The notes beneath the pieces are model-generated. The model had not been told where the DNA came from, did not search any database, and saw only the letters and a list, made by a program, of their open reading frames with translations. The position numbers and the translations under genes are program-made. A DNA stretch of 64,000 nt from Clostridia bacterium (GTDB taxonomy: Bacteria; Bacillota; Clostridia; Oscillospirales; CAG-272): the NCBI GenBank assembly GCA_017508195.1, contig JAFVZL010000044.1, positions 4,991-68,990 of the forward strand, in the 5' to 3' direction. Positions 1 through 64,000 of this stretch are shown here, one piece after another. Each line of letters begins with the position of its first letter. Positions within the stretch are counted from its first letter, which is position 1.

Positions 1-1
1 G

Positions 2-952
2 GCAAAGCAGTTCCCCGAAAAATTTGCAATGTTCTCCGCCCCCATTATTTACGCGCTGACCTTCATTCTCTGGCCTGTAAGCATTATCTTCCGCGGTCTT
101 CAGAAGCTTCTCTCGAAGTTATTCAAGAACGAGGACGATAAGGGTATGACCGAGGAGGAGCTTATCTCTATAATCGAGGAAGCCGAGGAGGACGGCGGTA
201 TCAACGAGGATGAGGGCTCGCTCATCAAGAGCGCCATCGAGTTCAACGAGCTCGAGGTCAGCGAGATATTCACTCCCCGTATCGATATCACGGCAGTTCC
301 CTCTACCGTTACCAAGGAGGAGCTCGCCGAAGTGTTCTCGGAGTCAGGCTTCTCGCGTATTCCTATTTACGAGGGTGACCTCGACAATATTACCGGTATT
401 GTTTATTACAAGGATTTCTTTACCCTTGCTTATAATACCGAGCTTGAAATATCCTCGATCGTCAAGCCCGTTATGTACGTTACCAAAACTCAGAAGATCT
501 CCGATCTTTTACGCGATCTTCAGGAAAAGAAGCACCATCTCGCAGTCGTCTCCGATGAGTACGGCTCCACTGCGGGTCTCGTAACGCTCGAGGATATAAT
601 CGAGGAGATCGTCGGTGAGATCTGGGATGAGCACGATGAGGTCGTGCTCGATATAGAAAAGATCTCCGAAAATGAGTACATAGTATCGGGTAAGGCAAGC
701 ATCGAAAAGCTCTACGACGAGTTCGATATCGACCCCGAGACCGAGGGCGACGAGACCGATGCTATGACCGTTACGGGTTGGGCTATGGACGTTCTCGGCA
801 AGGTTCCCGACGAGGGAGACAGCTTCGAGACTCTCGGTCTGTCCGTCAAGGTCCTCAAAATGGAGGGCAGACGTATCGAGAAGCTCCACATTGTTGACAA
901 TCGCGAGAGCGATAGTGATGCTGCTACCGAGGAAAAGCCCGAGGATAATTAA
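2..952 (+). CDS. Hemolysin/CNNM (HlyC/CorC) family transporter with CBS pair and CorC domain, 5'-partial
   Basis: Frame is open from the window edge; motifs TEEEL, FSRIPIY, VSDEYGSTAGLVTLEDIIEEIVGEIWDEHD. Confidence 0.9.
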   Translation, partial: AKQFPEKFAMFSAPIIYALTFILWPVSIIFRGLQKLLSKLFKNEDDKGMTEEELISIIEEAEEDGGINEDEGSLIKSAIEFNELEVSEIFTPRIDITAVPSTVTKEELAEVFSESGFSRIPIYEGDLDNITGIVYYKDFFTLAYNTELEISSIVKPVMYVTKTQKISDLLRDLQEKKHHLAVVSDEYGSTAGLVTLEDIIEEIVGEIWDEHDEVVLDIEKISENEYIVSGKASIEKLYDEFDIDPETEGDETDAMTVTGWAMDVLGKVPDEGDSFETLGLSVKVLKMEGRRIEKLHIVDNRESDSDAATEEKPEDN

Positions 953-967
953 ACGGATCAATAAAAA

Positions 968-1004
968 CAAGGACTGTCAAAGGATACTTTGGCAGCCCTT
1001 TTTC
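968..1004 (+). terminator. Probable intrinsic terminator
   Basis: Imperfect stem GGACTGTCAAAG/CTTTGGCAGCCC followed by a T-run. Confidence 0.55.
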
Positions 1005-1065
1005 TATGGGAGCGAGTCCGGCGAGGCCATATGCCGACTCCCTCTTAACGAAAGAAAGGATATAT

Positions 1066-1794
1066 ATGAACACTGTACTGCTGTGTGCCCTCGGAGTAGG
1101 CGGAGCAACGGTAATAGGATCGCTGATCGGCTTCCTTTTCCGCACTGCGCTCGAGCGGCACACGGGTAAAATTTTATCTCTTGCGGCAGGTATAATGCTA
1201 TGTGCCGCAGTCACTAATCTTATCGCACCGTCGGTCGAGGGGGCGGATGCCATCGGCATAACTCTCGCGGCGCTCGGAATATTTGTCGGTGCTGTCACGC
1301 TCTACTGCTCCGAGCGAGTACTGCCTTCCGTATCCTACACCGAAGGAAATACAAGGTCGGCAATACTCTTTGCCATAGCAATGGCGATACACAACCTACC
1401 GGAGGGCATGGCGGCAGGACTCGGCTTCGGTACGGGTGACATCTCGGATGCCATTGCCGTGGCAGTCGGTATCGCCTTGCACAACATACCCGAGGGGATG
1501 ATTGCGATATTCCCGATGCTATCGGCAGGTATCAAGCCGCTGCGTGCATTTCTCTTTGCGCTCTCGGGAGGTGTCGCAGAGGTGATCGGAACCTTTCTCG
1601 GACACTTCTCAGCAGGTCTTGCAAAGCCGATACTTCCGTTTGCACTCGCCTTTGCAGGCGGGACGATGCTCTACGTCGTATTTGCCGAGATGGTACCCGA
1701 CAGTCAGCCCAGCGGAAGGAGGCGTGTCGCATTTCTCGTCATTTTCGGCTATCTTCTCATGCTTTCCGCTAACGCGCTAATATCCTCGCCTTAA
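1066..1794 (+). CDS. ZIP (ZupT/GufA) family metal transporter
   Basis: Paired HNLPEG and HNIPEG motifs, multiple TM helices; ATG 1066 follows GAAAGGA. Confidence 0.9.
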   Translation: MNTVLLCALGVGGATVIGSLIGFLFRTALERHTGKILSLAAGIMLCAAVTNLIAPSVEGADAIGITLAALGIFVGAVTLYCSERVLPSVSYTEGNTRSAILFAIAMAIHNLPEGMAAGLGFGTGDISDAIAVAVGIALHNIPEGMIAIFPMLSAGIKPLRAFLFALSGGVAEVIGTFLGHFSAGLAKPILPFALAFAGGTMLYVVFAEMVPDSQPSGRRRVAFLVIFGYLLMLSANALISSP

Positions 1795-1796
1795 GC

Positions 1797-3317
1797 TTAT
1801 TTAAGTACTGTCTTACCTCTTTTTCCGACTACCCTGCCCAAAAGATGAAAGAGCGGTATTTGTACCGCGAAATGGGCGCATACCGCAAATACGATCTTTA
1901 AGAAAAGAGCGAACGGAACGAGATGAAGCGTATCGGCAAAAAGACGCTCAACAAGAAGAGATGCAAGAGCGGCGGATACGAGCGAAACGAAAATTACACG
2001 AGGATACCCTACACTCAGCCTTATACGCTTTCTAAGCCTTATATAAGATAAAAGGAAGTTAAAAAGCTCCATCACGATAATGACTACGGCATAGCCCTCT
2101 ATGCCAAGGATGGGAATCAGGATAAAGACGAGCAGGACCGAAAGAGCCGAGTCAATGATATTGACCCACATCGAGTAGACCTGCTCGCCGATGCCCTTCA
2201 GCATGGAATCCACCACATGGTCGATATACATTATCGGCACTATCGGTGCCAGCATTGCAATAAAGCTTCCTGCACGGTATGAACCGTATATTATATAACC
2301 AAGATCCTCGGAGAAAAGAAACAGGATCACGGCTGATAGAATAGCATAGCTCAGAGTCTTGGATATAGCCTCGGATGCTATTCTGGACATTCTTTCCTTG
2401 TCCCCGCGAGCCTCGGATTCAGCAAACTCGGGTAGCAAGAGCCCCGCGAACGAGGAAAGAGGTGCCATAGGGTAGGTTACCATAGGCAGTGCCATGCCGT
2501 GCATCTCGCCAAAAGATGAAAGCGCCTCTGACATCGGCACACCGCGCTCCTCGAGCCGCTTAGGTATAAGATTATGCTCAACGGATAAAAGACCCGAGCG
2601 TATGTACGCCGATGCGGCAAGGGGCAGCGCCATTTCGAAGACGGGCGCGATATCCGTTCCGCTTCTGTTTTTACCCGCTCCTCTCCTCTCTACCATAAAT
2701 AAGATAAGCGCAAGAAGAAACGTAACAAGCTCGCTTAAGGATATTCCTATACAAAGTCCTCTTACCGCTGCCTCCACCCCTTCTGTTGCGCTGCTTAAAA
2801 GAATGAGCACGGTTACGACTATGCGAAACGCTTGTGCCGCAATACCTATTACCGAATTTCTTATTATTCTCCTGCGTGCGACGAAATATCCCGATATTAC
2901 ACCGACGAGTGCCGAGGGGATAAGCGAAAGAGAGAGTATCTGTAACGGCATTACCGCCCTCACGTCGCCTATACAGACTGTGGCAAAGAAGCCCGAAAGC
3001 CCTGCTAAGACAAGCGTCGCAACAAGGGAAAAGCCGATAGCATAGGCGGTCGCACCGCGCAGAGTTCTTCCGATGTCGGTCTCGCTACCCTCGCCGATAT
3101 GTCTTGCGACCAGACGCGTTACGGTAAGATTTATTCCGGAGGTGGCAAAGGTAAGTGCAAAGCCGTACACGCTCATTATCAGCGTGTTAAGTCCGACCCC
3201 CTCCGCCCCGACCTTGTGTGATATGTATGCTCCAAAAGCAAGAGCTACCGTGCGAAGCGCTACGCCAACGGCGCTCATAAGAATACCGTTAAAGTAAAAT
3301 CTTTTTCTTTTATTCAT
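1797..3317 (-). CDS. MOP-superfamily flippase, SpoVB-like
   Basis: About 14 hydrophobic segments; VGAEGVGL, ATSGI, GMALP and LKGIG motifs typical of SpoVB. Confidence 0.75.
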   Translation of the reverse strand: MNKRKRFYFNGILMSAVGVALRTVALAFGAYISHKVGAEGVGLNTLIMSVYGFALTFATSGINLTVTRLVARHIGEGSETDIGRTLRGATAYAIGFSLVATLVLAGLSGFFATVCIGDVRAVMPLQILSLSLIPSALVGVISGYFVARRRIIRNSVIGIAAQAFRIVVTVLILLSSATEGVEAAVRGLCIGISLSELVTFLLALILFMVERRGAGKNRSGTDIAPVFEMALPLAASAYIRSGLLSVEHNLIPKRLEERGVPMSEALSSFGEMHGMALPMVTYPMAPLSSFAGLLLPEFAESEARGDKERMSRIASEAISKTLSYAILSAVILFLFSEDLGYIIYGSYRAGSFIAMLAPIVPIMYIDHVVDSMLKGIGEQVYSMWVNIIDSALSVLLVFILIPILGIEGYAVVIIVMELFNFLLSYIRLRKRIRLSVGYPRVIFVSLVSAALASLLVERLFADTLHLVPFALFLKIVFAVCAHFAVQIPLFHLLGRVVGKRGKTVLK

Positions 3318-3408
3318 GCCCTTCTCCTTGACACGCGTGTTTTACTTTACGTGCGTGCGATATAATTAAGAATATGAAGAAGAACTCGGATATATTTTAC
3401 TGCTAAAG

Positions 3409-3439
3409 AAAAAGCGACCCCGGAAAAACCGGGGTCGCG
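3409..3439 (-). terminator. Intrinsic terminator of the LRR gene
   Basis: Perfect stem GCGACCCCGG/CCGGGGTCGC with an A-run on the plus strand (U-tail on minus). Confidence 0.8.
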
Positions 3440-3471
3440 ATGTTATTATTCACTATTCTACAAAAGATATA

Positions 3472-4995
3472 TCACTCAGCGGGTACTGCATCGGGATCCG
3501 CAGGGCGCGAAGCGCTATATATTACCTTCGCATTGTGCTCGACGATCAGAGCGGTATTCGTAGCAGTTCCGTTCTCCACGAGGTTAAGCTTGAAACTATC
3601 TTGCCACTGGAGGTTTTTGTATCCGATCTCGCAAAGGAATTCAAAGGAATCACCTGCGACCGTTCCGTACGCTATCGTACTACCCATAGTAATAAGCTCA
3701 TAGGGGATAAAGAGCGATGCAAGGAGGCTGCATCCCCAGAATGCTCCTGTACCGAGCTTAAGACAGGTGTCGGGAAGATAAACGTAGGTAAGGCTTGAGC
3801 ATCCGCGGCACGCATAGGATGCGATATCGGTAACACCTTCAGCAAAGTACACCTTCTGAAGTGCGGTGCAATTCTCGAGAACGAATGACTCGATCTTTAC
3901 GGTTTCACCCTTGAATTCACGGTTGAGCTGCTTTCTACCCTTATCGGTGAGAAGGTAATTACCATCCGCGTCAAGCATCCAATAGCTCTTATCCACGACA
4001 AAGCCAAAATCAAACTTCGTAAGATTCTTACACTCCGCGAAGCAATAGCTCTCGAGATAAGTCACGCTTGCAGGAACAGTAAACTCGGTAAAGCCGGTAT
4101 TACGGAATGCAGCAACGCCGAGCGTCTTTACGGTCTCGGGAAGGGTGACGGAGATAAGAGAGGTGCAGCCGTCGAAGGTATTATTTTCAAGCTTCTCGAC
4201 GGGAGAATAGATCTCAGCGCTTGCAAGATTTCTGCATCCCGAAAAGACTCCGTAGCCGAGACTCGTAACAGTCTCGGGAACAACAATGCTTGTAAGAGCA
4301 CTGCATCCATTGTATGCACCGGGTGCGATAGCGGTGATGCTCTCGGAAATAACGCCGTCACCGAAGCCGCGAACAAGAGTCGCGCCATCCTTAAGATAGC
4401 TGTTCTCGATCGTGTATCTCGCATTACCCTGCTCGACTGTGATTGAAGAAAGAGCGCTGCACTCAAGGAATGCGTTATCCTCTATAACAGCAAGCGATGC
4501 GGGAAGGTTGATAGATGAAACAGTCGATCCGTAGAATGCCATGTTGCAGATACGGAGAAGAGTCTTGGGAAGAGTTATCGACTCAATGTTAACATCCCAG
4601 AACGCACGGGGTGCGATGTCTACGACAGGAAGACCTTCGTAGGTATATGGTATGTAGATCGTTTTGGAGAGTGCGTCACCTTCTTCAAGATAGTGAGTGT
4701 TATATCCGATAACTCTGTATGCATCGCGAGTATCGTTCATCATAAACACAAGACCGGGTGTCGCGGGAGTGGTGTCGGGCTCATCTACCGTGGGGATATC
4801 AAGACCGAGCGTCGAGATGTCAGCAGAGGTGCTCTCAAAGGAGTATTCCGCATTTCCCTCAACCTTACCCGCCTTGGATGCACCGAGCACGATGTCTACT
4901 CCGTCCTTAGCATCAAGGATGCTGCATGATGCAACCGAAAGAACGGTAGCAATAAGAAGCACAAGAGCGGTAGCAGTAACTAAAATCTTTCTCAT
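3472..4995 (-). CDS. BspA-like leucine-rich-repeat (LRR_5) surface lipoprotein
   Basis: Signal peptide ending in lipobox VASC; repeated LxxIxxxAFxxCxxLxxI units; start reassigned to ATG 4995. Confidence 0.85.
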   Translation of the reverse strand: MRKILVTATALVLLIATVLSVASCSILDAKDGVDIVLGASKAGKVEGNAEYSFESTSADISTLGLDIPTVDEPDTTPATPGLVFMMNDTRDAYRVIGYNTHYLEEGDALSKTIYIPYTYEGLPVVDIAPRAFWDVNIESITLPKTLLRICNMAFYGSTVSSINLPASLAVIEDNAFLECSALSSITVEQGNARYTIENSYLKDGATLVRGFGDGVISESITAIAPGAYNGCSALTSIVVPETVTSLGYGVFSGCRNLASAEIYSPVEKLENNTFDGCTSLISVTLPETVKTLGVAAFRNTGFTEFTVPASVTYLESYCFAECKNLTKFDFGFVVDKSYWMLDADGNYLLTDKGRKQLNREFKGETVKIESFVLENCTALQKVYFAEGVTDIASYACRGCSSLTYVYLPDTCLKLGTGAFWGCSLLASLFIPYELITMGSTIAYGTVAGDSFEFLCEIGYKNLQWQDSFKLNLVENGTATNTALIVEHNAKVIYSASRPADPDAVPAE

Positions 4996-5210
4996 AAATT
5001 TCTTACCTTTCTGCATTTGGTAATATGAATACGCTCGCGCGTTATATACTATTACATTTAATAGTATACCATCACGGTCAAAATATGTCAAGGATAATTC
5101 ACAATTATTTTACACACGCGTAGGTAAAAATGCGTGCAATATTTTTAGTAATTTTGCACAAACGCGCACAAAAATACAATCGCGCGCAACGCTGCGCCTG
5201 TGTAAAATAA

Positions 5211-5244
5211 AAAAGTATTCCGGCATAATCGTATGCCGGAATAC
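5211..5244 (-). terminator. Intrinsic terminator of rpsB-tsf
   Basis: 13-bp stem GTATTCCGGCATA/TATGCCGGAATAC with an A-run on the plus strand. Confidence 0.85.
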
Positions 5245-5270
5245 CTCATATTGTGAGCTTGATGCGGGAA

Positions 5271-6191
5271 TTAGCCCTGAACCATCTTAGCAACCTCTGC
5301 TGCAAGATCGTCCTCTCTCTTCTCTATGCCCTCGCCCTTGTCGAAGCGAACGAAGCCGACAACCTTAATAGATCCGCCAAGCTCCTTAGCTACGCCTGCG
5401 ACATACTTAGCAACGGTAAGAGAATCGTCCTTAACGTAAGCCTGCTCAAGAAGGCAGTTGTTCTCATAGAACTTACCAAGCTTACCCTCAACGATCTTTG
5501 CAAGAACCTGCTCGGGCTTGTTAGCCATCTTGGGATCCTGCTGCATCTGCTTAATGAGAATGTTCTTCTCCTCAGCAAGAACAGATGCGGGAACGGACTC
5601 CTTGTCAAGGTATGCAACAGACATAGCCGCTACCTGCAGAGCAACGTTCTTTGCGCACTCAGCGAAGCCGTCCTTATCAGCAAGGTCGGTGTCGAAGTTA
5701 ACGATAACACCGGTGTTGCCAAGACCGTGAATGTAGGTGGATACAACGCCCTCAACGATAACGAAGCGGCGGATAGAAAGCTTCTCACCGATCTTGTAGG
5801 TGTGCTCGGTAAGAGCCTCGGAAACAGTACCCTCACCGTCAGCTACCTTGCATGCAAGGAGAGCCTCAACGTCAGCGGGCTTGTTTGCGATAATAGTCTT
5901 AAGAACATTCTTTACAAACTCCTGGAAGATCGCGTTCTTCGCAACGAAGTCGGTCTCGGAGTTAACCTCTACCATAGCGGTTACTTTGTCTATGGTCATG
6001 ACATCTACAAGGCCCTCTGCTGCAATTCTGTCAGCCTTCTTTGCGGTTGCAGCCATACCCTTCTCACGAAGAATCTTAACTGCCGCATCGAAATCGCCAT
6101 TTGCATCCTTAAGAGCATTCTTGCAGTCCATCATACCGCAGCCGGTCTGCTTTCTGAGCTCGGCAACGGCCTTTGCACTAATCTCTGCCAT
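5271..6191 (-). CDS. tsf: Elongation factor Ts
   Basis: LRKQTGCGMMDCKNAL and EVNSETDFVA motifs; lies downstream of rpsB. Confidence 0.98.
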   Translation of the reverse strand: MAEISAKAVAELRKQTGCGMMDCKNALKDANGDFDAAVKILREKGMAATAKKADRIAAEGLVDVMTIDKVTAMVEVNSETDFVAKNAIFQEFVKNVLKTIIANKPADVEALLACKVADGEGTVSEALTEHTYKIGEKLSIRRFVIVEGVVSTYIHGLGNTGVIVNFDTDLADKDGFAECAKNVALQVAAMSVAYLDKESVPASVLAEEKNILIKQMQQDPKMANKPEQVLAKIVEGKLGKFYENNCLLEQAYVKDDSLTVAKYVAGVAKELGGSIKVVGFVRFDKGEGIEKREDDLAAEVAKMVQG

Positions 6192-6223
6192 TTTCTATTT
6201 CTCCTTAAATTTTTATCGGGGAA

Positions 6224-6964
6224 TTACTCGGATACGGTCTCGGTCTCAGCCTCAACTGCCGTCTCCTCGGTAGCCTCGTCAGCACCGCCGCGAGCAGCAA
6301 TAACAGCGTCAGCAAGAGCGCCTGCAATAAGCTTGATAGCGCGGATAGCGTCATCATTACCGGGGATAATGTAGTCAGCGTCATCGGGATCGCAGTTGGT
6401 ATCAACGATAGCAACAACGGGAATACCAAGCTTCTTAGCCTCAAGAACTGCGTTTCTCTCCTTACGGGTGTCTACGATGAATACGCAAGAGGGAAGACGG
6501 TCCATCTCCTTGATACCGCCGTAGGACTTCTCGAGATCCTCCATCTCCTTAAGCTTCTTAGCAACTTCCTTCTTGGGAAGAAGATCGAAGGTGCCGTCTG
6601 CCTGCATCTTCTCAAGGTCCTTAAGACGCTTGATGGATCTGCGGATGGTCTGGAAATTGGTAAGCATACCGCCGGGCCAACGTGCGTTGGTGTAGTACAT
6701 ACCGCATCTGCCTGCCTCTTCCTTTACGGTCTCGGCTGCCTGCTTCTTAGTACCGATGAAGAGGATGGTGCCACCCTCCTGAGCAAGCTCAGCAACAAAG
6801 TTGTAAGCCTCCTCGAACTTCTTAACGGTCTTCTGAAGGTCTACGATGTGAATACCGTTTCTCTGGGTGAAGATGTACTCTGCCATCTTGGGGTTCCACT
6901 TCTTGGTCGGGTGACCGAAGTGAACGCCTGCTTCAAGCAACTGCTTGATTGTGATTTCGAACAT
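6224..6964 (-). CDS. rpsB: 30S ribosomal protein S2
   Basis: [25 protein letters not shown]; ATG 6964 after GGAGG. Confidence 0.98.
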
Positions 6965-7075
6965 TTTATGTTCCTCCTTGGTTTTTCCACCACGGCGACA
7001 CTGTGGCACGACTCGATATTACGAGCACCGGTGCCACACACACTCGCCGTGTGTGTATTTAGTCGCGTTAACGCG
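6965..7075 (-). promoter_or_regulatory. rpsB (S2) structured leader, likely autoregulatory
   Basis: Minus strand AATACACACACGGCGA...TCGCCGTGG long-range pairing with an inner GTGGCAC/GTGCCAC stem, ending before the RBS; resembles Firmicute rpsB leaders. Confidence 0.6.
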
Positions 7076-7083
7076 CGTTAAAT

Positions 7084-7112
7084 ATAATATCACAACGTGC
7101 GCACTATGTCAA
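7084..7112 (-). promoter_or_regulatory. Sigma-A promoter of rpsB-tsf
   Basis: TTGACA-17-TATTAT with TG extension. Confidence 0.7.
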
Positions 7113-7287
7113 TAGGTAATATGCATCAAACTCCAACTGTTTACATTTTGTTAACAAACTTCCATGCCGATTTCAATTTTCAGCCTTGATTTTTTCAATT
7201 TTCCATTGATTTAGCTTTTGTTTTATGCTACAATGATTTCGACTTTCGATTGTCGCTGACATCGATAACATAAAAAAGGACTGACTC

Positions 7288-8190
7288 ATGCTGAAAATAA
7301 AAAACCTTAAGCCGTCGGGCTTTGCACTGGCATTTTCCGTCGCGTTTCTCTTGCAGTACGGCATTGAGCACGCGGCCTATCTCTTACGCGATGCAGTCAT
7401 GTCGGGTGCGATCGATATGACTGCCCCCGCCCTCAATGCTGTATCAAAAATAGCGAGCTATGCCGTCACCTCGCTTGAGGTGCTGATACTTGCCGCGGCT
7501 GCTTTCGTAGCTTTCACCTCGTTTGTTGACTGCGGAGCGCGCGTCGCGCTTATGACAGGCGGTATTATCACGCTCTGCCGTCTTTGCTACCTTATACCGC
7601 ACTACTATATGACGCTATTCTCGATGGGCTTCGACACGGGAGAGGCTCTTCTGTATCTCGTACCGCTTACCGTCTTCCTTATGGCGATATATTTCGGTGA
7701 GATAGCTCTTGCGGTTCTGTTCGCCATGCTCCCGAGTGCAAAGCGTTCAAGGCTTGAAACGGGTGACACGCGCTCGCTTATCACAGCATCCTACCGCGAT
7801 CGGGACATCCTCGATATCGGTAAGCCGATCACGGCATCCTGCGCTCTTATTGCTCTCACCTCGGTAGCCGTGCCCTTTATCAGCTCACTCACCGATGCGA
7901 TAATGCTCCTCGTCGACCGCGGTCCTGCGTTCGGCTTGAACGATGCGTTCGCTATTATATTCGATTTCGTATTCCTACTTATACTCTTCGTGCTTGCACA
8001 TCTTCTCTGCTTTGCGGTTAAAAAGCTGCTGATCGGGCGCGACGCACAAGACAACACAGATAATGAGGAGTGCTGTAGCGTATCCGAGGGAGAGGCAGCG
8101 AAAGCGGATGAGGCCGTAGGCGAGTCACCCGATGGTAACATACAAGCGTCGGGAATAATCAACGATGAAAACAACTCTAAGGAGGACTGA
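7288..8190 (+). CDS. Hypothetical multi-pass membrane protein
   Basis: About 6 hydrophobic segments and an acidic tail; 3 bp from the next gene. Confidence 0.7.
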   Translation: MLKIKNLKPSGFALAFSVAFLLQYGIEHAAYLLRDAVMSGAIDMTAPALNAVSKIASYAVTSLEVLILAAAAFVAFTSFVDCGARVALMTGGIITLCRLCYLIPHYYMTLFSMGFDTGEALLYLVPLTVFLMAIYFGEIALAVLFAMLPSAKRSRLETGDTRSLITASYRDRDILDIGKPITASCALIALTSVAVPFISSLTDAIMLLVDRGPAFGLNDAFAIIFDFVFLLILFVLAHLLCFAVKKLLIGRDAQDNTDNEECCSVSEGEAAKADEAVGESPDGNIQASGIINDENNSKED

Positions 8191-8193
8191 ATA

Positions 8194-8988
8194 ATGAAGG
8201 ATATACAGCTTTGGCAGACAACGCCACTCTTGAACGATGGAGATTCGGCTCCGTCAATGACCTATTACCCCGCGAAGGGCGAGTCGGATGCGGCAATAGT
8301 GATCTATGCCGGCGGCGGCTATAACCACAGAGCCCACCACGAGGGTGAGGGCTACGCCGAATACTTCTCCGAGGCAGGCTTCCACTGCTTCGTAACTCAC
8401 TACCGTATAAACCCCTACGTATTCCCCGTTGAGCTGCTCGATGCACGCCGTGCGGTAAGGTACGTTCGTTATCACGCTGATGAGTTTGGTATAGACCCGT
8501 GTAAGATTGCAGTCATGGGATCCAGCGCAGGCGGACATCTCGCGGCACTCGTTTCGACCTACCGCGACGCTATCGAGGGTGAAGGTGCGGATGAAATCGA
8601 CAATGTTGATCCAACTCCCAACGCACAGGTGCTTTGCTACCCCGTTCTCGACCCTCAGGGACACCTCGGCTCCTACGTCTCGCTTCTTGGCAACCCCGCT
8701 TTCAAAGCAAGCTGGCGCTCGGTCACTCCCGCTCTGATCGCAGACGAGAAGACACCCATCTGCTTCATGTGGCACTGCGAGGGTGACAAAGTCGTAGATG
8801 CGGCAAACACGCTCAGATACGCGACAAGGCTTCTCGAGCTGGGCATTTCCCAGGAAACTCACATTTATCCGTTCGGCAGACACGGCGTCGGTCTTGTCAC
8901 CGAGGAGAGATTTATCGGTGAGGAGTATATGAGATCATGGGCACCGATGTGCGTTAATTGGTTTAAGCTTCACGGCTTCATAAAGTAA
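8194..8988 (+). CDS. Alpha/beta hydrolase (esterase)
   Basis: YAGGGY oxyanion motif, GSSAGG nucleophile, D..V and HG catalytic motifs. Confidence 0.9.
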   Translation: MKDIQLWQTTPLLNDGDSAPSMTYYPAKGESDAAIVIYAGGGYNHRAHHEGEGYAEYFSEAGFHCFVTHYRINPYVFPVELLDARRAVRYVRYHADEFGIDPCKIAVMGSSAGGHLAALVSTYRDAIEGEGADEIDNVDPTPNAQVLCYPVLDPQGHLGSYVSLLGNPAFKASWRSVTPALIADEKTPICFMWHCEGDKVVDAANTLRYATRLLELGISQETHIYPFGRHGVGLVTEERFIGEEYMRSWAPMCVNWFKLHGFIK

Positions 8989-8994
8989 TACACG

Positions 8995-9080
8995 AAAAGC
9001 CCGTCTCTCCATTCGGAAAGCACGGGCTTTTCTCTAAAAAACGGCGCAACCGATACGGCTGCGCCACTTTTCTTTTTGTT
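8995..9080. terminator. Two hairpins between convergent genes
   Basis: AAAGCCCGT...ACGGGCTTT and GGCGCAACCG...CGGCTGCGCC, each with flanking A/T runs. Confidence 0.6.
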
Positions 9081-9082
9081 TA

Positions 9083-11185
9083 TTATTTAAAAGCATTCAA
9101 TATACCGTCAAGGAATCCGCCCTGTCCCTTTTCGGCAGCAGCCTTTTCCTCCTCAAGCCTCGACTTGAAGTATTCCTCAACGTAGGCAGCTATCTTGGGA
9201 AGTGCCAAGGGAGAGGTGGAGTTCTTGTAAATGACCCAAAGAACCTCTCTGACGTTATTCTTAAACTCATCCGTTCCGTCACCGTTACAGTAGTCGATGA
9301 GAAGCGACGCAAAGTCGATCTTCTTCGATGCAGTGAACGCAGAGCTTGTGGCGGTTGCGTTCGCTACGTCAACGGAAATGTACATGGTATCGGTAATTCT
9401 TGAGTACGGAATGGAGACCGACACCTTGTAATATTTCAAACCGTCTATCATGACCGTCTCGGAGTTCTCGAGAATGTCGGAGATCCTGACGACCGTGCCC
9501 GCAATGCTCATTCTGTAAACAAACTCATTGATCGGGAAGTCCTCAAAATCAGGGACATATACGTTGACAGTAGCTTCTTTTGCAAAGTTAAAGTTACATT
9601 TGAGTGTAACATTGACCTCAGGACTGATTGTGTAAAGTGCAATATCATCGTCACTGTAATCGCACTCAATCACGTATTTTATGTAGTCCGTATCATCGGG
9701 AACATTGAGACGGTATGGGATGGGTGTAACGCCCTTGATCCAATACTCATCCGTGCTGGACGAGGCTCCCTCAAAGTTCCAGGTTACCTGAACAACGTCC
9801 TCCTCGTATCCGAGATAAGGAAGCGCGAACATACCGGATATATCCTCGCCCTCCTCGGTGAGGTTGCGGATAGTGAGATCCATATATCCGTTCTTGATAA
9901 CGCTCTCCTCGACAACCATCGAGCACACGTTTGTAACAAGTCCGTCAGTAAGGATATATTCGGGAACCGTGCTGCCCTTTTCACCATAGCCCTCGGCAAG
10001 CTCCGGGAAATGGAACATAGCTGCCTTGTCACTCGTTTCAGCCTGGTTTTTCAAGGATATAACGTCGGGAACCTGGTTATACGAGCAATACTTATCAAGA
10101 TTGATCTGTGCCGTCTGGCAAGGGAGAAGCTTGTTCCCTTCGAGATCAACGATATTATCGTGAGAGTAGTATTTCTGACAACTGAAGGATACCTGGTCGA
10201 AGATCGTGTGCTCGAAGTTTATAACGTTGTCATCTGCGATGTAACGGAAGAACTGTCCCGACGTGACCTCCTTCGAGCCAATGTTAGAGAGAACGCAGTC
10301 CTTGAAGAGCATTGTGTTCGAATAAGCTGCACCGGGGGTAATATCCTCTCTGCAGGCTATCTGAAGATACCTTCCCACACCAAATGCACGGCAACGCTCA
10401 AAAAGGACTTCGGCGTTATGTCCCGAAAGGGTGAAGAAGCCGACGTAGTCGGTAAATACTCTGTAGATATTAACACCCTTGACTGTAAGCTTGGATCTCG
10501 TGGTAACACCGTATCCGCCCGCGGAATAGGTGGAAAGGTTCTCTCCGGGATATTCGCCGAAATCACCGATGTTTGCAGTACCGTCAGTGCTTACGGTGAT
10601 TATACTTCCGCCCGTTGTCTTTCTCTCGACACCCATAACGAGCTTCGCACCGGGGATCGAGGAGTAGATGTTAAGAACACCTCCGTTAGCAACCTCGAAG
10701 AATGTCTTCTTATGCTCGGTGAGGATGGTATATCCCGCAAAATCAAAGTTGAAGGTTCTGCCACTGCCAACCGCGCAGCCTATGGAGGATACTAAGTTGT
10801 TTTCGATATAGGTTGTAGACTCGTAGATATCCGAAAGAAGAACCAGCGTAGTACCGCTCGGCGTCGTCTTGGTATCGTCCGCCATCTTACTGAGATCGTA
10901 TCTGATCTCCTCTTTTCCGTCGGGATAGATAAGCTTATACTTAGGTACGGTAGTGTCTCCCTCCTCGGGAAAATTGTAGCCCATCCGGCTGTATACCTCG
11001 GCACGGCTGAGATTGCCGCCGTTATCCGCCACAGTCTCCGCCAAAAGAACGCTATCGTTCAGAATGACGGGATCCTTCTCGGCTACCGTACCCGTCTGCC
11101 CCTTTGCCATAGCGGTTACTGAAAGCAGTGATACGGCAAGAGCCAGAATCAAGAGGACGGATATCGCCCTTGTAAACTTCTTCAT
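9083..11185 (-). CDS. Large secreted hypothetical protein
   Basis: Sec signal peptide (MKKFTR...AMA); beta-rich body; 700 aa. Confidence 0.75.
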   Translation of the reverse strand: MKKFTRAISVLLILALAVSLLSVTAMAKGQTGTVAEKDPVILNDSVLLAETVADNGGNLSRAEVYSRMGYNFPEEGDTTVPKYKLIYPDGKEEIRYDLSKMADDTKTTPSGTTLVLLSDIYESTTYIENNLVSSIGCAVGSGRTFNFDFAGYTILTEHKKTFFEVANGGVLNIYSSIPGAKLVMGVERKTTGGSIITVSTDGTANIGDFGEYPGENLSTYSAGGYGVTTRSKLTVKGVNIYRVFTDYVGFFTLSGHNAEVLFERCRAFGVGRYLQIACREDITPGAAYSNTMLFKDCVLSNIGSKEVTSGQFFRYIADDNVINFEHTIFDQVSFSCQKYYSHDNIVDLEGNKLLPCQTAQINLDKYCSYNQVPDVISLKNQAETSDKAAMFHFPELAEGYGEKGSTVPEYILTDGLVTNVCSMVVEESVIKNGYMDLTIRNLTEEGEDISGMFALPYLGYEEDVVQVTWNFEGASSSTDEYWIKGVTPIPYRLNVPDDTDYIKYVIECDYSDDDIALYTISPEVNVTLKCNFNFAKEATVNVYVPDFEDFPINEFVYRMSIAGTVVRISDILENSETVMIDGLKYYKVSVSIPYSRITDTMYISVDVANATATSSAFTASKKIDFASLLIDYCNGDGTDEFKNNVREVLWVIYKNSTSPLALPKIAAYVEEYFKSRLEEEKAAAEKGQGGFLDGILNAFK

Positions 11186-11377
11186 ATTGGTACTCCGTTT
11201 CTGTTTTTATAAAGACGAAATATTTTAACATTTTATTTTGATAATGTCAACCGATTTAAGCGTCTGTTTTCGAGAATTCTCAAATTTTACATTTTTTTAA
11301 ATACAAAGGTCACAATAGCGACTCGACCGTATTGTAACTTTTGAACAATAGGAGAGCATTAGTCTCTCGTTTCAGCC

Positions 11378-11956
11378 TCAGATCTCACCGAAATGCGCCT
11401 TTGCACTTTTTTCAAGGAGAAAGAAATACGGAGAGGTCGGAGAGTTTAGTATCCTGAACTCGGATGCGCAGATGCGGAAGCGCGAAAGCGTACCGAAGTA
11501 CTCCCTGAGCATCTCGCCCTCGAGTGCGCCCTCCTCATGCCCCGGGTATATCGCAACGATCAGCACACCGTCGGGAGCAAGAAGCTCGAGCGCAGCCTTT
11601 ACCGCGGGCATCGTCGTCTCGCGCATGGTGGTGACGCTCTTCTTCCCTGCTCTCGGGAGATAGCCAAGGTTGAATATTCCCGCCTTTATAGGCTCATTCA
11701 CGAACTCCTTTACCCTGTGATGCGATGCACATATCAGAGTGTAATTCGTGGGTGCGCCCTCACGCGCAAGATGCTCGCTTGTCGATGCGAGCGCCTCCTC
11801 TTGAATATCGAAGGCGTAGACCTTACCGTTTTCGCCTACTGTTTTCGAGAGAAAAAGCGTATCGTTGCCGTTCCCCATAGTAAAGTCGACCGCAACGTCA
11901 CCCTCGCCTATATGCTCGAGCAGAAAATGCTTATGAAGTCCTATCAGATCAACCAT
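11378..11956 (-). CDS. YtqB/MnmM-like class I SAM methyltransferase
   Basis: DFTMGNGNDT, AFDIQ, FNLGYLP and YPGH motifs. Confidence 0.85.
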   Translation of the reverse strand: MVDLIGLHKHFLLEHIGEGDVAVDFTMGNGNDTLFLSKTVGENGKVYAFDIQEEALASTSEHLAREGAPTNYTLICASHHRVKEFVNEPIKAGIFNLGYLPRAGKKSVTTMRETTMPAVKAALELLAPDGVLIVAIYPGHEEGALEGEMLREYFGTLSRFRICASEFRILNSPTSPYFFLLEKSAKAHFGEI

Positions 11957-13694
11957 TTTTGAGCTCCTCTCCCGAAACAGGCTTTACGTAAGCTGTGTAG
12001 TTTGTTTTATAAATGACGAAGCCGGGCTTCGACCCCTGAGGCTTCTTGATATTTTTCACCTGCGTGTAATCAACGGCTACGAGATCTCCCGTTGCCTTCG
12101 AGTAATACGCCGCAATTCCCGCAGCCTCGGTGTAGTCCTCGGCGCTTGGCTCCTCGCCGCCCGTCTGCATTATGACGTGCGAGCCCGGGATATCCTTGGT
12201 GTGAAACCATATATCGGTCTTTTCGGCTATTTTGAAGGTCAGCTGATCATTCTGAATATTATTCCGTCCGACGAGCAAGACGTAGCCGCCCGATGTAACG
12301 AAGCGCATGGGCCTTGCCTTTATGCTCTTTTCGGGGCGGTAGCTCTTCATTCTCGAGCCGTATCCGGCGCGGTAGAGCTCCTCGCGTATCTCAGCAAGAT
12401 CCTCCTCACACTCTGCGCGCGATATAAAAGCGTCAACAGTCTCGAGGTACTTAAGCTCCGCCTCCCATAATTCGATCTGCTCTGTGAGCACCTCTTTTGC
12501 CTTTTTGGCTTTATTATAGAGCTTGTACATTCTCTGCGCATTTGCGCTCGGTGAGAGCCTTGAATCGAGTGCTATCTCGACCTCGGGACAGCTCTCGTCG
12601 TAGTAATCGACGGTTGTAAAGGATTCCATTCCGCGCTCGAGGCGGTAAAGGTTGGCGGTTATGAGATCTCCGTAGTGCTTGTACTGCTCCCCCTTTGCAC
12701 TCTCGAGAAGCGATTCTCGCTGAATGGCAAGCTTGCGCTCGGTGCGCGCCCTTGCGTTGTTGACGAGAGTCACAATATCATGCGCTCTCTGATGGATGCG
12801 CTCTATCCTGTCGCGCTCGGCAAAGTAGCTGTCGCACATCTCGCGGAAGCTCGCGAAATGTCTTGCCGTCACCGAATCACCGAGGTAGGTGATATCCATA
12901 TAGCAATAGTCAACGGGCTTGCCCGACTTATCCGTAACCATGGTTGGATAATAGCTCTCACTCCTTAACAGCTCACGCCATTCGAGCAGAGCTTTTACAA
13001 GCCTGTCCACCGAAATTTCCGACACGGGTACGTCTATTCGTCCCGATGCACGATAAACGAGCTCGTGCGCAACTTGGGTAGATACACCGGAAAGAGTCGA
13101 GGTTATGAGCTTTTCTGCCGTGCGCTCGGGTGGGTATTTAGCTATAGCCTCGCGTATGGCATCCTCGGTAAGCTCCATCGGTACTATTCTGTCGGCATTC
13201 ACGGGTATCTGATACTTAAGCCCGGGGAGTACCTGTCTTATCGTGCTGGCAGCAAAGTCGATTATCTTTAGCGCGGTAAGCACCTTGTCCTCGCTATCGG
13301 TTACGATAAGGTTGGCATACTTACCCATTATCTCACATATGATCTTTTTCGTTGTGGGATATCCCATCTCATCGTAAGCGGATACGGTAAAGACGGCTAT
13401 TCTGTCGAAGCCGAGCTGCTCCGCGGATATTATCCTCGCTCCGTTAAAATATTTTCTTAGGAGCATACAGAACATCGGCGCCTTCAGAGGATTTTCCTTT
13501 TGTATGTCGGAGAGCTGAAGCCTCGGTGCATTCGGACCTACGTTAAAAACGAGTCTGCGCGTGGTTTTACCGGATCGTACGGTGAGGTCTATCTCGGCAT
13601 TTGCAGGCTGTGCAACCTTATCTATTTTGGCATCGGGTAGCTCCGCGCGGAACTCGGCAAGAATTGCACGCATCATACAAGCGTCAAAGGCCAT
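11949..13694 (-). CDS. rqcH: Ribosome quality control protein RqcH (FbpA/NFACT family)
   Basis: MAFD start, APMFCMLLRK, DRI, EIMGKYAN, GRNNIQND, WFH...PGSHV, KPGFV. Confidence 0.92.
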   Translation of the reverse strand: MAFDACMMRAILAEFRAELPDAKIDKVAQPANAEIDLTVRSGKTTRRLVFNVGPNAPRLQLSDIQKENPLKAPMFCMLLRKYFNGARIISAEQLGFDRIAVFTVSAYDEMGYPTTKKIICEIMGKYANLIVTDSEDKVLTALKIIDFAASTIRQVLPGLKYQIPVNADRIVPMELTEDAIREAIAKYPPERTAEKLITSTLSGVSTQVAHELVYRASGRIDVPVSEISVDRLVKALLEWRELLRSESYYPTMVTDKSGKPVDYCYMDITYLGDSVTARHFASFREMCDSYFAERDRIERIHQRAHDIVTLVNNARARTERKLAIQRESLLESAKGEQYKHYGDLITANLYRLERGMESFTTVDYYDESCPEVEIALDSRLSPSANAQRMYKLYNKAKKAKEVLTEQIELWEAELKYLETVDAFISRAECEEDLAEIREELYRAGYGSRMKSYRPEKSIKARPMRFVTSGGYVLLVGRNNIQNDQLTFKIAEKTDIWFHTKDIPGSHVIMQTGGEEPSAEDYTEAAGIAAYYSKATGDLVAVDYTQVKNIKKPQGSKPGFVIYKTNYTAYVKPVSGEELKNG

Positions 13695-13805
13695 ATTGTG
13701 CTCCTTTCATTATTTACTTCGTTTATTTTATCATATCTGCGCACGCCCGTCAAGAGGGTCGAACTTTATATTACGAGGCGCACTCAGCTACCGGCACAAG
13801 ACCTT

Positions 13806-14528
13806 TCAGGCATTTTTGAAGAAGTCACGCCCAAAAAGACAAACCGAGGAGTCATGCGATGCTCCGAGAGTAAACCTGAACTCTGTCCCGCGGCAAATAA
13901 CGGTTACCTCGCCGCGTCCTAAGCGATGGGCGAGAAGCGAAGCTAATGGCAGTACCGAATCCAGCGTAAGCGTCTTATCCGTAGATGCCATACGGAAAAC
14001 TCCGTCGCACTCGCGGTATGCGACAGCACGCGACGTATCAGGAAGTCCATCAATGACGCACATGCGCTTCAGATGCTCGCAAGAGATATCCACCTCGCTC
14101 GGAGCCTCGACTATTCTTGCCCGTATTTTACCGCATTCCGTATATAGCTGGTGAGGCATCCCACCCGAGATATATACGGTTTTTGCAAAGAATTGTTTGC
14201 GTTTTACAGGATACACTGCCTCAAATACACAATTACCGCTATATATCGGAACCTCGAATACTTCTCCGCAAGTAAAGAGAGTAAGCGAGCTTTGCGGTAA
14301 TCCCTTGCCCGAAAGATAGTGAGATGCGACGAATGCCGACTCATAAGGAGCACAAAGCAGCGCACCCCCCTCAGATATCATCGTAGCCTCAAGATCGTGT
14401 ATCTCGCTCGGGTATAGGTGTAAGGTTTTCGGAAAGTCGCATAGAGGTGCAAAAGAAATCGGGCGCTCTGTGTGAGTAACCACAGCGAGAGCGCCCGTGA
14501 GGGTATTGATAACCCGATACATCAGCAT
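13806..14528 (-). CDS. Hypothetical protein, possibly a degenerate DapF-like fold
   Basis: Open frame between cca and rqcH; spacing pattern resembles the DapF N-lobe but there is no CGNG motif. Confidence 0.5.
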   Translation of the reverse strand: MLMYRVINTLTGALAVVTHTERPISFAPLCDFPKTLHLYPSEIHDLEATMISEGGALLCAPYESAFVASHYLSGKGLPQSSLTLFTCGEVFEVPIYSGNCVFEAVYPVKRKQFFAKTVYISGGMPHQLYTECGKIRARIVEAPSEVDISCEHLKRMCVIDGLPDTSRAVAYRECDGVFRMASTDKTLTLDSVLPLASLLAHRLGRGEVTVICRGTEFRFTLGASHDSSVCLFGRDFFKNA

Positions 14529-14615
14529 CACCGCCTTTTCAGCCGTATAAAATGAGTTGCGTGGTCTCCGCGGCCACACACGACACCGAAAAGCGTCTCT
14601 CGCTGATATAATATT

Positions 14616-15806
14616 CTAATGGAAGTCTTTTTGACACAGCCCGAGAAGGGCATCCCGTTCATTCACACACTCACCGCTCATTACCGCATCGAGCAAGGAG
14701 AGAAGCGCCTTACCTATCTCCGGTCCTCTGAGACCGAGGGCGGCTATATCGTTTCCGCCGACCTTAAGCTCTGAAAGTGTATACGGTATCCCGGAAGCTA
14801 TTGCATCCTCGATTATTTCAAGGTCGAGCTTCGTTTTTTCTCCGACAAGAACACCGAGTGCAGCCACTCCGAGCGCAACCTCGGGTCCGACACTGGACAA
14901 AAGCTTCAGAGCGCCGTACCGTGTACCCGTATCCGCGTTCTTATAGTGAGAGAGCACACTTTCACCGTAAACGCGGTGTGCCGAATCGGTCTTAAGCCTC
15001 TGCATTGCGCTCGAAAATCTCTCGCGTGCATCCTTAGCATTTAATAGGAAAAGAGAAAGCAATCTCGTTTTATAGTCCATAGAGATGAAAAGCTCCCTGT
15101 CGGGCAGCTTAAGCCCATCAAGCTCGGGTAAGACCGTAAGAATGATCTCGGGGTAAGAGGATAATACTTCGTGCGCTCCGTCTGCCGAGAGAAGCTTCTT
15201 AAGTTCAACGTAAATTCTTTCGTCACTGACGTTAAGAAGAAGCGAGCGCAGCTTCGTTGCAGCCAGAGCGGTGTGCTCCTCAATAGAAAATCCGAGCTGT
15301 GAAGAAAATCTCACCGCACGCATGATTCTGAGTGCATCCTCGCGGAATCTTCTCTCAGGCTCGCCTACTGCGCGAATGACCTTAGCCCTTATATCGTCAA
15401 CGCCGCCGAAAATATCGGTATAGCCGTCACGCTCGTTATAGCAGATGGCGTTTACGGTAAAATCGCGTCTTGCAAGATCCTCGCTTAGCGATCGGGTAAA
15501 GCTAACGGCATCGGGGTGTCTTGAGTCATGATAATCTCCGTCAACACGCCAGGTGGTTATCTCGTAGCCTACACCGTCAAGCACAAGAGTCACGGTCCCG
15601 TGCTTGATACCCGTGTCAACTATTTTGCAATCTGCAAATACAGATTTCACCTCATCGGGAGTAGCTTCCGTCGTAATATCAAAATCAAAAGAGGGTCTGC
15701 CGATAAGAGCATCTCTCACCGCTCCGCCAACCACATCTGCCCGGTATCCCTGCTCATACAAGCGATCGAGTATAAGCTTCACACCTTCGGTAAGCCTTAT
15801 ATCCAT
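14616..15806 (-). CDS. cca: CCA-adding / tRNA nucleotidyltransferase
   Basis: VGGAVRD, DFD, RRDFTVNA and EDALR motifs. Confidence 0.9.
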   Translation of the reverse strand: MDIRLTEGVKLILDRLYEQGYRADVVGGAVRDALIGRPSFDFDITTEATPDEVKSVFADCKIVDTGIKHGTVTLVLDGVGYEITTWRVDGDYHDSRHPDAVSFTRSLSEDLARRDFTVNAICYNERDGYTDIFGGVDDIRAKVIRAVGEPERRFREDALRIMRAVRFSSQLGFSIEEHTALAATKLRSLLLNVSDERIYVELKKLLSADGAHEVLSSYPEIILTVLPELDGLKLPDRELFISMDYKTRLLSLFLLNAKDARERFSSAMQRLKTDSAHRVYGESVLSHYKNADTGTRYGALKLLSSVGPEVALGVAALGVLVGEKTKLDLEIIEDAIASGIPYTLSELKVGGNDIAALGLRGPEIGKALLSLLDAVMSGECVNERDALLGLCQKDFH

Positions 15807-15916
15807 TATATGCCCTCCTATTTCAATTCCCGTTATCATCAGCTCTATCCGTTTTAAAACCGGCAAGTACAAGCCAAATAACGCATATTTGTAAATAATT
15901 ATTTCCGATAAGTGTC

Positions 15917-16756
15917 TTAAATTTTAAATCTTCTGGCATATCCGCATCTGCGGCAAAGCTCCTCTGTTGCGCGCTTTTTCGAGAAGCCCATGCACATTTC
16001 CGAGGCTCTTTCCGACGTCAGGATACTGTCGATATCCTCTTCAAAAATATTGCCGAGAGGTATATTTCCCTCTCTGTCAAGGCAACACGGTACAACCGTT
16101 CCGTCAGAAAGGATAGCGAAATGATCGCCGAGCCCGTGGCAGAACACCCTCTCACCGTAGTCCGGTGCCGACATATCGGGCCAATCGAAGCGTTCCCCTT
16201 CCTCGAGGTGCAGCTTATGGCGTATCCTGGCGCCGCGCGGTCCGTATATCCAATCTCCAGCGAATTTTTCATGTAAGATGGCAACCGTGTCAATATTTCT
16301 GCCCTCGTCAACGCCCTTATTCCATAGTCTGAGGGTAGTAAGCACGCCACTGTCCGATGCCTTATCGGCAAACGCCGAGCACCCGTCGATATACGAGAGA
16401 TAATCCTCAAGACTGCCGTCCTCGAAGCTATGCACCGAGATGTTGACCTTGTAGACCCCGTGTAAAATTAAAGCCTCGCCAACCTCGGATAAAAGAGTGC
16501 CGTTCGTCGTTATTGCAACCTTCATACCTCTGTTTTTCGCAATATCAATAAGTTGCGGTAGGTCCGGGTGGAGTAGCGGCTCTCCCATTACGTGTAGGTA
16601 TACGTAGTCTGTAAGATGCTTTATCTTTTCTATTATTTCCTTGAATTCTTCCCTCTCAACAAACCTTAGAGCCCTTTTCGTGCCGGGGCAGAACGAGCAA
16701 CTCTTATTGCATACGTTGGTTATTTCTATGTAAACTCTACCGTATTTCTTCTTCAT
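15917..16756 (-). CDS. Radical SAM protein with C-terminal SPASM/twitch domain
   Basis: CNKSCSFC, GEPLLHP, TTNG, DGTVVPCC...GN...CRRC; start reassigned to ATG 16756 after GAGGGTGG. Confidence 0.9.
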   Translation of the reverse strand: MKKKYGRVYIEITNVCNKSCSFCPGTKRALRFVEREEFKEIIEKIKHLTDYVYLHVMGEPLLHPDLPQLIDIAKNRGMKVAITTNGTLLSEVGEALILHGVYKVNISVHSFEDGSLEDYLSYIDGCSAFADKASDSGVLTTLRLWNKGVDEGRNIDTVAILHEKFAGDWIYGPRGARIRHKLHLEEGERFDWPDMSAPDYGERVFCHGLGDHFAILSDGTVVPCCLDREGNIPLGNIFEEDIDSILTSERASEMCMGFSKKRATEELCRRCGYARRFKI

Positions 16757-16784
16757 CAGCCCACCCTCGGTGTATTTCGTATAT

Positions 16785-16815
16785 AAAACAAAAACCTGAC
16801 CGCGAGGGTCAGGTC
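16785..16815 (-). terminator. Terminator after the tRNA pair
   Basis: ACCTGACC/GGTCAGGT stem with a U-tail on the minus strand. Confidence 0.7.
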
Positions 16816-16822
16816 TTATGTA

Positions 16823-16907
16823 TGGTGGGGGAAGCTGGATTCGGACCAGCGAAGTCAGTGACAACAGATTTACAGTCTGCCCCCTTTGGCCGCTCGGGAA
16901 TTCCCCC
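16823..16907 (-). tRNA. tRNA-Tyr(GTA)
   Basis: GGGGGAA/TTCCCCC acceptor stem, anticodon loop CTGTAAA, long variable arm, encoded CCA. Confidence 0.95.
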
Positions 16908-16914
16908 ATACTTA

Positions 16915-16989
16915 TGGAGCTGGTGATCGGAGTCGAACCAACAACCTGCTGATTACAAATCAGCTGCTCTGCCATTGAGCCACACCAGC
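16915..16989 (-). tRNA. tRNA-Thr(TGT)
   Basis: GCTGGTG/CACCAGC acceptor stem, anticodon loop TTTGTAA, GGTTCGA, encoded CCA. Confidence 0.96.
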
Positions 16990-17005
16990 GCACCGAACAT
17001 GTAGT

Positions 17006-17034
17006 ATTATAGCAGAAGTTTTTCCCTTTGTCAA
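17006..17034 (-). promoter_or_regulatory. Sigma-A promoter of the tRNA operon
   Basis: Perfect TTGACA-17-TATAAT with TG extension. Confidence 0.85.
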
Positions 17035-17182
17035 TACCCTTTCAAAAATATTTTTCCGCTCTGCTTCGACTTATGTTTACCCTGCAGACAGCTCTCCCGA
17101 TTTGCCGTATTTCCAAGTGAGAAAAATGAACAGAGGTACGTCAATATCGTCCATATATTTTTAAAAATCTTTGTACAAATTA

Positions 17183-17211
17183 TTTACAAACGCGCGAAAA
17201 TAGTATATAAT
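17183..17211 (+). promoter_or_regulatory. Sigma-A promoter of the Sel1/FtsK locus
   Basis: TTTACA-17-TATAAT. Confidence 0.7.
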
Positions 17212-17283
17212 AGTGTTGTTTAATGGGTGCCTGCGCCTTAAAGCTGTGCACCGAAGCATTTTTTACAGAGGAGTGACGTCTAA

Positions 17284-19809
17284 ATGATTGATATTCCACT
17301 TGATACCTTGATTGAAGAATGGCTTACTAATTTTAAAAAGAGATTACATAGCTTTGATTTCGATTCTTTCAGTAAGATTTACGAGAGCTATAGCTATAAC
17401 GGTGACTGCGTGGAAGCAGCACACGAATACGACCGTAAGCTTATTGACATGCACAAAAGAGCATCAAAAAGTCCGAGAAAGTGCATATACGAGCTCATTC
17501 GTTTCCTTAAAGAGGACATTCCCGACTCTGACGTTATCGCTCACTCGGGGGTGGAGCATCTACACAAGGATCTCATATCCTTGATGGAAAATGAATGTAA
17601 GGAGATAGCGAAGGAATACGACGATAAATACCTTAAGATCATCGCTATGGAGCGCAGTTCAAGCACCAACGAAGAAGCTCTTGCTCTTATTAAAGCGCTT
17701 TCCGCTGAACCGAACGAGATACTCCGATACATCAGGATCGCAACCGAAGCTGCACTCAAAGCTCTCAGGACGAACGTAGGCTTCGAGGACAAGGCTATTG
17801 CGGTCGAGGGTGTTATCTCAAGCCTCGAAAAGTCTCAGAAAAAGGGTGCGAATCCCGCTCTCTGGTGCGATAAGGTCGACGAGATTGGGAAGAACTACTC
17901 CGCCGACGTTATCAAGGCTGCAAGAAACTATAATACATATCTTTCACTCGTTGACGATGCGATATTCTCACGCAAGGTCATCCGCTGCTCCGAGTATATA
18001 AAGGAGCTCGGAGACGGTTGGTATTTTGAGCGCGTGTACGCGCTGAACGCGGGCATAGCCGATTACAAAACAGACCTTGAAACGGTAGTTCCCGACTTCT
18101 CCGGGAAGTGGGACGCAAGGCTCGAGGATGCGAAGAAGGCATCTATCATTCAAGCCGAGAAGTGGGTGAGTGAAGCCGCTTCCGAGCGCGACAACAAAAA
18201 GAAATTCACTCTTATCGAAAAGGCGGTAAAGTACGGCAATATCAAGGCTATGGGTGAGCTCGGATATTATTTCACCTTCGGCATAGGCACCGACAGAAAT
18301 TCTGAAAAGGCGGTGCATTGGATACAAAAGGCTCTCGACTCGGGACTTGAGGACGGTTACTTCTGCTACTCTCTCGGATGGAAATACGAGCACGGTGACG
18401 GTGTGGCAAAGAACGCGACGAAGGCGTTCGAGCTCTATAAAAGAGGTGTCGGCTACTCCTACCGAGGCAACGATTGCTACCGTTCTCTCGCATACTGCTA
18501 TCTCAACGGTGTCGGTACCCAGAAGGACCCGAAGGGGGCATTCGACTACTTCACCAAGGTCGTCACTATCCTTGCGTCTCAGGAGAACTCTCAGGAATAT
18601 TATTGGCTAGGTTACCTCAAGGAGACCTCGAAGGAGGTCGGAATCGATGAGCGTGCGGCACTCGAATATTATAAGAAATCCGAGAAGCTCGGCTACGCAA
18701 AGGGTAAAGAGGCTGCGGCAAGGCTCGGTAAGCTTCTTTCCGAGCTCGATAACCTGCTATCTCTCATCGCCGCTGCCGAGAAGTCCTCTCAATCGCTCGA
18801 CTTTGAAAAGGCATACAAATGGGACGGTGAGTTTGCTAACGCGGCGCGCCGCGATACCTTCAAGTCGAGAATAGGCGAGTTCGATAAGAAATGGAAAACG
18901 GTAATGACCCATGCAAGAAAGCTCGCCGACGTCAAGGCGGAGGAGTGGTTCAGGCAGGCATACGCCATGAAGAACAGCCCTGAGCAGTACACTCTTATGC
19001 ACAAGGCGGCTATCTACTTCAACAAGAAGGCGATGGGTGAGACTGCATATTATTACTTCTACGGTCTCGGTGTTGAGAAAAACCGCGCAAAGAGCTTCTT
19101 CTGGCTTAACCGCGCACTGAATGAGTTCGGGCTCGAGGACGGATATTTCTATTGCCTTCTCGGTTGGATGCACGAGCACGGTGACTCTACTCCCAAAAAC
19201 GAGAAGCTCGCCTTCTCTCTCTACGAGAAGGGTGTAAAATTCCCATACCGAGGATTCGACTGTCTGAAGCCCATAGGATACTGCTACCTCAACGGAAAAG
19301 GTACGGCTAAGGACGATAACAAGGCGTTTGAGGTATTCTCAAGGTACTGTGATCAGACGGGCGACAAGAAATACTGTGCCGACGAATATTACTGGCTCGG
19401 CAATCTTATGGAGACCAGTGCACAGCTCGGTAAGAAGAACGAGAGAGAGGCTCTCAAATACTACGAGCTCGCAGAAAAGGCAGGCTCAGGTGCAGGCAAG
19501 ACCAACGCGACAAGACTCAGAAACAAGTTTGCAAAGATCGCACTCGATAAATCCATCGATGCCTGCTTCGCCCTCGCGCAAAAGGGTGACCCCCAGGCTA
19601 TGTTCGAGCTCGGCGAATATTACTACACGGGTAAGGGTGTAACGAGAAGCTACACCGACGCATACGCCTGGTTTGAGAAGGCGGCGAAAAAGGGCAACGT
19701 CCGTGCTATCGAGCGTCTCGGTGACTGTTACATGAACGGTCACGGTGTAAAACAGAACTACGCAAAGGCTGAAAAATACTACAATCAGGCAGCAAAGCTG
19801 TCAAGATAA
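17284..19809 (+). CDS. Sel1-like repeat protein with helical N-terminus
   Basis: Many LG..Y..G.G..KD...AF..Y.KAA units; no signal peptide; GAGGAG RBS. Confidence 0.9.
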   Translation: MIDIPLDTLIEEWLTNFKKRLHSFDFDSFSKIYESYSYNGDCVEAAHEYDRKLIDMHKRASKSPRKCIYELIRFLKEDIPDSDVIAHSGVEHLHKDLISLMENECKEIAKEYDDKYLKIIAMERSSSTNEEALALIKALSAEPNEILRYIRIATEAALKALRTNVGFEDKAIAVEGVISSLEKSQKKGANPALWCDKVDEIGKNYSADVIKAARNYNTYLSLVDDAIFSRKVIRCSEYIKELGDGWYFERVYALNAGIADYKTDLETVVPDFSGKWDARLEDAKKASIIQAEKWVSEAASERDNKKKFTLIEKAVKYGNIKAMGELGYYFTFGIGTDRNSEKAVHWIQKALDSGLEDGYFCYSLGWKYEHGDGVAKNATKAFELYKRGVGYSYRGNDCYRSLAYCYLNGVGTQKDPKGAFDYFTKVVTILASQENSQEYYWLGYLKETSKEVGIDERAALEYYKKSEKLGYAKGKEAAARLGKLLSELDNLLSLIAAAEKSSQSLDFEKAYKWDGEFANAARRDTFKSRIGEFDKKWKTVMTHARKLADVKAEEWFRQAYAMKNSPEQYTLMHKAAIYFNKKAMGETAYYYFYGLGVEKNRAKSFFWLNRALNEFGLEDGYFYCLLGWMHEHGDSTPKNEKLAFSLYEKGVKFPYRGFDCLKPIGYCYLNGKGTAKDDNKAFEVFSRYCDQTGDKKYCADEYYWLGNLMETSAQLGKKNEREALKYYELAEKAGSGAGKTNATRLRNKFAKIALDKSIDACFALAQKGDPQAMFELGEYYYTGKGVTRSYTDAYAWFEKAAKKGNVRAIERLGDCYMNGHGVKQNYAKAEKYYNQAAKLSR

Positions 19810-19821
19810 AGGAGAGGCAAT

Positions 19822-20226
19822 ATGAACGCAGCAGAAAAAGCAAGACTCGCCCGTGAGGCGCAGGAAAAGGAAAAGGCAGTATTTAAGGCTAACCTTTTCG
19901 GTAATATAATGAAGATCGTCCTTATAATAATTCTGGCAATATCCGTCGTGGCTATCGGTGCCATCGTCATTCTTGCCGAGATGCAAATGTATGATACGGT
20001 ATCGATGCTTCACGGTCCGTTTATCGGAGTGTTCGTTCTGGCGCTTATCGGTACCGTCGTCGGATTCTGGGCAATGTTCAACAACACTCAGAAGAACGAA
20101 AAGGGCGAGGGAAAATTTGATATCTTCGTATACGGCTGTATGGGCGTCGCATTTATAATGCTCATTATGGTCATGGGCTGGGCAGGCCTCGATGGAAGCT
20201 ACGAGGGCTTCGAGCTCTTCAAGTAG
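19822..20226 (+). CDS. Small 3-TM membrane protein
   Basis: AGGAGAGG RBS; charged N-terminal helix followed by three hydrophobic segments. Confidence 0.85.
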   Translation: MNAAEKARLAREAQEKEKAVFKANLFGNIMKIVLIIILAISVVAIGAIVILAEMQMYDTVSMLHGPFIGVFVLALIGTVVGFWAMFNNTQKNEKGEGKFDIFVYGCMGVAFIMLIMVMGWAGLDGSYEGFELFK

Positions 20227-20231
20227 TTCTG

Positions 20232-20374
20232 GGGAGACCTCTATCGTCAATTCAGCAGAAAAAGCAAGACTTGACCGTGAGGCAAAAGAGGAAGAAGTAA
20301 GACTAAAAAGAGAAGAAAACGCAAAAGGCGCAGTGAGAGCATCGAGAATCTCAAAGAGAATATTGACAAGGTAA
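20232..20374 (+). pseudogene. Decayed duplicate of the 5' end of the 3-TM gene
   Basis: 19-bp identity CAGCAGAAAAAGCAAGACT; translates VNSAEKARLDREAKEEE versus MNAAEKARLAREAQEKE; the ATG is lost. Confidence 0.6.
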
Positions 20375-20443
20375 TGCCAACAACTCTTGACATTCCGGTG
20401 CTATGCTATACTAATTCAAAATCTTATTTCAAGGTGAATTAAA

Positions 20444-23400
20444 GTGGAAAGTTTAACCGGGCAGCTTAAAGAGCTGCATATTCAGTATACAAAAGAGACG
20501 ACCGAGAAGGGGCGTCACTACGATAAGCTTCTCGCCGATCTTAAGAAAAAGCTTAAGGACATCGAGGCAACAGACTACGATCTGCCGTATATAAAAAGGT
20601 ATCAGGACTTTTATAACGAGCTTACTCCCTTTGTTGAAAAGATCAAGGCTATCGAGGCTAAGACTCACCATCTTGCGGGAAGGGATACTCTCGGCGGTTA
20701 CATAGACGAGCATACAAGAAGCGATACCCGCGACACGGAGTTTTATTCCAATGATGGCAGGATCGAAAGTATATTTTTCGACCGCGTGCAGTATTGCGAA
20801 CACACCCTCTCGCTTCTCGAGAAGGCAACGACGGTTGAGGAATGTCAGGGGGAGCTGAGAAATCTCGCTATTATCTATACTGAAATGAAATTTATTATAG
20901 ATAACAGCAGAAAGATCCTTGCGGATAGCGATATTCCCGGTGCAAAGAAGCGCGAGGACGTCAAGTGTGCGAAGGAAGCTATCGAAAAGGCGACACTCGA
21001 GATGCAAAAGGCTCTTAAGTTCGAGAATCTCGAGTGCTACCCTGCCCTCACCCGGCTCGTCAAGCAGTATAAGGACAATTACAAGCGCGTGTCGCGCGAT
21101 ATCCTCGGCTCGGAGAGCGAGGCGTTCTACTTCGATACCGAGTACAGGTACCTTATCGGCTTCTATAAAGAGGATATTCCCGAAGGGGATCGCAAATTTG
21201 CAAGAGATGTGCTCGGTCTATCGGATGCCGAGCTTTCAAGCCAGCCCATCTACTTCGAGCCCGAGCGCTCGCACCATAATATTATTATAAATGCGAAGGC
21301 TGCCGAGTTTGAAAAGCCTCTGTACCAGACATTTATCCGTCAGCTCTATTTCTCATTGGCGCGCCGACTGCCCGCAAACGGACTTAAGTACTCGGCTATC
21401 GCCTGCAACAAGAGCACGAACGGTATGTTCGTCTCTCATCTCAACAACTTCATCGAGAGCCTGTCAGACAACGGCTTATATATCGAGGCGGGTGTTGTCG
21501 GTGACGGCGGAAAGTTCCAGAATGCCGTAAACGATCTGCGTGAAAAGAGTCTGCACTTCAAGACCTCGGACAACTCCGATATCTATGAGTTCAACCGTAC
21601 GAGCTCGGTAGACAGAAAGCCTATGCACGTGACCTTCGTCGACAGCTACCCTATCGGTATGGATAACCACTCGGAGGGCATTGCATCGCTCGTTCAGCTC
21701 ATAATCGAGGGTAAGAGAAGCGGTTATCTCACCGTGCTCAGCCAGGCTACCGATGCATTTGAGAATATGCACTCAGGCCCCATAAAGCCTCCTCCGAAAT
21801 TTGAAAACGTCGGAAAGAAGTTCGACGCTATGGAGATATGCATCAGCGGTGATAAGGTAACCGTTGACGGAAAGCCCGCAGTGCTCGATATTGCAGCCCC
21901 GGGATTTAGCGATCGCGACTACGTTGCGTACTGGGGCAAGCTTAAGGAGTACTATAACAAGAAGGACGTATTCTATCTTGAAAAGCTCTTTGACGATATA
22001 GATACCAAGGATGCTAGAGGCAAAAGGGATGAGGAATCGGTGCTTCTCACCGGTAAGATGTCTATACCGCTCGGCTACGTCGGCACCGATCTATACGAGG
22101 CTGAATACGACCTTAACAAGGCGTGCCACGCCTTCATCCTCGGTGCATCGGGCTCTGGTAAGAGTAGCTTCTTACATACGTTTATTTTAGGAACTGCGTA
22201 CAAGTATTCTCCAAAAGAGGTAGAGTTCTACCTTGCGGACTGGAAGCGCGCGGAGCTTGAGGTATACAAGTCCCACCCCCTGCCCCACGTCAAGTATTTA
22301 CAGGATAACAGCTCTGTTTCAGAGTACGTATCGCTTCTTCAGATGCTTCTGAGGATATGCTCGCACCGTAATGCGTTGATCAGATCCAAGGGTCAGACCT
22401 CATTCCTCGGCTATAACAGAGTAGTTCCCGAGGAAGAGCGCATGCCGTTCATCTTCTTTATAGTTGACGAGTATCAGGTTATGATCGAGCAGAACAACGA
22501 GACCAACGCATCCTCGAACAGCAAGAGAATGGCTAAGGCGTGGTTAGGCCTTATGGGAAGTATTCTGGGTATCGTAAGAAGTGCGGGAATAGGCGTCGTG
22601 CTCAGCTCACAGTCGCTTGATAAGATCACCTTCGATTTTTCCAACGTTCAGAAGAGAATGCTTCTCGGTCTGAATCAGCAGCTGCTCGGTGAGCTCTGCT
22701 ATAACAACGACTCGAAGGCAAAATCCAGCGAAGCATTCAAGCAGGACGAGCAATATCTTTCGGTTGCACAGTCGGGTCACGTCGTGCTCGGCTTTGCGGG
22801 CAAGACCAAGACCGACAGGTTCCGTTCAGCTTACACGGGTGACGGAGCTATACGCGAAAAGAGCATCGACCGCATATGCGACCGCTGGTTCGAGTATGGT
22901 ATAGATATGATACTCGGCGGCAGCAAGGAGAGCTTCCCCATTACCGAGCTCACCGAACCGCCTTATTCAAGCATGCTCGACGAGGTTAAGCGCAATTCGG
23001 CATTTGATGACGACTTTGACGATTCTCCCGTCGACGATACCACCTATCCCGTATTCATAGGAGTAACCTCAAACGATACGACACCCGTACCCCTCCAGTT
23101 CAACGTCAAGGGCACGGGATATGCCGTATATACGCAATCGCCTGCCCGTATGAGAATGATCATACGCAGTGCAATGCTCTCATTCCTTTACAAGACCACG
23201 TCCTATACGCGCCGCTACGAGGCTAAACGAGAGTATTATTTCGGATCCGAGGACGACTATCTTCACGATATCGGCAGGGTCTGCCAGGCAGAGCCATTCC
23301 TCGAGCCTTATATCGAAGGCTTCGATACCGAATACGAGGTCTATAAGAGCGTGTCGGCATTCATGGATATATACCGTATCTACGAGGAGCGCAAAAAGGC

Positions 23401-24100
23401 AAGATCGCAAAGGGGAGGATTCCCACCGATGCTACTCGTTCTGCGCGACCTCGCATGGATAACCGAAAACCTCGACGATACCTACGACAGATACCGCGAG
23501 GATGCCGAGGATGCGAGAGAAAATGCAAGAGAATCCGACACGGGTCCCGATGAAAATGAGCTTTCTGCGATGATCGAGCGCATACGTGCTATGAATCCGG
23601 AGCTTTCCGATACGAAGCTGCGGGCAATGGCTTTACGCAGAATGCCTATGGCGAAGCCAAAGCCAAAAACCGAGAGCAAAATCTACTCCAAGGACGATAT
23701 CAGAGACGCACTGAAGACTCTTTACAAAGAGGGCGCGAGGTTCCGGATATTCGTTATCGCGGCATCCACTCAGCAGACGGGCTTCAAGAGTCTGCGCGAT
23801 ATCTGCTTCAAGTCAAACGACGCGCCGCTTCTGAAGTACTCGGTCTTCGGAAGCCAGCTTGAAAACGACGGTAAGTTTATTGATTCGGTCAGCGGAGACG
23901 GTGACGTTAACACCTGCTTCGTTTACCCTGCTCCCAAATCAAGACTCGAGGGCGAATCCGGTGACACCGACGGTGACGTAGGTGAGCTTACAAGACTTTA
24001 CAGGTTCGGTAAGACAGACTACGATTATTGGGATGAGCTTGAGGAAAGATTATCCGGAAAAGAAAAAAACAAAAGCATTTTGGAGGATGACGATTTCTGA
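20444..24100 (+). CDS. FtsK/SpoIIIE-family (EssC/EccC-like) ATPase
   Basis: HAFILGASGSGKS Walker A, YSPKEVEFYLADWK, IVDEYQ Walker B, RSAGIGVVLSSQ; flanked by two degenerate ATPase-like domains. Confidence 0.88.
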   Translation: MESLTGQLKELHIQYTKETTEKGRHYDKLLADLKKKLKDIEATDYDLPYIKRYQDFYNELTPFVEKIKAIEAKTHHLAGRDTLGGYIDEHTRSDTRDTEFYSNDGRIESIFFDRVQYCEHTLSLLEKATTVEECQGELRNLAIIYTEMKFIIDNSRKILADSDIPGAKKREDVKCAKEAIEKATLEMQKALKFENLECYPALTRLVKQYKDNYKRVSRDILGSESEAFYFDTEYRYLIGFYKEDIPEGDRKFARDVLGLSDAELSSQPIYFEPERSHHNIIINAKAAEFEKPLYQTFIRQLYFSLARRLPANGLKYSAIACNKSTNGMFVSHLNNFIESLSDNGLYIEAGVVGDGGKFQNAVNDLREKSLHFKTSDNSDIYEFNRTSSVDRKPMHVTFVDSYPIGMDNHSEGIASLVQLIIEGKRSGYLTVLSQATDAFENMHSGPIKPPPKFENVGKKFDAMEICISGDKVTVDGKPAVLDIAAPGFSDRDYVAYWGKLKEYYNKKDVFYLEKLFDDIDTKDARGKRDEESVLLTGKMSIPLGYVGTDLYEAEYDLNKACHAFILGASGSGKSSFLHTFILGTAYKYSPKEVEFYLADWKRAELEVYKSHPLPHVKYLQDNSSVSEYVSLLQMLLRICSHRNALIRSKGQTSFLGYNRVVPEEERMPFIFFIVDEYQVMIEQNNETNASSNSKRMAKAWLGLMGSILGIVRSAGIGVVLSSQSLDKITFDFSNVQKRMLLGLNQQLLGELCYNNDSKAKSSEAFKQDEQYLSVAQSGHVVLGFAGKTKTDRFRSAYTGDGAIREKSIDRICDRWFEYGIDMILGGSKESFPITELTEPPYSSMLDEVKRNSAFDDDFDDSPVDDTTYPVFIGVTSNDTTPVPLQFNVKGTGYAVYTQSPARMRMIIRSAMLSFLYKTTSYTRRYEAKREYYFGSEDDYLHDIGRVCQAEPFLEPYIEGFDTEYEVYKSVSAFMDIYRIYEERKKARSQRGGFPPMLLVLRDLAWITENLDDTYDRYREDAEDARENARESDTGPDENELSAMIERIRAMNPELSDTKLRAMALRRMPMAKPKPKTESKIYSKDDIRDALKTLYKEGARFRIFVIAASTQQTGFKSLRDICFKSNDAPLLKYSVFGSQLENDGKFIDSVSGDGDVNTCFVYPAPKSRLEGESGDTDGDVGELTRLYRFGKTDYDYWDELEERLSGKEKNKSILEDDDF

Positions 24101-24390
24101 TGAATAAGCAGAATAATAAGCAAATAATCGAAAAAATGCAATCTATTCTTGACATTCTGAGCAAAATGCTCGGTGATACACGCAGACTCCAGTCGGCTAT
24201 GCAGACCCAAGAGGATATGATTCGTGGCGATAACATTATGAACGATACGATGGACCGTCTGACCGAGATTAACGCCATCGTCGAGAAGATGAAGCGGAAC
24301 GCCGAGAGAGTTGCAGACAGTGTCAAGGAGGGCGCAGAGGAAGTGCGCCGCGTGCAGATCAACCGCTCTAACAACATAAGGAGGATTTAA
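24100..24390 (+). CDS. Small helical-hairpin protein, WXG100-like
   Basis: 96 aa, heptad helices around a central IRGD turn; start overlaps the ATPase stop. Confidence 0.65.
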   Translation: MNKQNNKQIIEKMQSILDILSKMLGDTRRLQSAMQTQEDMIRGDNIMNDTMDRLTEINAIVEKMKRNAERVADSVKEGAEEVRRVQINRSNNIRRI

Positions 24391-24392
24391 GC

Positions 24393-24707
24393 ATGACATT
24401 CGAAGAAGAAATATACTACGATGAAAAGGGTCTCGAAGCTCTTTATGCGGAATTCTCCGCAAAGCTTGCAACCTACATCTCGGATATGGAAGACAACATC
24501 TCCTCGCTGAATGACGTTATAGGCGAGCTTGGCAGATACTGGGACAGCGAGGATTACCGTGCATTCAAGCGCGGTATGGGTCAGGGTATCACGTCTACCG
24601 AGAGTCAGATCCAGCGCGCGATCGAGCTTAAGCACGAGATCGATCTTGCACGGGCGGAGACCGCCGCAGGTCTTGAAAAAATGCGTATAAGGTACGGCTT
24701 TGACTGA
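24393..24707 (+). CDS. WXG100-like protein
   Basis: 104 aa with central YWDSEDYRAF at the WXG position; GAGGA RBS. Confidence 0.78.
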   Translation: MTFEEEIYYDEKGLEALYAEFSAKLATYISDMEDNISSLNDVIGELGRYWDSEDYRAFKRGMGQGITSTESQIQRAIELKHEIDLARAETAAGLEKMRIRYGFD

Positions 24708-24709
24708 CC

Positions 24710-24934
24710 ATGGAAAAGCTCATATACATAAAGTCGCAGTGGAGCGATCATGTCGGTTCGTCACTCGTTAGTAAGGCTAACGACGCGGTGTACCGCATTA
24801 ACAATGCCGCATCCGATGCTATGGACGTAGTCAGGCGTGTCGAGGATACGAAGATATACGAAATAGAATTCAAGTCGAGAACACCCGAGCTTCAGGAGCT
24901 TAAGGCTCGCCTGGAGCGCGAGCTCGGTATATAA
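24710..24934 (+). CDS. Small helical protein, truncated WXG100-like
   Basis: 74 aa, SQWSDHVG near the N-terminus; tightly coupled to both neighbours. Confidence 0.6.
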   Translation: MEKLIYIKSQWSDHVGSSLVSKANDAVYRINNAASDAMDVVRRVEDTKIYEIEFKSRTPELQELKARLERELGI

Positions 24935-24943
24935 GGAGGAGTA

Positions 24944-25942
24944 ATGGCTTACTCAGATAGGGTCGATATTTGCTTCTCTCTTTCAGCTATCACAAAATTC
25001 CTTTCGGATGCGGAGTATCTTTCTGATAACGCATCGGGACTATGCGCCGAGGTCGACGCTCTCGTTGTGGGTGCAATCAATTACGTTTCGGATACTTTAG
25101 CCTATATCAAAAGCTGTCTTGACATCAACTATACCGACGGTCAGAACGCTGCGGGTTTCCGCAGATGGCTCGAGGATGCGATATGGAAGACGGAAAAAGC
25201 GCTCGAGTCACACGAGCAAAGATGCAACGATCTCGAAAAGCAGCTAAAGGCAGCAGAAAACGACCACGCACGCATACAATGGCATTCCAAGCCGGGAGAT
25301 AAGGCTTCGCTCGAAGCCCTCGAAGAAGCATCGCGAGCAGTCAGAAATGCAAAGGACGCACTAAGCAACGCATATGCCGAGCGCGACAGCTGCAAGCGCA
25401 AGCTCGGATGCCTTAAGGAGGCACGGAACTCACTCTATTGGATAGAGGATAACATCCACAAGGATTATATAATGCTTACCGACAGGGAGAATGAGTATAA
25501 CAGACTGCTTTGCGATCTTGACTCTGTATATAAAACATTCAATAAACAGTCCGAAATCGGTCAGTCACAGATAAACGAGTCGCTCGACTACTCAAAGGTT
25601 GCCCTCAGATATGCAAGGGGTGCGGTGCAACACATCGGGCAAATGATCGGTGTTGAGCCAAGTGACGATAACGAAACGAGGATAACAAGTATTGCCGCTA
25701 TATATTCTGCCGGCGACAGAATGGACAGCCTTAACCGTATGGCAAGATCCAGCAACAAGTATCTCGGACGTACAAGTGCCGAGTACAACGAGCTCGTATT
25801 AGATAACGTCGTCGGTAATGCTGCCGAGCGTATAGAGGATCTTCTCGAATATATCTCGGCTGAGATCAAAGCGAATGAGAACAAAGCAGAAAACGCCAAG
25901 GATCTCGCACATCAGCTGCAACAGTATTATGACTCCGTTTAA
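24944..25942 (+). CDS. Long coiled-coil protein with a C-terminal WXG100-like hairpin
   Basis: AAGGAGG RBS; extended heptads; ends AKDLAHQLQQYYDSV. Confidence 0.75.
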   Translation: MAYSDRVDICFSLSAITKFLSDAEYLSDNASGLCAEVDALVVGAINYVSDTLAYIKSCLDINYTDGQNAAGFRRWLEDAIWKTEKALESHEQRCNDLEKQLKAAENDHARIQWHSKPGDKASLEALEEASRAVRNAKDALSNAYAERDSCKRKLGCLKEARNSLYWIEDNIHKDYIMLTDRENEYNRLLCDLDSVYKTFNKQSEIGQSQINESLDYSKVALRYARGAVQHIGQMIGVEPSDDNETRITSIAAIYSAGDRMDSLNRMARSSNKYLGRTSAEYNELVLDNVVGNAAERIEDLLEYISAEIKANENKAENAKDLAHQLQQYYDSV

Positions 25943-26026
25943 TAAGCACTATAGATTAAGCTTTGCCCCCCCCTTATGTCACAGAAGCTCTTTTCCCGAG
26001 CTTCTCTAATAGCACGTTGTAATATT

Positions 26027-26068
26027 AAAAGGATGCATCCCGAATTGGGATGCATCCTTTTCTTTTTC
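26027..26068. terminator. Bidirectional terminator
   Basis: AAAAGGATGCATCCC/GGGATGCATCCTTTT between convergent genes. Confidence 0.85.
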
Positions 26069-26141
26069 GTGCTAAAAACTCATACCCAAAGATGTACCAT
26101 TACGGTACAAATCTTTGTTTTGTCATATTATGACGGGAAAT

Positions 26142-27926
26142 TTATGAAAATAGCGAGAGGTTCGCTATCCTTACTGCGCTATCCTTATACTTTTCAAGAT
26201 GCGAGCTCTTGCCGACGGTGGAAAGCACCTCGAAGCACACGTATCTTGCCTCAACTCTCTTAAAATCAAGTATGCTTTCGCTGCCGAGCGCCTGTATTCT
26301 GCCCGAGCGCACCTCTGTGTACTCTTCTCCACACGCGCTTACGAGTATTTTATACTCCGACACAAGCCCCGCGCTCTCCATAGAGGTGGTCCAATCGGGT
26401 CCCTTGTCCTTGCCTCTCAGTATTATGTGAGGGTAGTATCCGAGGGCGGATACGCTTCTCTTCTCTCCGAGATCTATTACTATCCTCGCCTCGGGTGCCT
26501 CTCCGTACCAGCTCTCCATAGGGTTACGGTCTATAAGCGCCGGGGCTTCCTTACCGTCGGCATAGCACACCGCCCTGCTGAGGTCTATCTCGTCGAGCTT
26601 TCTTTCGGCGTATTTATCATAAGCTCTGCTCGTAAATACGGGGGGTGACCATGTCTTTCTGCCCTCGGAGTCAATGAGCCTCAGATAGAAATACCTTGCG
26701 CTGTCGCTCCTTACGGTGAGCACAAAGGAGTCGCTATTGATATTCTCTATACATACGGGCTTTCCGTAGTCGAATATGACCTCGACGAGTATAGGTCTTG
26801 TGCTCTCGCACTCGGTGAAGTAATCGATATCGACCTTGAAGGTGTAGGTGTCGGCGTCAGAGAGGTCGCATGGAGCGAGCATGCCGTTAACCGTGTATTT
26901 CAGCTTGATATTTCCGCTCTCTGTCGCGTAAAAGCGGTTATTCACGAGAGCATCGACAAAGGCTTCGCGAGTTGGCTCGTTAGCCATTATCACGGTTTTT
27001 CCCGGCATCAGATCTATGCCCCAGTTCGAGCCGTGCGAGTCACTGCCGCAGGTGGTGCTGAGGCGGAAGCCTGCGTCAAGAGCCTGAGAATATGCGTATT
27101 CATGGAGCAGATTTTCCTTTCTGTCGGCACCGTTGCCCATCTCCATACCGCGCATTATCTCAAGCATTCTCGGGGTGTTGTTCCTCATAAAGTTAAAGTT
27201 CCATATACCGTTGGTGCTGAAGCCCACGACGTGGGGATGAGCAAATATACCTATCGCACGGGGCGACGGTGCCATATCGCGCTCAAATTCAGAAAAAGAG
27301 CGCGAGTCGGAGTATCCCGCGGAATTGATCGTAACTATCTCGCCGGATAATCTATGTAAGACACCGAGTCTGTCTACCTCTGTATATGTGACCTCGGACT
27401 CAGCCCCCGCAAAAAGCACGGTTCCCGCACCCTCGTCTGCAAGCTCGAAGCCGCGGAAGAAATCGTGGTCATTGGTAACGCCCGCGTGGTCGGAGATCAC
27501 ACCGAAGTCAAGGTCGCGATCAGCAAATACCGCGGCAGTATAATCCTCTATCAGATCCTTTTTGTGCTCGGCGAAGCTATCGGGATTGTGGTCCATCGAG
27601 GTGTGGTGATGCATATCACCGATATAGTAGTTTATCTCCTTTGAACCGTCGAAGCTCTTACGAGCTCTCGCGGTCGCCTCGAGAGTATATTTTTTGCCCT
27701 GATACTCGGCACAAACGGTGGCACTCCCCTCTCTTACAAGAGTAACTAAAGCGCCGCACCTCTCTGTGTGCCTTCCGTCTCTCTCAAATGTGCGGATAAG
27801 TGCCGCATCTCCCGTGACACTCCATTTCACCTCGGTGTATCTGTCGATACCCTCACCGACGAGCGAGACAGGAAGCACGTCGCCTACGAACGAGCATATT
27901 TTTTCTTTACTTAATCTGATTGACAT
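26142..27926 (-). CDS. PHP-family metallohydrolase with C-terminal discoidin (F5/8 type C)-like domain
   Basis: GDMHHHT, SDH, HPH and GSDSHG; C-terminal ALIDRNPMESW...IDLG...EARYV. Confidence 0.8.
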   Translation of the reverse strand: MSIRLSKEKICSFVGDVLPVSLVGEGIDRYTEVKWSVTGDAALIRTFERDGRHTERCGALVTLVREGSATVCAEYQGKKYTLEATARARKSFDGSKEINYYIGDMHHHTSMDHNPDSFAEHKKDLIEDYTAAVFADRDLDFGVISDHAGVTNDHDFFRGFELADEGAGTVLFAGAESEVTYTEVDRLGVLHRLSGEIVTINSAGYSDSRSFSEFERDMAPSPRAIGIFAHPHVVGFSTNGIWNFNFMRNNTPRMLEIMRGMEMGNGADRKENLLHEYAYSQALDAGFRLSTTCGSDSHGSNWGIDLMPGKTVIMANEPTREAFVDALVNNRFYATESGNIKLKYTVNGMLAPCDLSDADTYTFKVDIDYFTECESTRPILVEVIFDYGKPVCIENINSDSFVLTVRSDSARYFYLRLIDSEGRKTWSPPVFTSRAYDKYAERKLDEIDLSRAVCYADGKEAPALIDRNPMESWYGEAPEARIVIDLGEKRSVSALGYYPHIILRGKDKGPDWTTSMESAGLVSEYKILVSACGEEYTEVRSGRIQALGSESILDFKRVEARYVCFEVLSTVGKSSHLEKYKDSAVRIANLSLFS

Positions 27927-27970
27927 AATGCCTCCCGCGAAGAATAAAAAGGGTTATATGTAAATAATTG

Positions 27971-28375
27971 TTAACTGCAAAGATACATATCAATATCTAT
28001 TTGCGTTCTTGTTTCATGACAGAAATCGATTACATCAAGCGAAGGTGCAAGGCACGGATTGATATCGTCAACATAGATCGTAGGCACTATCTCCAAATAG
28101 AAGGATGCGCCGAATTCTTCTCTTATTCGATTAAGCACCTCTGTCTTGTCCTTTAGCGCTTCGATCGATTTTCTCATCTGATTTTCTACGTTGACGTCAT
28201 ATTCCGTGCATTTTCCGATTTCCCAGAGTGCAAAATCGTACTCTGTACCGTCGCGCCTCAGATCCCCGATTTTCAAACTTCTGTCGGGGATGAGCTCCAA
28301 CATCTCTGATACGTCATCGGGGTTAAACGCCCCGACGATCTTAAAGGCTGTATAACAAGTATTCCGGGTATCCAT
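27971..28375 (-). CDS. DUF4279-like protein
   Basis: F.PDDVSEML.L.P....KIG...W and C-terminal IDID.Y pattern; GGAGG RBS. Confidence 0.65.
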   Translation of the reverse strand: MDTRNTCYTAFKIVGAFNPDDVSEMLELIPDRSLKIGDLRRDGTEYDFALWEIGKCTEYDVNVENQMRKSIEALKDKTEVLNRIREEFGASFYLEIVPTIYVDDINPCLAPSLDVIDFCHETRTQIDIDMYLCS

Positions 28376-28431
28376 AAACCCTCCGCAATATTCTCTTTAT
28401 CGGTTAGATTATATCACACCCTCGCAAATAA

Positions 28432-28500
28432 ATCAAGGCATAGCCTTGTATATCATCAATTCTGGAGGAATTGCATATCATCAATGCATAGCATTGTATA
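28432..28500. repeat. Hairpin-linker array A
   Basis: Three CAA...TTG hairpins joined by TATATCAT and CATATCAT. Confidence 0.75.
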
Positions 28501-28554
28501 AAAAAGGACAGCATAGGTGCCCGACCCGGCAGCAATTCTGTCCTTTTGTTTGTT

Positions 28555-28797
28555 TTACTTTATCAGCTCGTCAAGTGTGACCCCGAATACTTCCGCAAAG
28601 GCTCTCAGCTCAATGTCTGTAACAAATCTCTTTCCGCACTCTATCCTCTGTATCGCGTTTTTATCAACGTCTATGCCGATAAGCTGAAGCTTGTCTGCCA
28701 GCGCCCTTTGCGAAAGCTTTGTAGAATATCCAAGCCTTAAAGCACGGATATTCTCACCGCATATATTGTTTCTTCCTTCGTCTTTGTTCTTGAACAT
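28555..28797 (-). CDS. XRE-family HTH transcriptional regulator
   Basis: GENIRALR..LSQRALA...IQRIECGKR...EL..FA..FGV. Confidence 0.9.
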   Translation of the reverse strand: MFKNKDEGRNNICGENIRALRLGYSTKLSQRALADKLQLIGIDVDKNAIQRIECGKRFVTDIELRAFAEVFGVTLDELIK

Positions 28798-28811
28798 TAT
28801 CTACCTCGCGT

Positions 28812-28890
28812 TTGACATTCAGTGATTGACATTTTAATTATATTGTGTTAAAACGATAGATATGACATTCACTAAATGTCAAGTAAATGT
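28812..28890. promoter_or_regulatory. Putative XRE operator repeats in a divergent promoter region
   Basis: TGACATT three times plus inverted AATGTCA; palindrome TGACATT-N5-AATGTCA at 28863-28881. Confidence 0.6.
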
Positions 28891-28912
28891 ATCACTGGAG
28901 AAGTAATGCAAA

Positions 28913-29095
28913 ATGAAAGATAAAATTGGAATAATAAAAGAAATTGACCGTATAGGGAGGATAGTTATACCCAAGGAATATCGCGACAGATACGGTTTTC
29001 ACGATACGATTGAGATCGTAGCTACTGAATCGGGTGTATTAATACGCAACCCCGAGTACGTTTTAAAGAAAGTAGATGACTGTAACAACAAATAG
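28913..29095 (+). CDS. AbrB/MazE/SpoVT-family DNA-binding protein
   Basis: GIIKEIDRIGRIVIPKEYR signature. Confidence 0.88.
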   Translation: MKDKIGIIKEIDRIGRIVIPKEYRDRYGFHDTIEIVATESGVLIRNPEYVLKKVDDCNNK

Positions 29096-29164
29096 TACTT
29101 TGCAATATTATGTAATGGTTTTGAAGCCCATTAATTTATAGCCCCGAATAATTATTTGCGTCTA

Positions 29165-29193
29165 TTGACAACGCCCATGCTTTGTGCTATAAT
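29165..29193 (+). promoter_or_regulatory. Sigma-A promoter of tRNA-Gln
   Basis: TTGACA-17-TATAAT with TG extension. Confidence 0.85.
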
Positions 29194-29206
29194 ATCATAG
29201 TCGCAA

Positions 29207-29281
29207 AGGGGTATCGCCAAGCGGTAAGGCAAAGGACTTTGACTCCTTTATTCGTAAGTTCGAATCTTGCTACCCCTGCCA
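29207..29281 (+). tRNA. tRNA-Gln(TTG)
   Basis: AGGGGTA/TACCCCT acceptor stem, anticodon loop CTTTGAC, GTTCGAAT, encoded CCA. Confidence 0.95.
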
Positions 29282-29282
29282 G

Positions 29283-29312
29283 AAAAGCACTCACTGTTTG
29301 TGGGTGCTTTTT
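29283..29312 (+). terminator. Terminator after tRNA-Gln
   Basis: AAAAGCACTCAC/GTGGGTGCTTTT. Confidence 0.75.
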
Positions 29313-29446
29313 GCATGGGGTAGAAGTGAGAACTTATTCCGAGGCAAGAAACAAGCAAGACTACCACCGAGATAGTTGCCGAGGACTTGTGGCATAGCCG
29401 CAAGCTAGCGACCGCCACACTTCCCTTTCCTGCAAATGCGGTCGCC

Positions 29447-29471
29447 GTTCGATTCCTTGCTACCCCTGCCA
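29447..29471 (+). repeat. Direct repeat of the tRNA-Gln 3' end (att-like)
   Basis: GTTCGATTCCTTGCTACCCCTGCCA versus tRNA GTTCGAATCTTGCTACCCCTGCCA. Confidence 0.8.
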
Positions 29472-29473
29472 AC

Positions 29474-29513
29474 AAAAAACGCACTTTTGTCTACCGGCAA
29501 AGGTGCGTTTTTT
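29474..29513 (+). terminator. Second terminator after the tRNA 3'-end copy
   Basis: AAAAAACGCACTTTTG/CAAAGGTGCGTTTTTT. Confidence 0.7.
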
Positions 29514-29514
29514 G

Positions 29515-29690
29515 AATGATGTTTGCCTCTGGCAAATGATGACGGCTTCGCCTAATGATGTTCGCTGCGCGAATAATGTGTGCCTCACGGCACATTGGGC
29601 AAACATCGCATCATTGCGGAACAAAGTGGAGCAACATCATTTTGAGCGAAGCGAAAAACATCATATCGCCGCGAGGCGATGCATCATTTG
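29515..29690. repeat. Hairpin-linker array B (inverted halves)
   Basis: ATGATG-linked hairpins on the left, CATCAT-linked segments on the right. Confidence 0.75.
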
Positions 29691-29827
29691 ACAAGCATAT
29701 GAATTTTGCCTCTGGCAAAACAACAGAAAAAGAGCAAGAGTACAAGGAAATAATCCTTATATTCTTGCTCTTGTTTTTCTTTCTGTCGATATATTCATCT
29801 TTCGCAAAAAATGTTCACGAAAGATGA

Positions 29828-29990
29828 ATTCGATATGTTCTCGCTTTGCTCGAACTCGATATATTGTCGCTACGCGTCAATTCGATATGAGATAAATCCC
29901 TCGTTTGCGAAGCAAACATATCGAGTGCGTCAGCACATATCGAACGCCGCAGGCGTATATCGAAAATCCCGCGAGGGATTTATCTCGATG
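29828..29990. repeat. Hairpin-linker array C (inverted halves)
   Basis: TCGATAT x3 then ATATCGA x3 plus ATCTCGA, separated by small hairpins. Confidence 0.75.
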
Positions 29991-30031
29991 CGCGTTGTCC
30001 GTTCAGGATAACACGCTATTTTCGCTCGTTA

Positions 30032-31099
30032 TTACATAAAGCCGAGGATAGCCTGAGAGGCTATGAATGCGACGTAGATAGTGAGAAGCGAGATACCCTG
30101 CCATCTCTTCAGCTTGCCTGTGAGGATGGTGGGGATGGTCATGATACCCATTGTGATGAATACGAGGGGGATATCGATGATAAGCGATGCGGGGATGCCG
30201 CCGAGGGTGATGCCCGAGGGAAGATCGAAGGGTGCGATGGTGATCGCTGCGCCCGAAACGAGAACGAGGTTGAAGATGTTCGCACCGATGATGTTACCGA
30301 GAGAGAGCGAGCCGTGTCCCTTCATAAGAGAGGTGATAGCGGTTACGAGCTCGGGCAGCGAGGTGCCGAGAGCTACGATAGTAACACCTACTACGACGGG
30401 ATCCATGCCGAGATAGTTGAGAGCGACAGACTCTGCGTTGGTTGCGAGAAGGCTGGCACCTACCGCGATGGTAGCCGCGCCGACGATAAGGAAGATGATA
30501 TCCTTGACGATGTTGCCCTTGTATTCGGATTCCTCCTCTGCCTCGGGGATCTCGTCGGGGATCTCAAGCTCCTCTGCCTTTTCGGGGTTTTTCTTCATGT
30601 TGAGCACGTTGACGATCATGTATGCAACGAATGCAACGAGAAGAACTATACCTGCCCAGCGCTCGAAGCCTTGTGCAATATACGCGTTGAGGGCGTAGAA
30701 AATAGCGACAACGAAGTAAGCAGCAACGGGGAAGATCAGGGTCTTTTTATCTACTTTGCCGGGTTTTACCGCAATGGTAATAGCCGCGATAAGCGAGGTG
30801 TTGCAGATGATGGATCCGATAGCGTTGCCGTAAGCAATACCGCCACCGCCGCCCGTAGCGGCAAATACCGAGGTAAGCACCTCGGGAAGGGTAGTACCGA
30901 TCGATACTACGGTTGCTCCGATAAGGAGCTCGGGCAGACCGAATTTTTTAGCAATTCCGACCGATGCGTCAACGAACCAGTCGCCGCCCTTGATAAGAAG
31001 AATAAATCCGAAGATCATAAGAAAAACTTCCGCGGGGATAGGAAGCGAATTGAAGAGCATGAACTCTCCGAGCTTTGCAATACCTGTGTCAAGTAACAT
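30032..31099 (-). CDS. Calcium/sodium antiporter (CaCA, YrbG-like)
   Basis: Two alpha repeats: GTTLPE...GNAIGS and GTSLPE...GNIIGAN. Confidence 0.93.
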   Translation of the reverse strand: MLLDTGIAKLGEFMLFNSLPIPAEVFLMIFGFILLIKGGDWFVDASVGIAKKFGLPELLIGATVVSIGTTLPEVLTSVFAATGGGGGIAYGNAIGSIICNTSLIAAITIAVKPGKVDKKTLIFPVAAYFVVAIFYALNAYIAQGFERWAGIVLLVAFVAYMIVNVLNMKKNPEKAEELEIPDEIPEAEEESEYKGNIVKDIIFLIVGAATIAVGASLLATNAESVALNYLGMDPVVVGVTIVALGTSLPELVTAITSLMKGHGSLSLGNIIGANIFNLVLVSGAAITIAPFDLPSGITLGGIPASLIIDIPLVFITMGIMTIPTILTGKLKRWQGISLLTIYVAFIASQAILGFM

Positions 31100-31402
31100 T
31101 GTTTTCTCCTAAATGTTTAAAATTCAGCAAAAGGTATTTTACCATATCTTTGCTCGGAAGTCAATACAAAGCGCGTATAGACTAAATATTTTCTTCGCCG
31201 CGCGGCTTGGCTTGCCACTCTCTTGCGAGTTTGATTTCCGTGATTTGAACGAAAGAAAAACAAACCGAGAAGCAGAAACTTCTCGGTTTATTGAAAACAA
31301 TTGTTTGCAAAATTTGGCTTTATATGTGTTTTTGTGCGGTGAAACGCAGCTCATCAGCCGGACGATGCGCGCTTTTGCGAGCATCTGAGCAGAGCGATTT
31401 TA

Positions 31403-32572
31403 TCAGCCGAGCGACTTGAGCGTTTCGAGAACGTAGTCCGAAAACTCCTTGGTGGTAGCACCCGTATCTCTGCCTGTGATAACGAGCTTCTTTTCCTCGA
31501 GCGTGCAGATGTCGAGAGCGCGGGCAAGCTTGTCTGCCTCGGTCTGATATCCTATGTGCGAGAGAAGCATAACTGCGGCGCGGAGCATCGAGCAGGGGTC
31601 TGCAAACTTAGCACGCCCCTCGTTTACCATACGGGGTGCAGAGCCGTGGATAGCCTCGAACATTGCGTATCTCTTACCGACGTTCGCGCAGCCCGCGGTA
31701 CCTACACCGCCCTGGAATTCTGCTGCCTCGTCGGAGATGATGTCACCGTAAAGGTTGGGGAGTAAGAGCACCTGGAAGTCGCGGCGGCGCTTCGTATCGA
31801 CGAGCTTTGCCGTCATGATGTCCGCATACCACTCGTCCGTGGTGATCTCGGGGTAGCTCTCGGCTACTCTGTGACAGTCCTCGAGGAAGTTTCCGTCGGT
31901 GGTTTTGATGACGTTTGCCTTGGTAACGAGAGATACTCGGGTCTTGCCGTTCTTTCTTGCATAGTCGTATGCGATCTCGGCAATTCTCGTTGATCCCTGC
32001 TTAGTCGTGATGGTAAAGTCGACTGCGATATCGTCGGTTACGTTGAAGCCCTTTGAGCCTACTGCGTACGCGCCCTCGGTGTTCTCGCGGAAGATGCACC
32101 AGTCGATGCCCTCCTCGGGTACTCTTACGGGTCTGATGTTTGCAAAGAGGTCGAGCTCGCGGCGCATAGCTACGTTTGCCGACTCGATGTTAGGAAGTCC
32201 CGAGCCCTTCTGGGGGGTCGTCGTAGGACCCTTTAAGACGATATGGCACGCCTTAAGCTCTGCAAGCACGTCGTCGGGGATAGCCTTACCGTGAGCTATT
32301 CTGTTTTCGAGAGTCAGACCGCCAATGTCGCGGAACTCTATTTTGCCCGCGCTGACCTCATCCGCAAGGATATATTCGAGCACCTCGCGCGCGGCAGCGG
32401 TGATCGTCGGACCGATGCCGTCTCCTCCGCATACGCCTATGATGATCTTGTCGAGCGAGGCGTAGTCGACGAAGTCACCCTGCGACTTCATGTCCTCGAC
32501 TCTTATTAACTGCTCCTCGAGTATTTTTCTGAATTTTTCGAGTGCCTTATCAAGATTTACGGAATTGTTCAT
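31403..32572 (-). CDS. Isocitrate/isopropylmalate dehydrogenase family, likely isocitrate dehydrogenase
   Basis: GDGIGP, LKGP, RENTEG, NLYGDIISD and EAIHGSAP; operon context. Confidence 0.88.
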   Translation of the reverse strand: MNNSVNLDKALEKFRKILEEQLIRVEDMKSQGDFVDYASLDKIIIGVCGGDGIGPTITAAAREVLEYILADEVSAGKIEFRDIGGLTLENRIAHGKAIPDDVLAELKACHIVLKGPTTTPQKGSGLPNIESANVAMRRELDLFANIRPVRVPEEGIDWCIFRENTEGAYAVGSKGFNVTDDIAVDFTITTKQGSTRIAEIAYDYARKNGKTRVSLVTKANVIKTTDGNFLEDCHRVAESYPEITTDEWYADIMTAKLVDTKRRRDFQVLLLPNLYGDIISDEAAEFQGGVGTAGCANVGKRYAMFEAIHGSAPRMVNEGRAKFADPCSMLRAAVMLLSHIGYQTEADKLARALDICTLEEKKLVITGRDTGATTKEFSDYVLETLKSLG

Positions 32573-32594
32573 TGTGTTCCCCTTTCTTTTACCT

Positions 32595-34532
32595 TTATCG
32601 GTTACTGTTCGCTTTCGTGTAGTTGAGAGTGCCGCCTGCGAGAAGTATCTCGCGCTGACGCGCTGTGAGGTTAAGTGTGAGTGCTGCGGATGAGCCCGTG
32701 GTCCTGTTGATAAGCGTGACGGTGTTTTTCGACGTTACCGCATCGCGTAAGCCCTCGATATAAAGCTCGTCTCCCTCACCGAACAGCTCGTAATCGTCCT
32801 CCGAGAAGAAGGTCATGGGTATGATACCGAAGTTTATGAGGTTAGCTACGTGAATTCTCGCAAAGCTCTTTGCGATAACTGCCTTGATACCGAGATACTG
32901 AGGAACGAGAGCTGCGTGCTCACGCGAGGAGCCCTGACCGTAGTTCGAGCCGCCTATTATGATGCCGCCTCCCTCTTTAAGCGCACGCTCGGGGAATTCG
33001 GGATCGCAGACGGTAAAGCAGAACTCCGAGAGCTTTGGTACGTTCGAGCGATAGGGAAGTATCTTCGCACCCGCGGGCATGATATGGTCGGTCGTGATAT
33101 TGTCACCGACCTTGAGTATCAGCCTTGCCGAGAGGTCGTTTTCGGGGGGCGTTCCCTTGGGGATAGCCTTTATGTTCGGACCGCGCTCCACCGTGAGCGA
33201 GGGGGCATCCTCGGGGTCGGCAGGCAGGTCGATCATATTGTCGGAAATTTTGAATTTTTTGGGCATCTCGATTTTTGGTGCTTCACCGAGAGTAGTGGGA
33301 TCAACGAGCACGCCTGCGATAGCAGACGCTGCCGCAAGCTCGGGGGATACGAGGTAGACCTCTGCATCCTTGGTGCCACTGCGTGCTAAGAAATTGCGGT
33401 TGAAGGTACGCAGACTTACACCGCCCGACTTAGGAGAGAAGCCCATGCCGATACAGGGGCCGCAAGCACACTCGAGAACTCTTGCACCTGCTGCGATGAT
33501 ATCTGCTAGCGCACCGCACTCGGCAAGCATATTGAATACCTGCTTTGAGCCGGGGGATATCGAGAGAGAAACGTCGGGATGTACGGTCTTGCCCTTAAGT
33601 ATAGCCGCGACCGTGAGCATATCCCTTAAGGATGAGTTCGTGCAGGAGCCGATACATACCTGATCTATCTTCATCCCTGCAAGCTCGGATGCCGGCTTTA
33701 CGTTATCGGGGCTGTGAGGACAAGCCACGAGGGGGGAGAGCGTGTCGAGATCCACGGTGTATTCTGCATCGTAGACGGCATCCTCATCGGATGCGAGGGG
33801 CTGCCATACGTCACCTCTGTCCTCTGCCTCGAGAAACGCCTTTGTGGTCAGATCGGAGGGAAATATCGAGGTGGTAGCACCGAGCTCCGCGCCCATGTTG
33901 GTTATAGTCGCTCTCTCGGGTACCGAAAGGGTAGCAACTCCCTCGCCCGCGTACTCGACTATCGCACCGACACCGCCCTTGACACCGAGCTGCCTCAGCA
34001 CCTCGAGAATTATGTCCTTCGCTGATACGAAGGGGCGTAATTTGCCCTTTAAGTTGACACGGATCATACGCGGCATCGTAATATAATACGCACCGCCGCC
34101 CATTGCTACCGCTACGTCAAGACCGCCCGCACCGAACGCGAGCATACCGATACCGCCTGCCGTGGGTGTGTGGCTATCCGAGCCGATGAGAGTTCCGCCC
34201 GGGCGTGCAAATCTCTCGAGATGCACCTGGTGGCAGATGCCGTTACCGGGACGGGAGAAGCGGATGCCGTGCTTTTTTGCAACGGTCTGTATGTATCTGT
34301 GGTCGTCGGCGTTCTCAAAGCCCGCCTGGAGCGTGTTGTGATCTATGTACGCGACGGACAGCTCCGTCTTTACTCTCTCGATGCCCATAGCCTCAAACTG
34401 AAGGTAAGCCATCGTGCCGGTTGCATCCTGGGTGAGTGTCTGATCGATGCGGAGTGCGACCTCGGAGCCCGTGGTCATGTCACCGGAGAGAAGGTGATCT
34501 TTTATGATTTTTTGTGCTATAGTGTAAGCCAT
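32595..34532 (-). CDS. Aconitate hydratase (single-chain, about 645 aa)
   Basis: QDATG, GICHQ, DSHT, IGSCTN, CGPCIG, NYGQGSSREH. Confidence 0.93.
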   Translation of the reverse strand: MAYTIAQKIIKDHLLSGDMTTGSEVALRIDQTLTQDATGTMAYLQFEAMGIERVKTELSVAYIDHNTLQAGFENADDHRYIQTVAKKHGIRFSRPGNGICHQVHLERFARPGGTLIGSDSHTPTAGGIGMLAFGAGGLDVAVAMGGGAYYITMPRMIRVNLKGKLRPFVSAKDIILEVLRQLGVKGGVGAIVEYAGEGVATLSVPERATITNMGAELGATTSIFPSDLTTKAFLEAEDRGDVWQPLASDEDAVYDAEYTVDLDTLSPLVACPHSPDNVKPASELAGMKIDQVCIGSCTNSSLRDMLTVAAILKGKTVHPDVSLSISPGSKQVFNMLAECGALADIIAAGARVLECACGPCIGMGFSPKSGGVSLRTFNRNFLARSGTKDAEVYLVSPELAAASAIAGVLVDPTTLGEAPKIEMPKKFKISDNMIDLPADPEDAPSLTVERGPNIKAIPKGTPPENDLSARLILKVGDNITTDHIMPAGAKILPYRSNVPKLSEFCFTVCDPEFPERALKEGGGIIIGGSNYGQGSSREHAALVPQYLGIKAVIAKSFARIHVANLINFGIIPMTFFSEDDYELFGEGDELYIEGLRDAVTSKNTVTLINRTTGSSAALTLNLTARQREILLAGGTLNYTKANSNR

Positions 34533-35200
34533 TATTTACAATTCTCCTTGATTTCCATTGCCTTTACCGTGTTTTTCATAGCTTCCTCTATGTGGAGCGA
34601 GGTGAGTGCCTCTGCCTGCCTCTCGTCGCCCGAAAGCATTGCCGTGAGGATCTCACGGTGCTCTCGGATAGATTTTTCGAGTCTGCCGGGCACTGTAAGC
34701 GAGAGCTTTCTGTAACCCTTTATATTGCGGTGCAGCTCGCTGAGTATCTTCGAAAGGAGGCGGTTGCCCGATGCTTTGTAGATAATATTGTGGAAGGCGG
34801 AGTCGAGCTCCTTCAATTTGTCGGTGTCGCCCTTCGCCATATAGTACTCGGAGAGCTCTACCGATTCTATAAGCTCGCGCTTTTCGTTTTCGTTTAGCCT
34901 CGTGGTTGCCATCGCTGATGCCAGACCCTCGAGGCGCATTCTTATTTTATAGGTGTCCACAAGGTCGTCGACCGTAACTCCTACGACGATAGCTCCGCGG
35001 TTCGGGAATATCTCGACGAGTCCCTCCTCGGCAAGGCGGTGCAGTGCCGCCCTTACGGGAGTTCGCGATACTCCTAGCCTCTCGGATACCGATATTTCGG
35101 TGAGCTGGGCACCCCGTGCGTGATTTCCTTGGAGAATTTCTTCCTCGAGTTTGAGATATACCTCTTCCTCGCGTGATTTGGTTCTCTCGTTAACGATCAT
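34532..35200 (-). CDS. GntR (FadR/FCD) transcriptional regulator
   Basis: LGVSRTPVRAAL HTH; D..FH..I...SGN and EH motifs. Confidence 0.92.
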   Translation of the reverse strand: MIVNERTKSREEEVYLKLEEEILQGNHARGAQLTEISVSERLGVSRTPVRAALHRLAEEGLVEIFPNRGAIVVGVTVDDLVDTYKIRMRLEGLASAMATTRLNENEKRELIESVELSEYYMAKGDTDKLKELDSAFHNIIYKASGNRLLSKILSELHRNIKGYRKLSLTVPGRLEKSIREHREILTAMLSGDERQAEALTSLHIEEAMKNTVKAMEIKENCK

Positions 35201-36573
35201 TATTTTTGTCCTTTTTCCTTCATATAGTTGTCGATAATTGCGACGAGCTCATCCTCACCGAGTATGGTCGTTCTTCCGTCCTCGTAGAGCCTATCGACCG
35301 CTTCCTTGACCTTGACTACTATCTCATCGTGCTTAGTGACCTCGCGGAAGTCGGGAAGATCATAGTGCTTGTTTATCCAATAGGCTATGCCTGCAAGACC
35401 CGAGGTGTTGGATATAGCGACCTCGGCGGGCTTGCCCAGTATACGCTCGGTGTCGAAGATATTGTATATCTCGGCATCCTTCATAAGTCCGTCAGCGTGG
35501 ACTCCTGCGCGCGTTACGTTGAAGTTGTCGCCGACAAAGGGTGTCATCGGCGGGATATCGTACTTAAGCTCGGTCTTGAAATAGTCTGCGATCTCGGTTA
35601 TGACGGTCGGGTCCATACCTCCAAAGCTACCCGTCATGGATGCATACTCTATTACCATCGCCTCAAGAGGTACGTTACCCGTGCGCTCGCCGATTCCAAG
35701 CAGCGAGCAGTTGACAGCAGAGCAGCCGTAGAGCCACGCGGTGGTCGCGTTTACAACGCCCTTATAGAAGTCGTTATGGCCGTGCCACTCGAGCATATCC
35801 GAGTTGACGTCAGCGTAGTGGTTAAGACCGTATACGATGCCGGGCACGCTCCTCGGAAGCGCAACACCGGGGTAGGGAACGCCGTAGCCCATCGTGTCAC
35901 ACATTCTGATCTTGACGGGGATGCCTGACTCTGCACTCAGGTCGCTAAGCGCGTTTACAAAGGGTACTACAAAGCCGTAAAAGTCGGCACGGGTGATATC
36001 CTCGAGGTGGCATCTCGGGCGTATGCCTGCATCGATAACAGATTTTACAACTCCGAGATAATGGTCGAGCGCCTGCTTACGCGTCATGCCGAGCTTTTTG
36101 AAAATGTGGTAGTCGGAGCAGGAAACGAGGATACCCGTCTCCTTGATTCCAAGACTTTTAACGAGGTCAAAGTCCTCCTTTTTCGCACGTATCCAGGTCG
36201 TGACCTCGGGGAACTCGTAGCCGAGCTCGAGGCATCTTGTCGCCGCTTCCTTATCCTTCTTCGTGTAGACGAAGAACTCGCTCTGACGGATTATTCCGTC
36301 GGGACCGCCGAGACGGTGGAGCATCTTGTATATATCGACGATCTGATCCGCAGAGTAGGGTGCTCGTGACTGCTGTCCGTCACGGAAGGTCGTGTCGGTC
36401 AGCCATATTTCCTCGGGCATATGTATCGGAACGTGACGGTGGTTGAACGCCACCTTCGGTATCTCGGTGTAGGGATAGATCTCTCTATAGAGGTTGGGGT
36501 CGGGGATATCCTGAAGGGAGTATCTGTACTGATGCTGCTCGAGTAGGTTTGAGCTGTTGCTTTTTTTGATCAT
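35200..36573 (-). CDS. DRE-TIM metallolyase, probable Re-citrate synthase
   Basis: DTTFRDGQQ, HGHND, GIGERTGN; clustered with aconitase and a dehydrogenase. Confidence 0.82.
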   Translation of the reverse strand: MIKKSNSSNLLEQHQYRYSLQDIPDPNLYREIYPYTEIPKVAFNHRHVPIHMPEEIWLTDTTFRDGQQSRAPYSADQIVDIYKMLHRLGGPDGIIRQSEFFVYTKKDKEAATRCLELGYEFPEVTTWIRAKKEDFDLVKSLGIKETGILVSCSDYHIFKKLGMTRKQALDHYLGVVKSVIDAGIRPRCHLEDITRADFYGFVVPFVNALSDLSAESGIPVKIRMCDTMGYGVPYPGVALPRSVPGIVYGLNHYADVNSDMLEWHGHNDFYKGVVNATTAWLYGCSAVNCSLLGIGERTGNVPLEAMVIEYASMTGSFGGMDPTVITEIADYFKTELKYDIPPMTPFVGDNFNVTRAGVHADGLMKDAEIYNIFDTERILGKPAEVAISNTSGLAGIAYWINKHYDLPDFREVTKHDEIVVKVKEAVDRLYEDGRTTILGEDELVAIIDNYMKEKGQK

Positions 36574-36668
36574 GGCTTGTTCCTTTCTCTGGGGGATTTA
36601 CCAAAGGCGAGGACTGAATAATTGAGGCAACCTTCCTTGTCCTTCCTCATTTGGTATAAATTGTACAC

Positions 36669-36723
36669 TTGTATACAATCTGAAATTTTATCTTATTATA
36701 ATATATGTGAAAAGCTTTGTCAA
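36669..36723 (-). promoter_or_regulatory. Sigma-A promoter with downstream GntR-type operator
   Basis: TTGACA(36723-36718)-17-TATAAT(36700-36695); palindrome TTGTATACAA at 36669-36678. Confidence 0.75.
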
Positions 36724-36767
36724 GTTATTTTAAGAAAAAATAATATAAAAACAATATGAAGAAATGT

Positions 36768-36808
36768 AAAAAAAGCAGGGCTTGGCTTATATAAAAGCCA
36801 AGCCCTGC
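36768..36808 (-). terminator. Terminator of the AbiE operon
   Basis: AGCAGGGCTTGGCTT/AAGCCAAGCCCTGCT with an A-run on the plus strand. Confidence 0.85.
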
Positions 36809-36826
36809 TGAATCGGTGAGCGTATA

Positions 36827-37741
36827 TTAGTCCTTCTCCTCAAACACACCGCTTTCAATGATAGATTCGAGCGATTTTATTGCTTCGTTGTAGCTGACGG
36901 GTTTTGACAGCAACTTTTCTGTGCTGTTTATGTAGTCTTTTTTGTAATATTCTGTATCGATTATTTGCCGGAGAATTTTTGGCACGCTTACACCATCCTG
37001 AGCCGAATAGCATTTGGTACCCGCCTTTCTGTTTTTTCGTACCTCTCTTATCAAAGCTACAAGATTATTATCCAAAGAGACCAGCGTCAAAAGGCGAGAT
37101 ATGTCATAAATGTGCCTTGAGTTCCTTTCGGGCTTGTTGTCTATCATGTAGTCACAAATTGCAAACACCTTGTCTACGAGAGTTCTGTCAAGAGTCTGAA
37201 CACGAATATCAAATGGCTCTAATTCATACTGTGCGATGGCTTCCTCGTTTCCTACAAATTTGAAATAGTCGTATATCATTGACGATGCTTTCATAAATTC
37301 ATCGGGAAATGCTTTAACGATAAAAACAGTTTCAACCAGTAATTGAGGATTTAAGCCAGATAAAGTGTGCCGTGCAGAATAGTCGATTATATAACAGTTG
37401 TAATCTCTGCGACTTCGCGTTTCGCATTCGTTCAGTAAGCTCAACCCGAGGCTTTTACATATCTTTACTAATGCATGTTTCAGATTCTTGCGATTCCCTT
37501 GCGATTGATGCGTAGCATCTAATGTAATGTCAATATCTTCGGAAAATCGATCAATAAGCTTATAACACTTTGAAAGCGACGTACCCCCTTTGAACAATAG
37601 GTCGGGAACTTGTTTTGCGAGCTCGCGAAGTACAAGCGTTACATAATAATCCTTTTCTATTATTGCGGCAGAGACGTTAAAATGTCTGCTGGCGGATTGT
37701 ATAGCTATATTAAAGCTTTCTTTATCATTGTGTAATATCAT
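36827..37741 (-). CDS. AbiEii-family nucleotidyltransferase toxin (type IV TA)
   Basis: IEKDY, FKGGTSLSK, RFSEDID, DK, RHIYD. Confidence 0.92.
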   Translation of the reverse strand: MILHNDKESFNIAIQSASRHFNVSAAIIEKDYYVTLVLRELAKQVPDLLFKGGTSLSKCYKLIDRFSEDIDITLDATHQSQGNRKNLKHALVKICKSLGLSLLNECETRSRRDYNCYIIDYSARHTLSGLNPQLLVETVFIVKAFPDEFMKASSMIYDYFKFVGNEEAIAQYELEPFDIRVQTLDRTLVDKVFAICDYMIDNKPERNSRHIYDISRLLTLVSLDNNLVALIREVRKNRKAGTKCYSAQDGVSVPKILRQIIDTEYYKKDYINSTEKLLSKPVSYNEAIKSLESIIESGVFEEKD

Positions 37742-38351
37742 TCAACACCTCGCTGAAAAGAAGATTCTTTGATGTTTTCGCAGGAAAATATTTTGCAAGA
37801 GAGAGGAGATCGCTGCTGCTTATTCTATTCTCTCTAATATACTTTTTTATAGATTTTTTTGCTCTTTCGTCTATTTCTGAGATTTCACCTATTTCGGTTA
37901 ATAACTGTAATACGGTGTATGCTTGTGCATTACTGCGATCTATTTTACAACGCGACTTTCGGAGTATAACGGTTCTTCCGTCTAACGTTATTCTTCTGCA
38001 TCTCATAGTTTCGATATTGCTGACTACTTCGATAGTATTTGGCATCTGAGTTGTAACTGAGAAGAAATTTTGCAGATTCATTCCGCTGTACACTCCGAAC
38101 ACATCGTCTTTATAGGATATATATTTTTTGTTCACTACGTCTTCTGCCGTTATGGTTGACGTGCCTGCTATGCTCTTTGTGGGTAAGAAGTAGACACCCG
38201 TATCAAATTTTGAAAGTTCTCCGCTTTCTTCTGCTTTGTTTATAAGTCGGAATATATATGCTCGGGAATAACCGTCGAACGCGCTCAGTATCTCGTTTGT
38301 GAAAATCGGCTCGTTAGAGGCGAACCTTGTTTTTAATTTTTGAACCAGCAT
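37725..38351 (-). CDS. AbiEi-like antitoxin
   Basis: N-terminal wHTH with GVYF, TTQMPN motif; overlaps the toxin start; ATG 38351 after GGAGGT. Confidence 0.82.
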   Translation of the reverse strand: MLVQKLKTRFASNEPIFTNEILSAFDGYSRAYIFRLINKAEESGELSKFDTGVYFLPTKSIAGTSTITAEDVVNKKYISYKDDVFGVYSGMNLQNFFSVTTQMPNTIEVVSNIETMRCRRITLDGRTVILRKSRCKIDRSNAQAYTVLQLLTEIGEISEIDERAKKSIKKYIRENRISSSDLLSLAKYFPAKTSKNLLFSEVLNDITQ

Positions 38352-38495
38352 TATAACACCTCCACACATAGTATTTTCCGATTCACAATTAGTATACTAT
38401 ATTCAACATAAATTGTCAAGACTGATAAACAAATTATTACCAATCTAAAAAGATTGCACGAGCAGAGCTCGGGTTAAGGGCTGCCACGGGCAGAA

Positions 38496-38645
38496 GTGAT
38501 GATTGCCTGCGGCAAGTTATGAGTGCTGCGCACGTTATGATGCTCACGCAGTTATGAGCGACTATGTCGCGTTATGAGTGCTACGCACGTTATGATGCTC
38601 ACGCAGTTATGAGCGACTGTGTCGCGTTATGAGTGTTTCGTACGT
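38496..38645. repeat. Hairpin-linker array D
   Basis: GTGATGA plus GTTATGA x7, each followed by a 3-5 bp hairpin; contains a 55-bp tandem duplication. Confidence 0.85.
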
Positions 38646-38726
38646 TGCTTTTCGCTTAATAATTGACGCTTTTCGGGCATATTTGCCCCGAATTTATTAA
38701 AAAATCAACTCAAAATGCGATTTTCG

Positions 38727-38810
38727 CGCTTAACAGAGCTTTCAGACGCTCCTTTGAGAGTGTCACGCTTGGCAGAGCTTTCGGATTCTCCTTTAAGAGT
38801 ATCACGCTTG
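38727..38810. repeat. 39-bp imperfect tandem repeat (2 copies)
   Basis: CGCTT..CAGAGCTTTC.GA..CTCCTTT.AGAGT.TCA at 38727 and 38766. Confidence 0.75.
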
Positions 38811-39026
38811 TGCGGATTTGTTTGATTTAATCTCGTATAGTAAAATATAAAAAATTCCCCGCCGGGCACGGATTGCACCCGACGGGGTAGTATATTGACC
38901 ATTATTGTTTACAAATGCAGTTGATAAGAGGCAAATAATCGTTTTTTAATTCTGCAACATGGGCGTTATTAACATATCGGCTGACCGCGGCTTAGCTTGG
39001 ATGCGATACTGCTTACAGATCGATCT

Positions 39027-39269
39027 TCAGCTTATTTCCTGCTCGATCTCATCAAAAATCGGACTGTCGAAGAACTCGCGTAAGCTTATATCAAGCCCGT
39101 CACAGAGCTTTTTTATCGATACTACTCCCGGGTTCTGACTCTTATCGTTAAGCATGCTATATACGGTTGAGGGGGATACACCTGCAAGATTTGCAAGCGT
39201 ATTAACGGCTATGTTTCTTTTTGCGCACAGCTCTTGTATTCTTATTGCCACTGCTCTTTTTGTGTTCAT
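39027..39269 (-). CDS. XRE-family HTH regulator
   Basis: RIQELC..RNI..N.LA..AGVSPST...NP....IKKLCDGL.ISL.EFF. Confidence 0.9.
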   Translation of the reverse strand: MNTKRAVAIRIQELCAKRNIAVNTLANLAGVSPSTVYSMLNDKSQNPGVVSIKKLCDGLDISLREFFDSPIFDEIEQEIS

Positions 39270-39283
39270 TTGATACGCTCCTT

Positions 39284-39380
39284 GTGGGATATATCATAAT
39301 TTTAGAGAATTTTGCGATATATCGTATGGGATATATCGTAATTTTGGGTCGGATGTGATATAATATACGATATATCCCAC
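39284..39380. promoter_or_regulatory. Putative XRE operators
   Basis: Palindrome GATATATC at 39288, 39316, 39330 and 39369; extended -10 TGATATAAT near 39356-39364. Confidence 0.7.
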
Positions 39381-39395
39381 ATGGAGGAGAATGAA

Positions 39396-39830
39396 ATGAT
39401 ATGTATGCTTTTCGGGCATAGAGATGCCCCGTGCGAGATCAAGTCGGTATTAAAGGAAAAAATCCTTGAAATCTATACCAAGCATCACGAAGTTGAATTT
39501 TACATTGGAAACAATGGTGCATTTGATGCTTTAGCGCAGAGATGTCTGAACGAAGTTAATACCGATGGCGTGGAGATCGAGTATTCAATCATTCTGTCGC
39601 GTGTCGATGAGGTTGCGCTCTGCAAAAACAACAGTAAAACGCTTTATCCGGACGGTCAGGAGAAAGCGCTTAGAAAATATGCAATTTCAAAGAGAAACGA
39701 TTGGATGATAAAAAAAGCCGATATTGCTATTTGCTACGTCAGTAATAGATTTACTAACTGTTATAAAATGCTCGAAAGGCTCAGGCGTAAAGGAGTTCAT
39801 ATTATAAATATTTCAGATTTGGTCTTATGA
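39396..39830 (+). CDS. SLOG-superfamily (YspA/DUF1273-like) protein
   Basis: C.LFGHR, FYIG..G.FD, AISKRNDWMI motifs; GGAGG 8 nt before ATG 39396. Confidence 0.72.
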   Translation: MICMLFGHRDAPCEIKSVLKEKILEIYTKHHEVEFYIGNNGAFDALAQRCLNEVNTDGVEIEYSIILSRVDEVALCKNNSKTLYPDGQEKALRKYAISKRNDWMIKKADIAICYVSNRFTNCYKMLERLRRKGVHIINISDLVL

Positions 39831-39940
39831 GAACCTGATTAAGATTATATACGCGAGTAAATACGCTAGTCTTGCATTTTTGTTCGTGCGTTTTTATACG
39901 ACTTATATGGGTTATGCACGCGCTGATTCTGAGGGAACTA

Positions 39941-39977
39941 TAAAAGAAACACCCAACGAGCAAAAGCGCGTTGGGTG
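39941..39977 (-). terminator. Terminator of ileS
   Basis: CACCCAACG/CGTTGGGTG with an A-rich run on the plus strand. Confidence 0.65.
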
Positions 39978-40014
39978 CGATAAATGACTATTAAACTTTA
40001 CAAAACTTTGTGTT

Positions 40015-43000
40015 TTATACCTTTTCAACCGAGATGGTGACGGTCTCACCGTTGATGTTCCACTCCTTTGCGTTAGCGAGGGTGGAGCCTGTGAGGAGCT
40101 CGTCTGCGAGGGTCTCGTCGGAGATCTCGGCGGCGTTGCGCTCCGTGATAGCGGCAACGGTATCGTTGCCTATGAAGGCTACCTTGATGCGGTCCATGAC
40201 CTCGAAGCCCGAGTCCTTACGCATCGTCTGTATCTTCGAGATGATCTCACGGACGTTACCCTCCTCGATAAGCTCGGGGGTGAGGTTCTTGTCGATGACA
40301 ACGGTGACGCCTCTGTCACCGAGCGACTCGAAGCCTTCCTTCTTCGTCATTTCGATAAGAAGGTCGTCGCGGGTGAGGACTATCTCGGCATCCTGCACGG
40401 TGAAGGTGATCGAGCCGTTTGCCTCGAGCTCGTCCATTGCGGCGTTGCCGTCGAGGGTGGAGAGTGTCGATCTGATACCGCCGAGGTACTTGCCGTATTT
40501 AGGTCCGACGGTGCGGAGCTGCGGCTTGAAGGAATAGGTGGTGAACTCGCGTACGTTGTCGGTGAAGATAACCTCTTTGAGGTTAAGCTCCTCGGCAATA
40601 ACGGGTACAAAGCTCTCCTCGGGTACCTTGTCGGTCTTGACGTACATACGCGCTACGGGCTGACGGTTTTTGATAGCAGCCGCGTTACGGCAGGCTCTGC
40701 CGAGAACGACGATGTCAACTACCTCCTTCATGTTCTCCTCGAGCGACTTGTCGATAAGCGATTCGTCTGCTACGGGGTAGTCGCAAAGGTGTACCGACTC
40801 GGGTGCATTCTTGTCAACCGAGCATACGAGGTTGCGATAGATATCCTCTGTCATGAAGGGGATGAGGGGTGCCGATGCCTTTGCTATCGTTACGAGTGCT
40901 GTGTAGAGGGTGAGATATGCATTCACCTTGTCGGTGGGCATTCCCTTTACCCAGAAGCGCTCACGGCTGCGGCGCACGTACCAGTTCGAGAGCTCGTCTA
41001 CGAAGTCCTCGAGCACACGGGTAGCCTCGGTGATCTTGTATGCATCGAGATATGCGTCTGTTGCCTTTACGGTAGAATTGAGCTTCGAGAGTATCCACTT
41101 ATCCATAACCGAGAGGGTGGAACGGTCGAGGGTGTACTTGGTGGGGTCGAAGCCGTCGATGTTTGCGTAGAGAACGTAGAACGCGTAGGTGTTCCAGAGA
41201 GTTCCCATATACTTTCTCTGTCCCTCGACAACTGCCTCACCGAAGAAGCGGTTGGGGAGCCAGGGAGCGGAGTTAGAGTAGAAGTACCAGCGGATAGCGT
41301 CTGCGCCGTAGCTCTCGAGAGCCTCGAAGGGATCTACTGCGTTACCCTTCGACTTCGACATCTTCTGTCCGTCCTTATCGAGGACGTGGCCGAGAACGAG
41401 AACGTTCTTGTAGGGCGCGCAGTCGAAGATGAGGGTGGATATTGCCATGAGCGAGTAGAACCATCCGCGTGTCTGGTCTACACCCTCGCTGATGAAGTTT
41501 GCGGGGAACTGAGATTCAAAGATCTCCTTGTTCTCGAAGGGGTAGTGCCACTGTGCGAAGGGCATCGAGCCCGAGTCGAACCAGCAGTCGATAACCTCGC
41601 TGACTCTCTTCATCTCGCCGCCGCACTCGGGGCACTTAATGGTCACCGCATCGATGAAGGGACGGTGGAGCTCGATGTTATCGGGGCAGTTATCGGACAT
41701 CGACTTGAGCTCCTCGATAGAGCCGATCGCGTGGCGGTGTCCGCAGGAGCACTCCCAGATGTTGAGGGGGGTACCCCAATATCTGTTTCTCGAAAGACCC
41801 CAGTCCTGAATATTCTCGAGCCAGTCACCGAATCTGCCCTTGCCGATAGACTCGGGGATCCAGTTGACGGTATTGTTGTTTCTGATGATATCCTCACGCA
41901 CCTTGGTCATCTCGATAAACCAGGTGTCGCGTGCGTAGTAGATAAGAGGAGTGTTACATCTCCAGCAGTGGGGATACTCGTGCTCAAACTTGGGAGCGGA
42001 GAAGAGCTTGCCCTCTTTGTCGAGGTCGGCAATGACCATCGGGTCAGCCTTCTTTACGAATACGCCAGCGTAGGGAGTCTCGGCCGTCATCTCGCCCTTT
42101 CCGTCGACGAACTGGACGAAGGGAAGGCCGTACTTCTTACCGACCTTCGAGTCATCCTCACCGAATGCGGGAGCGATATGAACGATACCCGTACCGTCGG
42201 ACATCGTTACGTAGCCGTCGCAGACGATGTAGTGAGCCTTCAGCTTCTGGCGTGCGGCTTCCTTACCCGTGCACTCAAAGAGGGGCTCGTACTCGCGGTA
42301 TTCGAGTTCCTTACCCGTCATCTTCTCGAGTATCTCGTATGCGGGAGCATCCTCGGTCTTAAGAGGACCTAGAACGGTGTCGAGAAGTGCCTCTGCCATA
42401 TAGTAGGTGTAGCCGTCGGCTGCCTTTACCTTGCAATAGGTGTCCTTCGGGTTTACGCAGAGCGCAACGTTCGAGGGAAGTGTCCAGGGGGTGGTTGTCC
42501 ATGCGAGGAAGTATGCATCCTCACCCACGCACTTAAAGCGCGCGATAGCCGAGCGCTCCTTTACGGTCTTGTAGCCCTGAGCTACCTCGTGAGAGGAGAG
42601 GGGAGTACCGCAACGGGGGCAGTAGGGAACGATCTTGAAGCCCTTGTAGAGAAGGCCTCTGTCCCATATCTTCTTAAGAGCCCACCACTCGGACTCGATG
42701 AAATCGTTGGTGTAGGTGACGTAGGGGTGCTCCATATCAGCCCAGAAGCCGACAGTACCCGAGAAGTCCTCCCACATTTCCTTATACTTCCACACCGACT
42801 CCTTGCAGTGGCCGATGAAGGGCTCGAGGCCGTATGCCTCTATCTGATCCTTGCCGTCGATGCCGAGCTTCTTCTCAACCTCTAGCTCAACGGGGAGACC
42901 GTGGGTATCCCAGCCCGCCTTACGAAGCACGCGTCTGCCCTTCATGGTCTGGTATCTCGGAACCATGTCTTTTATAACACGGGTGAGCACGTGACCGATG

Positions 43001-43176
43001 TGGGGCTTACCGTTCGCGGTGGGGGGACCGTCGAAGAAGGTGTAGTTTTCCTGACCCTCACGCATAGCGATGCTCTTCTCGAAGATGGCGTTAGCCTCCC
43101 AGAATGCGCGGGTCTCCTTTTCTCTTTTCACGAAGTCGAGGTTTGTTGAAACTCTCTCGTAGACCTCATGTGCCAT
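40015..43176 (-). CDS. ileS: Isoleucine--tRNA ligase, type 2
   Basis: HIGH, KMSKS, WTTTPWTLP, RYWGTP, DQTRGWF; long C-terminus without the type-1 zinc-binding tail. Confidence 0.97.
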   Translation of the reverse strand: MAHEVYERVSTNLDFVKREKETRAFWEANAIFEKSIAMREGQENYTFFDGPPTANGKPHIGHVLTRVIKDMVPRYQTMKGRRVLRKAGWDTHGLPVELEVEKKLGIDGKDQIEAYGLEPFIGHCKESVWKYKEMWEDFSGTVGFWADMEHPYVTYTNDFIESEWWALKKIWDRGLLYKGFKIVPYCPRCGTPLSSHEVAQGYKTVKERSAIARFKCVGEDAYFLAWTTTPWTLPSNVALCVNPKDTYCKVKAADGYTYYMAEALLDTVLGPLKTEDAPAYEILEKMTGKELEYREYEPLFECTGKEAARQKLKAHYIVCDGYVTMSDGTGIVHIAPAFGEDDSKVGKKYGLPFVQFVDGKGEMTAETPYAGVFVKKADPMVIADLDKEGKLFSAPKFEHEYPHCWRCNTPLIYYARDTWFIEMTKVREDIIRNNNTVNWIPESIGKGRFGDWLENIQDWGLSRNRYWGTPLNIWECSCGHRHAIGSIEELKSMSDNCPDNIELHRPFIDAVTIKCPECGGEMKRVSEVIDCWFDSGSMPFAQWHYPFENKEIFESQFPANFISEGVDQTRGWFYSLMAISTLIFDCAPYKNVLVLGHVLDKDGQKMSKSKGNAVDPFEALESYGADAIRWYFYSNSAPWLPNRFFGEAVVEGQRKYMGTLWNTYAFYVLYANIDGFDPTKYTLDRSTLSVMDKWILSKLNSTVKATDAYLDAYKITEATRVLEDFVDELSNWYVRRSRERFWVKGMPTDKVNAYLTLYTALVTIAKASAPLIPFMTEDIYRNLVCSVDKNAPESVHLCDYPVADESLIDKSLEENMKEVVDIVVLGRACRNAAAIKNRQPVARMYVKTDKVPEESFVPVIAEELNLKEVIFTDNVREFTTYSFKPQLRTVGPKYGKYLGGIRSTLSTLDGNAAMDELEANGSITFTVQDAEIVLTRDDLLIEMTKKEGFESLGDRGVTVVIDKNLTPELIEEGNVREIISKIQTMRKDSGFEVMDRIKVAFIGNDTVAAITERNAAEISDETLADELLTGSTLANAKEWNINGETVTISVEKV

Positions 43177-43221
43177 AGTAATTCTCCTTACTTACAGAAA
43201 CTCTTTATGAGTGTATTAATC

Positions 43222-43455
43222 AAAAAAATAAATCCGCTTCCATATGGAAACGGAAAAAACCACCATTTTCACATATCTCGCAATATGCTCCGCCATTACG
43301 CCGCGGACCGCGTCACCGTCTACCTTCGCAATATGCGCTCTCGGGGTGCGGCTCGGAAGTGATCTTCACCGTGGGTCTGCCGTCGGGCTCTCACCTGTAC
43401 CCGGCTCTCTGTGGGCTTGTGCCTCGGTTACTCTTTTCGTCTTTGCCTTTTTATC
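43222..43455 (-). ncRNA. T-box leader (Ile)
   Basis: Stem I with AGAGA and GGTGAGA loops, specifier ATC (43363-43361), TGGTGGT, terminator TCCGTTTCC/GGAAGCGGA with U-run. Confidence 0.8.
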
Positions 43456-43465
43456 TTGCAGAGAT

Positions 43466-43563
43466 ATATTATCACAACTTTCCCGAATTGTCAATAGTTT
43501 TAATATTATTAAAAATTAAATGCATCCGCGTTCCTTGACACGGGCGCGAGGTTGTGCTATCAT
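43466..43563. promoter_or_regulatory. Divergent sigma-A promoters (ileS and P-type ATPase)
   Basis: Minus strand TTGACA-17-TAATAT (43494-43466); plus strand TTGACA-17-TATCAT (43535-43563). Confidence 0.65.
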
Positions 43564-43600
43564 TATAATGATAATTTCTAGGCTAAGGAAGTTTTTTTAA

Positions 43601-46006
43601 ATGAACGCAACCAACGTATCCGAAGGTATCCCCCAAGGCTTAAGCGATGCCGAGGTAAAGGCGCGTATTGCCGAGGGGAAGGTAAATACGGCAAATAAAA
43701 AGCACGGTAAGAGCTATCTTAAGATAGTGCTCGACAATCTTCTCACCTTCTTCAATCTGGTGTGGGCGATAGTCGCGGCTATTATGATAGGCTTCGGCTC
43801 GTTCGGCAACCTGACGTTTGCATTCGTCGTCGTGCCGAATATTCTGCTTGCAATAATTCAAGAGGCGAGAGCGAAGGCTGCGGTCGATAAGCTCTCGGTA
43901 ACGACTGACCCGAAGGCTACCGTTGTAAGAGACGGGGAGCTCATTGATATACCCGCAGATTCGATCGTGCTCGGTGACGTGATGCGACTCGAGATATCGA
44001 GGCAGATACTCTCTGATGCCGTAGTTATAAGCGGTGTCTGTGAGGTTAACGAGTCAATGCTCACGGGTGAGTCGGTGCCTGTAAAGAAGCAGGCGGGCGA
44101 CCGTCTTTTTGCGGGAAGCTTTCTCGTCAGCGGCTCGGTCTATGCCGAGGTCACCGCTGTCGGCAGCGACAATTACGTAAACACTCTCGAGACACAGGCG
44201 AAGAAGCACAAGGCTCCTACCTCGAACCTCTTCAGATCTCTCGACAAGCTTATCAGATGCATCGGTATCTTTATGGTTCCTATCACCGTAGGAGTTGCGA
44301 TATGCAACACCCTCGTTCTCGGCGATCAGTACAGCGGCTTCGAGCTTGCTAAGGCCGTTGCCGAAAAGACCTGCGGCTCGGTCATCGGAATGATCCCTGC
44401 GGGAATGTATCTGCTTATCACGGTAACGCTCTCTCTCAGCGTTATGATCCTCGCGCGACGCAACACTCTCGTGCAGGATATGTATTCGATAGAAATGCTC
44501 GCCAGAGCAGACGTTCTATGCCTCGACAAGACGGGTACCATCACCGACGGCACCATGCGTGTCAAGGAAATATGCTCTCTTGACGGCTCGGGCGAGGATG
44601 AGATAGCCGCGGTTATGGCGGCTATGGAGAGCGGTGACAGCGCGGTTAACGCGACATCGAAGGCTCTTATCGAGAAATTCGGTCAGTCGGGTGCTCGGAT
44701 AAAGGATCAGATAGCCTTTTCATCCTCGAGAAAGTATTCCGCTGCCGATATAGACGGTGTCGGCATCTATGCGCTCGGTGCTCCGCACTTCGTACCCTGC
44801 GAGGTGAGTGCTGAGCTCGATAATAAGATAGCGGAGTATGCATCGCGCGGTGAGCGAGTGCTCCTTCTCTCGAGGCTCTCGTCGCTCGATGCCGAAGACG
44901 GTGCTCCTCTTGCGCTGATCGCGCTCGAGGACAGGATAAGACCCGGTGCCGAGGACACCATAAGACGCTTCCAGGAGCAGGACGTAACGGTAAAGGTCAT
45001 CTCGGGTGACCACGCGCAGACGGTATCGGCAATAGCCGTTAAGGTCGGCATAAATGACGCAGATAAGTATATATCCTGTGAGAATCTCACAGATGACGAG
45101 CTTATCGAGGCAGTAGAAAAATACGCAGTGTTCGGAAGGGTGACCCCCGAACAAAAGGTCATCATTGTTAATACAATGAAGAAGGCGGGTCACACCGTCG
45201 CTATGACGGGAGACGGCGTAAACGATACGCTCGCTCTCAAGGAGGCTAACTGTGCCATCGCTATGGCTGACGGCAGTGAGGTCGCACGCGCTATCTCGCA
45301 GATAGTTCTCATGGATTCCGACTTTAGTCACCTGCCCGAGGTCGTAAGAGAGGGAAGAAGATGCATCAACAACGTGCGCGGCTCTGCGGCACTCTTCGTT
45401 ATGAAGACCATCTTCACGATGCTCATATCCGTGTTCTCGGTAGTGACTCTTACGGCTTATCCCTTCGCACCCAACAACTTCCTCTTCCTCGAGTTCTTCG
45501 TTATCGGTATCGCATCCTTCCTTCTTGCGTTCGAGCCGAATAATAAGAGAATAGAGGGTAACTTCATCGAATATGTTATGACGCGCAGTCTGCCGTACGC
45601 GATAGCAATGTTCGTGCCTACGCTGACTCTCCTTATCGTTCAGGCTTATACTCCCATACCCATGACTCTCGAGATACGCGACACTATCTGTATGATAGTC
45701 GTAACTCTTGTCGGATATATCAACCTCACGAATATTTGCCGCCCCTACACCAAGTGGCGGGTCGGCGTTGCCGTAGGTATCGGTGTCGCTCTCCTTGTCG
45801 GTATGGTGGGTGTCGGACTTCTCGACCACTTCCTTCTCGGCGGCTCGGAGTTCGCTATGGCGGGCGCGTTCAAGAGCCCTGTGGTATTCGCACTTTCGTG
45901 CGTGCTCGGTGTGTCGATGGCGTTCCTTATGCACCTTCTTCGCGACAGCGTCGGCAAATTTGTCGGCTTTATCGCAAGGAAGTTAAACAAGAGCGAGCAG
46001 GCGTAA
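43601..46006 (+). CDS. Cation-transporting P-type ATPase (CtpE-like)
   Basis: LTGES, DKTGT, SGD, MTGDGVND. Confidence 0.93.
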   Translation: MNATNVSEGIPQGLSDAEVKARIAEGKVNTANKKHGKSYLKIVLDNLLTFFNLVWAIVAAIMIGFGSFGNLTFAFVVVPNILLAIIQEARAKAAVDKLSVTTDPKATVVRDGELIDIPADSIVLGDVMRLEISRQILSDAVVISGVCEVNESMLTGESVPVKKQAGDRLFAGSFLVSGSVYAEVTAVGSDNYVNTLETQAKKHKAPTSNLFRSLDKLIRCIGIFMVPITVGVAICNTLVLGDQYSGFELAKAVAEKTCGSVIGMIPAGMYLLITVTLSLSVMILARRNTLVQDMYSIEMLARADVLCLDKTGTITDGTMRVKEICSLDGSGEDEIAAVMAAMESGDSAVNATSKALIEKFGQSGARIKDQIAFSSSRKYSAADIDGVGIYALGAPHFVPCEVSAELDNKIAEYASRGERVLLLSRLSSLDAEDGAPLALIALEDRIRPGAEDTIRRFQEQDVTVKVISGDHAQTVSAIAVKVGINDADKYISCENLTDDELIEAVEKYAVFGRVTPEQKVIIVNTMKKAGHTVAMTGDGVNDTLALKEANCAIAMADGSEVARAISQIVLMDSDFSHLPEVVREGRRCINNVRGSAALFVMKTIFTMLISVFSVVTLTAYPFAPNNFLFLEFFVIGIASFLLAFEPNNKRIEGNFIEYVMTRSLPYAIAMFVPTLTLLIVQAYTPIPMTLEIRDTICMIVVTLVGYINLTNICRPYTKWRVGVAVGIGVALLVGMVGVGLLDHFLLGGSEFAMAGAFKSPVVFALSCVLGVSMAFLMHLLRDSVGKFVGFIARKLNKSEQA

Positions 46007-46064
46007 TTTCAGAAAATCCGCGCTCATACAATAACAATTATTTACAAATTACGGGAGAAATGAT

Positions 46065-46754
46065 ATGAAAGTAACATGGCTCACACAGGCGGGACTCCTT
46101 TTTGAGTCCGATAAAATAACCGTTCTCGTTGACCCTTATCTTACCGATTCGGTGGGTGAGAGATGCGAGGAAAAGCACCGTAGAATACCTATTGACGAAA
46201 GCTTCTTCGAGGTATGCCCCGACGTCTTGCTTATCACTCATTCTCACCTCGACCACCTCGACCCGGGTACTCTTTCTCACTACCTTTCGGGTGACAGAAG
46301 TCCTGTGACCGTGCTCGCGCCCTCGGGCTCGTACGAGATGCTGAGAGAGATGGGCGGAGGACACAACTACGTGCTGCTCGACCCCCACTCCGTGTGGAGC
46401 TTTAACGGTGTTACCTTCTATTCCGTGCGTGCGGCACACAGTGATAAGGGCGCGTGCGGCTTCATCATCGACGACGGTGAGAGGACCTATTATATCAGCG
46501 GTGACACGCTCTATAATTTTGACGTTATTGATGATGTGCTCGACCTTGTTGAGACGGGTGTTGACTTTGCCTTTCTGCCGATAAACGGAGTAGGTAACAA
46601 TATGCACGCAAGGGATGCTGCCGACTTTGCATACGAGATCGGTGCTCACACCGCGATACCCGTGCATTACGGTCTTTTTGACTCTATTGATCCCTCTGAC
46701 TTCGACTTCGAGGACGCGAGAGTTCTTACGCCTTACACTCCCGAGGAGCTGTAA
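46065..46754 (+). CDS. MBL-fold metallohydrolase (UlaG-like)
   Basis: THSHLDH, SGDT, PING...NM, IPVHY. Confidence 0.9.
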   Translation: MKVTWLTQAGLLFESDKITVLVDPYLTDSVGERCEEKHRRIPIDESFFEVCPDVLLITHSHLDHLDPGTLSHYLSGDRSPVTVLAPSGSYEMLREMGGGHNYVLLDPHSVWSFNGVTFYSVRAAHSDKGACGFIIDDGERTYYISGDTLYNFDVIDDVLDLVETGVDFAFLPINGVGNNMHARDAADFAYEIGAHTAIPVHYGLFDSIDPSDFDFEDARVLTPYTPEEL

Positions 46755-46819
46755 AAGGAAAAATATACCGCATTTTTAACAAAATAATAAAAAAATTTTA
46801 ACAAAAAGGCCGACTTTCC

Positions 46820-46848
46820 TTGACAAATGCACATCCGTTTGGTAGAAT
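46820..46848 (+). promoter_or_regulatory. Sigma-A promoter
   Basis: TTGACA-17-TAGAAT with TG extension. Confidence 0.7.
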
Positions 46849-46906
46849 AGAGTCAAGCTCGCTCGGCTTTTACATATCGGGCGGCAAACACTTTTTGGAG
46901 GATACT

Positions 46907-47218
46907 ATGGCATTCGACTTTTACGAGTGGACCGGCGGCGCATCTGAGGAAGAGGTAGCAGCTCTTACTGCTCAGACCAAGAAGCGCTACTACATGTGGC
47001 TTCTCATCAGCCTTATTCCCCTCATCGGTCAGTTCACCATCGGCCTTGCAATCTTCTGCTACAACAACTATGCGATTCTCAGATCTCGCGGCAGAAACGA
47101 TGGCAACGGTCTCTGGAGACTTCTCATGATGCTTTGGGGTCTTATCATCATTCCGATCATCGAGGTACAGGCTTGTGCTCGTATCGAGGCACTTGGTAAC
47201 AAGGTTCTCGGTTGGTAA
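46907..47218 (+). CDS. Small membrane protein of unknown function
   Basis: GGAGG RBS; 103 aa with two hydrophobic regions. Confidence 0.75.
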   Translation: MAFDFYEWTGGASEEEVAALTAQTKKRYYMWLLISLIPLIGQFTIGLAIFCYNNYAILRSRGRNDGNGLWRLLMMLWGLIIIPIIEVQACARIEALGNKVLGW

Positions 47219-47221
47219 TGA

Positions 47222-47630
47222 ATGGTGCTGCCTAATTTGGGCGTAACCGAAAAAGAGTGGGGTTATCATTAATTTGGTAGCCTCGCTCTTTCTTTATATT
47301 TAGCATAGCAAAGCACATCAGCGAGCTTGATTAAAGTCCTCTTTTTCTATCTTCGTTTCCGCGCTTGGCGTACCCGTGTACGCCTATCGCTCGTCAGCCG
47401 AAGATTTCCGCTCCAAATTCGCCTAGCCCCATTATGGTGCTGCCTAATTTGGGCGTAACCGAAAAAGAGTGGAGTTATTGTTAAGTCAATAGCTCCCCTT
47501 TTTCTTTTATTAAGTCTGAGCCTTATTTTGCCACCCAACCTAGTGAAAGTCCCCTTTTTCTATCTCCGTTTCCTCGCGTTAGCGGATACTTTTCTTTTAC
47601 ACAGGTCGCCGCGATGCCCGGGGTGGATTT
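47222..47630. repeat. About 212-bp imperfect tandem duplication
   Basis: Identical 39-mer at 47222 and 47434; second homologous block at 47333 and 47546. Confidence 0.8.
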
Positions 47631-47770
47631 CATTAGGTTAAATGCTAAAAAATTCATCAATTTTATACTTTTTGTAATAGTATAGAAACAAAAAGGTGTT
47701 ATACTAAGGCTAGGGAAAGTTGATTTTTCGCGCCCGTGCGGGCGTAATACATATCTTTTCGGAGGTAATG

Positions 47771-49054
47771 ATGAACAAGAAAAAAATGCTCCTTAAGGCT
47801 ATTTCGCTGCTTTGCGTTATTGTCCTCGCGGTCGGCTCGATGTCCTCTTGTATGCTGCTCATGTCTGACGGTAACGAGGATTACATGACCGAGGAGGAGG
47901 TCAGAGATATGATCTCGGGCAGCCTCGGCACGACCACGACTGTCGAGAACGTGAACGAGTATGATATAACCATCGAGAATAACGGCAGCGCCAATCTGCT
48001 TGCGGCATCGAAGGCGGTTCTCAGCGCGGTCAGCGTGTCCTGTAATTTTAACGTTTCTTACCAGAATATATTCGGTCAGAACGTCCTCGGTGAGGAATCC
48101 TCAGCGGGTGCGGGCGTTATATATAAGCTCGATAAGACAAAGGGTGACGCCTATATCATAACCAACTATCACGTTGTTTACAACGCGAGTGCAACCGAAA
48201 ATAACGGTATCAGCAAGAGTATAAAGGTATATCTTTACGGACTCGAGAGCGCGAAATACGCGATTTCAGCAGAGTATATCGGCGGATCACTTACACAGGA
48301 TCTCGCGGTGCTGAAGGTTACGGGCAGTCAGACGCTCCTCAAGAGTAATGCCGTAGCGGCTACCTTTACAAACTCCGATGACGTATCGATACTCGATACC
48401 GCGATCGCGATAGGCAACCCTGCGGCGGGCGGTATTTCTGCTACCGTCGGATGCGTGAACGTCGACAGTGAGGAAGTAGTTATCCTCGGCTCTGATGGCA
48501 GAACCGAAATAGCCTTCAGGCTTATGAGAATTGACACGGCTGTCAACTCGGGCAACTCGGGCGGCGGTCTGTTCAACGATAAGGGTGAGCTTATCGGTAT
48601 AGTAAACGCGAAGATCACCTCATCGTCAATCGATAATATCGCGTATGCGATCCCCTCGAACATAGTAAAGGGTGTCGCGGATAATATCATCCACTACTGT
48701 GACGGTACTGATAAGGTCAACCCTTATAGATACGTTATCGGCATCACTATGGATAACTCCGAGCTTTATACCGTCTACGATGAAGAGACCGGCAAGATCC
48801 ATAAGCGCGAGGTAGTAAAGATAGCTACGATAAACGCAGGTAGTATTGCCGAGGGCAACTTCAAGGTTGGTGACATTCTTAAGAGCGTATCCATTGACGG
48901 TGCGGTCTACGAGATAAACAGGATGTTCCAGATCAAGGACTCAATGTTCCTTATCTACTCCGAGAGCGAGGTCGTGTTCACCGTTGAACGCGACGGTGCC
49001 GATGTCACCGTGCCCGTATCGTTTGCGGGCGCAGAGCCGTCTAAGGTAAACTAA
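47771..49054 (+). CDS. HtrA/DegP-like S1C serine protease with PDZ domain, probable lipoprotein
   Basis: TNYHV, DLAVL, GNSGG; signal peptide ending MSSC. Confidence 0.9.
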   Translation: MNKKKMLLKAISLLCVIVLAVGSMSSCMLLMSDGNEDYMTEEEVRDMISGSLGTTTTVENVNEYDITIENNGSANLLAASKAVLSAVSVSCNFNVSYQNIFGQNVLGEESSAGAGVIYKLDKTKGDAYIITNYHVVYNASATENNGISKSIKVYLYGLESAKYAISAEYIGGSLTQDLAVLKVTGSQTLLKSNAVAATFTNSDDVSILDTAIAIGNPAAGGISATVGCVNVDSEEVVILGSDGRTEIAFRLMRIDTAVNSGNSGGGLFNDKGELIGIVNAKITSSSIDNIAYAIPSNIVKGVADNIIHYCDGTDKVNPYRYVIGITMDNSELYTVYDEETGKIHKREVVKIATINAGSIAEGNFKVGDILKSVSIDGAVYEINRMFQIKDSMFLIYSESEVVFTVERDGADVTVPVSFAGAEPSKVN

Positions 49055-49082
49055 AGTTATAATTTAACGCGTTTTCGCGCTG

Positions 49083-49132
49083 AAAAGAGCAAGGATAGAG
49101 GATGGTCAGCCCTCTTATCCTTGCTCCTTTTT
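49083..49132 (+). terminator. Terminator after the protease gene
   Basis: GAGCAAGGATA.../...TATCCTTGCTC followed by a T-run. Confidence 0.75.
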
Positions 49133-49151
49133 TATTTATCATTCATATTCA

Positions 49152-49666
49152 CGTTCTCGCCGCGCGAGAACATATCACGCTTGCACAGCAAGCATATCGC
49201 TCCGCCACAGGCGGAATATCACGTCACCGCAAGGTGACATATCACGCTTCGCCTCGCGAAGCACACTTACTCTCTCCTCTCGTTCTCGCTGCGCGAGAAC
49301 ATATCGCGCTTGCACAGCAAGCATATCGCTCCGCCATAGGCAGAATATCGCGTCACCACAAGGTGACATATCGCGCTTCGCCAAAGCGAAGCATCCTTAC
49401 GCTCTCCTCACGTTCTCGCCGCGCGAGAACATATCACGCTTGCACAGCAAGCATATCGCTCTGCCTAAGGCGGAATATCGCGTCACCACTCGGTGACATA
49501 TCACGCTTCGCCTCGCGAAGCACACTTACTCTCTCCTCTCGTTCTCGCCGCGCGAGAACATATCGCGCTTGCACAGCAAGCATATCGCTCTGCCATAGGC
49601 GGAATATCGCGTCACCACTCGGTGACATATCGCGCTTCGCCAAAGCGAAGCATACTTACTCTCTCT
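49152..49666. repeat. Hairpin-linker array E: 4 units of 129-130 bp, five hairpins each
   Basis: Units start at 49152, 49281, 49411 and 49540; ATATC(A/G)C linkers. Confidence 0.92.
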
Positions 49667-52097
49667 TTATCCTTTTCACCACGGTGACCGACACTGAGAT
49701 ATCATCATCAGCTGCGCCGTGCTTCTTTGCGGCGGTGAGTATTGCCGAGCCGATTGCCTCGGGGGTGTTGAGTCCCGGACGTGCTATGACGTCGACGAGC
49801 CAGGGTGCCTCACCGTCTGAGCTGACACCGTCGGAGAACATTATAATGAAGTCACCGCTTTCAAGCTCGACGCGTATTCTCTCGCAGTCAAGCTCGGGCG
49901 ATAGCCCTATCGGAGAGGTGCGCGATCGTATTCTGAATAAGGATGAGCCGCGCTTTACATACGAGGGAGCGGCACCGCATTTATAGAACATTGCCTCTCC
50001 GTTTATGAGGTCGACCGTAAAGAGGTCAACGGTTGCCGAGCATTCGGTACGCCGCCTTTTGAGTATGTTGTTTACGAGGCGCAGCGCGGTTTCCGTTCCT
50101 CTGCCGAACTCGAGCGTATGCGAAAGGTAATCGGCGACAAAGCCCGATGTTCGTACGGCATCCTCTCCCGAGCCCATTCCGTCGCTTATGAGCGCGTAGT
50201 ATCTCAGCTCCTGGGTCTCGAACTCTCTTGTGGTGTCACCCGATATTTCATCGGTCATTGCCGCGCCCGCCGAGTAGGTGGATGCAGAATAGGATGCCGT
50301 TGCATGACATTCCATAAGTGCCATATTTCCTTTGCGGTAGTATTCGGGAGTGCCGAGAGTCACGCCCGCCGCATCTTCTATCGCGTGTCTTAAGGCGGGG
50401 GAGCTTACCGTGCTGCCCGATTCATCCTCGGTCGCGATTATGAAGTGCGGAGATCTTTCTCCGTAGACCTGCACGGCATAGCCGGATAGACCCATCTCGC
50501 ACAGCGCAGCCTCGGTTGCCTCTCTCAGTCTGTCGTTTGCACTCTTTTCCTCGGAATCTGCACACCTTGCCTCGTTTATCAGCTTTGAAACGTACTCGAA
50601 ATCCTCAGCCGAGGTGTCGTGCGCCCTTTCGCGGTACCTCTCCTCGGATACGATGCCGACCGCACGGTTGATAGCCTCGGTTATGCCGCTTGCGATCAAG
50701 GATAAATGCACGGGCGTGCCGAAGTCCTCTTTCACGAGCTTCTTTCCGCCCTTAAGTATAGGTATTATGCTGTCGATGCGCTCGGTAAAAGCGAGCTTTG
50801 CCTCATCACCGCCCGGTATATGAGCGCCCTCGGAGTCAAAATATCTCGTGATACATTCGGTAGCAAGTCTTTTTAATTCGTCCGTCCGTATCTCGGTATC
50901 GCGCTCTCTTGCACTCCGACTTACGGTAGAAAGCGAAGCAAAGGAGCTTTCGAGTGTATCGAGCGCGCCTGTGTACTTGCTTTTATATGAAAGTGCCATA
51001 GTGCCGACCATATCCTCGGCAATACTCTGTGCAGATGCGACCTCCTCCTTAGTGCGCTCGAGCTTCGTCTTCTTGAAAAGCGGTATGGCAAGTGCCGCCG
51101 CTATCGCGTACTCCGGAAAGACGGTCAGAAATCCTACGGTGCCGTCAATGTATCCGCCCCATGCCGAAAGAGCAACGCCTCCGAGGATGGCGGCGGAGAT
51201 CATTCCGAGCGACGAAAGCGCGCCTGCGACAATGCCGACGAGCATAAACGCGACAGAATAAATACCCGACAGTCCAACCGATGAGGCAAATCCGACCACA
51301 GCTCCGTAAAGCGCACCGAATCTGCGAGAGGTGAACAGGGTTATCAGCCCGGCAAAGACAAAGCCGACCGATACACCGATAAGCTCGTACGCACCGAGCG
51401 ATATAGATATAAGGAAGATGCCGAACAGGGCAGAGCACTTGAAGAATATGAGCGAGCGCTCATCGGACTTGCTCGCACCTCTTGCCGAGAATACGTCTGT
51501 GTTATCAAGAAAAATTGCGCTCGGTGAAATACCTGCATCAAACAGGCCCGAAAGCGAAAAGGTGACCAGCGGCGGCAGAATGACCATCGATGCACCGAAG
51601 AGTGCCGACTCGGTAGTAAAGGAGTTCAGAAGTATTTCGTAGACCGCTACGATAAAGCCGCCGATAAGCGCCGAGGACATTCTTAAGAGAATTCCCTCAC
51701 CGAAAAGAGACGGTGTACCCTCGTCCCTGGTGTGCTTGTCCGTGGCGGATATTATCACGCGCAAAAAGGCGACGATGACAGATATCATCGCGTAGATTAT
51801 CCCCTCGCTGCCGAGTGTCAGCGCACCGGCAACCGAGCCGAGCACCGCGAACCAGACGCGGGAAGGTAGAACGGCAATAGCGCCGATAGCTATCGGATAG
51901 GCTCCGAATATCAAGTGACACCTTGCAAAGATAAACGACAGTGCAAACACGGTCGCGTCGTAAACGGGGGCAACGGTGCCCTCGCGTCCGCCGGAAAATG
52001 AATTCTTTATTGCTGCAAGGAGTCCGCCCGGAAATCCCGCCTTTTTTTCATTCTCCGTTTTAATGCCCTCGGGGGCAGAGTCTTTTATTTTTTCCAT
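49656..52097 (-). CDS. spoIIE: SpoIIE-like membrane PP2C phosphatase
   Basis: About 10 N-terminal TM helices; SGD, SDGMGSG, ATVD, K.GAAPS, SDGV, DDIS. Confidence 0.82.
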   Translation of the reverse strand: MEKIKDSAPEGIKTENEKKAGFPGGLLAAIKNSFSGGREGTVAPVYDATVFALSFIFARCHLIFGAYPIAIGAIAVLPSRVWFAVLGSVAGALTLGSEGIIYAMISVIVAFLRVIISATDKHTRDEGTPSLFGEGILLRMSSALIGGFIVAVYEILLNSFTTESALFGASMVILPPLVTFSLSGLFDAGISPSAIFLDNTDVFSARGASKSDERSLIFFKCSALFGIFLISISLGAYELIGVSVGFVFAGLITLFTSRRFGALYGAVVGFASSVGLSGIYSVAFMLVGIVAGALSSLGMISAAILGGVALSAWGGYIDGTVGFLTVFPEYAIAAALAIPLFKKTKLERTKEEVASAQSIAEDMVGTMALSYKSKYTGALDTLESSFASLSTVSRSARERDTEIRTDELKRLATECITRYFDSEGAHIPGGDEAKLAFTERIDSIIPILKGGKKLVKEDFGTPVHLSLIASGITEAINRAVGIVSEERYRERAHDTSAEDFEYVSKLINEARCADSEEKSANDRLREATEAALCEMGLSGYAVQVYGERSPHFIIATEDESGSTVSSPALRHAIEDAAGVTLGTPEYYRKGNMALMECHATASYSASTYSAGAAMTDEISGDTTREFETQELRYYALISDGMGSGEDAVRTSGFVADYLSHTLEFGRGTETALRLVNNILKRRRTECSATVDLFTVDLINGEAMFYKCGAAPSYVKRGSSLFRIRSRTSPIGLSPELDCERIRVELESGDFIIMFSDGVSSDGEAPWLVDVIARPGLNTPEAIGSAILTAAKKHGAADDDISVSVTVVKRIKRE

Positions 52098-52361
52098 ATC
52101 CTCACCTCTTGGGTTTTTGCTTTAATTTTATATTAAAAGCTCTATGGAAATTGGCGCAATATGCCTGTCGCAGATTGGATGTTTTTGGTGTAAAGGAGTT
52201 GTTTTGCGGTATAACCGATTGGGAAATATCGGTGTAGAGCACCCCTTGTCGAGGTGCGCGATAAGTTCATGAATAAAAACAAAAAGAAGAGAGAGTATTT
52301 TGGCGGTTGCCGAAATACTCTCTCGCTTGTTGAAAAAATATAACTATTATTTACAAAATGC

Positions 52362-53720
52362 TTAGTTTTTAAGCGAATGAATGGGTGCGGGTATTCTTCC
52401 GCCACGGGAAATGAACGCCTCGCACGACTCGTTCTTCAGAGGGATGATGGGGGCGTAGCCGAGCAGACCGCCGAACTCTGCGACCTCTCCGACACCCTTA
52501 CCCCATACGGGGATAACTCTGACTGCGGTGGTCTTGGTGTTTACTACACCGATGGATATCTCGTCTGCAATGATACCCGAGATGGTAGCTGCCGAGGTGT
52601 CACCGGGTATGGCTATCATGTCAAGGCCAACCGAGCATACTGCGGTCATTGCCTCGAGCTTTTCAAGGGTGAGTGTTCCGCACTTTACGGCATCTATCAT
52701 GCCTCTGTCCTCGGATACGGGGATGAACGCGCCCGAAAGACCGCCAACGTGGCTCGATGCCATGACTCCGCCCTTCTTTACCGCATCGTTAAGGAGTGCG
52801 AGGGCGGCGGTGGTGCCGTGTGTTCCGCAACGCTCAAGACCCATATTCTCGAGTATCTCGGCAACGGAGTCACCTGCTGCCGGTGTAGGTGCGAGTGAGA
52901 GGTCTACTATTCCATAGGGCACACCGAGACGGGATGCCGCCTCTGCCGCGATAAGCTGGCCTACTCTCGTTATCTTGAAAGCAATTTTCTTAACAGTGTC
53001 GGCAAGGGTCGAGAAGTCGCAGCTGCCCGCCTTTTTAATAGCGGCGGCAACTACGCCGGGGCCGCTGACACCGACGTTGATGACCGTGTCGGGCTCGCCT
53101 ATGCCGTGGAGCGCGCCTGCCATGAAGGGGTTATCCTCGGGTATGTTTGCAAAGACAACGAGCTTCGCACAGCCGAGGGAGTCCTCCTCACGGGTGAGGT
53201 AGGCGGTCTCCTTTATGATCTCGCCCATCTTCTTTACCGCGTCCATATTGATGCCTGCCTTGGTCGATGCCACGTTGACCGAGGAGCAGATATGGTCGGT
53301 CTCGGTGAGAGCCTGGGGGATAGCCTCGATGAGGCTTGCGGCACCCTTTGTCGCGCCCTTCTGAACGAGGGCGGAGAAGCCGCCGATGAAGTTGACACCG
53401 AGGGTACTCGCACAGCGCTCGAGCGTGTGAGCAAGTCTTACGAAGCCGTCGGGAGAGAGTCCCGCACCGATGAGCGAGATGGGGGTGACGGATATGCGCT
53501 TGTTTACGATCGGGATACCGTAGGTGCGCTCGAGATCCTCGGCAACTCTTACGAGATTCTTCGCCGAGGTGGTGATCTTGTCGTAGATCTTTTCCTCAAG
53601 GCGCGCGGGATCGTCGGAAATACAATCGAACAGGGAAATACCCATAGTGACGGTACGGATATCGAGGTTCTCCTCGCGTATCATCGTTATGGTTTCGAGA
53701 ATGTCTGTGGTGTTAAGCAT
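52362..53720 (-). CDS. PFL-like DUF711/UPF0210 family protein
   Basis: [39 protein letters not shown]. Confidence 0.92.
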
Positions 53721-53989
53721 CAGATCTTGTGCATGCTGTTGAAGATATCCTCGTGCATAACGCGGATATCAACGCCGCTCTCCTTTCCCTTAAGCTCCAT
53801 GCTCTCGGCAAAGCCCTTAAAATCGGTGGTGAGACCGTCGAGCTCGACGAGCATGATCATCGCAAAATATTCCTTAAGAACGGTCTGGCTGATATCGATG
53901 ATGTTCGCACCGAATTTGGCACACTCGGTGCTCGCCATGGCGATGATACCGACCTTATCCTTACCTGTAACCGTTAAAACTGCCTTCAT
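53720..53989 (-). CDS. ACT domain protein (UPF0237)
   Basis: [12 protein letters not shown]...NIIDISQT...IFNSMHKI; usual partner of DUF711. Confidence 0.9.
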
Positions 53990-54181
53990 ATCCTTACCTC
54001 GTGAGTTATATTGCCGACAGGGAAAAGCACCCCGCGGCAGAGCTTATGAATACTTTACTACATTCTTTGCTGTTTGTCAATAGTTTTGTCTTGAAATCGG
54101 AAGTGTGATATGGTAAAATTATATCGTCGGGAGACGATATGATAACACTGCACGCCACACGCGGGCACGGGAGAAGTATAT

Positions 54182-55090
54182 ATGAAGAAAACAGTGCCGT
54201 CGGGCGTAGTTATACTGAATAAGTGTGAGGGTATATCCTCGCAATCCGCGGTCAACCGCGTAAAGAGGCTTTTCGGCGCGGATAAGGCAGGGCATACGGG
54301 TACGCTCGACCCTCTTGCTACGGGTGTCTTGCCCGTGCTTGTAGGCAGGGCGGTCAAGGCGAGCGAGTTTATGCTCACGGGGGACAAGCATTATTCGGCA
54401 ACCCTCTTGCTCGGAATTACTACCGATACCGAGGATATCACGGGTACCGTGTTAAGTCAAAGCGATATAATACCCACCGAGGACGAGGTGATGGCGGCGG
54501 TCGCAAGCTTTGCCGGCACATACTCGCAGATACCGCCGATGTACTCCGCGATAAAGGTCGGGGGACAGAAGCTATATGATCTGGCAAGGCGCGGTGAGGT
54601 GATCGAGCGCGAGCCGAGAGAGGTCAGGATATATTTCATCGGATGTGAGAGGATAAATGAAAAAGAGTATAAGCTCGACGTTCACTGCTCGAAGGGTACT
54701 TATATAAGAACTCTGCTTGCCGATATCGGTGCGAGGCTCGGCGTGGGCGGCACGATGAAAACGCTTACGCGTACCGAGGCTGCGGGCTTTACGCTTGCGA
54801 ATGCTCACACGCTCGAAGAGATAGAAAATATGAGCGATGACGAGCGGGATAGGCTCGTGATACCCGTCGAGCGCGTTTTTGAAAAATTTGACGCGGTAAG
54901 GCTCAGCGCCTTTTTCTCAAGGCTTGCACACGCGGGTCAGGAGATATACTTAAAAAAGATAGGTACAGAGCTTGCGGTCGGCACTCTCGTCAGACTGTGT
55001 GATGACTTCGGCTTCTTTGCTCTCGGTGAGGTAAGGGAGTTCGATGATGGCTTAGCGATCAAGCCGATAAGACAATTCGGTAAACTATAA
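54182..55090 (+). CDS. truB: tRNA pseudouridine(55) synthase
   Basis: GHTGTLDPLATGVL, PPMYSA, SKGTYIR. Confidence 0.96.
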   Translation: MKKTVPSGVVILNKCEGISSQSAVNRVKRLFGADKAGHTGTLDPLATGVLPVLVGRAVKASEFMLTGDKHYSATLLLGITTDTEDITGTVLSQSDIIPTEDEVMAAVASFAGTYSQIPPMYSAIKVGGQKLYDLARRGEVIEREPREVRIYFIGCERINEKEYKLDVHCSKGTYIRTLLADIGARLGVGGTMKTLTRTEAAGFTLANAHTLEEIENMSDDERDRLVIPVERVFEKFDAVRLSAFFSRLAHAGQEIYLKKIGTELAVGTLVRLCDDFGFFALGEVREFDDGLAIKPIRQFGKL

Positions 55091-55135
55091 TTTACAAAAA
55101 CTACAATTTTGATTAGATTTTAAGGGGGTGACGGC

Positions 55136-58100
55136 ATGGCAAGGACTTGGACGGCGCGACAGAGCGATGCGATAAAAACACGCGACAGAACACTGCTTGT
55201 ATCTGCGGCGGCGGGCTCGGGAAAGACTGCGACTCTGACCGAGAGAATAATCAGATCTGTGCTCGATGAGAGCGACCCCATCAACCTTGACGAGATGCTT
55301 ATAGTCACCTTTACGAAGGCGGCAACGGGAGAGCTCGGCGAGAGAATATCCGCGGCACTTCGTTCTGCCATAAAGGGCGGAGGCGACAGAGAGAGGCTGG
55401 AGAGTCAGCTCCATATGCTACCATCAGCCGAGATATCGACGATAGACTCCTTCTGCTCGCGTATTCTTCGTGCCAACTGCGAAAGGGTAGGAGTAGAGCC
55501 GGGATACAGAATAATCGATACCGCTGAGGCGGAGCTGCTTGCAGAGGGTATCCTCGACGGCATATTTGCCGAGATATATGAGGGTGAGCTTCCCGGGGTA
55601 GCGACTGCCGAGGAGCTTGATCTGCTTGCAGATTGTCTTACCGACACGCGCACGCAGGGTGACCTTTCGGCAATTCTCAGAATGTTCTACGATTCGACCA
55701 AGGACCTCGAGGAGGGTGTATCGAAAATCCGCGAGCTTGTCGCTGAATATGATCCCGAAGCCTTCACCCATGTTGAAAAAACACGCCTCGGAGCCTATGC
55801 TGTAGGAGCCGTCTATGACTTTTGCGATCATTATAAGACGGCAATCTCGCGAGCTATACGGGAAATAGAGCTTGACGGCTCGCAGTCCTTACTTAAAAAG
55901 CTTGACGTGCTCGAGGGTGATCTTGCCTTTATCGAGGCGCTGAGTGCCGCCTCTACCTATAACGGTATGCGCGATATCATCGCCGCGCGAGAGCATCCAA
56001 AGACTCCCGCGGGCAAGTGTCCCGAGGGCTTAAAGTATATTACAGCGCTCAGAAAGAGCCTGAAGGATGATACTGCGAGGATGCTTTCTGACTATCTCGA
56101 ATACAGCGAGGATGAGTGGAGAAAGTCTTACTCGGGTCTTTATCAAGCTCTTTCGGTTCTCGTGAGGCTGCTCGAGCACTTTGATAAGCTCTTCACCGAG
56201 GAGAAGCTGCGCCTTTGCGCGCTCGAGTACTCCGACGTAACGAGATACACCTACGAGTGTCTGTGGCAGGGCGGTGAGCGCACCGACGTTGCTATATCGG
56301 AGTCTAAGAGATACCGCGCGATATACGTTGACGAGTATCAGGACGTTAACGCACTCCAGCATAAGATATTCGAGGCTATCAGCACGCCCACCAACAGATT
56401 TATGGTTGGTGATATAAAGCAGAGCATATACGGCTTCCGCGGCGCTGACCCGTCGATATTTGCGAAAATGAAGACCGAGCTTTGTCCTCTCGGCACTGAC
56501 GGTGACTATCCCGGCGCATCTATTTTCATGTCGGAAAATTTCAGATGCGATAAGGGCGTTATAGATTTTGTCAATGAGATATTCGACAGACTCTTCCTTG
56601 TTTTAAGGGAGAGTATAGGCTTCGTTTCGGATGACAGGCTTGTTTTCAAGAAAATGTATGACGGGGTGATGCCCGAATACCGAAAGCCCGAGATATGTCT
56701 TTTACCCTATAAGACCGACGATAATGGAGTGCCCGACGAGGATGACGAGGGTGACGAGCTTGCTCCTATGTTGGTAGCAGAAAAGATACGCGAGCTTCTC
56801 AGGGACGGAAGGCTGAACGACGGCAGACCGATATCCCCGGGTGATATCGCGATAATCATGCGTAATGCTCACGGCAAGGATAAAAAATACGCCGCGGCAC
56901 TTACCTCGCTCGGAATTCCGTCTGCGGTGACGGACAGCGAGAGCTTCTTCCTGAATGCCGATATTCTACTGCTTATGAGCCTGCTTCACGCGATAGACAA
57001 TCCGCGCCGTGATATATACCTTGCAGGTGCTATGTGCTCACCCGTGTTCGGTTTCAGTGCCGATGAGATGGTGAGGATAACCGCTATGGGAGAGCCTACG
57101 CTCTTTGATAATCTTCTCGCGTATACCGAGGCAAACCCCGGATATAAGAAGGGCGAGGATTTCATTCTGTGGCAGAGAAGGTACCGCATGGCATCCGAGG
57201 GTATGGGCGTATCGATGCTCATAAACAAGCTGTTCCGCGAGTGCGGTCTGATTGCACTTGCATCAAGGCGCGGCAACCGCGAGGAGCTCTACCGCTTCTT
57301 CGAGCACGCGCGCTCCTACGAGAGCTCGTCTTATAAGGGGCTTTATAATTTCTTAAGCTATATCAGCGGTATTGTCGATAGACAAAACCCGTTTGATAAA
57401 AGAGATGCTATTCTCGGTACTGACGAGGTGAAAATAATTACCGCGCACTCGTCAAAGGGACTTGAGTTCCCCGTGGTGTTCTTCGTCGGCTCCGAGCAGG
57501 CGTTGAAGCGCAGGCGCGACCTCGATGACAGGCTCGTCTATGACAACCGATTTGGCATCGCGCTGTATTTGCGAACGCCATCGGGACTTTCACTCGTTTC
57601 CAATCCTACGAAAAAGCTCGTTGCAGATTTCAAGCACAGAAGAAGAGTCGAGGAAGAGGCGCGAGTGCTATACGTTATCCTCACACGCGCAAGGGAGAGG
57701 CTCTACGTTGTCGGCAAGGCGCGCCGCGGCTATGACAAATATATAGAGGATATTGCATCCTCTCACGAAAATCTGACTCTCCACTCGGTGTATTCGATGG
57801 CGAGCTATACGGATATGATAACCTACTCGTCGGGGCTTGGCTTTGTCACACCCGATGAGTTCTTAGAGAATATGTCGGATAGGCTCAGAGATAGGCTCTA
57901 TCCCACTCCGAGTGAGATAGATTCTGCCGAGGAGAGCTTCGATATCCCAACTGAGGGTGCTCCGGAATTTGATATGGAGAGTGCGTTCTCCTGCCTCGGT
58001 GAAGAGGAAAAAGACGATACAGACCCCACCCCGTGTCGGGAAAACACGCCATGCTCTGTGATTTTATCGAGATTTAATTATGAATATCCCTACTCGCACG

Positions 58101-58819
58101 CGACTAAATTGCCGCGCAAGATGTCGGTATCAAGGCTCTATCCCGAGATATTTGATCCTGCCGATGCCGATGCGGTAAGTATTGCCGATGACGGTGAGAG
58201 AATAACTAAGATGGGAAGGCTACCGAGATTCGCTACGGGCAGCGACGAGACCGAGAGCGCGAGGCGCGGTATTGCAACGCATCTTCTGTTCCAGTTCTGT
58301 AATCTCGAGAGGCTCGGGTCGCTCGGTGCTGAGTCGGAGCTTAAAAGGCTGCGCGAGGAGAAATACCTCTCGGATGAGGATGCTGACAGGGTAAGACTAG
58401 CCGAGGTGGAGTCCTTCAGACACTCACCCCTCTTTAAAGAGATGTTGGAGGCGAGGAATATCTGGCGAGAGCTGAGGTTCAACACGATGCTCCCCGCCGA
58501 TATGTTTACCACCGATGAGAGTCAGAGGGAGAGGCTCCGCGACACACCGGTGCTTGTGCAGGGCGTTATCGACTGCCTTTACGAGGACTCGGCGGGAGAG
58601 CTTCATCTTATAGATTATAAGACCGACCGACTTACATTTGAGGAGCGGAAAGATCCCGCCCTCGCTGAAGAAAGGTTATACAATTCTCACTCGCTTCAGC
58701 TCTCTTATTATGCCGAGGCTGTGAAGCGGATGTTTGGAAAATATCCCGTAAGCATCGAGGTTTACTCCTTGCATCTCGGAAGATGCGTAGACGTAAAAAG
58801 ACGGGATGCCGTATATTGA
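55136..58819 (+). CDS. addA: ATP-dependent helicase/nuclease subunit A
   Basis: AAAGSGKT, DEYQD, GDIKQSIYGFR, H.SKGLEFP; C-terminal QGVID...DYKTD...QL..Y nuclease. Confidence 0.9.
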   Translation: MARTWTARQSDAIKTRDRTLLVSAAAGSGKTATLTERIIRSVLDESDPINLDEMLIVTFTKAATGELGERISAALRSAIKGGGDRERLESQLHMLPSAEISTIDSFCSRILRANCERVGVEPGYRIIDTAEAELLAEGILDGIFAEIYEGELPGVATAEELDLLADCLTDTRTQGDLSAILRMFYDSTKDLEEGVSKIRELVAEYDPEAFTHVEKTRLGAYAVGAVYDFCDHYKTAISRAIREIELDGSQSLLKKLDVLEGDLAFIEALSAASTYNGMRDIIAAREHPKTPAGKCPEGLKYITALRKSLKDDTARMLSDYLEYSEDEWRKSYSGLYQALSVLVRLLEHFDKLFTEEKLRLCALEYSDVTRYTYECLWQGGERTDVAISESKRYRAIYVDEYQDVNALQHKIFEAISTPTNRFMVGDIKQSIYGFRGADPSIFAKMKTELCPLGTDGDYPGASIFMSENFRCDKGVIDFVNEIFDRLFLVLRESIGFVSDDRLVFKKMYDGVMPEYRKPEICLLPYKTDDNGVPDEDDEGDELAPMLVAEKIRELLRDGRLNDGRPISPGDIAIIMRNAHGKDKKYAAALTSLGIPSAVTDSESFFLNADILLLMSLLHAIDNPRRDIYLAGAMCSPVFGFSADEMVRITAMGEPTLFDNLLAYTEANPGYKKGEDFILWQRRYRMASEGMGVSMLINKLFRECGLIALASRRGNREELYRFFEHARSYESSSYKGLYNFLSYISGIVDRQNPFDKRDAILGTDEVKIITAHSSKGLEFPVVFFVGSEQALKRRRDLDDRLVYDNRFGIALYLRTPSGLSLVSNPTKKLVADFKHRRRVEEEARVLYVILTRARERLYVVGKARRGYDKYIEDIASSHENLTLHSVYSMASYTDMITYSSGLGFVTPDEFLENMSDRLRDRLYPTPSEIDSAEESFDIPTEGAPEFDMESAFSCLGEEEKDDTDPTPCRENTPCSVILSRFNYEYPYSHATKLPRKMSVSRLYPEIFDPADADAVSIADDGERITKMGRLPRFATGSDETESARRGIATHLLFQFCNLERLGSLGAESELKRLREEKYLSDEDADRVRLAEVESFRHSPLFKEMLEARNIWRELRFNTMLPADMFTTDESQRERLRDTPVLVQGVIDCLYEDSAGELHLIDYKTDRLTFEERKDPALAEERLYNSHSLQLSYYAEAVKRMFGKYPVSIEVYSLHLGRCVDVKRRDAVY

Positions 58820-58861
58820 TCATACGGTGAGAACACTTTATCGTCCGACAATTTGATAAAA

Positions 58862-58899
58862 AACAAAGCGGATACCGTCAACTCGGTATCCGCTATTTA
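58862..58899. terminator. Terminator between convergent genes
   Basis: AGCGGATACCG/CGGTATCCGCT. Confidence 0.75.
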
Positions 58900-58964
58900 T
58901 ATGCTCGAGTGTAAATAAATGCTGACAATATAGCGCGTTTTTCGCTTTTTTGAGGAAAATCAGC

Positions 58965-59765
58965 TTATAAAATCTTTTTTCTGACGCTGACCTCACCCGT
59001 CATAAGTATCTCCTTCTCCCCCGACGGCAACTTAAGGATAAGCTCGCATTTATCGGTGATGCCCTCGACTGTGGCTGTATAGCTTCCGCCCGGTTTTATG
59101 ACACTGACGCACTCTCCTATCAGCATGGAGCGAGAGCGGTACTCGTCGGCTACCGCCTTGTCGGTCGCGGTGTGGAGTGAGGATATATATTGATAAATAA
59201 CGGTGCCCGCGAGGCTGTCAATGTCCGCGCTCGTGCCCTCGCGTTCGATGGTGGTGGCTATCTCGCTTATCTCGTCGGGCAGCTCCTTACCTTGAACGTT
59301 GATGCCGACACCCATAGCAACGTATGCGACCTTACCCGTATCGGGGTCTACTGCGCCCTGCGTGAGAATTCCTGCGAGCTTTCTGTCACCGACGTAGATA
59401 TCGTTGACCCATTTTATTTTTGCTTTAAGACCGGTGGTGCTTTCTATGACCCTTGCTATGACCGTTGCCGCGTAGGTCGTGACAGACAAAAATTCGCACC
59501 CGGGGACGGTCTTCGTGAGTATTGTCATATAAATTCCGCCGCTCGGGGATAAAAAGCTTCTTCCCAGTCTGCCTCTGCCCGCAGTCTGCTCCTTTGCAAT
59601 AAAGACGGTGGGACGGTTCGGCCTCTCGCATTTTGCATACTCAAGAGCGCGTAGGTTTGTCGAATCGGTCAGCTCGTAGCTTATTATATCTATCATCTCA
59701 CCGCCGACAGTTTTTTCCGTGCGGATAGAGCTGAGCTGCTTTGTTTCTTTATGAACCTCTGTCAA
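58965..59765 (-). CDS. birA: Biotin--protein ligase without HTH (alternative start 59696)
   Basis: DSTN, QTAGRGRLGR, KWVND, KLAGIL. Confidence 0.92.
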   Translation of the reverse strand: MTEVHKETKQLSSIRTEKTVGGEMIDIISYELTDSTNLRALEYAKCERPNRPTVFIAKEQTAGRGRLGRSFLSPSGGIYMTILTKTVPGCEFLSVTTYAATVIARVIESTTGLKAKIKWVNDIYVGDRKLAGILTQGAVDPDTGKVAYVAMGVGINVQGKELPDEISEIATTIEREGTSADIDSLAGTVIYQYISSLHTATDKAVADEYRSRSMLIGECVSVIKPGGSYTATVEGITDKCELILKLPSGEKEILMTGEVSVRKKIL

Positions 59766-59850
59766 TTGCCTTACCCCCCTTTTTTTACTGATTTGATTTT
59801 ACCATTTTATAAACTTGTTGTCAACCGCCTTGAACGAGGGGGCGTTTAAT

Positions 59851-61404
59851 TTACTCGGGTGCGGCTGTCAGCCGCCTTGTGAAATGACCCTGTCTTATTC
59901 TTGCGTATGCAATTGGGCACTTTACGATATGCTCGATGCGCAGCGCGATATAAACGGATTCGCATGATGCGCCTGTCCTCGAAAGCACAAGAGTGAGGGG
60001 TAGCGTTAAAAGGAAAAAGGATAACAGATCCACGAAGGTGACGAAGCTGACGTCGCCGCCGCTTTTGATTATGCCGAAAAGTGACGGTGCGGAGTATGAG
60101 GTCGCGACAAAGGTTGCCGCCATTATCGGTATCAGCGACCGTGCCAGGGCGGCACTCACGGCATCCAGCTTATAAAGAGCTATGAATGGCTCTCGAAGTA
60201 TGGTTATAATAATAAATGAAAGGAGTCCGACAGCAAGAAAGATCCCCTCGGCTATGTGGGCTATCTCACGGGGGCCTTTTGCGATGGGCGTGCGGTGATT
60301 TATTGCATCCGACAATTTGACGCGCCCCTCGTCTTGGAGAGTGTTGCCTTCGCTTCTTATACAGCGGCTGCTTTCCTTAGCGGCAGAGCCGCTGCTCTTT
60401 TTGCCGACGGTGGACGGGGTTTCTTTTACGGCCGCGACTTCAACTTCTGTATCGACGGTGGGTGCGCTATCTTGTTTTGCTGTGTCAGAGCATGCCCTGC
60501 CTACCGAGCGCGATATCATTATACCCGCCGCAACCGATGCACCGTTCATGGCGGTATATACGAGGTTCATAAGCGATGCGGTGACAGCGAAGGCGTGCGC
60601 TGCCGCACTGCCCATGTGCGACATTACCGAGGTGGAGAACAGATTTGAAAAAGCCCACACTGCCTGACCTGTAAGGATAGGGAAAAGCGACTTTTTCAGC
60701 ACCGTCACGGAGCTCTTCGTGGTGATAAGCATATCCTTCGGGCGTGTGACTATCTTTTTCGAGCAGATAGTGAAGATGAGCGATACACCGAGCTCGATTC
60801 CTCTTGATATGAGTGTGGCGTAGCCGACACCGACCGCCCCGAGCTTGAATACACCGTCTATCATGAGATAGTTTAAGAGTGTGTTGCTGATAAGCGCGGT
60901 GAGAGGTGCGATAAGCGAAAGAGAGGGCGCGCCCTCGGCTCTTGCCGATGCTATGATTATACGGCTGAGCGATTGTATGGGAAAGCTCAGCGCTATGATC
61001 TTCAGAAAAGCCGCGCCCGTATCCGTGATTTTTCCGCTGCCCGACAGTATTTTCAGAACGCTGTCAGGGAAAAGAAAGGATATTAAAGTGAAAACGAAAG
61101 AGAGCGCGAGGGTAAGGTAAAGCACTGCGGATACCGTTTTTGCAAAGCCACCTCTGTCACCCTCGCCGAGCGACTGCGAGCCAACTATGGATATCCCCGA
61201 CTCGAGACCCGTGACGAGAAAGCCGAGTATTATCGATACCTGATTTGATAGGAATATTCCGGTGGAAAGATCGCTGCCGAGCGAGGCGGTCATGAAATGA
61301 TCGGTGAAGGGGATGCCCCATGTAAGCAGGTTGCCGAGGGTTATGGGTAACATAAGAGTGAAATATTCTTTAAGAAACGCAGCTGTTTCTGACCTTATCC
61401 GCAA
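59851..61404 (-). CDS. MATE-family transporter, divergent (start uncertain)
   Basis: About 12 TM segments in two halves; N..LNY.MI.G..LG..G...AT.ISR and GGD motifs. Confidence 0.75.
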   Translation of the reverse strand: MRIRSETAAFLKEYFTLMLPITLGNLLTWGIPFTDHFMTASLGSDLSTGIFLSNQVSIILGFLVTGLESGISIVGSQSLGEGDRGGFAKTVSAVLYLTLALSFVFTLISFLFPDSVLKILSGSGKITDTGAAFLKIIALSFPIQSLSRIIIASARAEGAPSLSLIAPLTALISNTLLNYLMIDGVFKLGAVGVGYATLISRGIELGVSLIFTICSKKIVTRPKDMLITTKSSVTVLKKSLFPILTGQAVWAFSNLFSTSVMSHMGSAAAHAFAVTASLMNLVYTAMNGASVAAGIMISRSVGRACSDTAKQDSAPTVDTEVEVAAVKETPSTVGKKSSGSAAKESSRCIRSEGNTLQDEGRVKLSDAINHRTPIAKGPREIAHIAEGIFLAVGLLSFIIITILREPFIALYKLDAVSAALARSLIPIMAATFVATSYSAPSLFGIIKSGGDVSFVTFVDLLSFFLLTLPLTLVLSRTGASCESVYIALRIEHIVKCPIAYARIRQGHFTRRLTAAPE

Positions 61405-61574
61405 AAAAAACACCCCCGTGTGCCGATTTTTGCTTATTTTTAGCACTTTTTAGGCGTTTATACGGAAAATGCAAGTCTACTTGCAAATGGTGCGAGCTAT
61501 TGCTTTTTAAGGAATTATATGCTAAAATACAGTTATATTCGGTCGTGCATACGCGCGACCATACGGAGGCAGTT

Positions 61575-62267
61575 ATGCGTGTACTTATTGTTGATGATGA
61601 ATATGATATCAGAAGAGTGCTGAGACTCGTTCTCGAGAACGAGGGCTACGAGGTGCTCGAAAAGGCTGACGGTGCGGAGGCGGTTGACTATCTGCGCGAG
61701 GATGCATCGGTAGACCTTTGTATTATGGATATAATGATGCCGGTAATGTCCGGAATAGAGGCGGCGTCGAGGATCAGAGAGTTCTCGTCTGTTCCCGTCC
61801 TCTTCCTGACCGCGCGCTCCTTTGATACCGATAAGGAGAGTGCTTACGCAAGCGGCGGTGACGATTACCTCGTGAAGCCCTTCTCGACTAAGGAGCTTCT
61901 GATGAAGGTCGATGCTCTTACCCGAAGATATAATTCCTACGGTGCAAAGGGCTCGGGCGCATCGGCGGGTGCAAGACTTGCGGGCGGTGTGCTCGTAAAC
62001 CTCGATACCAGAACGGTTATCAAGAACGGCACTCTCGTTGAGCTTCGCGATAAGGAGTTCGAGGTGCTTGCTTATCTTGTAAATAACAGAGGCAGAACGG
62101 TCAGCTCGGATGAGCTTTACGAGGCGGTATGGGGTGAGATGCCCTTACCCTCGTCGGGTAACAACGTCACCGTTCATATTCTTAACCTCAGAAGAAGGCT
62201 CGAGGACTCGCCCTCGTCACCGAAGGTGATCCGCACGGTCTGGGGAAAGGGCTACCAGGTTGATTAA
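61575..62267 (+). CDS. OmpR-family response regulator
   Basis: LIVDD, DIMMP, LTA, KPF, TVWGKGY; GGAGG RBS. Confidence 0.95.
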   Translation: MRVLIVDDEYDIRRVLRLVLENEGYEVLEKADGAEAVDYLREDASVDLCIMDIMMPVMSGIEAASRIREFSSVPVLFLTARSFDTDKESAYASGGDDYLVKPFSTKELLMKVDALTRRYNSYGAKGSGASAGARLAGGVLVNLDTRTVIKNGTLVELRDKEFEVLAYLVNNRGRTVSSDELYEAVWGEMPLPSSGNNVTVHILNLRRRLEDSPSSPKVIRTVWGKGYQVD

Positions 62268-63624
62268 AGAATTAATAGATAAGATCAAAAAATACGTTGA
62301 GCTTATAAGGCGCGAGTTCGGTTCTCTTAACGTTGCTCTTATTGCTTCGCTGATGATAGGCCTTGCCTTTTCGGTGGTTGCTTATTTTTCGGTAAATATA
62401 GTCTCTACCGCTGTTATTGAGAACGTATATCTCGCTGAGGATGCCAAGGCAGAAAGAGCGAGGGAATACGCCGCCGAGCTGCAGGAGTATATCGATGAGA
62501 ACGGCATCACCGCCGAGAAGAGCGACGACTCCTTTGCTCAGTGGATCGAGGACAACAAGTACGTTTTCCTTATGGTCAACCATATCGAGGATGTGCCGGA
62601 GGGCTCGCTTCTTGAGTACGGAAGCCTCGAGGCGTATGCCGAGGCGCATAAGATGCACGTTATCACCACTTACGACGGTGTCAAGCTTCTCGTATCCGTC
62701 GGTGACTTTACCGAGACCTTTTATTATGAGCTTTTCAACATCATTGAGTTCGCGTTAGCTGTCGTTATCCTCTTTGCAATCATGCTCGCATATGTACAGA
62801 AGGTGACGGGCAGGATAAAGACGCTTGCCGAGGAGGTAAGTCTTGTATCCGGCGGAGATACCGCGAGGGTGGTAAATATAAAGGGTTATGACGAGATCAC
62901 CGACCTCTCGAAGAGCGTCGAGCAGATGCGCGTATCTATACTTGCAAAGATCGAGAGCGAGAAGGCGGCACTCGACGCCAACTCCGAGCTTATTAAATCC
63001 ATGTCGCACGATATAAGGACTCCCCTCACGGTGCTTCTCGGATATATTGATATGATGAAGGAGCGCGCGGAGGAGGATCCTACGATGAAGGAATACGTCC
63101 TCGCATCGGAAAAGACCGCAATGAGACTGAAAAGGCTCTCGGATGATCTGTTCAGCTACTTCCTTCTTTTCGGTCAAGGCACAGAGGTCAATCTCGATAA
63201 TTATAACTTCGGCTTCCTCATAGATCAGATGCTCGCAGAGTATATGCTGCTCTCGAGCGAGCGTGGATATAACGTTGAGATGAGGATGACCGAGGAGGCA
63301 GGCAATGTCGAGATAAGCACCGACCCCGATCTGTTGATGAGGGTAATAGAAAACCTGTTTTCAAATATGTTCAAGTACGCGGATGCCGATAAGCCGATAA
63401 CGGTTGACGTGACGGTCGATGGCGAAATCTGTAAAGTAATATTTACAAACACCATAGATAGAAGCGGAAATAAGGTGGAAACGAATGGCATCGGACTTAA
63501 GAGCTGTAGAAAGATTGCTGATACTCTCGGCTTCGGACTTGAGTTCGGAGCGACCGAGGATGACGCGGATATCTACGTTACGACACTGTCGTTTAAGATC
63601 GCCGAGAAAAAGATCGAGGAATAA
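62260..63624 (+). CDS. Sensor histidine kinase (HAMP-HisKA-HATPase)
   Basis: Two TM helices, HAMP, SHDIRTPL, ENLFSNMFKYA, GIGL. Confidence 0.92.
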   Translation: MIKELIDKIKKYVELIRREFGSLNVALIASLMIGLAFSVVAYFSVNIVSTAVIENVYLAEDAKAERAREYAAELQEYIDENGITAEKSDDSFAQWIEDNKYVFLMVNHIEDVPEGSLLEYGSLEAYAEAHKMHVITTYDGVKLLVSVGDFTETFYYELFNIIEFALAVVILFAIMLAYVQKVTGRIKTLAEEVSLVSGGDTARVVNIKGYDEITDLSKSVEQMRVSILAKIESEKAALDANSELIKSMSHDIRTPLTVLLGYIDMMKERAEEDPTMKEYVLASEKTAMRLKRLSDDLFSYFLLFGQGTEVNLDNYNFGFLIDQMLAEYMLLSSERGYNVEMRMTEEAGNVEISTDPDLLMRVIENLFSNMFKYADADKPITVDVTVDGEICKVIFTNTIDRSGNKVETNGIGLKSCRKIADTLGFGLEFGATEDDADIYVTTLSFKIAEKKIEE

Positions 63625-63671
63625 TGCGAAGCTTTTCCGATGAGATCTGACGAAAAAAACAAAAAAGCAAC

Positions 63672-63704
63672 TGAGGCTGCCTCGCGAGGGACAGCCTCAA
63701 TTTA
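63672..63704 (+). terminator. Possible terminator
   Basis: TGAGGCTG...CAGCCTCA stem with a weak U-tail. Confidence 0.45.
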
Positions 63705-63720
63705 GAATAAAGGAGAATAT

Positions 63721-64000
63721 ATGCTATCCTTCAAGCTGCTCTCAGAGGAGAGCTTCGATGAAATACTTGATATACTGTCACCCGTGACAGCAGATCGCGA
63801 GATTACCTCGGATATCCTAGACTCCTTTCTCGATATAGCCGCCGAGGGGTGCGAGGTTGGCGTTTCTGCTATCTCGGGAGAGCTTCTTGTCAGAATTTTT
63901 GATGACGGCAGATATTCCTTCGTCTATCCTATTGAGATAGGTGAAGAAACGGATACCGACTCGGCACTCATTGCTCTGTCCGAGTACTCCGTACGCGAGA
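63721..64000 (+). CDS. Hypothetical protein, 3'-partial
   Basis: AAGGAGA RBS; frame open to the window end (MLSFKLLSEESFDEIL...). Confidence 0.65.
   Translation, partial: MLSFKLLSEESFDEILDILSPVTADREITSDILDSFLDIAAEGCEVGVSAISGELLVRIFDDGRYSFVYPIEIGEETDTDSALIALSEYSVRE

Follow-up and report, generated by a model that had tools for sequence, protein, structure and literature searches.

What kind of machine is encoded by a run of seven genes that sets an FtsK/EssC-like ATPase beside small helical proteins? The locus (genes W1 to W7, Table 1) lies at positions 17284-25942 of a 64,000-nucleotide stretch of DNA from a Clostridia bacterium (hereafter the window). [quoted passage not shown] The relationship is borne out below. 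The claim of novelty is not: cassettes that combine an EssC-like ATPase lacking transmembrane (TM) segments with WXG100 proteins appear in the sections of Bell et al. 2024 (PMC11090510) drawn on here, so that the system is not wholly undescribed and the kind of cassette is already known in silico. The locus is very probably a stand-alone member of this rare, mobile, T7S-derived kind, in a new accessory configuration.

The ORF check recovered seven intact, co-oriented reading frames exactly where the earlier note had placed them. The last five are spaced at -1, +2, +2 and +9 bp (W3-W4 to W6-W7), matching its range of -1 to +9; W1 and W2 are 12 bp apart, and W2 and W3 217 bp. Its promoter at 17183 and terminator at 26027 are the top-scoring + strand sites of their kinds within 15000-29000, the former as a consensus match only, the latter closing the putative operon. 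Its naming of a Sel1 protein, a 3-TM protein and an FtsK/EssC-like ATPase agrees with Pfam Sel1, the Kyte-Doolittle scan, and FtsK_SpoIIIE plus Foldseek, respectively. The cassette sits in a variable region between a tRNA-Tyr/tRNA-Thr pair and tRNA-Gln that spans 12.2 kb here versus 0.5-3 kb in two congeners. The flanking genes are housekeeping genes or small genes with no assigned role, and form no defence island. Family searches found no relaxase, integrase or replication gene within or beside the cassette, and an ORF and terminator scan found no immunity-like gene between W7 and the terminator. When co-occurrence in other genomes was checked, as the earlier note had proposed, all seven genes were found in conserved order in one other MAG (L011), with 37-80% protein identity and different flanks, indicating that the cluster is beyond chance.

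Table 1. Features of the locus and its borders, in window coordinates.
Feature	Positions	Strand	Evidence or remark
tRNA-Tyr + tRNA-Thr	16823-16989	-	left border of cassette-bearing variable region
Promoter-like site, sigma-70-type	17183-17211	+	TTTACA, 17 nt, TATAAT; 11/12; upstream of W1
W1, 841 aa, cytoplasmic Sel1-repeat protein	17284-19809	+	Pfam Sel1, E 6e-55
W2, 134 aa, three hydrophobic segments	19822-20226	+	Kyte-Doolittle scan
Second W2-type gene, remnant	20249-20374	+	NSAEKARLDRE motif + charged stretch
W3, 1218 aa, TM-less EssC/EccC-like ATPase, GTG start	20444-24100	+	Pfam FtsK_SpoIIIE; AF2; Foldseek
W4, 96 aa, helical, central IRGD turn	24100-24390	+	ORF + L011 comparison
W5, 104 aa, putative WXG100-like hairpin, Y-W-D-S-E-D-Y turn	24393-24707	+	profile-profile similarity
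W6, 74 aa, helical, W-S-D near N-terminus	24710-24934	+	ORF + L011 comparison
W7, 332 aa, predicted all-helical	24944-25942	+	Atlas model; L011 comparison
Intrinsic terminator-like hairpin	26027-26061	+	16-pair stem, 7 GC pairs, 3-nt loop, T-rich tail
tRNA-Gln	29207-29281	+	right border of variable region

The ATPase ties the locus to type VII secretion. W3 has a single FtsK_SpoIIIE match in Pfam (residues 554-687, E 6.4e-22). With the EssC model it reaches 66 bits, where the cut-off is 778, and with the FtsK model 30 bits, where the cut-off is 1566. By DSSP of its AF2 model (residues 190-1218, pLDDT 85.6, pTM 0.72), which gives approximate boundaries, a helical N-terminal region (about 1-225) precedes a degenerate P-loop-like domain (about 236-489) and a central domain (about 538-829) with Walker A (GASGSGKS, 567-574) and Walker B (D675, E676); the third domain (about 867-1189) is again degenerate. 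W3 is soluble, and although its P-loop domains, three in number, all resemble those of EccC/EssC, Walker A/B is kept in the central one alone. Among catalytic residues, G572, K573, D675 and E676 alone stay unchanged in all 34 family members compared. The top Foldseek match is EccC D1-D3 (4nh0, E 1.7e-25, 1082 aligned columns), with EssC, EccC D2-D3 and single-domain FtsK ranking below it; among PDB entries EccC, EssC and YukB match best, and the conjugation coupling protein TcpA and FtsK motors are also among the fold matches. A Kyte-Doolittle scan of W3 found no TM segment, the only hydrophobic stretch being the P-loop core strand, and family searches found neither an FHA nor a gamma domain. 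A separate FtsK-like frame of 1292 aa lies on another contig (C52) of the same genome. When the N-terminal half of W3 served as query in a protein-language-model search, Campylobacterota clusters came up at 0.94-0.95, which we record as a lead only.

The earlier note had seen no EssA, EssB, EsaA or EsaB in the locus; in the whole 88%-complete genome, too, searches for EssA, EssB/YukC, EsaA, EsaB/YukD, LXG and Pfam WXG100 gave 0 matches and no ubiquitin-like TsxB was found. Together with the EccC/EssC-type fold and the lack of TM and FHA regions, these results support a locus that is related to the T7SS yet is not a canonical one. It does not fit T7SSa-j on the account of Garrett, Higginson and Palmer 2024 (PMC11217815), as far as drawn on here, in which the ATPase of every one of the ten types is bound to the membrane; W3 lacks a membrane part.

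The turn motifs that the earlier note had picked out are present in the translations (IRGD in W4, YWDSED in W5, QWSDH in W6), and its description of all three small proteins as WXG100-like stands for one of them. W5, the most conserved of the seven genes (80% identity to its L011 counterpart; 84, 79 and 63% to three more homologues), aligns with small proteins encoded at distant loci of the family (hhalign 74.5%, E 2.7e-5, 54 columns centred on W), whose profile matches EsxB and EsxA structures. Direct comparison of W5 with WXG100 gave no match in family, genome-wide or profile searches, and HMMER with the relatives' WXG100-like profile found nothing in the genome, so that the link is one profile-profile score. 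W5 is probably a WXG100-like hairpin, and among the three small proteins it alone has WXG100 affinity, of a moderate degree. W4 (69% identity to L011, turn region invariant) reaches hhalign 2.2% against the same profile. W6 (42-43% identity to L011, which has W-G-D) reaches 8.1%, over a 9-column W-x-D stretch only.

W7, the putative cargo, holds the position at which relatives encode proteins with a helical N-terminus and a toxin domain. It is 37% identical to its L011 counterpart over the full length, and its Atlas model is helical at low confidence (pLDDT 0.60). Comparison with the relatives' mid-size cargo proteins gave hhalign 0.8%, and PDB chains and other proteins gave no match. Searches of Pfam, NCBIfam, PADLOC and PHROGs assigned none of W2 and W4-W7 to a family, toxin, immunity and defence families included, and W7 to no enzymatic domain, in keeping with the earlier note, which had seen no toxin-immunity pair.

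The first two genes set this locus apart. W1 has 10 Sel1 stretches (Pfam) in two tandem halves, each helical plus Sel1 (269-695 resembles 526-838), and a Kyte-Doolittle scan found no hydrophobic or TM segment in it. The first gene of L011 (839 aa) is 49% identical to it, and both Sel1 proteins encoded at L118, another locus of the family, resemble it (E about 1e-25). W2 has a charged N-terminus (MNAAEKARLARE...) followed by its three hydrophobic segments. L011 has four paralogs in this position (140, 140, 124 and 127 aa) with a common start (MNAAEKA..ARE) and a divergent membrane part; the best pair reaches 39% identity. In the window, W2 is followed by a remnant of a second such gene, without start codon or membrane part; a 44-nt direct repeat (19829-19872 and 20253-20296, 82% identity) links the two, and they hold the only two copies of the NSAEKARLDRE-type motif in the genome.

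The ATPase family is rare, with 43 clusters among 1.84 billion representatives, and occurs in 0 of 40 relatives, in 2 of 398 other genomes from the class and in 0 of 400 others sampled over the phylum. No member was found on viral contigs, where 25 matches are limited to the P-loop domain. Nine complete family ATPases from metagenome loci (1131-1161 aa) have no TM segment by the scan used for W3. In relatives, genes for small WXG100-like proteins come after the ATPase gene, and then one for a helical protein. In three of the four distant loci that were scanned, this helical protein bears a toxin-type domain: the PF15644 glutamine-deamidase toxin domain in L045 (3e-8) and L118 (8.6e-12), and the Zn-peptidase-like DUF6782 in L055 (2.4e-6). 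Each of these toxin-domain genes has a small ORF after it. Other neighbours are VWA, PP2C and kinase genes (L045), Prok-JAB plus ThiF/E1 (L055, L112), ThiF/E1 and two Sel1 proteins (L118), TPR and LRR (L112) and LRR (L089); L089 also has proteins whose N-termini are similar to the JAB/ThiF/E1-type neighbours, a likeness outside the domain scan. In L044 a 366-aa protein bearing the DNA-binding FtsK_gamma domain (E 6.4e-22) lies directly upstream of the ATPase. No membrane protein is common to all family loci, and L044, L055 and L089 list none among up to 6 genes before and 8 after. Elsewhere there is a 2-TM kinase (L045) and a small 4-TM protein (L118); all three Sel1-bearing loci seen (window, L011, L118) have small polytopic membrane proteins directly upstream of the ATPase.

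How might such a set of proteins work together? Tentatively, we favour an intracellular conflict (defence-type) machine over a minimal exporter. These correspond to the two alternatives of the earlier note, which had named a minimal exporter and a cytoplasmic system with the Sel1 protein as sensor or adaptor. W3 would form a hexamer, as other FtsK/EssC ATPases do, held via its N-terminal helical region, and its degenerate C-terminal domain would dock W5 (with W4/W6) in the manner of EccC D3 and EsxB. W4-W6 would hold W7 inert in a helical bundle; the equivalent cargo in relatives would be a glutamine-deamidase or peptidase toxin. A cue sensed by W1 would lead the central domain to hydrolyse ATP and open the bundle, and the freed cargo may act at the cytoplasmic membrane face, with or through the W2-type proteins, whose conserved N-terminal peptide is a likely docking site for W1. 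The infected cell would then stop growing or die.

Several observations are consistent with such a machine: the predicted EccC-like fold with its four invariant catalytic residues; the lack of TM segments in W3 and nine relatives, with no family-wide membrane protein; the apparent absence of T7SS partners; the VWA/PP2C/kinase, JAB/E1, Sel1/TPR/LRR and toxin-domain genes of relatives; and the patchy, island-like distribution. Bell et al. 2024 (PMC11090510), in the sections used here, place such ATPases within McrBC-type, Type III-A CoCoNuT defence loci and also in VWA- or TerY-P-flanked loci, and consider a mechanism other than classical secretion likely where TM domains are lacking. VWA, kinase and PP2C are also core to the secreting T7SSc, as described in PMC11217815, so their presence alone is no argument for defence. 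Other points count against the conflict machine. W7 appears to have no toxin domain, cargo similarity or PDB match; W4 and W6 show no WXG100 similarity, and the putative W5 link is a single score; no PADLOC defence model matches beyond the P-loop, and the surrounding genes form no defence island; and a set of four W2 paralogs, as L011 has, would be unusual if W2 were an effector or an anchor. Apart from such cassettes, EssC/EccC and WXG100 proteins have, to our knowledge, been described solely from secretion.

That last point leads to the main alternative, a minimal exporter, which we regard as possible though doubtful. Here a soluble EssC-like hexamer, tethered to the membrane directly or by W1 and the W2-type N-terminal peptides, would push the W4-W7 bundle across the single membrane of this Gram-positive-type cell; W7 would then be an antibacterial or surface protein, helical and possibly acting on membranes, and the W2 paralogs a channel or immunity array. 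Arrays of small-membrane-protein paralogs resemble the immunity arrays of T7SS toxin loci. W3 is homologous to a secretion motor by sequence and fold matches, the relatives' small proteins match secreted EsxB/EsxA structures, their toxin domains with the small ORFs that follow look like exported polymorphic toxin-immunity pairs, and the membrane proteins encoded just before the ATPase in the three Sel1-bearing loci could serve a true exporter. The stand-alone mobile form was moreover termed a secretion system by Anantharaman et al. 2012, as credited in the sections of Bell et al. 2024 (PMC11090510) used here. On the other hand, no family ATPase scanned has a TM segment, a family-wide membrane component is lacking, EssB/EsaA/EssA/YukD-type partners were not found in the genome and no immunity-like gene precedes the terminator. 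The literature drawn on moreover places members in Campylobacterota and Vibrio; in these diderms an exporter that crosses one membrane would stop short of the outside.

An improbable third reading makes the locus part of a mobile element, as a module that handles nucleic acids, in which W3 would pump or process DNA (transfer, partition or restriction-linked) with the helical proteins as accessories. The FtsK-superfamily fold with TcpA and FtsK motors among its matches, the FtsK_gamma neighbour in L044, the tRNA-flanked, island-like setting and, in the literature drawn on, relatives beside nucleases and McrBC-type restriction genes would fit; however, EccC/EssC protein-secretion ATPases outrank FtsK and TcpA in sequence and fold, W3 has no gamma domain, relaxase, integrase and replication genes are absent in and beside the cassette, and the viral-contig matches cover the P-loop domain only. 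Slightly less probable still is a decayed or orphan T7S remnant or chance cluster without joint function, to which the degraded W2-type gene and the rarity of the family would point, against seven intact frames, the same ordered set in L011, catalytic residues invariant over 34 diverged members and tight spacing between one promoter-like site and one terminator.

It is instructive to compare the locus, taken as a probable T7S-derived cassette, with known systems. W3 shares the superfamily of its central motor domain with FtsK/SpoIIIE and TcpA; unlike them it has no N-terminal membrane domain or gamma domain and has two extra degenerate domains. With T7SSb and T7SSc-j, as covered in the parts of PMC11217815 used here, it shares the three-domain P-loop architecture; small helical hairpin partners beside a larger helical protein recall the LXG toxins and small partners of T7SSb, and the VWA, kinase and PP2C genes of L045 recall T7SSc. 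In contrast to these types, the middle domain is the active one, and TsxB, EssB, EsaA, EssA and Pfam-threshold WXG100 were not found in the 88%-complete genome. The "minimal type VII" WxG and FtsK genes of Helicobacter pylori (HP0062/HP0066 type), compared by description from the relevant parts of PMC4978471, likewise pair an FtsK-like ATPase with WXG100 in the absence of other T7SS parts and lie in accessory islands (TerY-P); that organism is a diderm of another phylum, and the partners there are nucleases and a DnaK homologue.

The closest counterpart is the cassette of Bell et al. 2024 (PMC11090510), compared by description, not sequence, from the sections used here. Its EssC homologues are TM-less and carry an N-terminal coiled coil and three ATPase domains, only the central one active; WXG100 genes and a coiled-coil-effector fusion adjoin them. 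The window matches it in its ATPase without TM or FHA regions (long helical N-terminus, three P-loop domains, central one active) and in the small helical/WXG100-type proteins (one with, one without the W motif) and helical protein that follow. The published cassette is described as mobile and capable of standing alone, and L045 shares its VWA, PP2C and kinase neighbours. The window differs in that VWA, kinase, phosphatase and McrBC-type genes are lacking, the small proteins number three instead of two, and W7 has neither a nuclease nor another recognisable effector domain, with no inhibitor-like gene after it. It also adds the 841-aa Sel1 protein and the W2-type 3-TM proteins, both absent from the published account as used here. 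What is new here is a cargo in which no toxin domain can be recognised, joined to a Sel1 protein and a 3-TM paralog array.

The seven open reading frames that the earlier note had listed are all present on the + strand, flanked by a promoter-like site and a terminator hairpin where it had placed them (17183 and 26027; see table). The last five genes are tightly packed, with spacings of -1, +2, +2 and +9 bp from W3 to W7. The Sel1, 3-TM and FtsK-like assignments also held: W1 contains 10 Sel1 stretches (Pfam, E 6e-55), W2 shows three hydrophobic segments in a hydropathy scan, and W3 gives a single FtsK_SpoIIIE match at residues 554-687 (Pfam, E 6.4e-22). For W2 and W4-W7, searches of Pfam, NCBIfam, PADLOC and PHROGs gave no match above threshold.

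Features of the seven-gene cassette (W1-W7) and of the tRNA-bounded stretch around it, in window positions
Feature	Position	Strand	Size or detail
tRNA-Tyr/tRNA-Thr	16823-16989		left border
Promoter-like site	17183-17211		consensus 11/12
W1, Sel1-repeat protein	17284-19809	+	841 aa
W2, 3-TM protein	19822-20226	+	134 aa
Decayed second W2-type gene (5' end)	20249-20374		
Extended -10-like element TGCTATACT	20404-20412		32 bp upstream of W3 start
W3, EssC/EccC-like ATPase	20444-24100	+	1218 aa
W4, small helical protein	24100-24390	+	96 aa
W5, small helical protein	24393-24707	+	104 aa
W6, small helical protein	24710-24934	+	74 aa
W7, helical protein	24944-25942	+	332 aa
Terminator hairpin	26027-26061		16-pair stem
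F5/8-type-C protein	26142-27926		
DUF4279 protein	27971-28375		
XRE-type HTH	28555-28797		
MazE/AbrB-like gene	28913-29095		
tRNA-Gln	from 29207		right border; 12.2 kb from tRNA-Tyr/Thr

The ATPase W3 has no TM segment in the hydropathy scan, its sole hydrophobic stretch being a core beta-strand of the P-loop fold, and Pfam finds in it neither an FHA nor a gamma domain. An AlphaFold2 model of residues 190-1218, built on a 41-sequence alignment, reached a mean pLDDT of 85.6 and a pTM of 0.72 (pLDDT 37 with a 4-sequence alignment). When this model was compared with the PDB by Foldseek, the top match was 4nh0, the cytoplasmic three-domain portion of EccC from Thermomonospora curvata (E 1.7e-25, TM 0.42/0.49; an alignment of 1082 columns to a chain of 861 residues). 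EssC and EccC D2-D3 fragments came next (1e-18 to 2e-16), and lower down FtsK motors with a single domain (1e-15 over about 340-410 columns) and TcpA. A sequence-profile search of the PDB produced the same ranking: EccC 2.8e-12, EccC5 2e-10, YukB 3.4e-9, FtsK 2.3e-7. On the basis of the model and these two rankings, W3 is predicted to consist of an N-terminal helical region and three EccC-like P-loop domains, with the catalytic equipment in the middle one alone. The catalytic residues invariant in the 34 full-length family members (Walker A G572 and K573, Walker B D675 and E676) all lie in the central domain, and GK[ST] is missing at the corresponding sequence position of the first and third. 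An hhalign comparison of four W3 segments gave no similarity between domains (probability <= 1.2%), with a 4-sequence alignment too shallow to inform. The first 189 residues may form a coiled coil; the sequence-profile search of the PDB gave only weak matches to designed coiled coils (E 0.35-0.71).

A word-based search with W3 (5.8 billion proteins; 8000 candidates scored) recovered, besides W3, three full-length homologues at 99% coverage (61, 55 and 51% identical) and two partial matches to the P-loop. One homologue is encoded on L011, a contig of a Pumilibacteraceae MAG (Clostridia) that repeats the gene order of the window: an 839-aa Sel1 protein, four W2-type paralogs (140, 140, 124 and 127 aa), a 1216-aa ATPase, and then proteins of 96, 104, 74 and 343 aa. 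Identities to W1-W7 are 49, 39 (best W2 paralog), 61, 69, 80, 43 and 37%, and the flanking genes are unrelated to those in the window. The seven genes move together as one unit.

All W2-type proteins start with MNAAEKA..ARE and diverge thereafter. In the window, part of the 217-bp gap preceding W3 is filled by the decayed second W2-type gene, which retains the motif NSAEKARLDRE and a charged stretch and has lost its start codon and membrane part; it shares with W2 a 44-nt direct repeat (82% identical), and the N-terminal peptide motif occurs in the genome only twice, in W2 and in this remnant. Given four intact paralogs in L011 and one decayed second copy here, the W2-type array expands and contracts. 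The same gap contains the extended -10-like element TGCTATACT, a possible internal promoter of W3-W7; it matches once in the window, and at least once in 35 of 100 shuffles, so that it is not significant alone.

The cassette occupies a stretch bounded by tRNA genes (16823-29281). At the corresponding loci of four congeners, tRNA-Gln follows tRNA-Tyr/Thr after 3.0 kb (L136) or 0.5 kb (L137), the contig ends soon after tRNA-Tyr/Thr (L135), or unrelated sequence lies beyond it (L134); W1, W3 and W7 are absent from all four congeners. GC content does not deviate. A 358-aa ORF listed at 15917-16993 overlaps both tRNA genes of the left border, and the real radical-SAM/SPASM gene is a shorter frame ending near 16750. 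Membership of a prophage or ICE was ruled out: no phage or conjugation genes lie nearby, and no family members were found on viral contigs. Near-identical DNA (at least half of the sampled words) is present in 9 listed sequencing runs, gut metagenomes of animals by record; 5 of them may be the source of the assembly, and the other 4 come from three studies. No RNA run is among those listed.

The family of W3-related, TM-less ATPases is rare. A profile built on the N-terminal half of W3, which has no P-loop motif, found 43 proteins at E <= 1e-3 among 1.84 billion representatives (35 at <= 1e-10, 21 at <= 1e-30); 31 of the 43 span 1107-1218 aa, the other 12 being shorter pieces. None of 40 relatives gave a family match outside the P-loop domain; members occur in 2 of 398 other genomes of the class (G126 and G117), and the N-terminal profile found them in 0 of 400 other genomes sampled from the phylum. 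On viral contigs a wider alignment gave 25 loci, every match being limited to the P-loop, and an alignment of the close family found nothing in either metagenome or viral contigs. Among the best 80 loci of the metagenome scan, a complete ATPase was called in 70, and nine of these ATPases are family-like (L047, L048, L050-L052, L055, L089, L112 and L118): they measure 1131-1161 aa, have no TM segment and carry Walker A at 574-607. The others of the 70 are mostly EssC-like proteins of ~1455-1480 aa, which come from gut samples, or EccC-like proteins of ~1300-1410 aa with 2 TM segments.

Many of the metagenome loci from L053 to L122 (for example L056, L062 and L070), several of them on contigs titled human gut, encode ATPases of ~1455-1480 aa with the same Walker-A signature. 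The order of their neighbours is conserved, with proteins of ~300 (3 TM), ~60, ~184, ~340 and ~384 aa upstream and of ~350, ~84 and ~293 aa (3-4 TM) downstream. Most of these ATPases have no TM segment by hydropathy scan, and they may represent a T7SS variant or another membrane-less form.

Pfam scans of four distant family loci recognized a domain, at three of them, in the mid-size protein encoded after the small proteins: a PF15644 glutamine-deamidase toxin domain in L045 (322 aa, 3e-8) and L118 (398 aa, 8.6e-12), each followed by a further small ORF (83 and 93 aa). In L055, a 257-aa protein with a WXG-like N-terminus contains a DUF6782/SprT-like metallopeptidase domain (2.4e-6) and precedes a 97-aa ORF; in L044, Pfam recognizes no domain in the 427-aa protein at this place. 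Genes for VWA, PP2C and a 2-TM protein kinase precede the L045 ATPase (1113 aa), whose match to the family profile lies outside the P-loop domain (E 6.4e-55). Recurrent neighbours are sensor-type repeat proteins and signalling modules of the kind typical of conflict systems. L118 encodes a small 4-TM protein besides its two Sel1 proteins, L112 TPR and LRR proteins, and L089 an LRR protein. Sel1 and small polytopic membrane proteins occur together in all 3 Sel1-bearing loci (the window, L011 and L118), a very small sample.

Two further arrangements were seen at these loci. In L044, a separate 366-aa FtsK_gamma protein (9793-10893, - strand; E 6.4e-22) lies directly upstream of the family ATPase, which has no gamma domain itself. 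In L055 (4027-6743), L089 (3481-6064), L112 (4483-7012) and L118 (3556-6128), a 154-182-aa protein precedes the ATPase together with Prok-JAB and ThiF/E1 proteins; Pfam scans identified JAB and ThiF in L055 and L112 and ThiF in L118, and L089 is likened to them by its N-termini. The 154-182-aa protein has no Pfam match, and its position suggests an E2-like role. To our knowledge, the ubiquitin-like YukD/EsaB of canonical T7SS is unexplained, which makes a ubiquitin-like conjugation set beside a T7SS-like motor notable.

The small proteins of the relatives appear, by profile comparison, to have WXG100 affinity. Half of 14 small ORFs beside the ATPases of distant loci have sub-threshold Pfam WXG100 matches (7/14, E 2.8e-4 to 0.063; best 21.5 bits versus a cut-off of 27.3), and a profile of ten such proteins matches EsxB (1.8e-6), EsxA (2.4e-4) and SAG1039 (3.7e-4) over their full length in the PDB. 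Because the same list includes a designed helical protein (1.4e-6) and numerous viral coiled coils, this signal is partly generic. Of the three window proteins that had been called WXG100-like, only W5 moderately bears out the label: its family profile aligns with that of the relatives' small proteins (hhalign 74.5%, E 2.7e-5, 54 columns), placing the W of its Y-W-D-S on the W of their W-N-D turn. W4 and W6 do not align with that profile (2.2 and 8.1%), none of W4-W6 matches Pfam WXG100 (PF06013) at E <= 1, and W5 has no direct Pfam match and nothing below E 0.24 in a PDB profile search. The relatives' WXG100-like profile (HMMER) has no match in the window's genome.

The last protein, W7, is helical in an Atlas model of low confidence, and its Atlas look-alikes either stay below 0.9 or are generic long helical bundles. 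Neither the mid-size proteins of the distant loci (hhalign 0.8%) nor any PDB chain resembles it; a k-mer homologue search returned W7 alone. No effector domain was recognized in it (Pfam, NCBIfam, PADLOC, PHROGs, PDB), and the terminator comes next. Since its detectable similarity is confined to the L011 counterpart, the label "cargo" is positional for W7.

What does such a machine do? We lean, tentatively, towards an intracellular role in conflict or defence, because every family ATPase scanned lacks TM segments, the family loci share no conserved membrane protein, and their recurrent neighbours are typical of conflict systems. Nearly as likely, at about one chance in three, is a minimal exporter, because all homologues are secretory, the relatives' cargo resembles polymorphic toxin-immunity pairs, and the window locus encodes membrane proteins. 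A role in DNA handling is improbable. FtsK/SpoIIIE proteins have a membrane anchor, a single motor and a gamma domain; W3 has neither TM segment nor gamma domain, and its FtsK score is 29.8 bits, the cut-off being 1566. A decayed remnant is more improbable still.

The analysis shows a motor that is soluble in its predicted structure, with three P-loop domains and one active site, and relatives whose cargo is of toxin type according to Pfam. W3 would form a hexamer, W5-type hairpins would dock on its degenerate C-terminal domain in the way that EsxB docks on EccC D3, W4-W6 would bundle with W7, and the Sel1 repeats would bind the conserved W2 N-terminal peptide. In a predicted complex of W4, W5 and W6 with W7, one control scored no lower than the real complex, so that the prediction speaks neither for nor against such a bundle. 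A possible overall scheme, which we hold a little less firmly than the intracellular role in general, is that a channel-less T7SS motor has been remade as a cytoplasmic toxin-deployment (immune) machine, or that the locus is a split T7SS with a 3-TM-protein channel. As an immune machine, the Sel1-repeat sensor would trigger the EssC-like hexamer to strip WXG100-type chaperones off a helical effector, and the freed effector would attack the cell's own membrane via the small 3-TM partner proteins. As a split T7SS, the Sel1 repeats would tether the motor to the 3-TM channel via the conserved N-terminal peptide.

By definition, type VII secretion has an EssC/EccC motor embedded in the membrane, and this family keeps the motor and WXG100-type clients without the membrane part. 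An exporter of this kind would be the smallest working T7SS shown and would identify new channel proteins; an intracellular system would mean that a secretion motor has become an immune or suicide device, joining other defence systems in which old machines are reused. The window cassette, from an animal-gut Clostridia MAG, is compact (seven genes, one promoter-like site, one terminator) and free of the relatives' kinase, ubiquitin-like or restriction modules, and is therefore convenient to express and dissect. Its Sel1 protein and 3-TM array with a conserved N-terminal peptide provide a concrete, testable binding hypothesis. We regard it as a compact test case, of moderate to high interest, for the role of a membrane-less type VII motor.

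The earlier note had described the locus as a divergent, T7SS-related machine without EssA, EssB, EsaA or EsaB, and that part of the interpretation stands: the predicted fold of W3 is EccC-like, and EssA, EssB/YukC, EsaA and EsaB/YukD each give 0 matches at E <= 0.1 in the whole genome, which is 88% complete, so that absence is not proven. The same 88%-complete genome has 0 matches to WXG100 PF06013 at E <= 1 and 0 to LXG. Canonical T7SSb EssC carries FHA domains at its N-terminus, a pair of TM helices and three P-loop domains; in contrast, W3 has no FHA and no TM segment, and scores 66.2 bits against NCBIfam TIGR03928 (EssC; cut-off 778.4). The only other FtsK-like frame in the genome (contig C52, 22234-22839; 1292 aa) scores 109.5 bits against the same 778.4 and is probably a housekeeping FtsK/SpoIIIE. 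On this score and the lack of partner matches in the 88%-complete genome, a canonical T7SS with its partners elsewhere was rejected. Against PADLOC-DB 2.0, no component matches a defence model beyond the P-loop: W3 matches SspH and mad8 at that level, and a 42-residue Sel1 stretch matches PtuA.

Among described secretion types, Garrett, Higginson and Palmer 2024 (PMC11217815) define T7SSa-j, in each of which a WXG100 protein accompanies a membrane-bound ATPase, usually with a ubiquitin-like protein as well; a soluble motor or a Sel1 protein is part of none of them. By those descriptions the window cassette is set apart from T7SSc-j, with their membrane-bound TsxC, WXG100 protein TsxA and, mostly, TsxB. 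What did not survive is the suggestion of an undescribed system: the family is already known in silico from Bell et al. 2024 (PMC11090510), citing Anantharaman et al. 2012. As excerpted, that paper describes EssC-like ATPases in which an N-terminal coiled coil replaces the FHA and TM segments, adjoining two WXG100 proteins (one without WxG), a coiled-coil-nuclease fusion and a DNA-mimic-like protein, in VWA-flanked extensions of Type III-A CoCoNuT loci. Its authors judge that, TM domains being absent, a mechanism unlike classical secretion appears likely, and report that Anantharaman et al. saw the operon as a secretion system that is mobile and possibly able to stand alone. In the literature searched, seen partly as excerpts, we found no functional test of any family member. 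As far as the excerpts describe that cassette, W3 resembles its ATPase in having three tandem EssC-like P-loop domains with Walker A/B in the central one only and in lacking TM and FHA, and its kin in L045 sits beside VWA, PP2C and kinase genes. Unlike that cassette, the one here has, downstream, neither a coiled-coil protein with a recognized effector domain nor an inhibitor-like gene, a feature that L045, L118 and L055 do have. New in the window are the Sel1 protein, the 3-TM paralogs, the three small proteins and a putative cargo without recognized effector domain.
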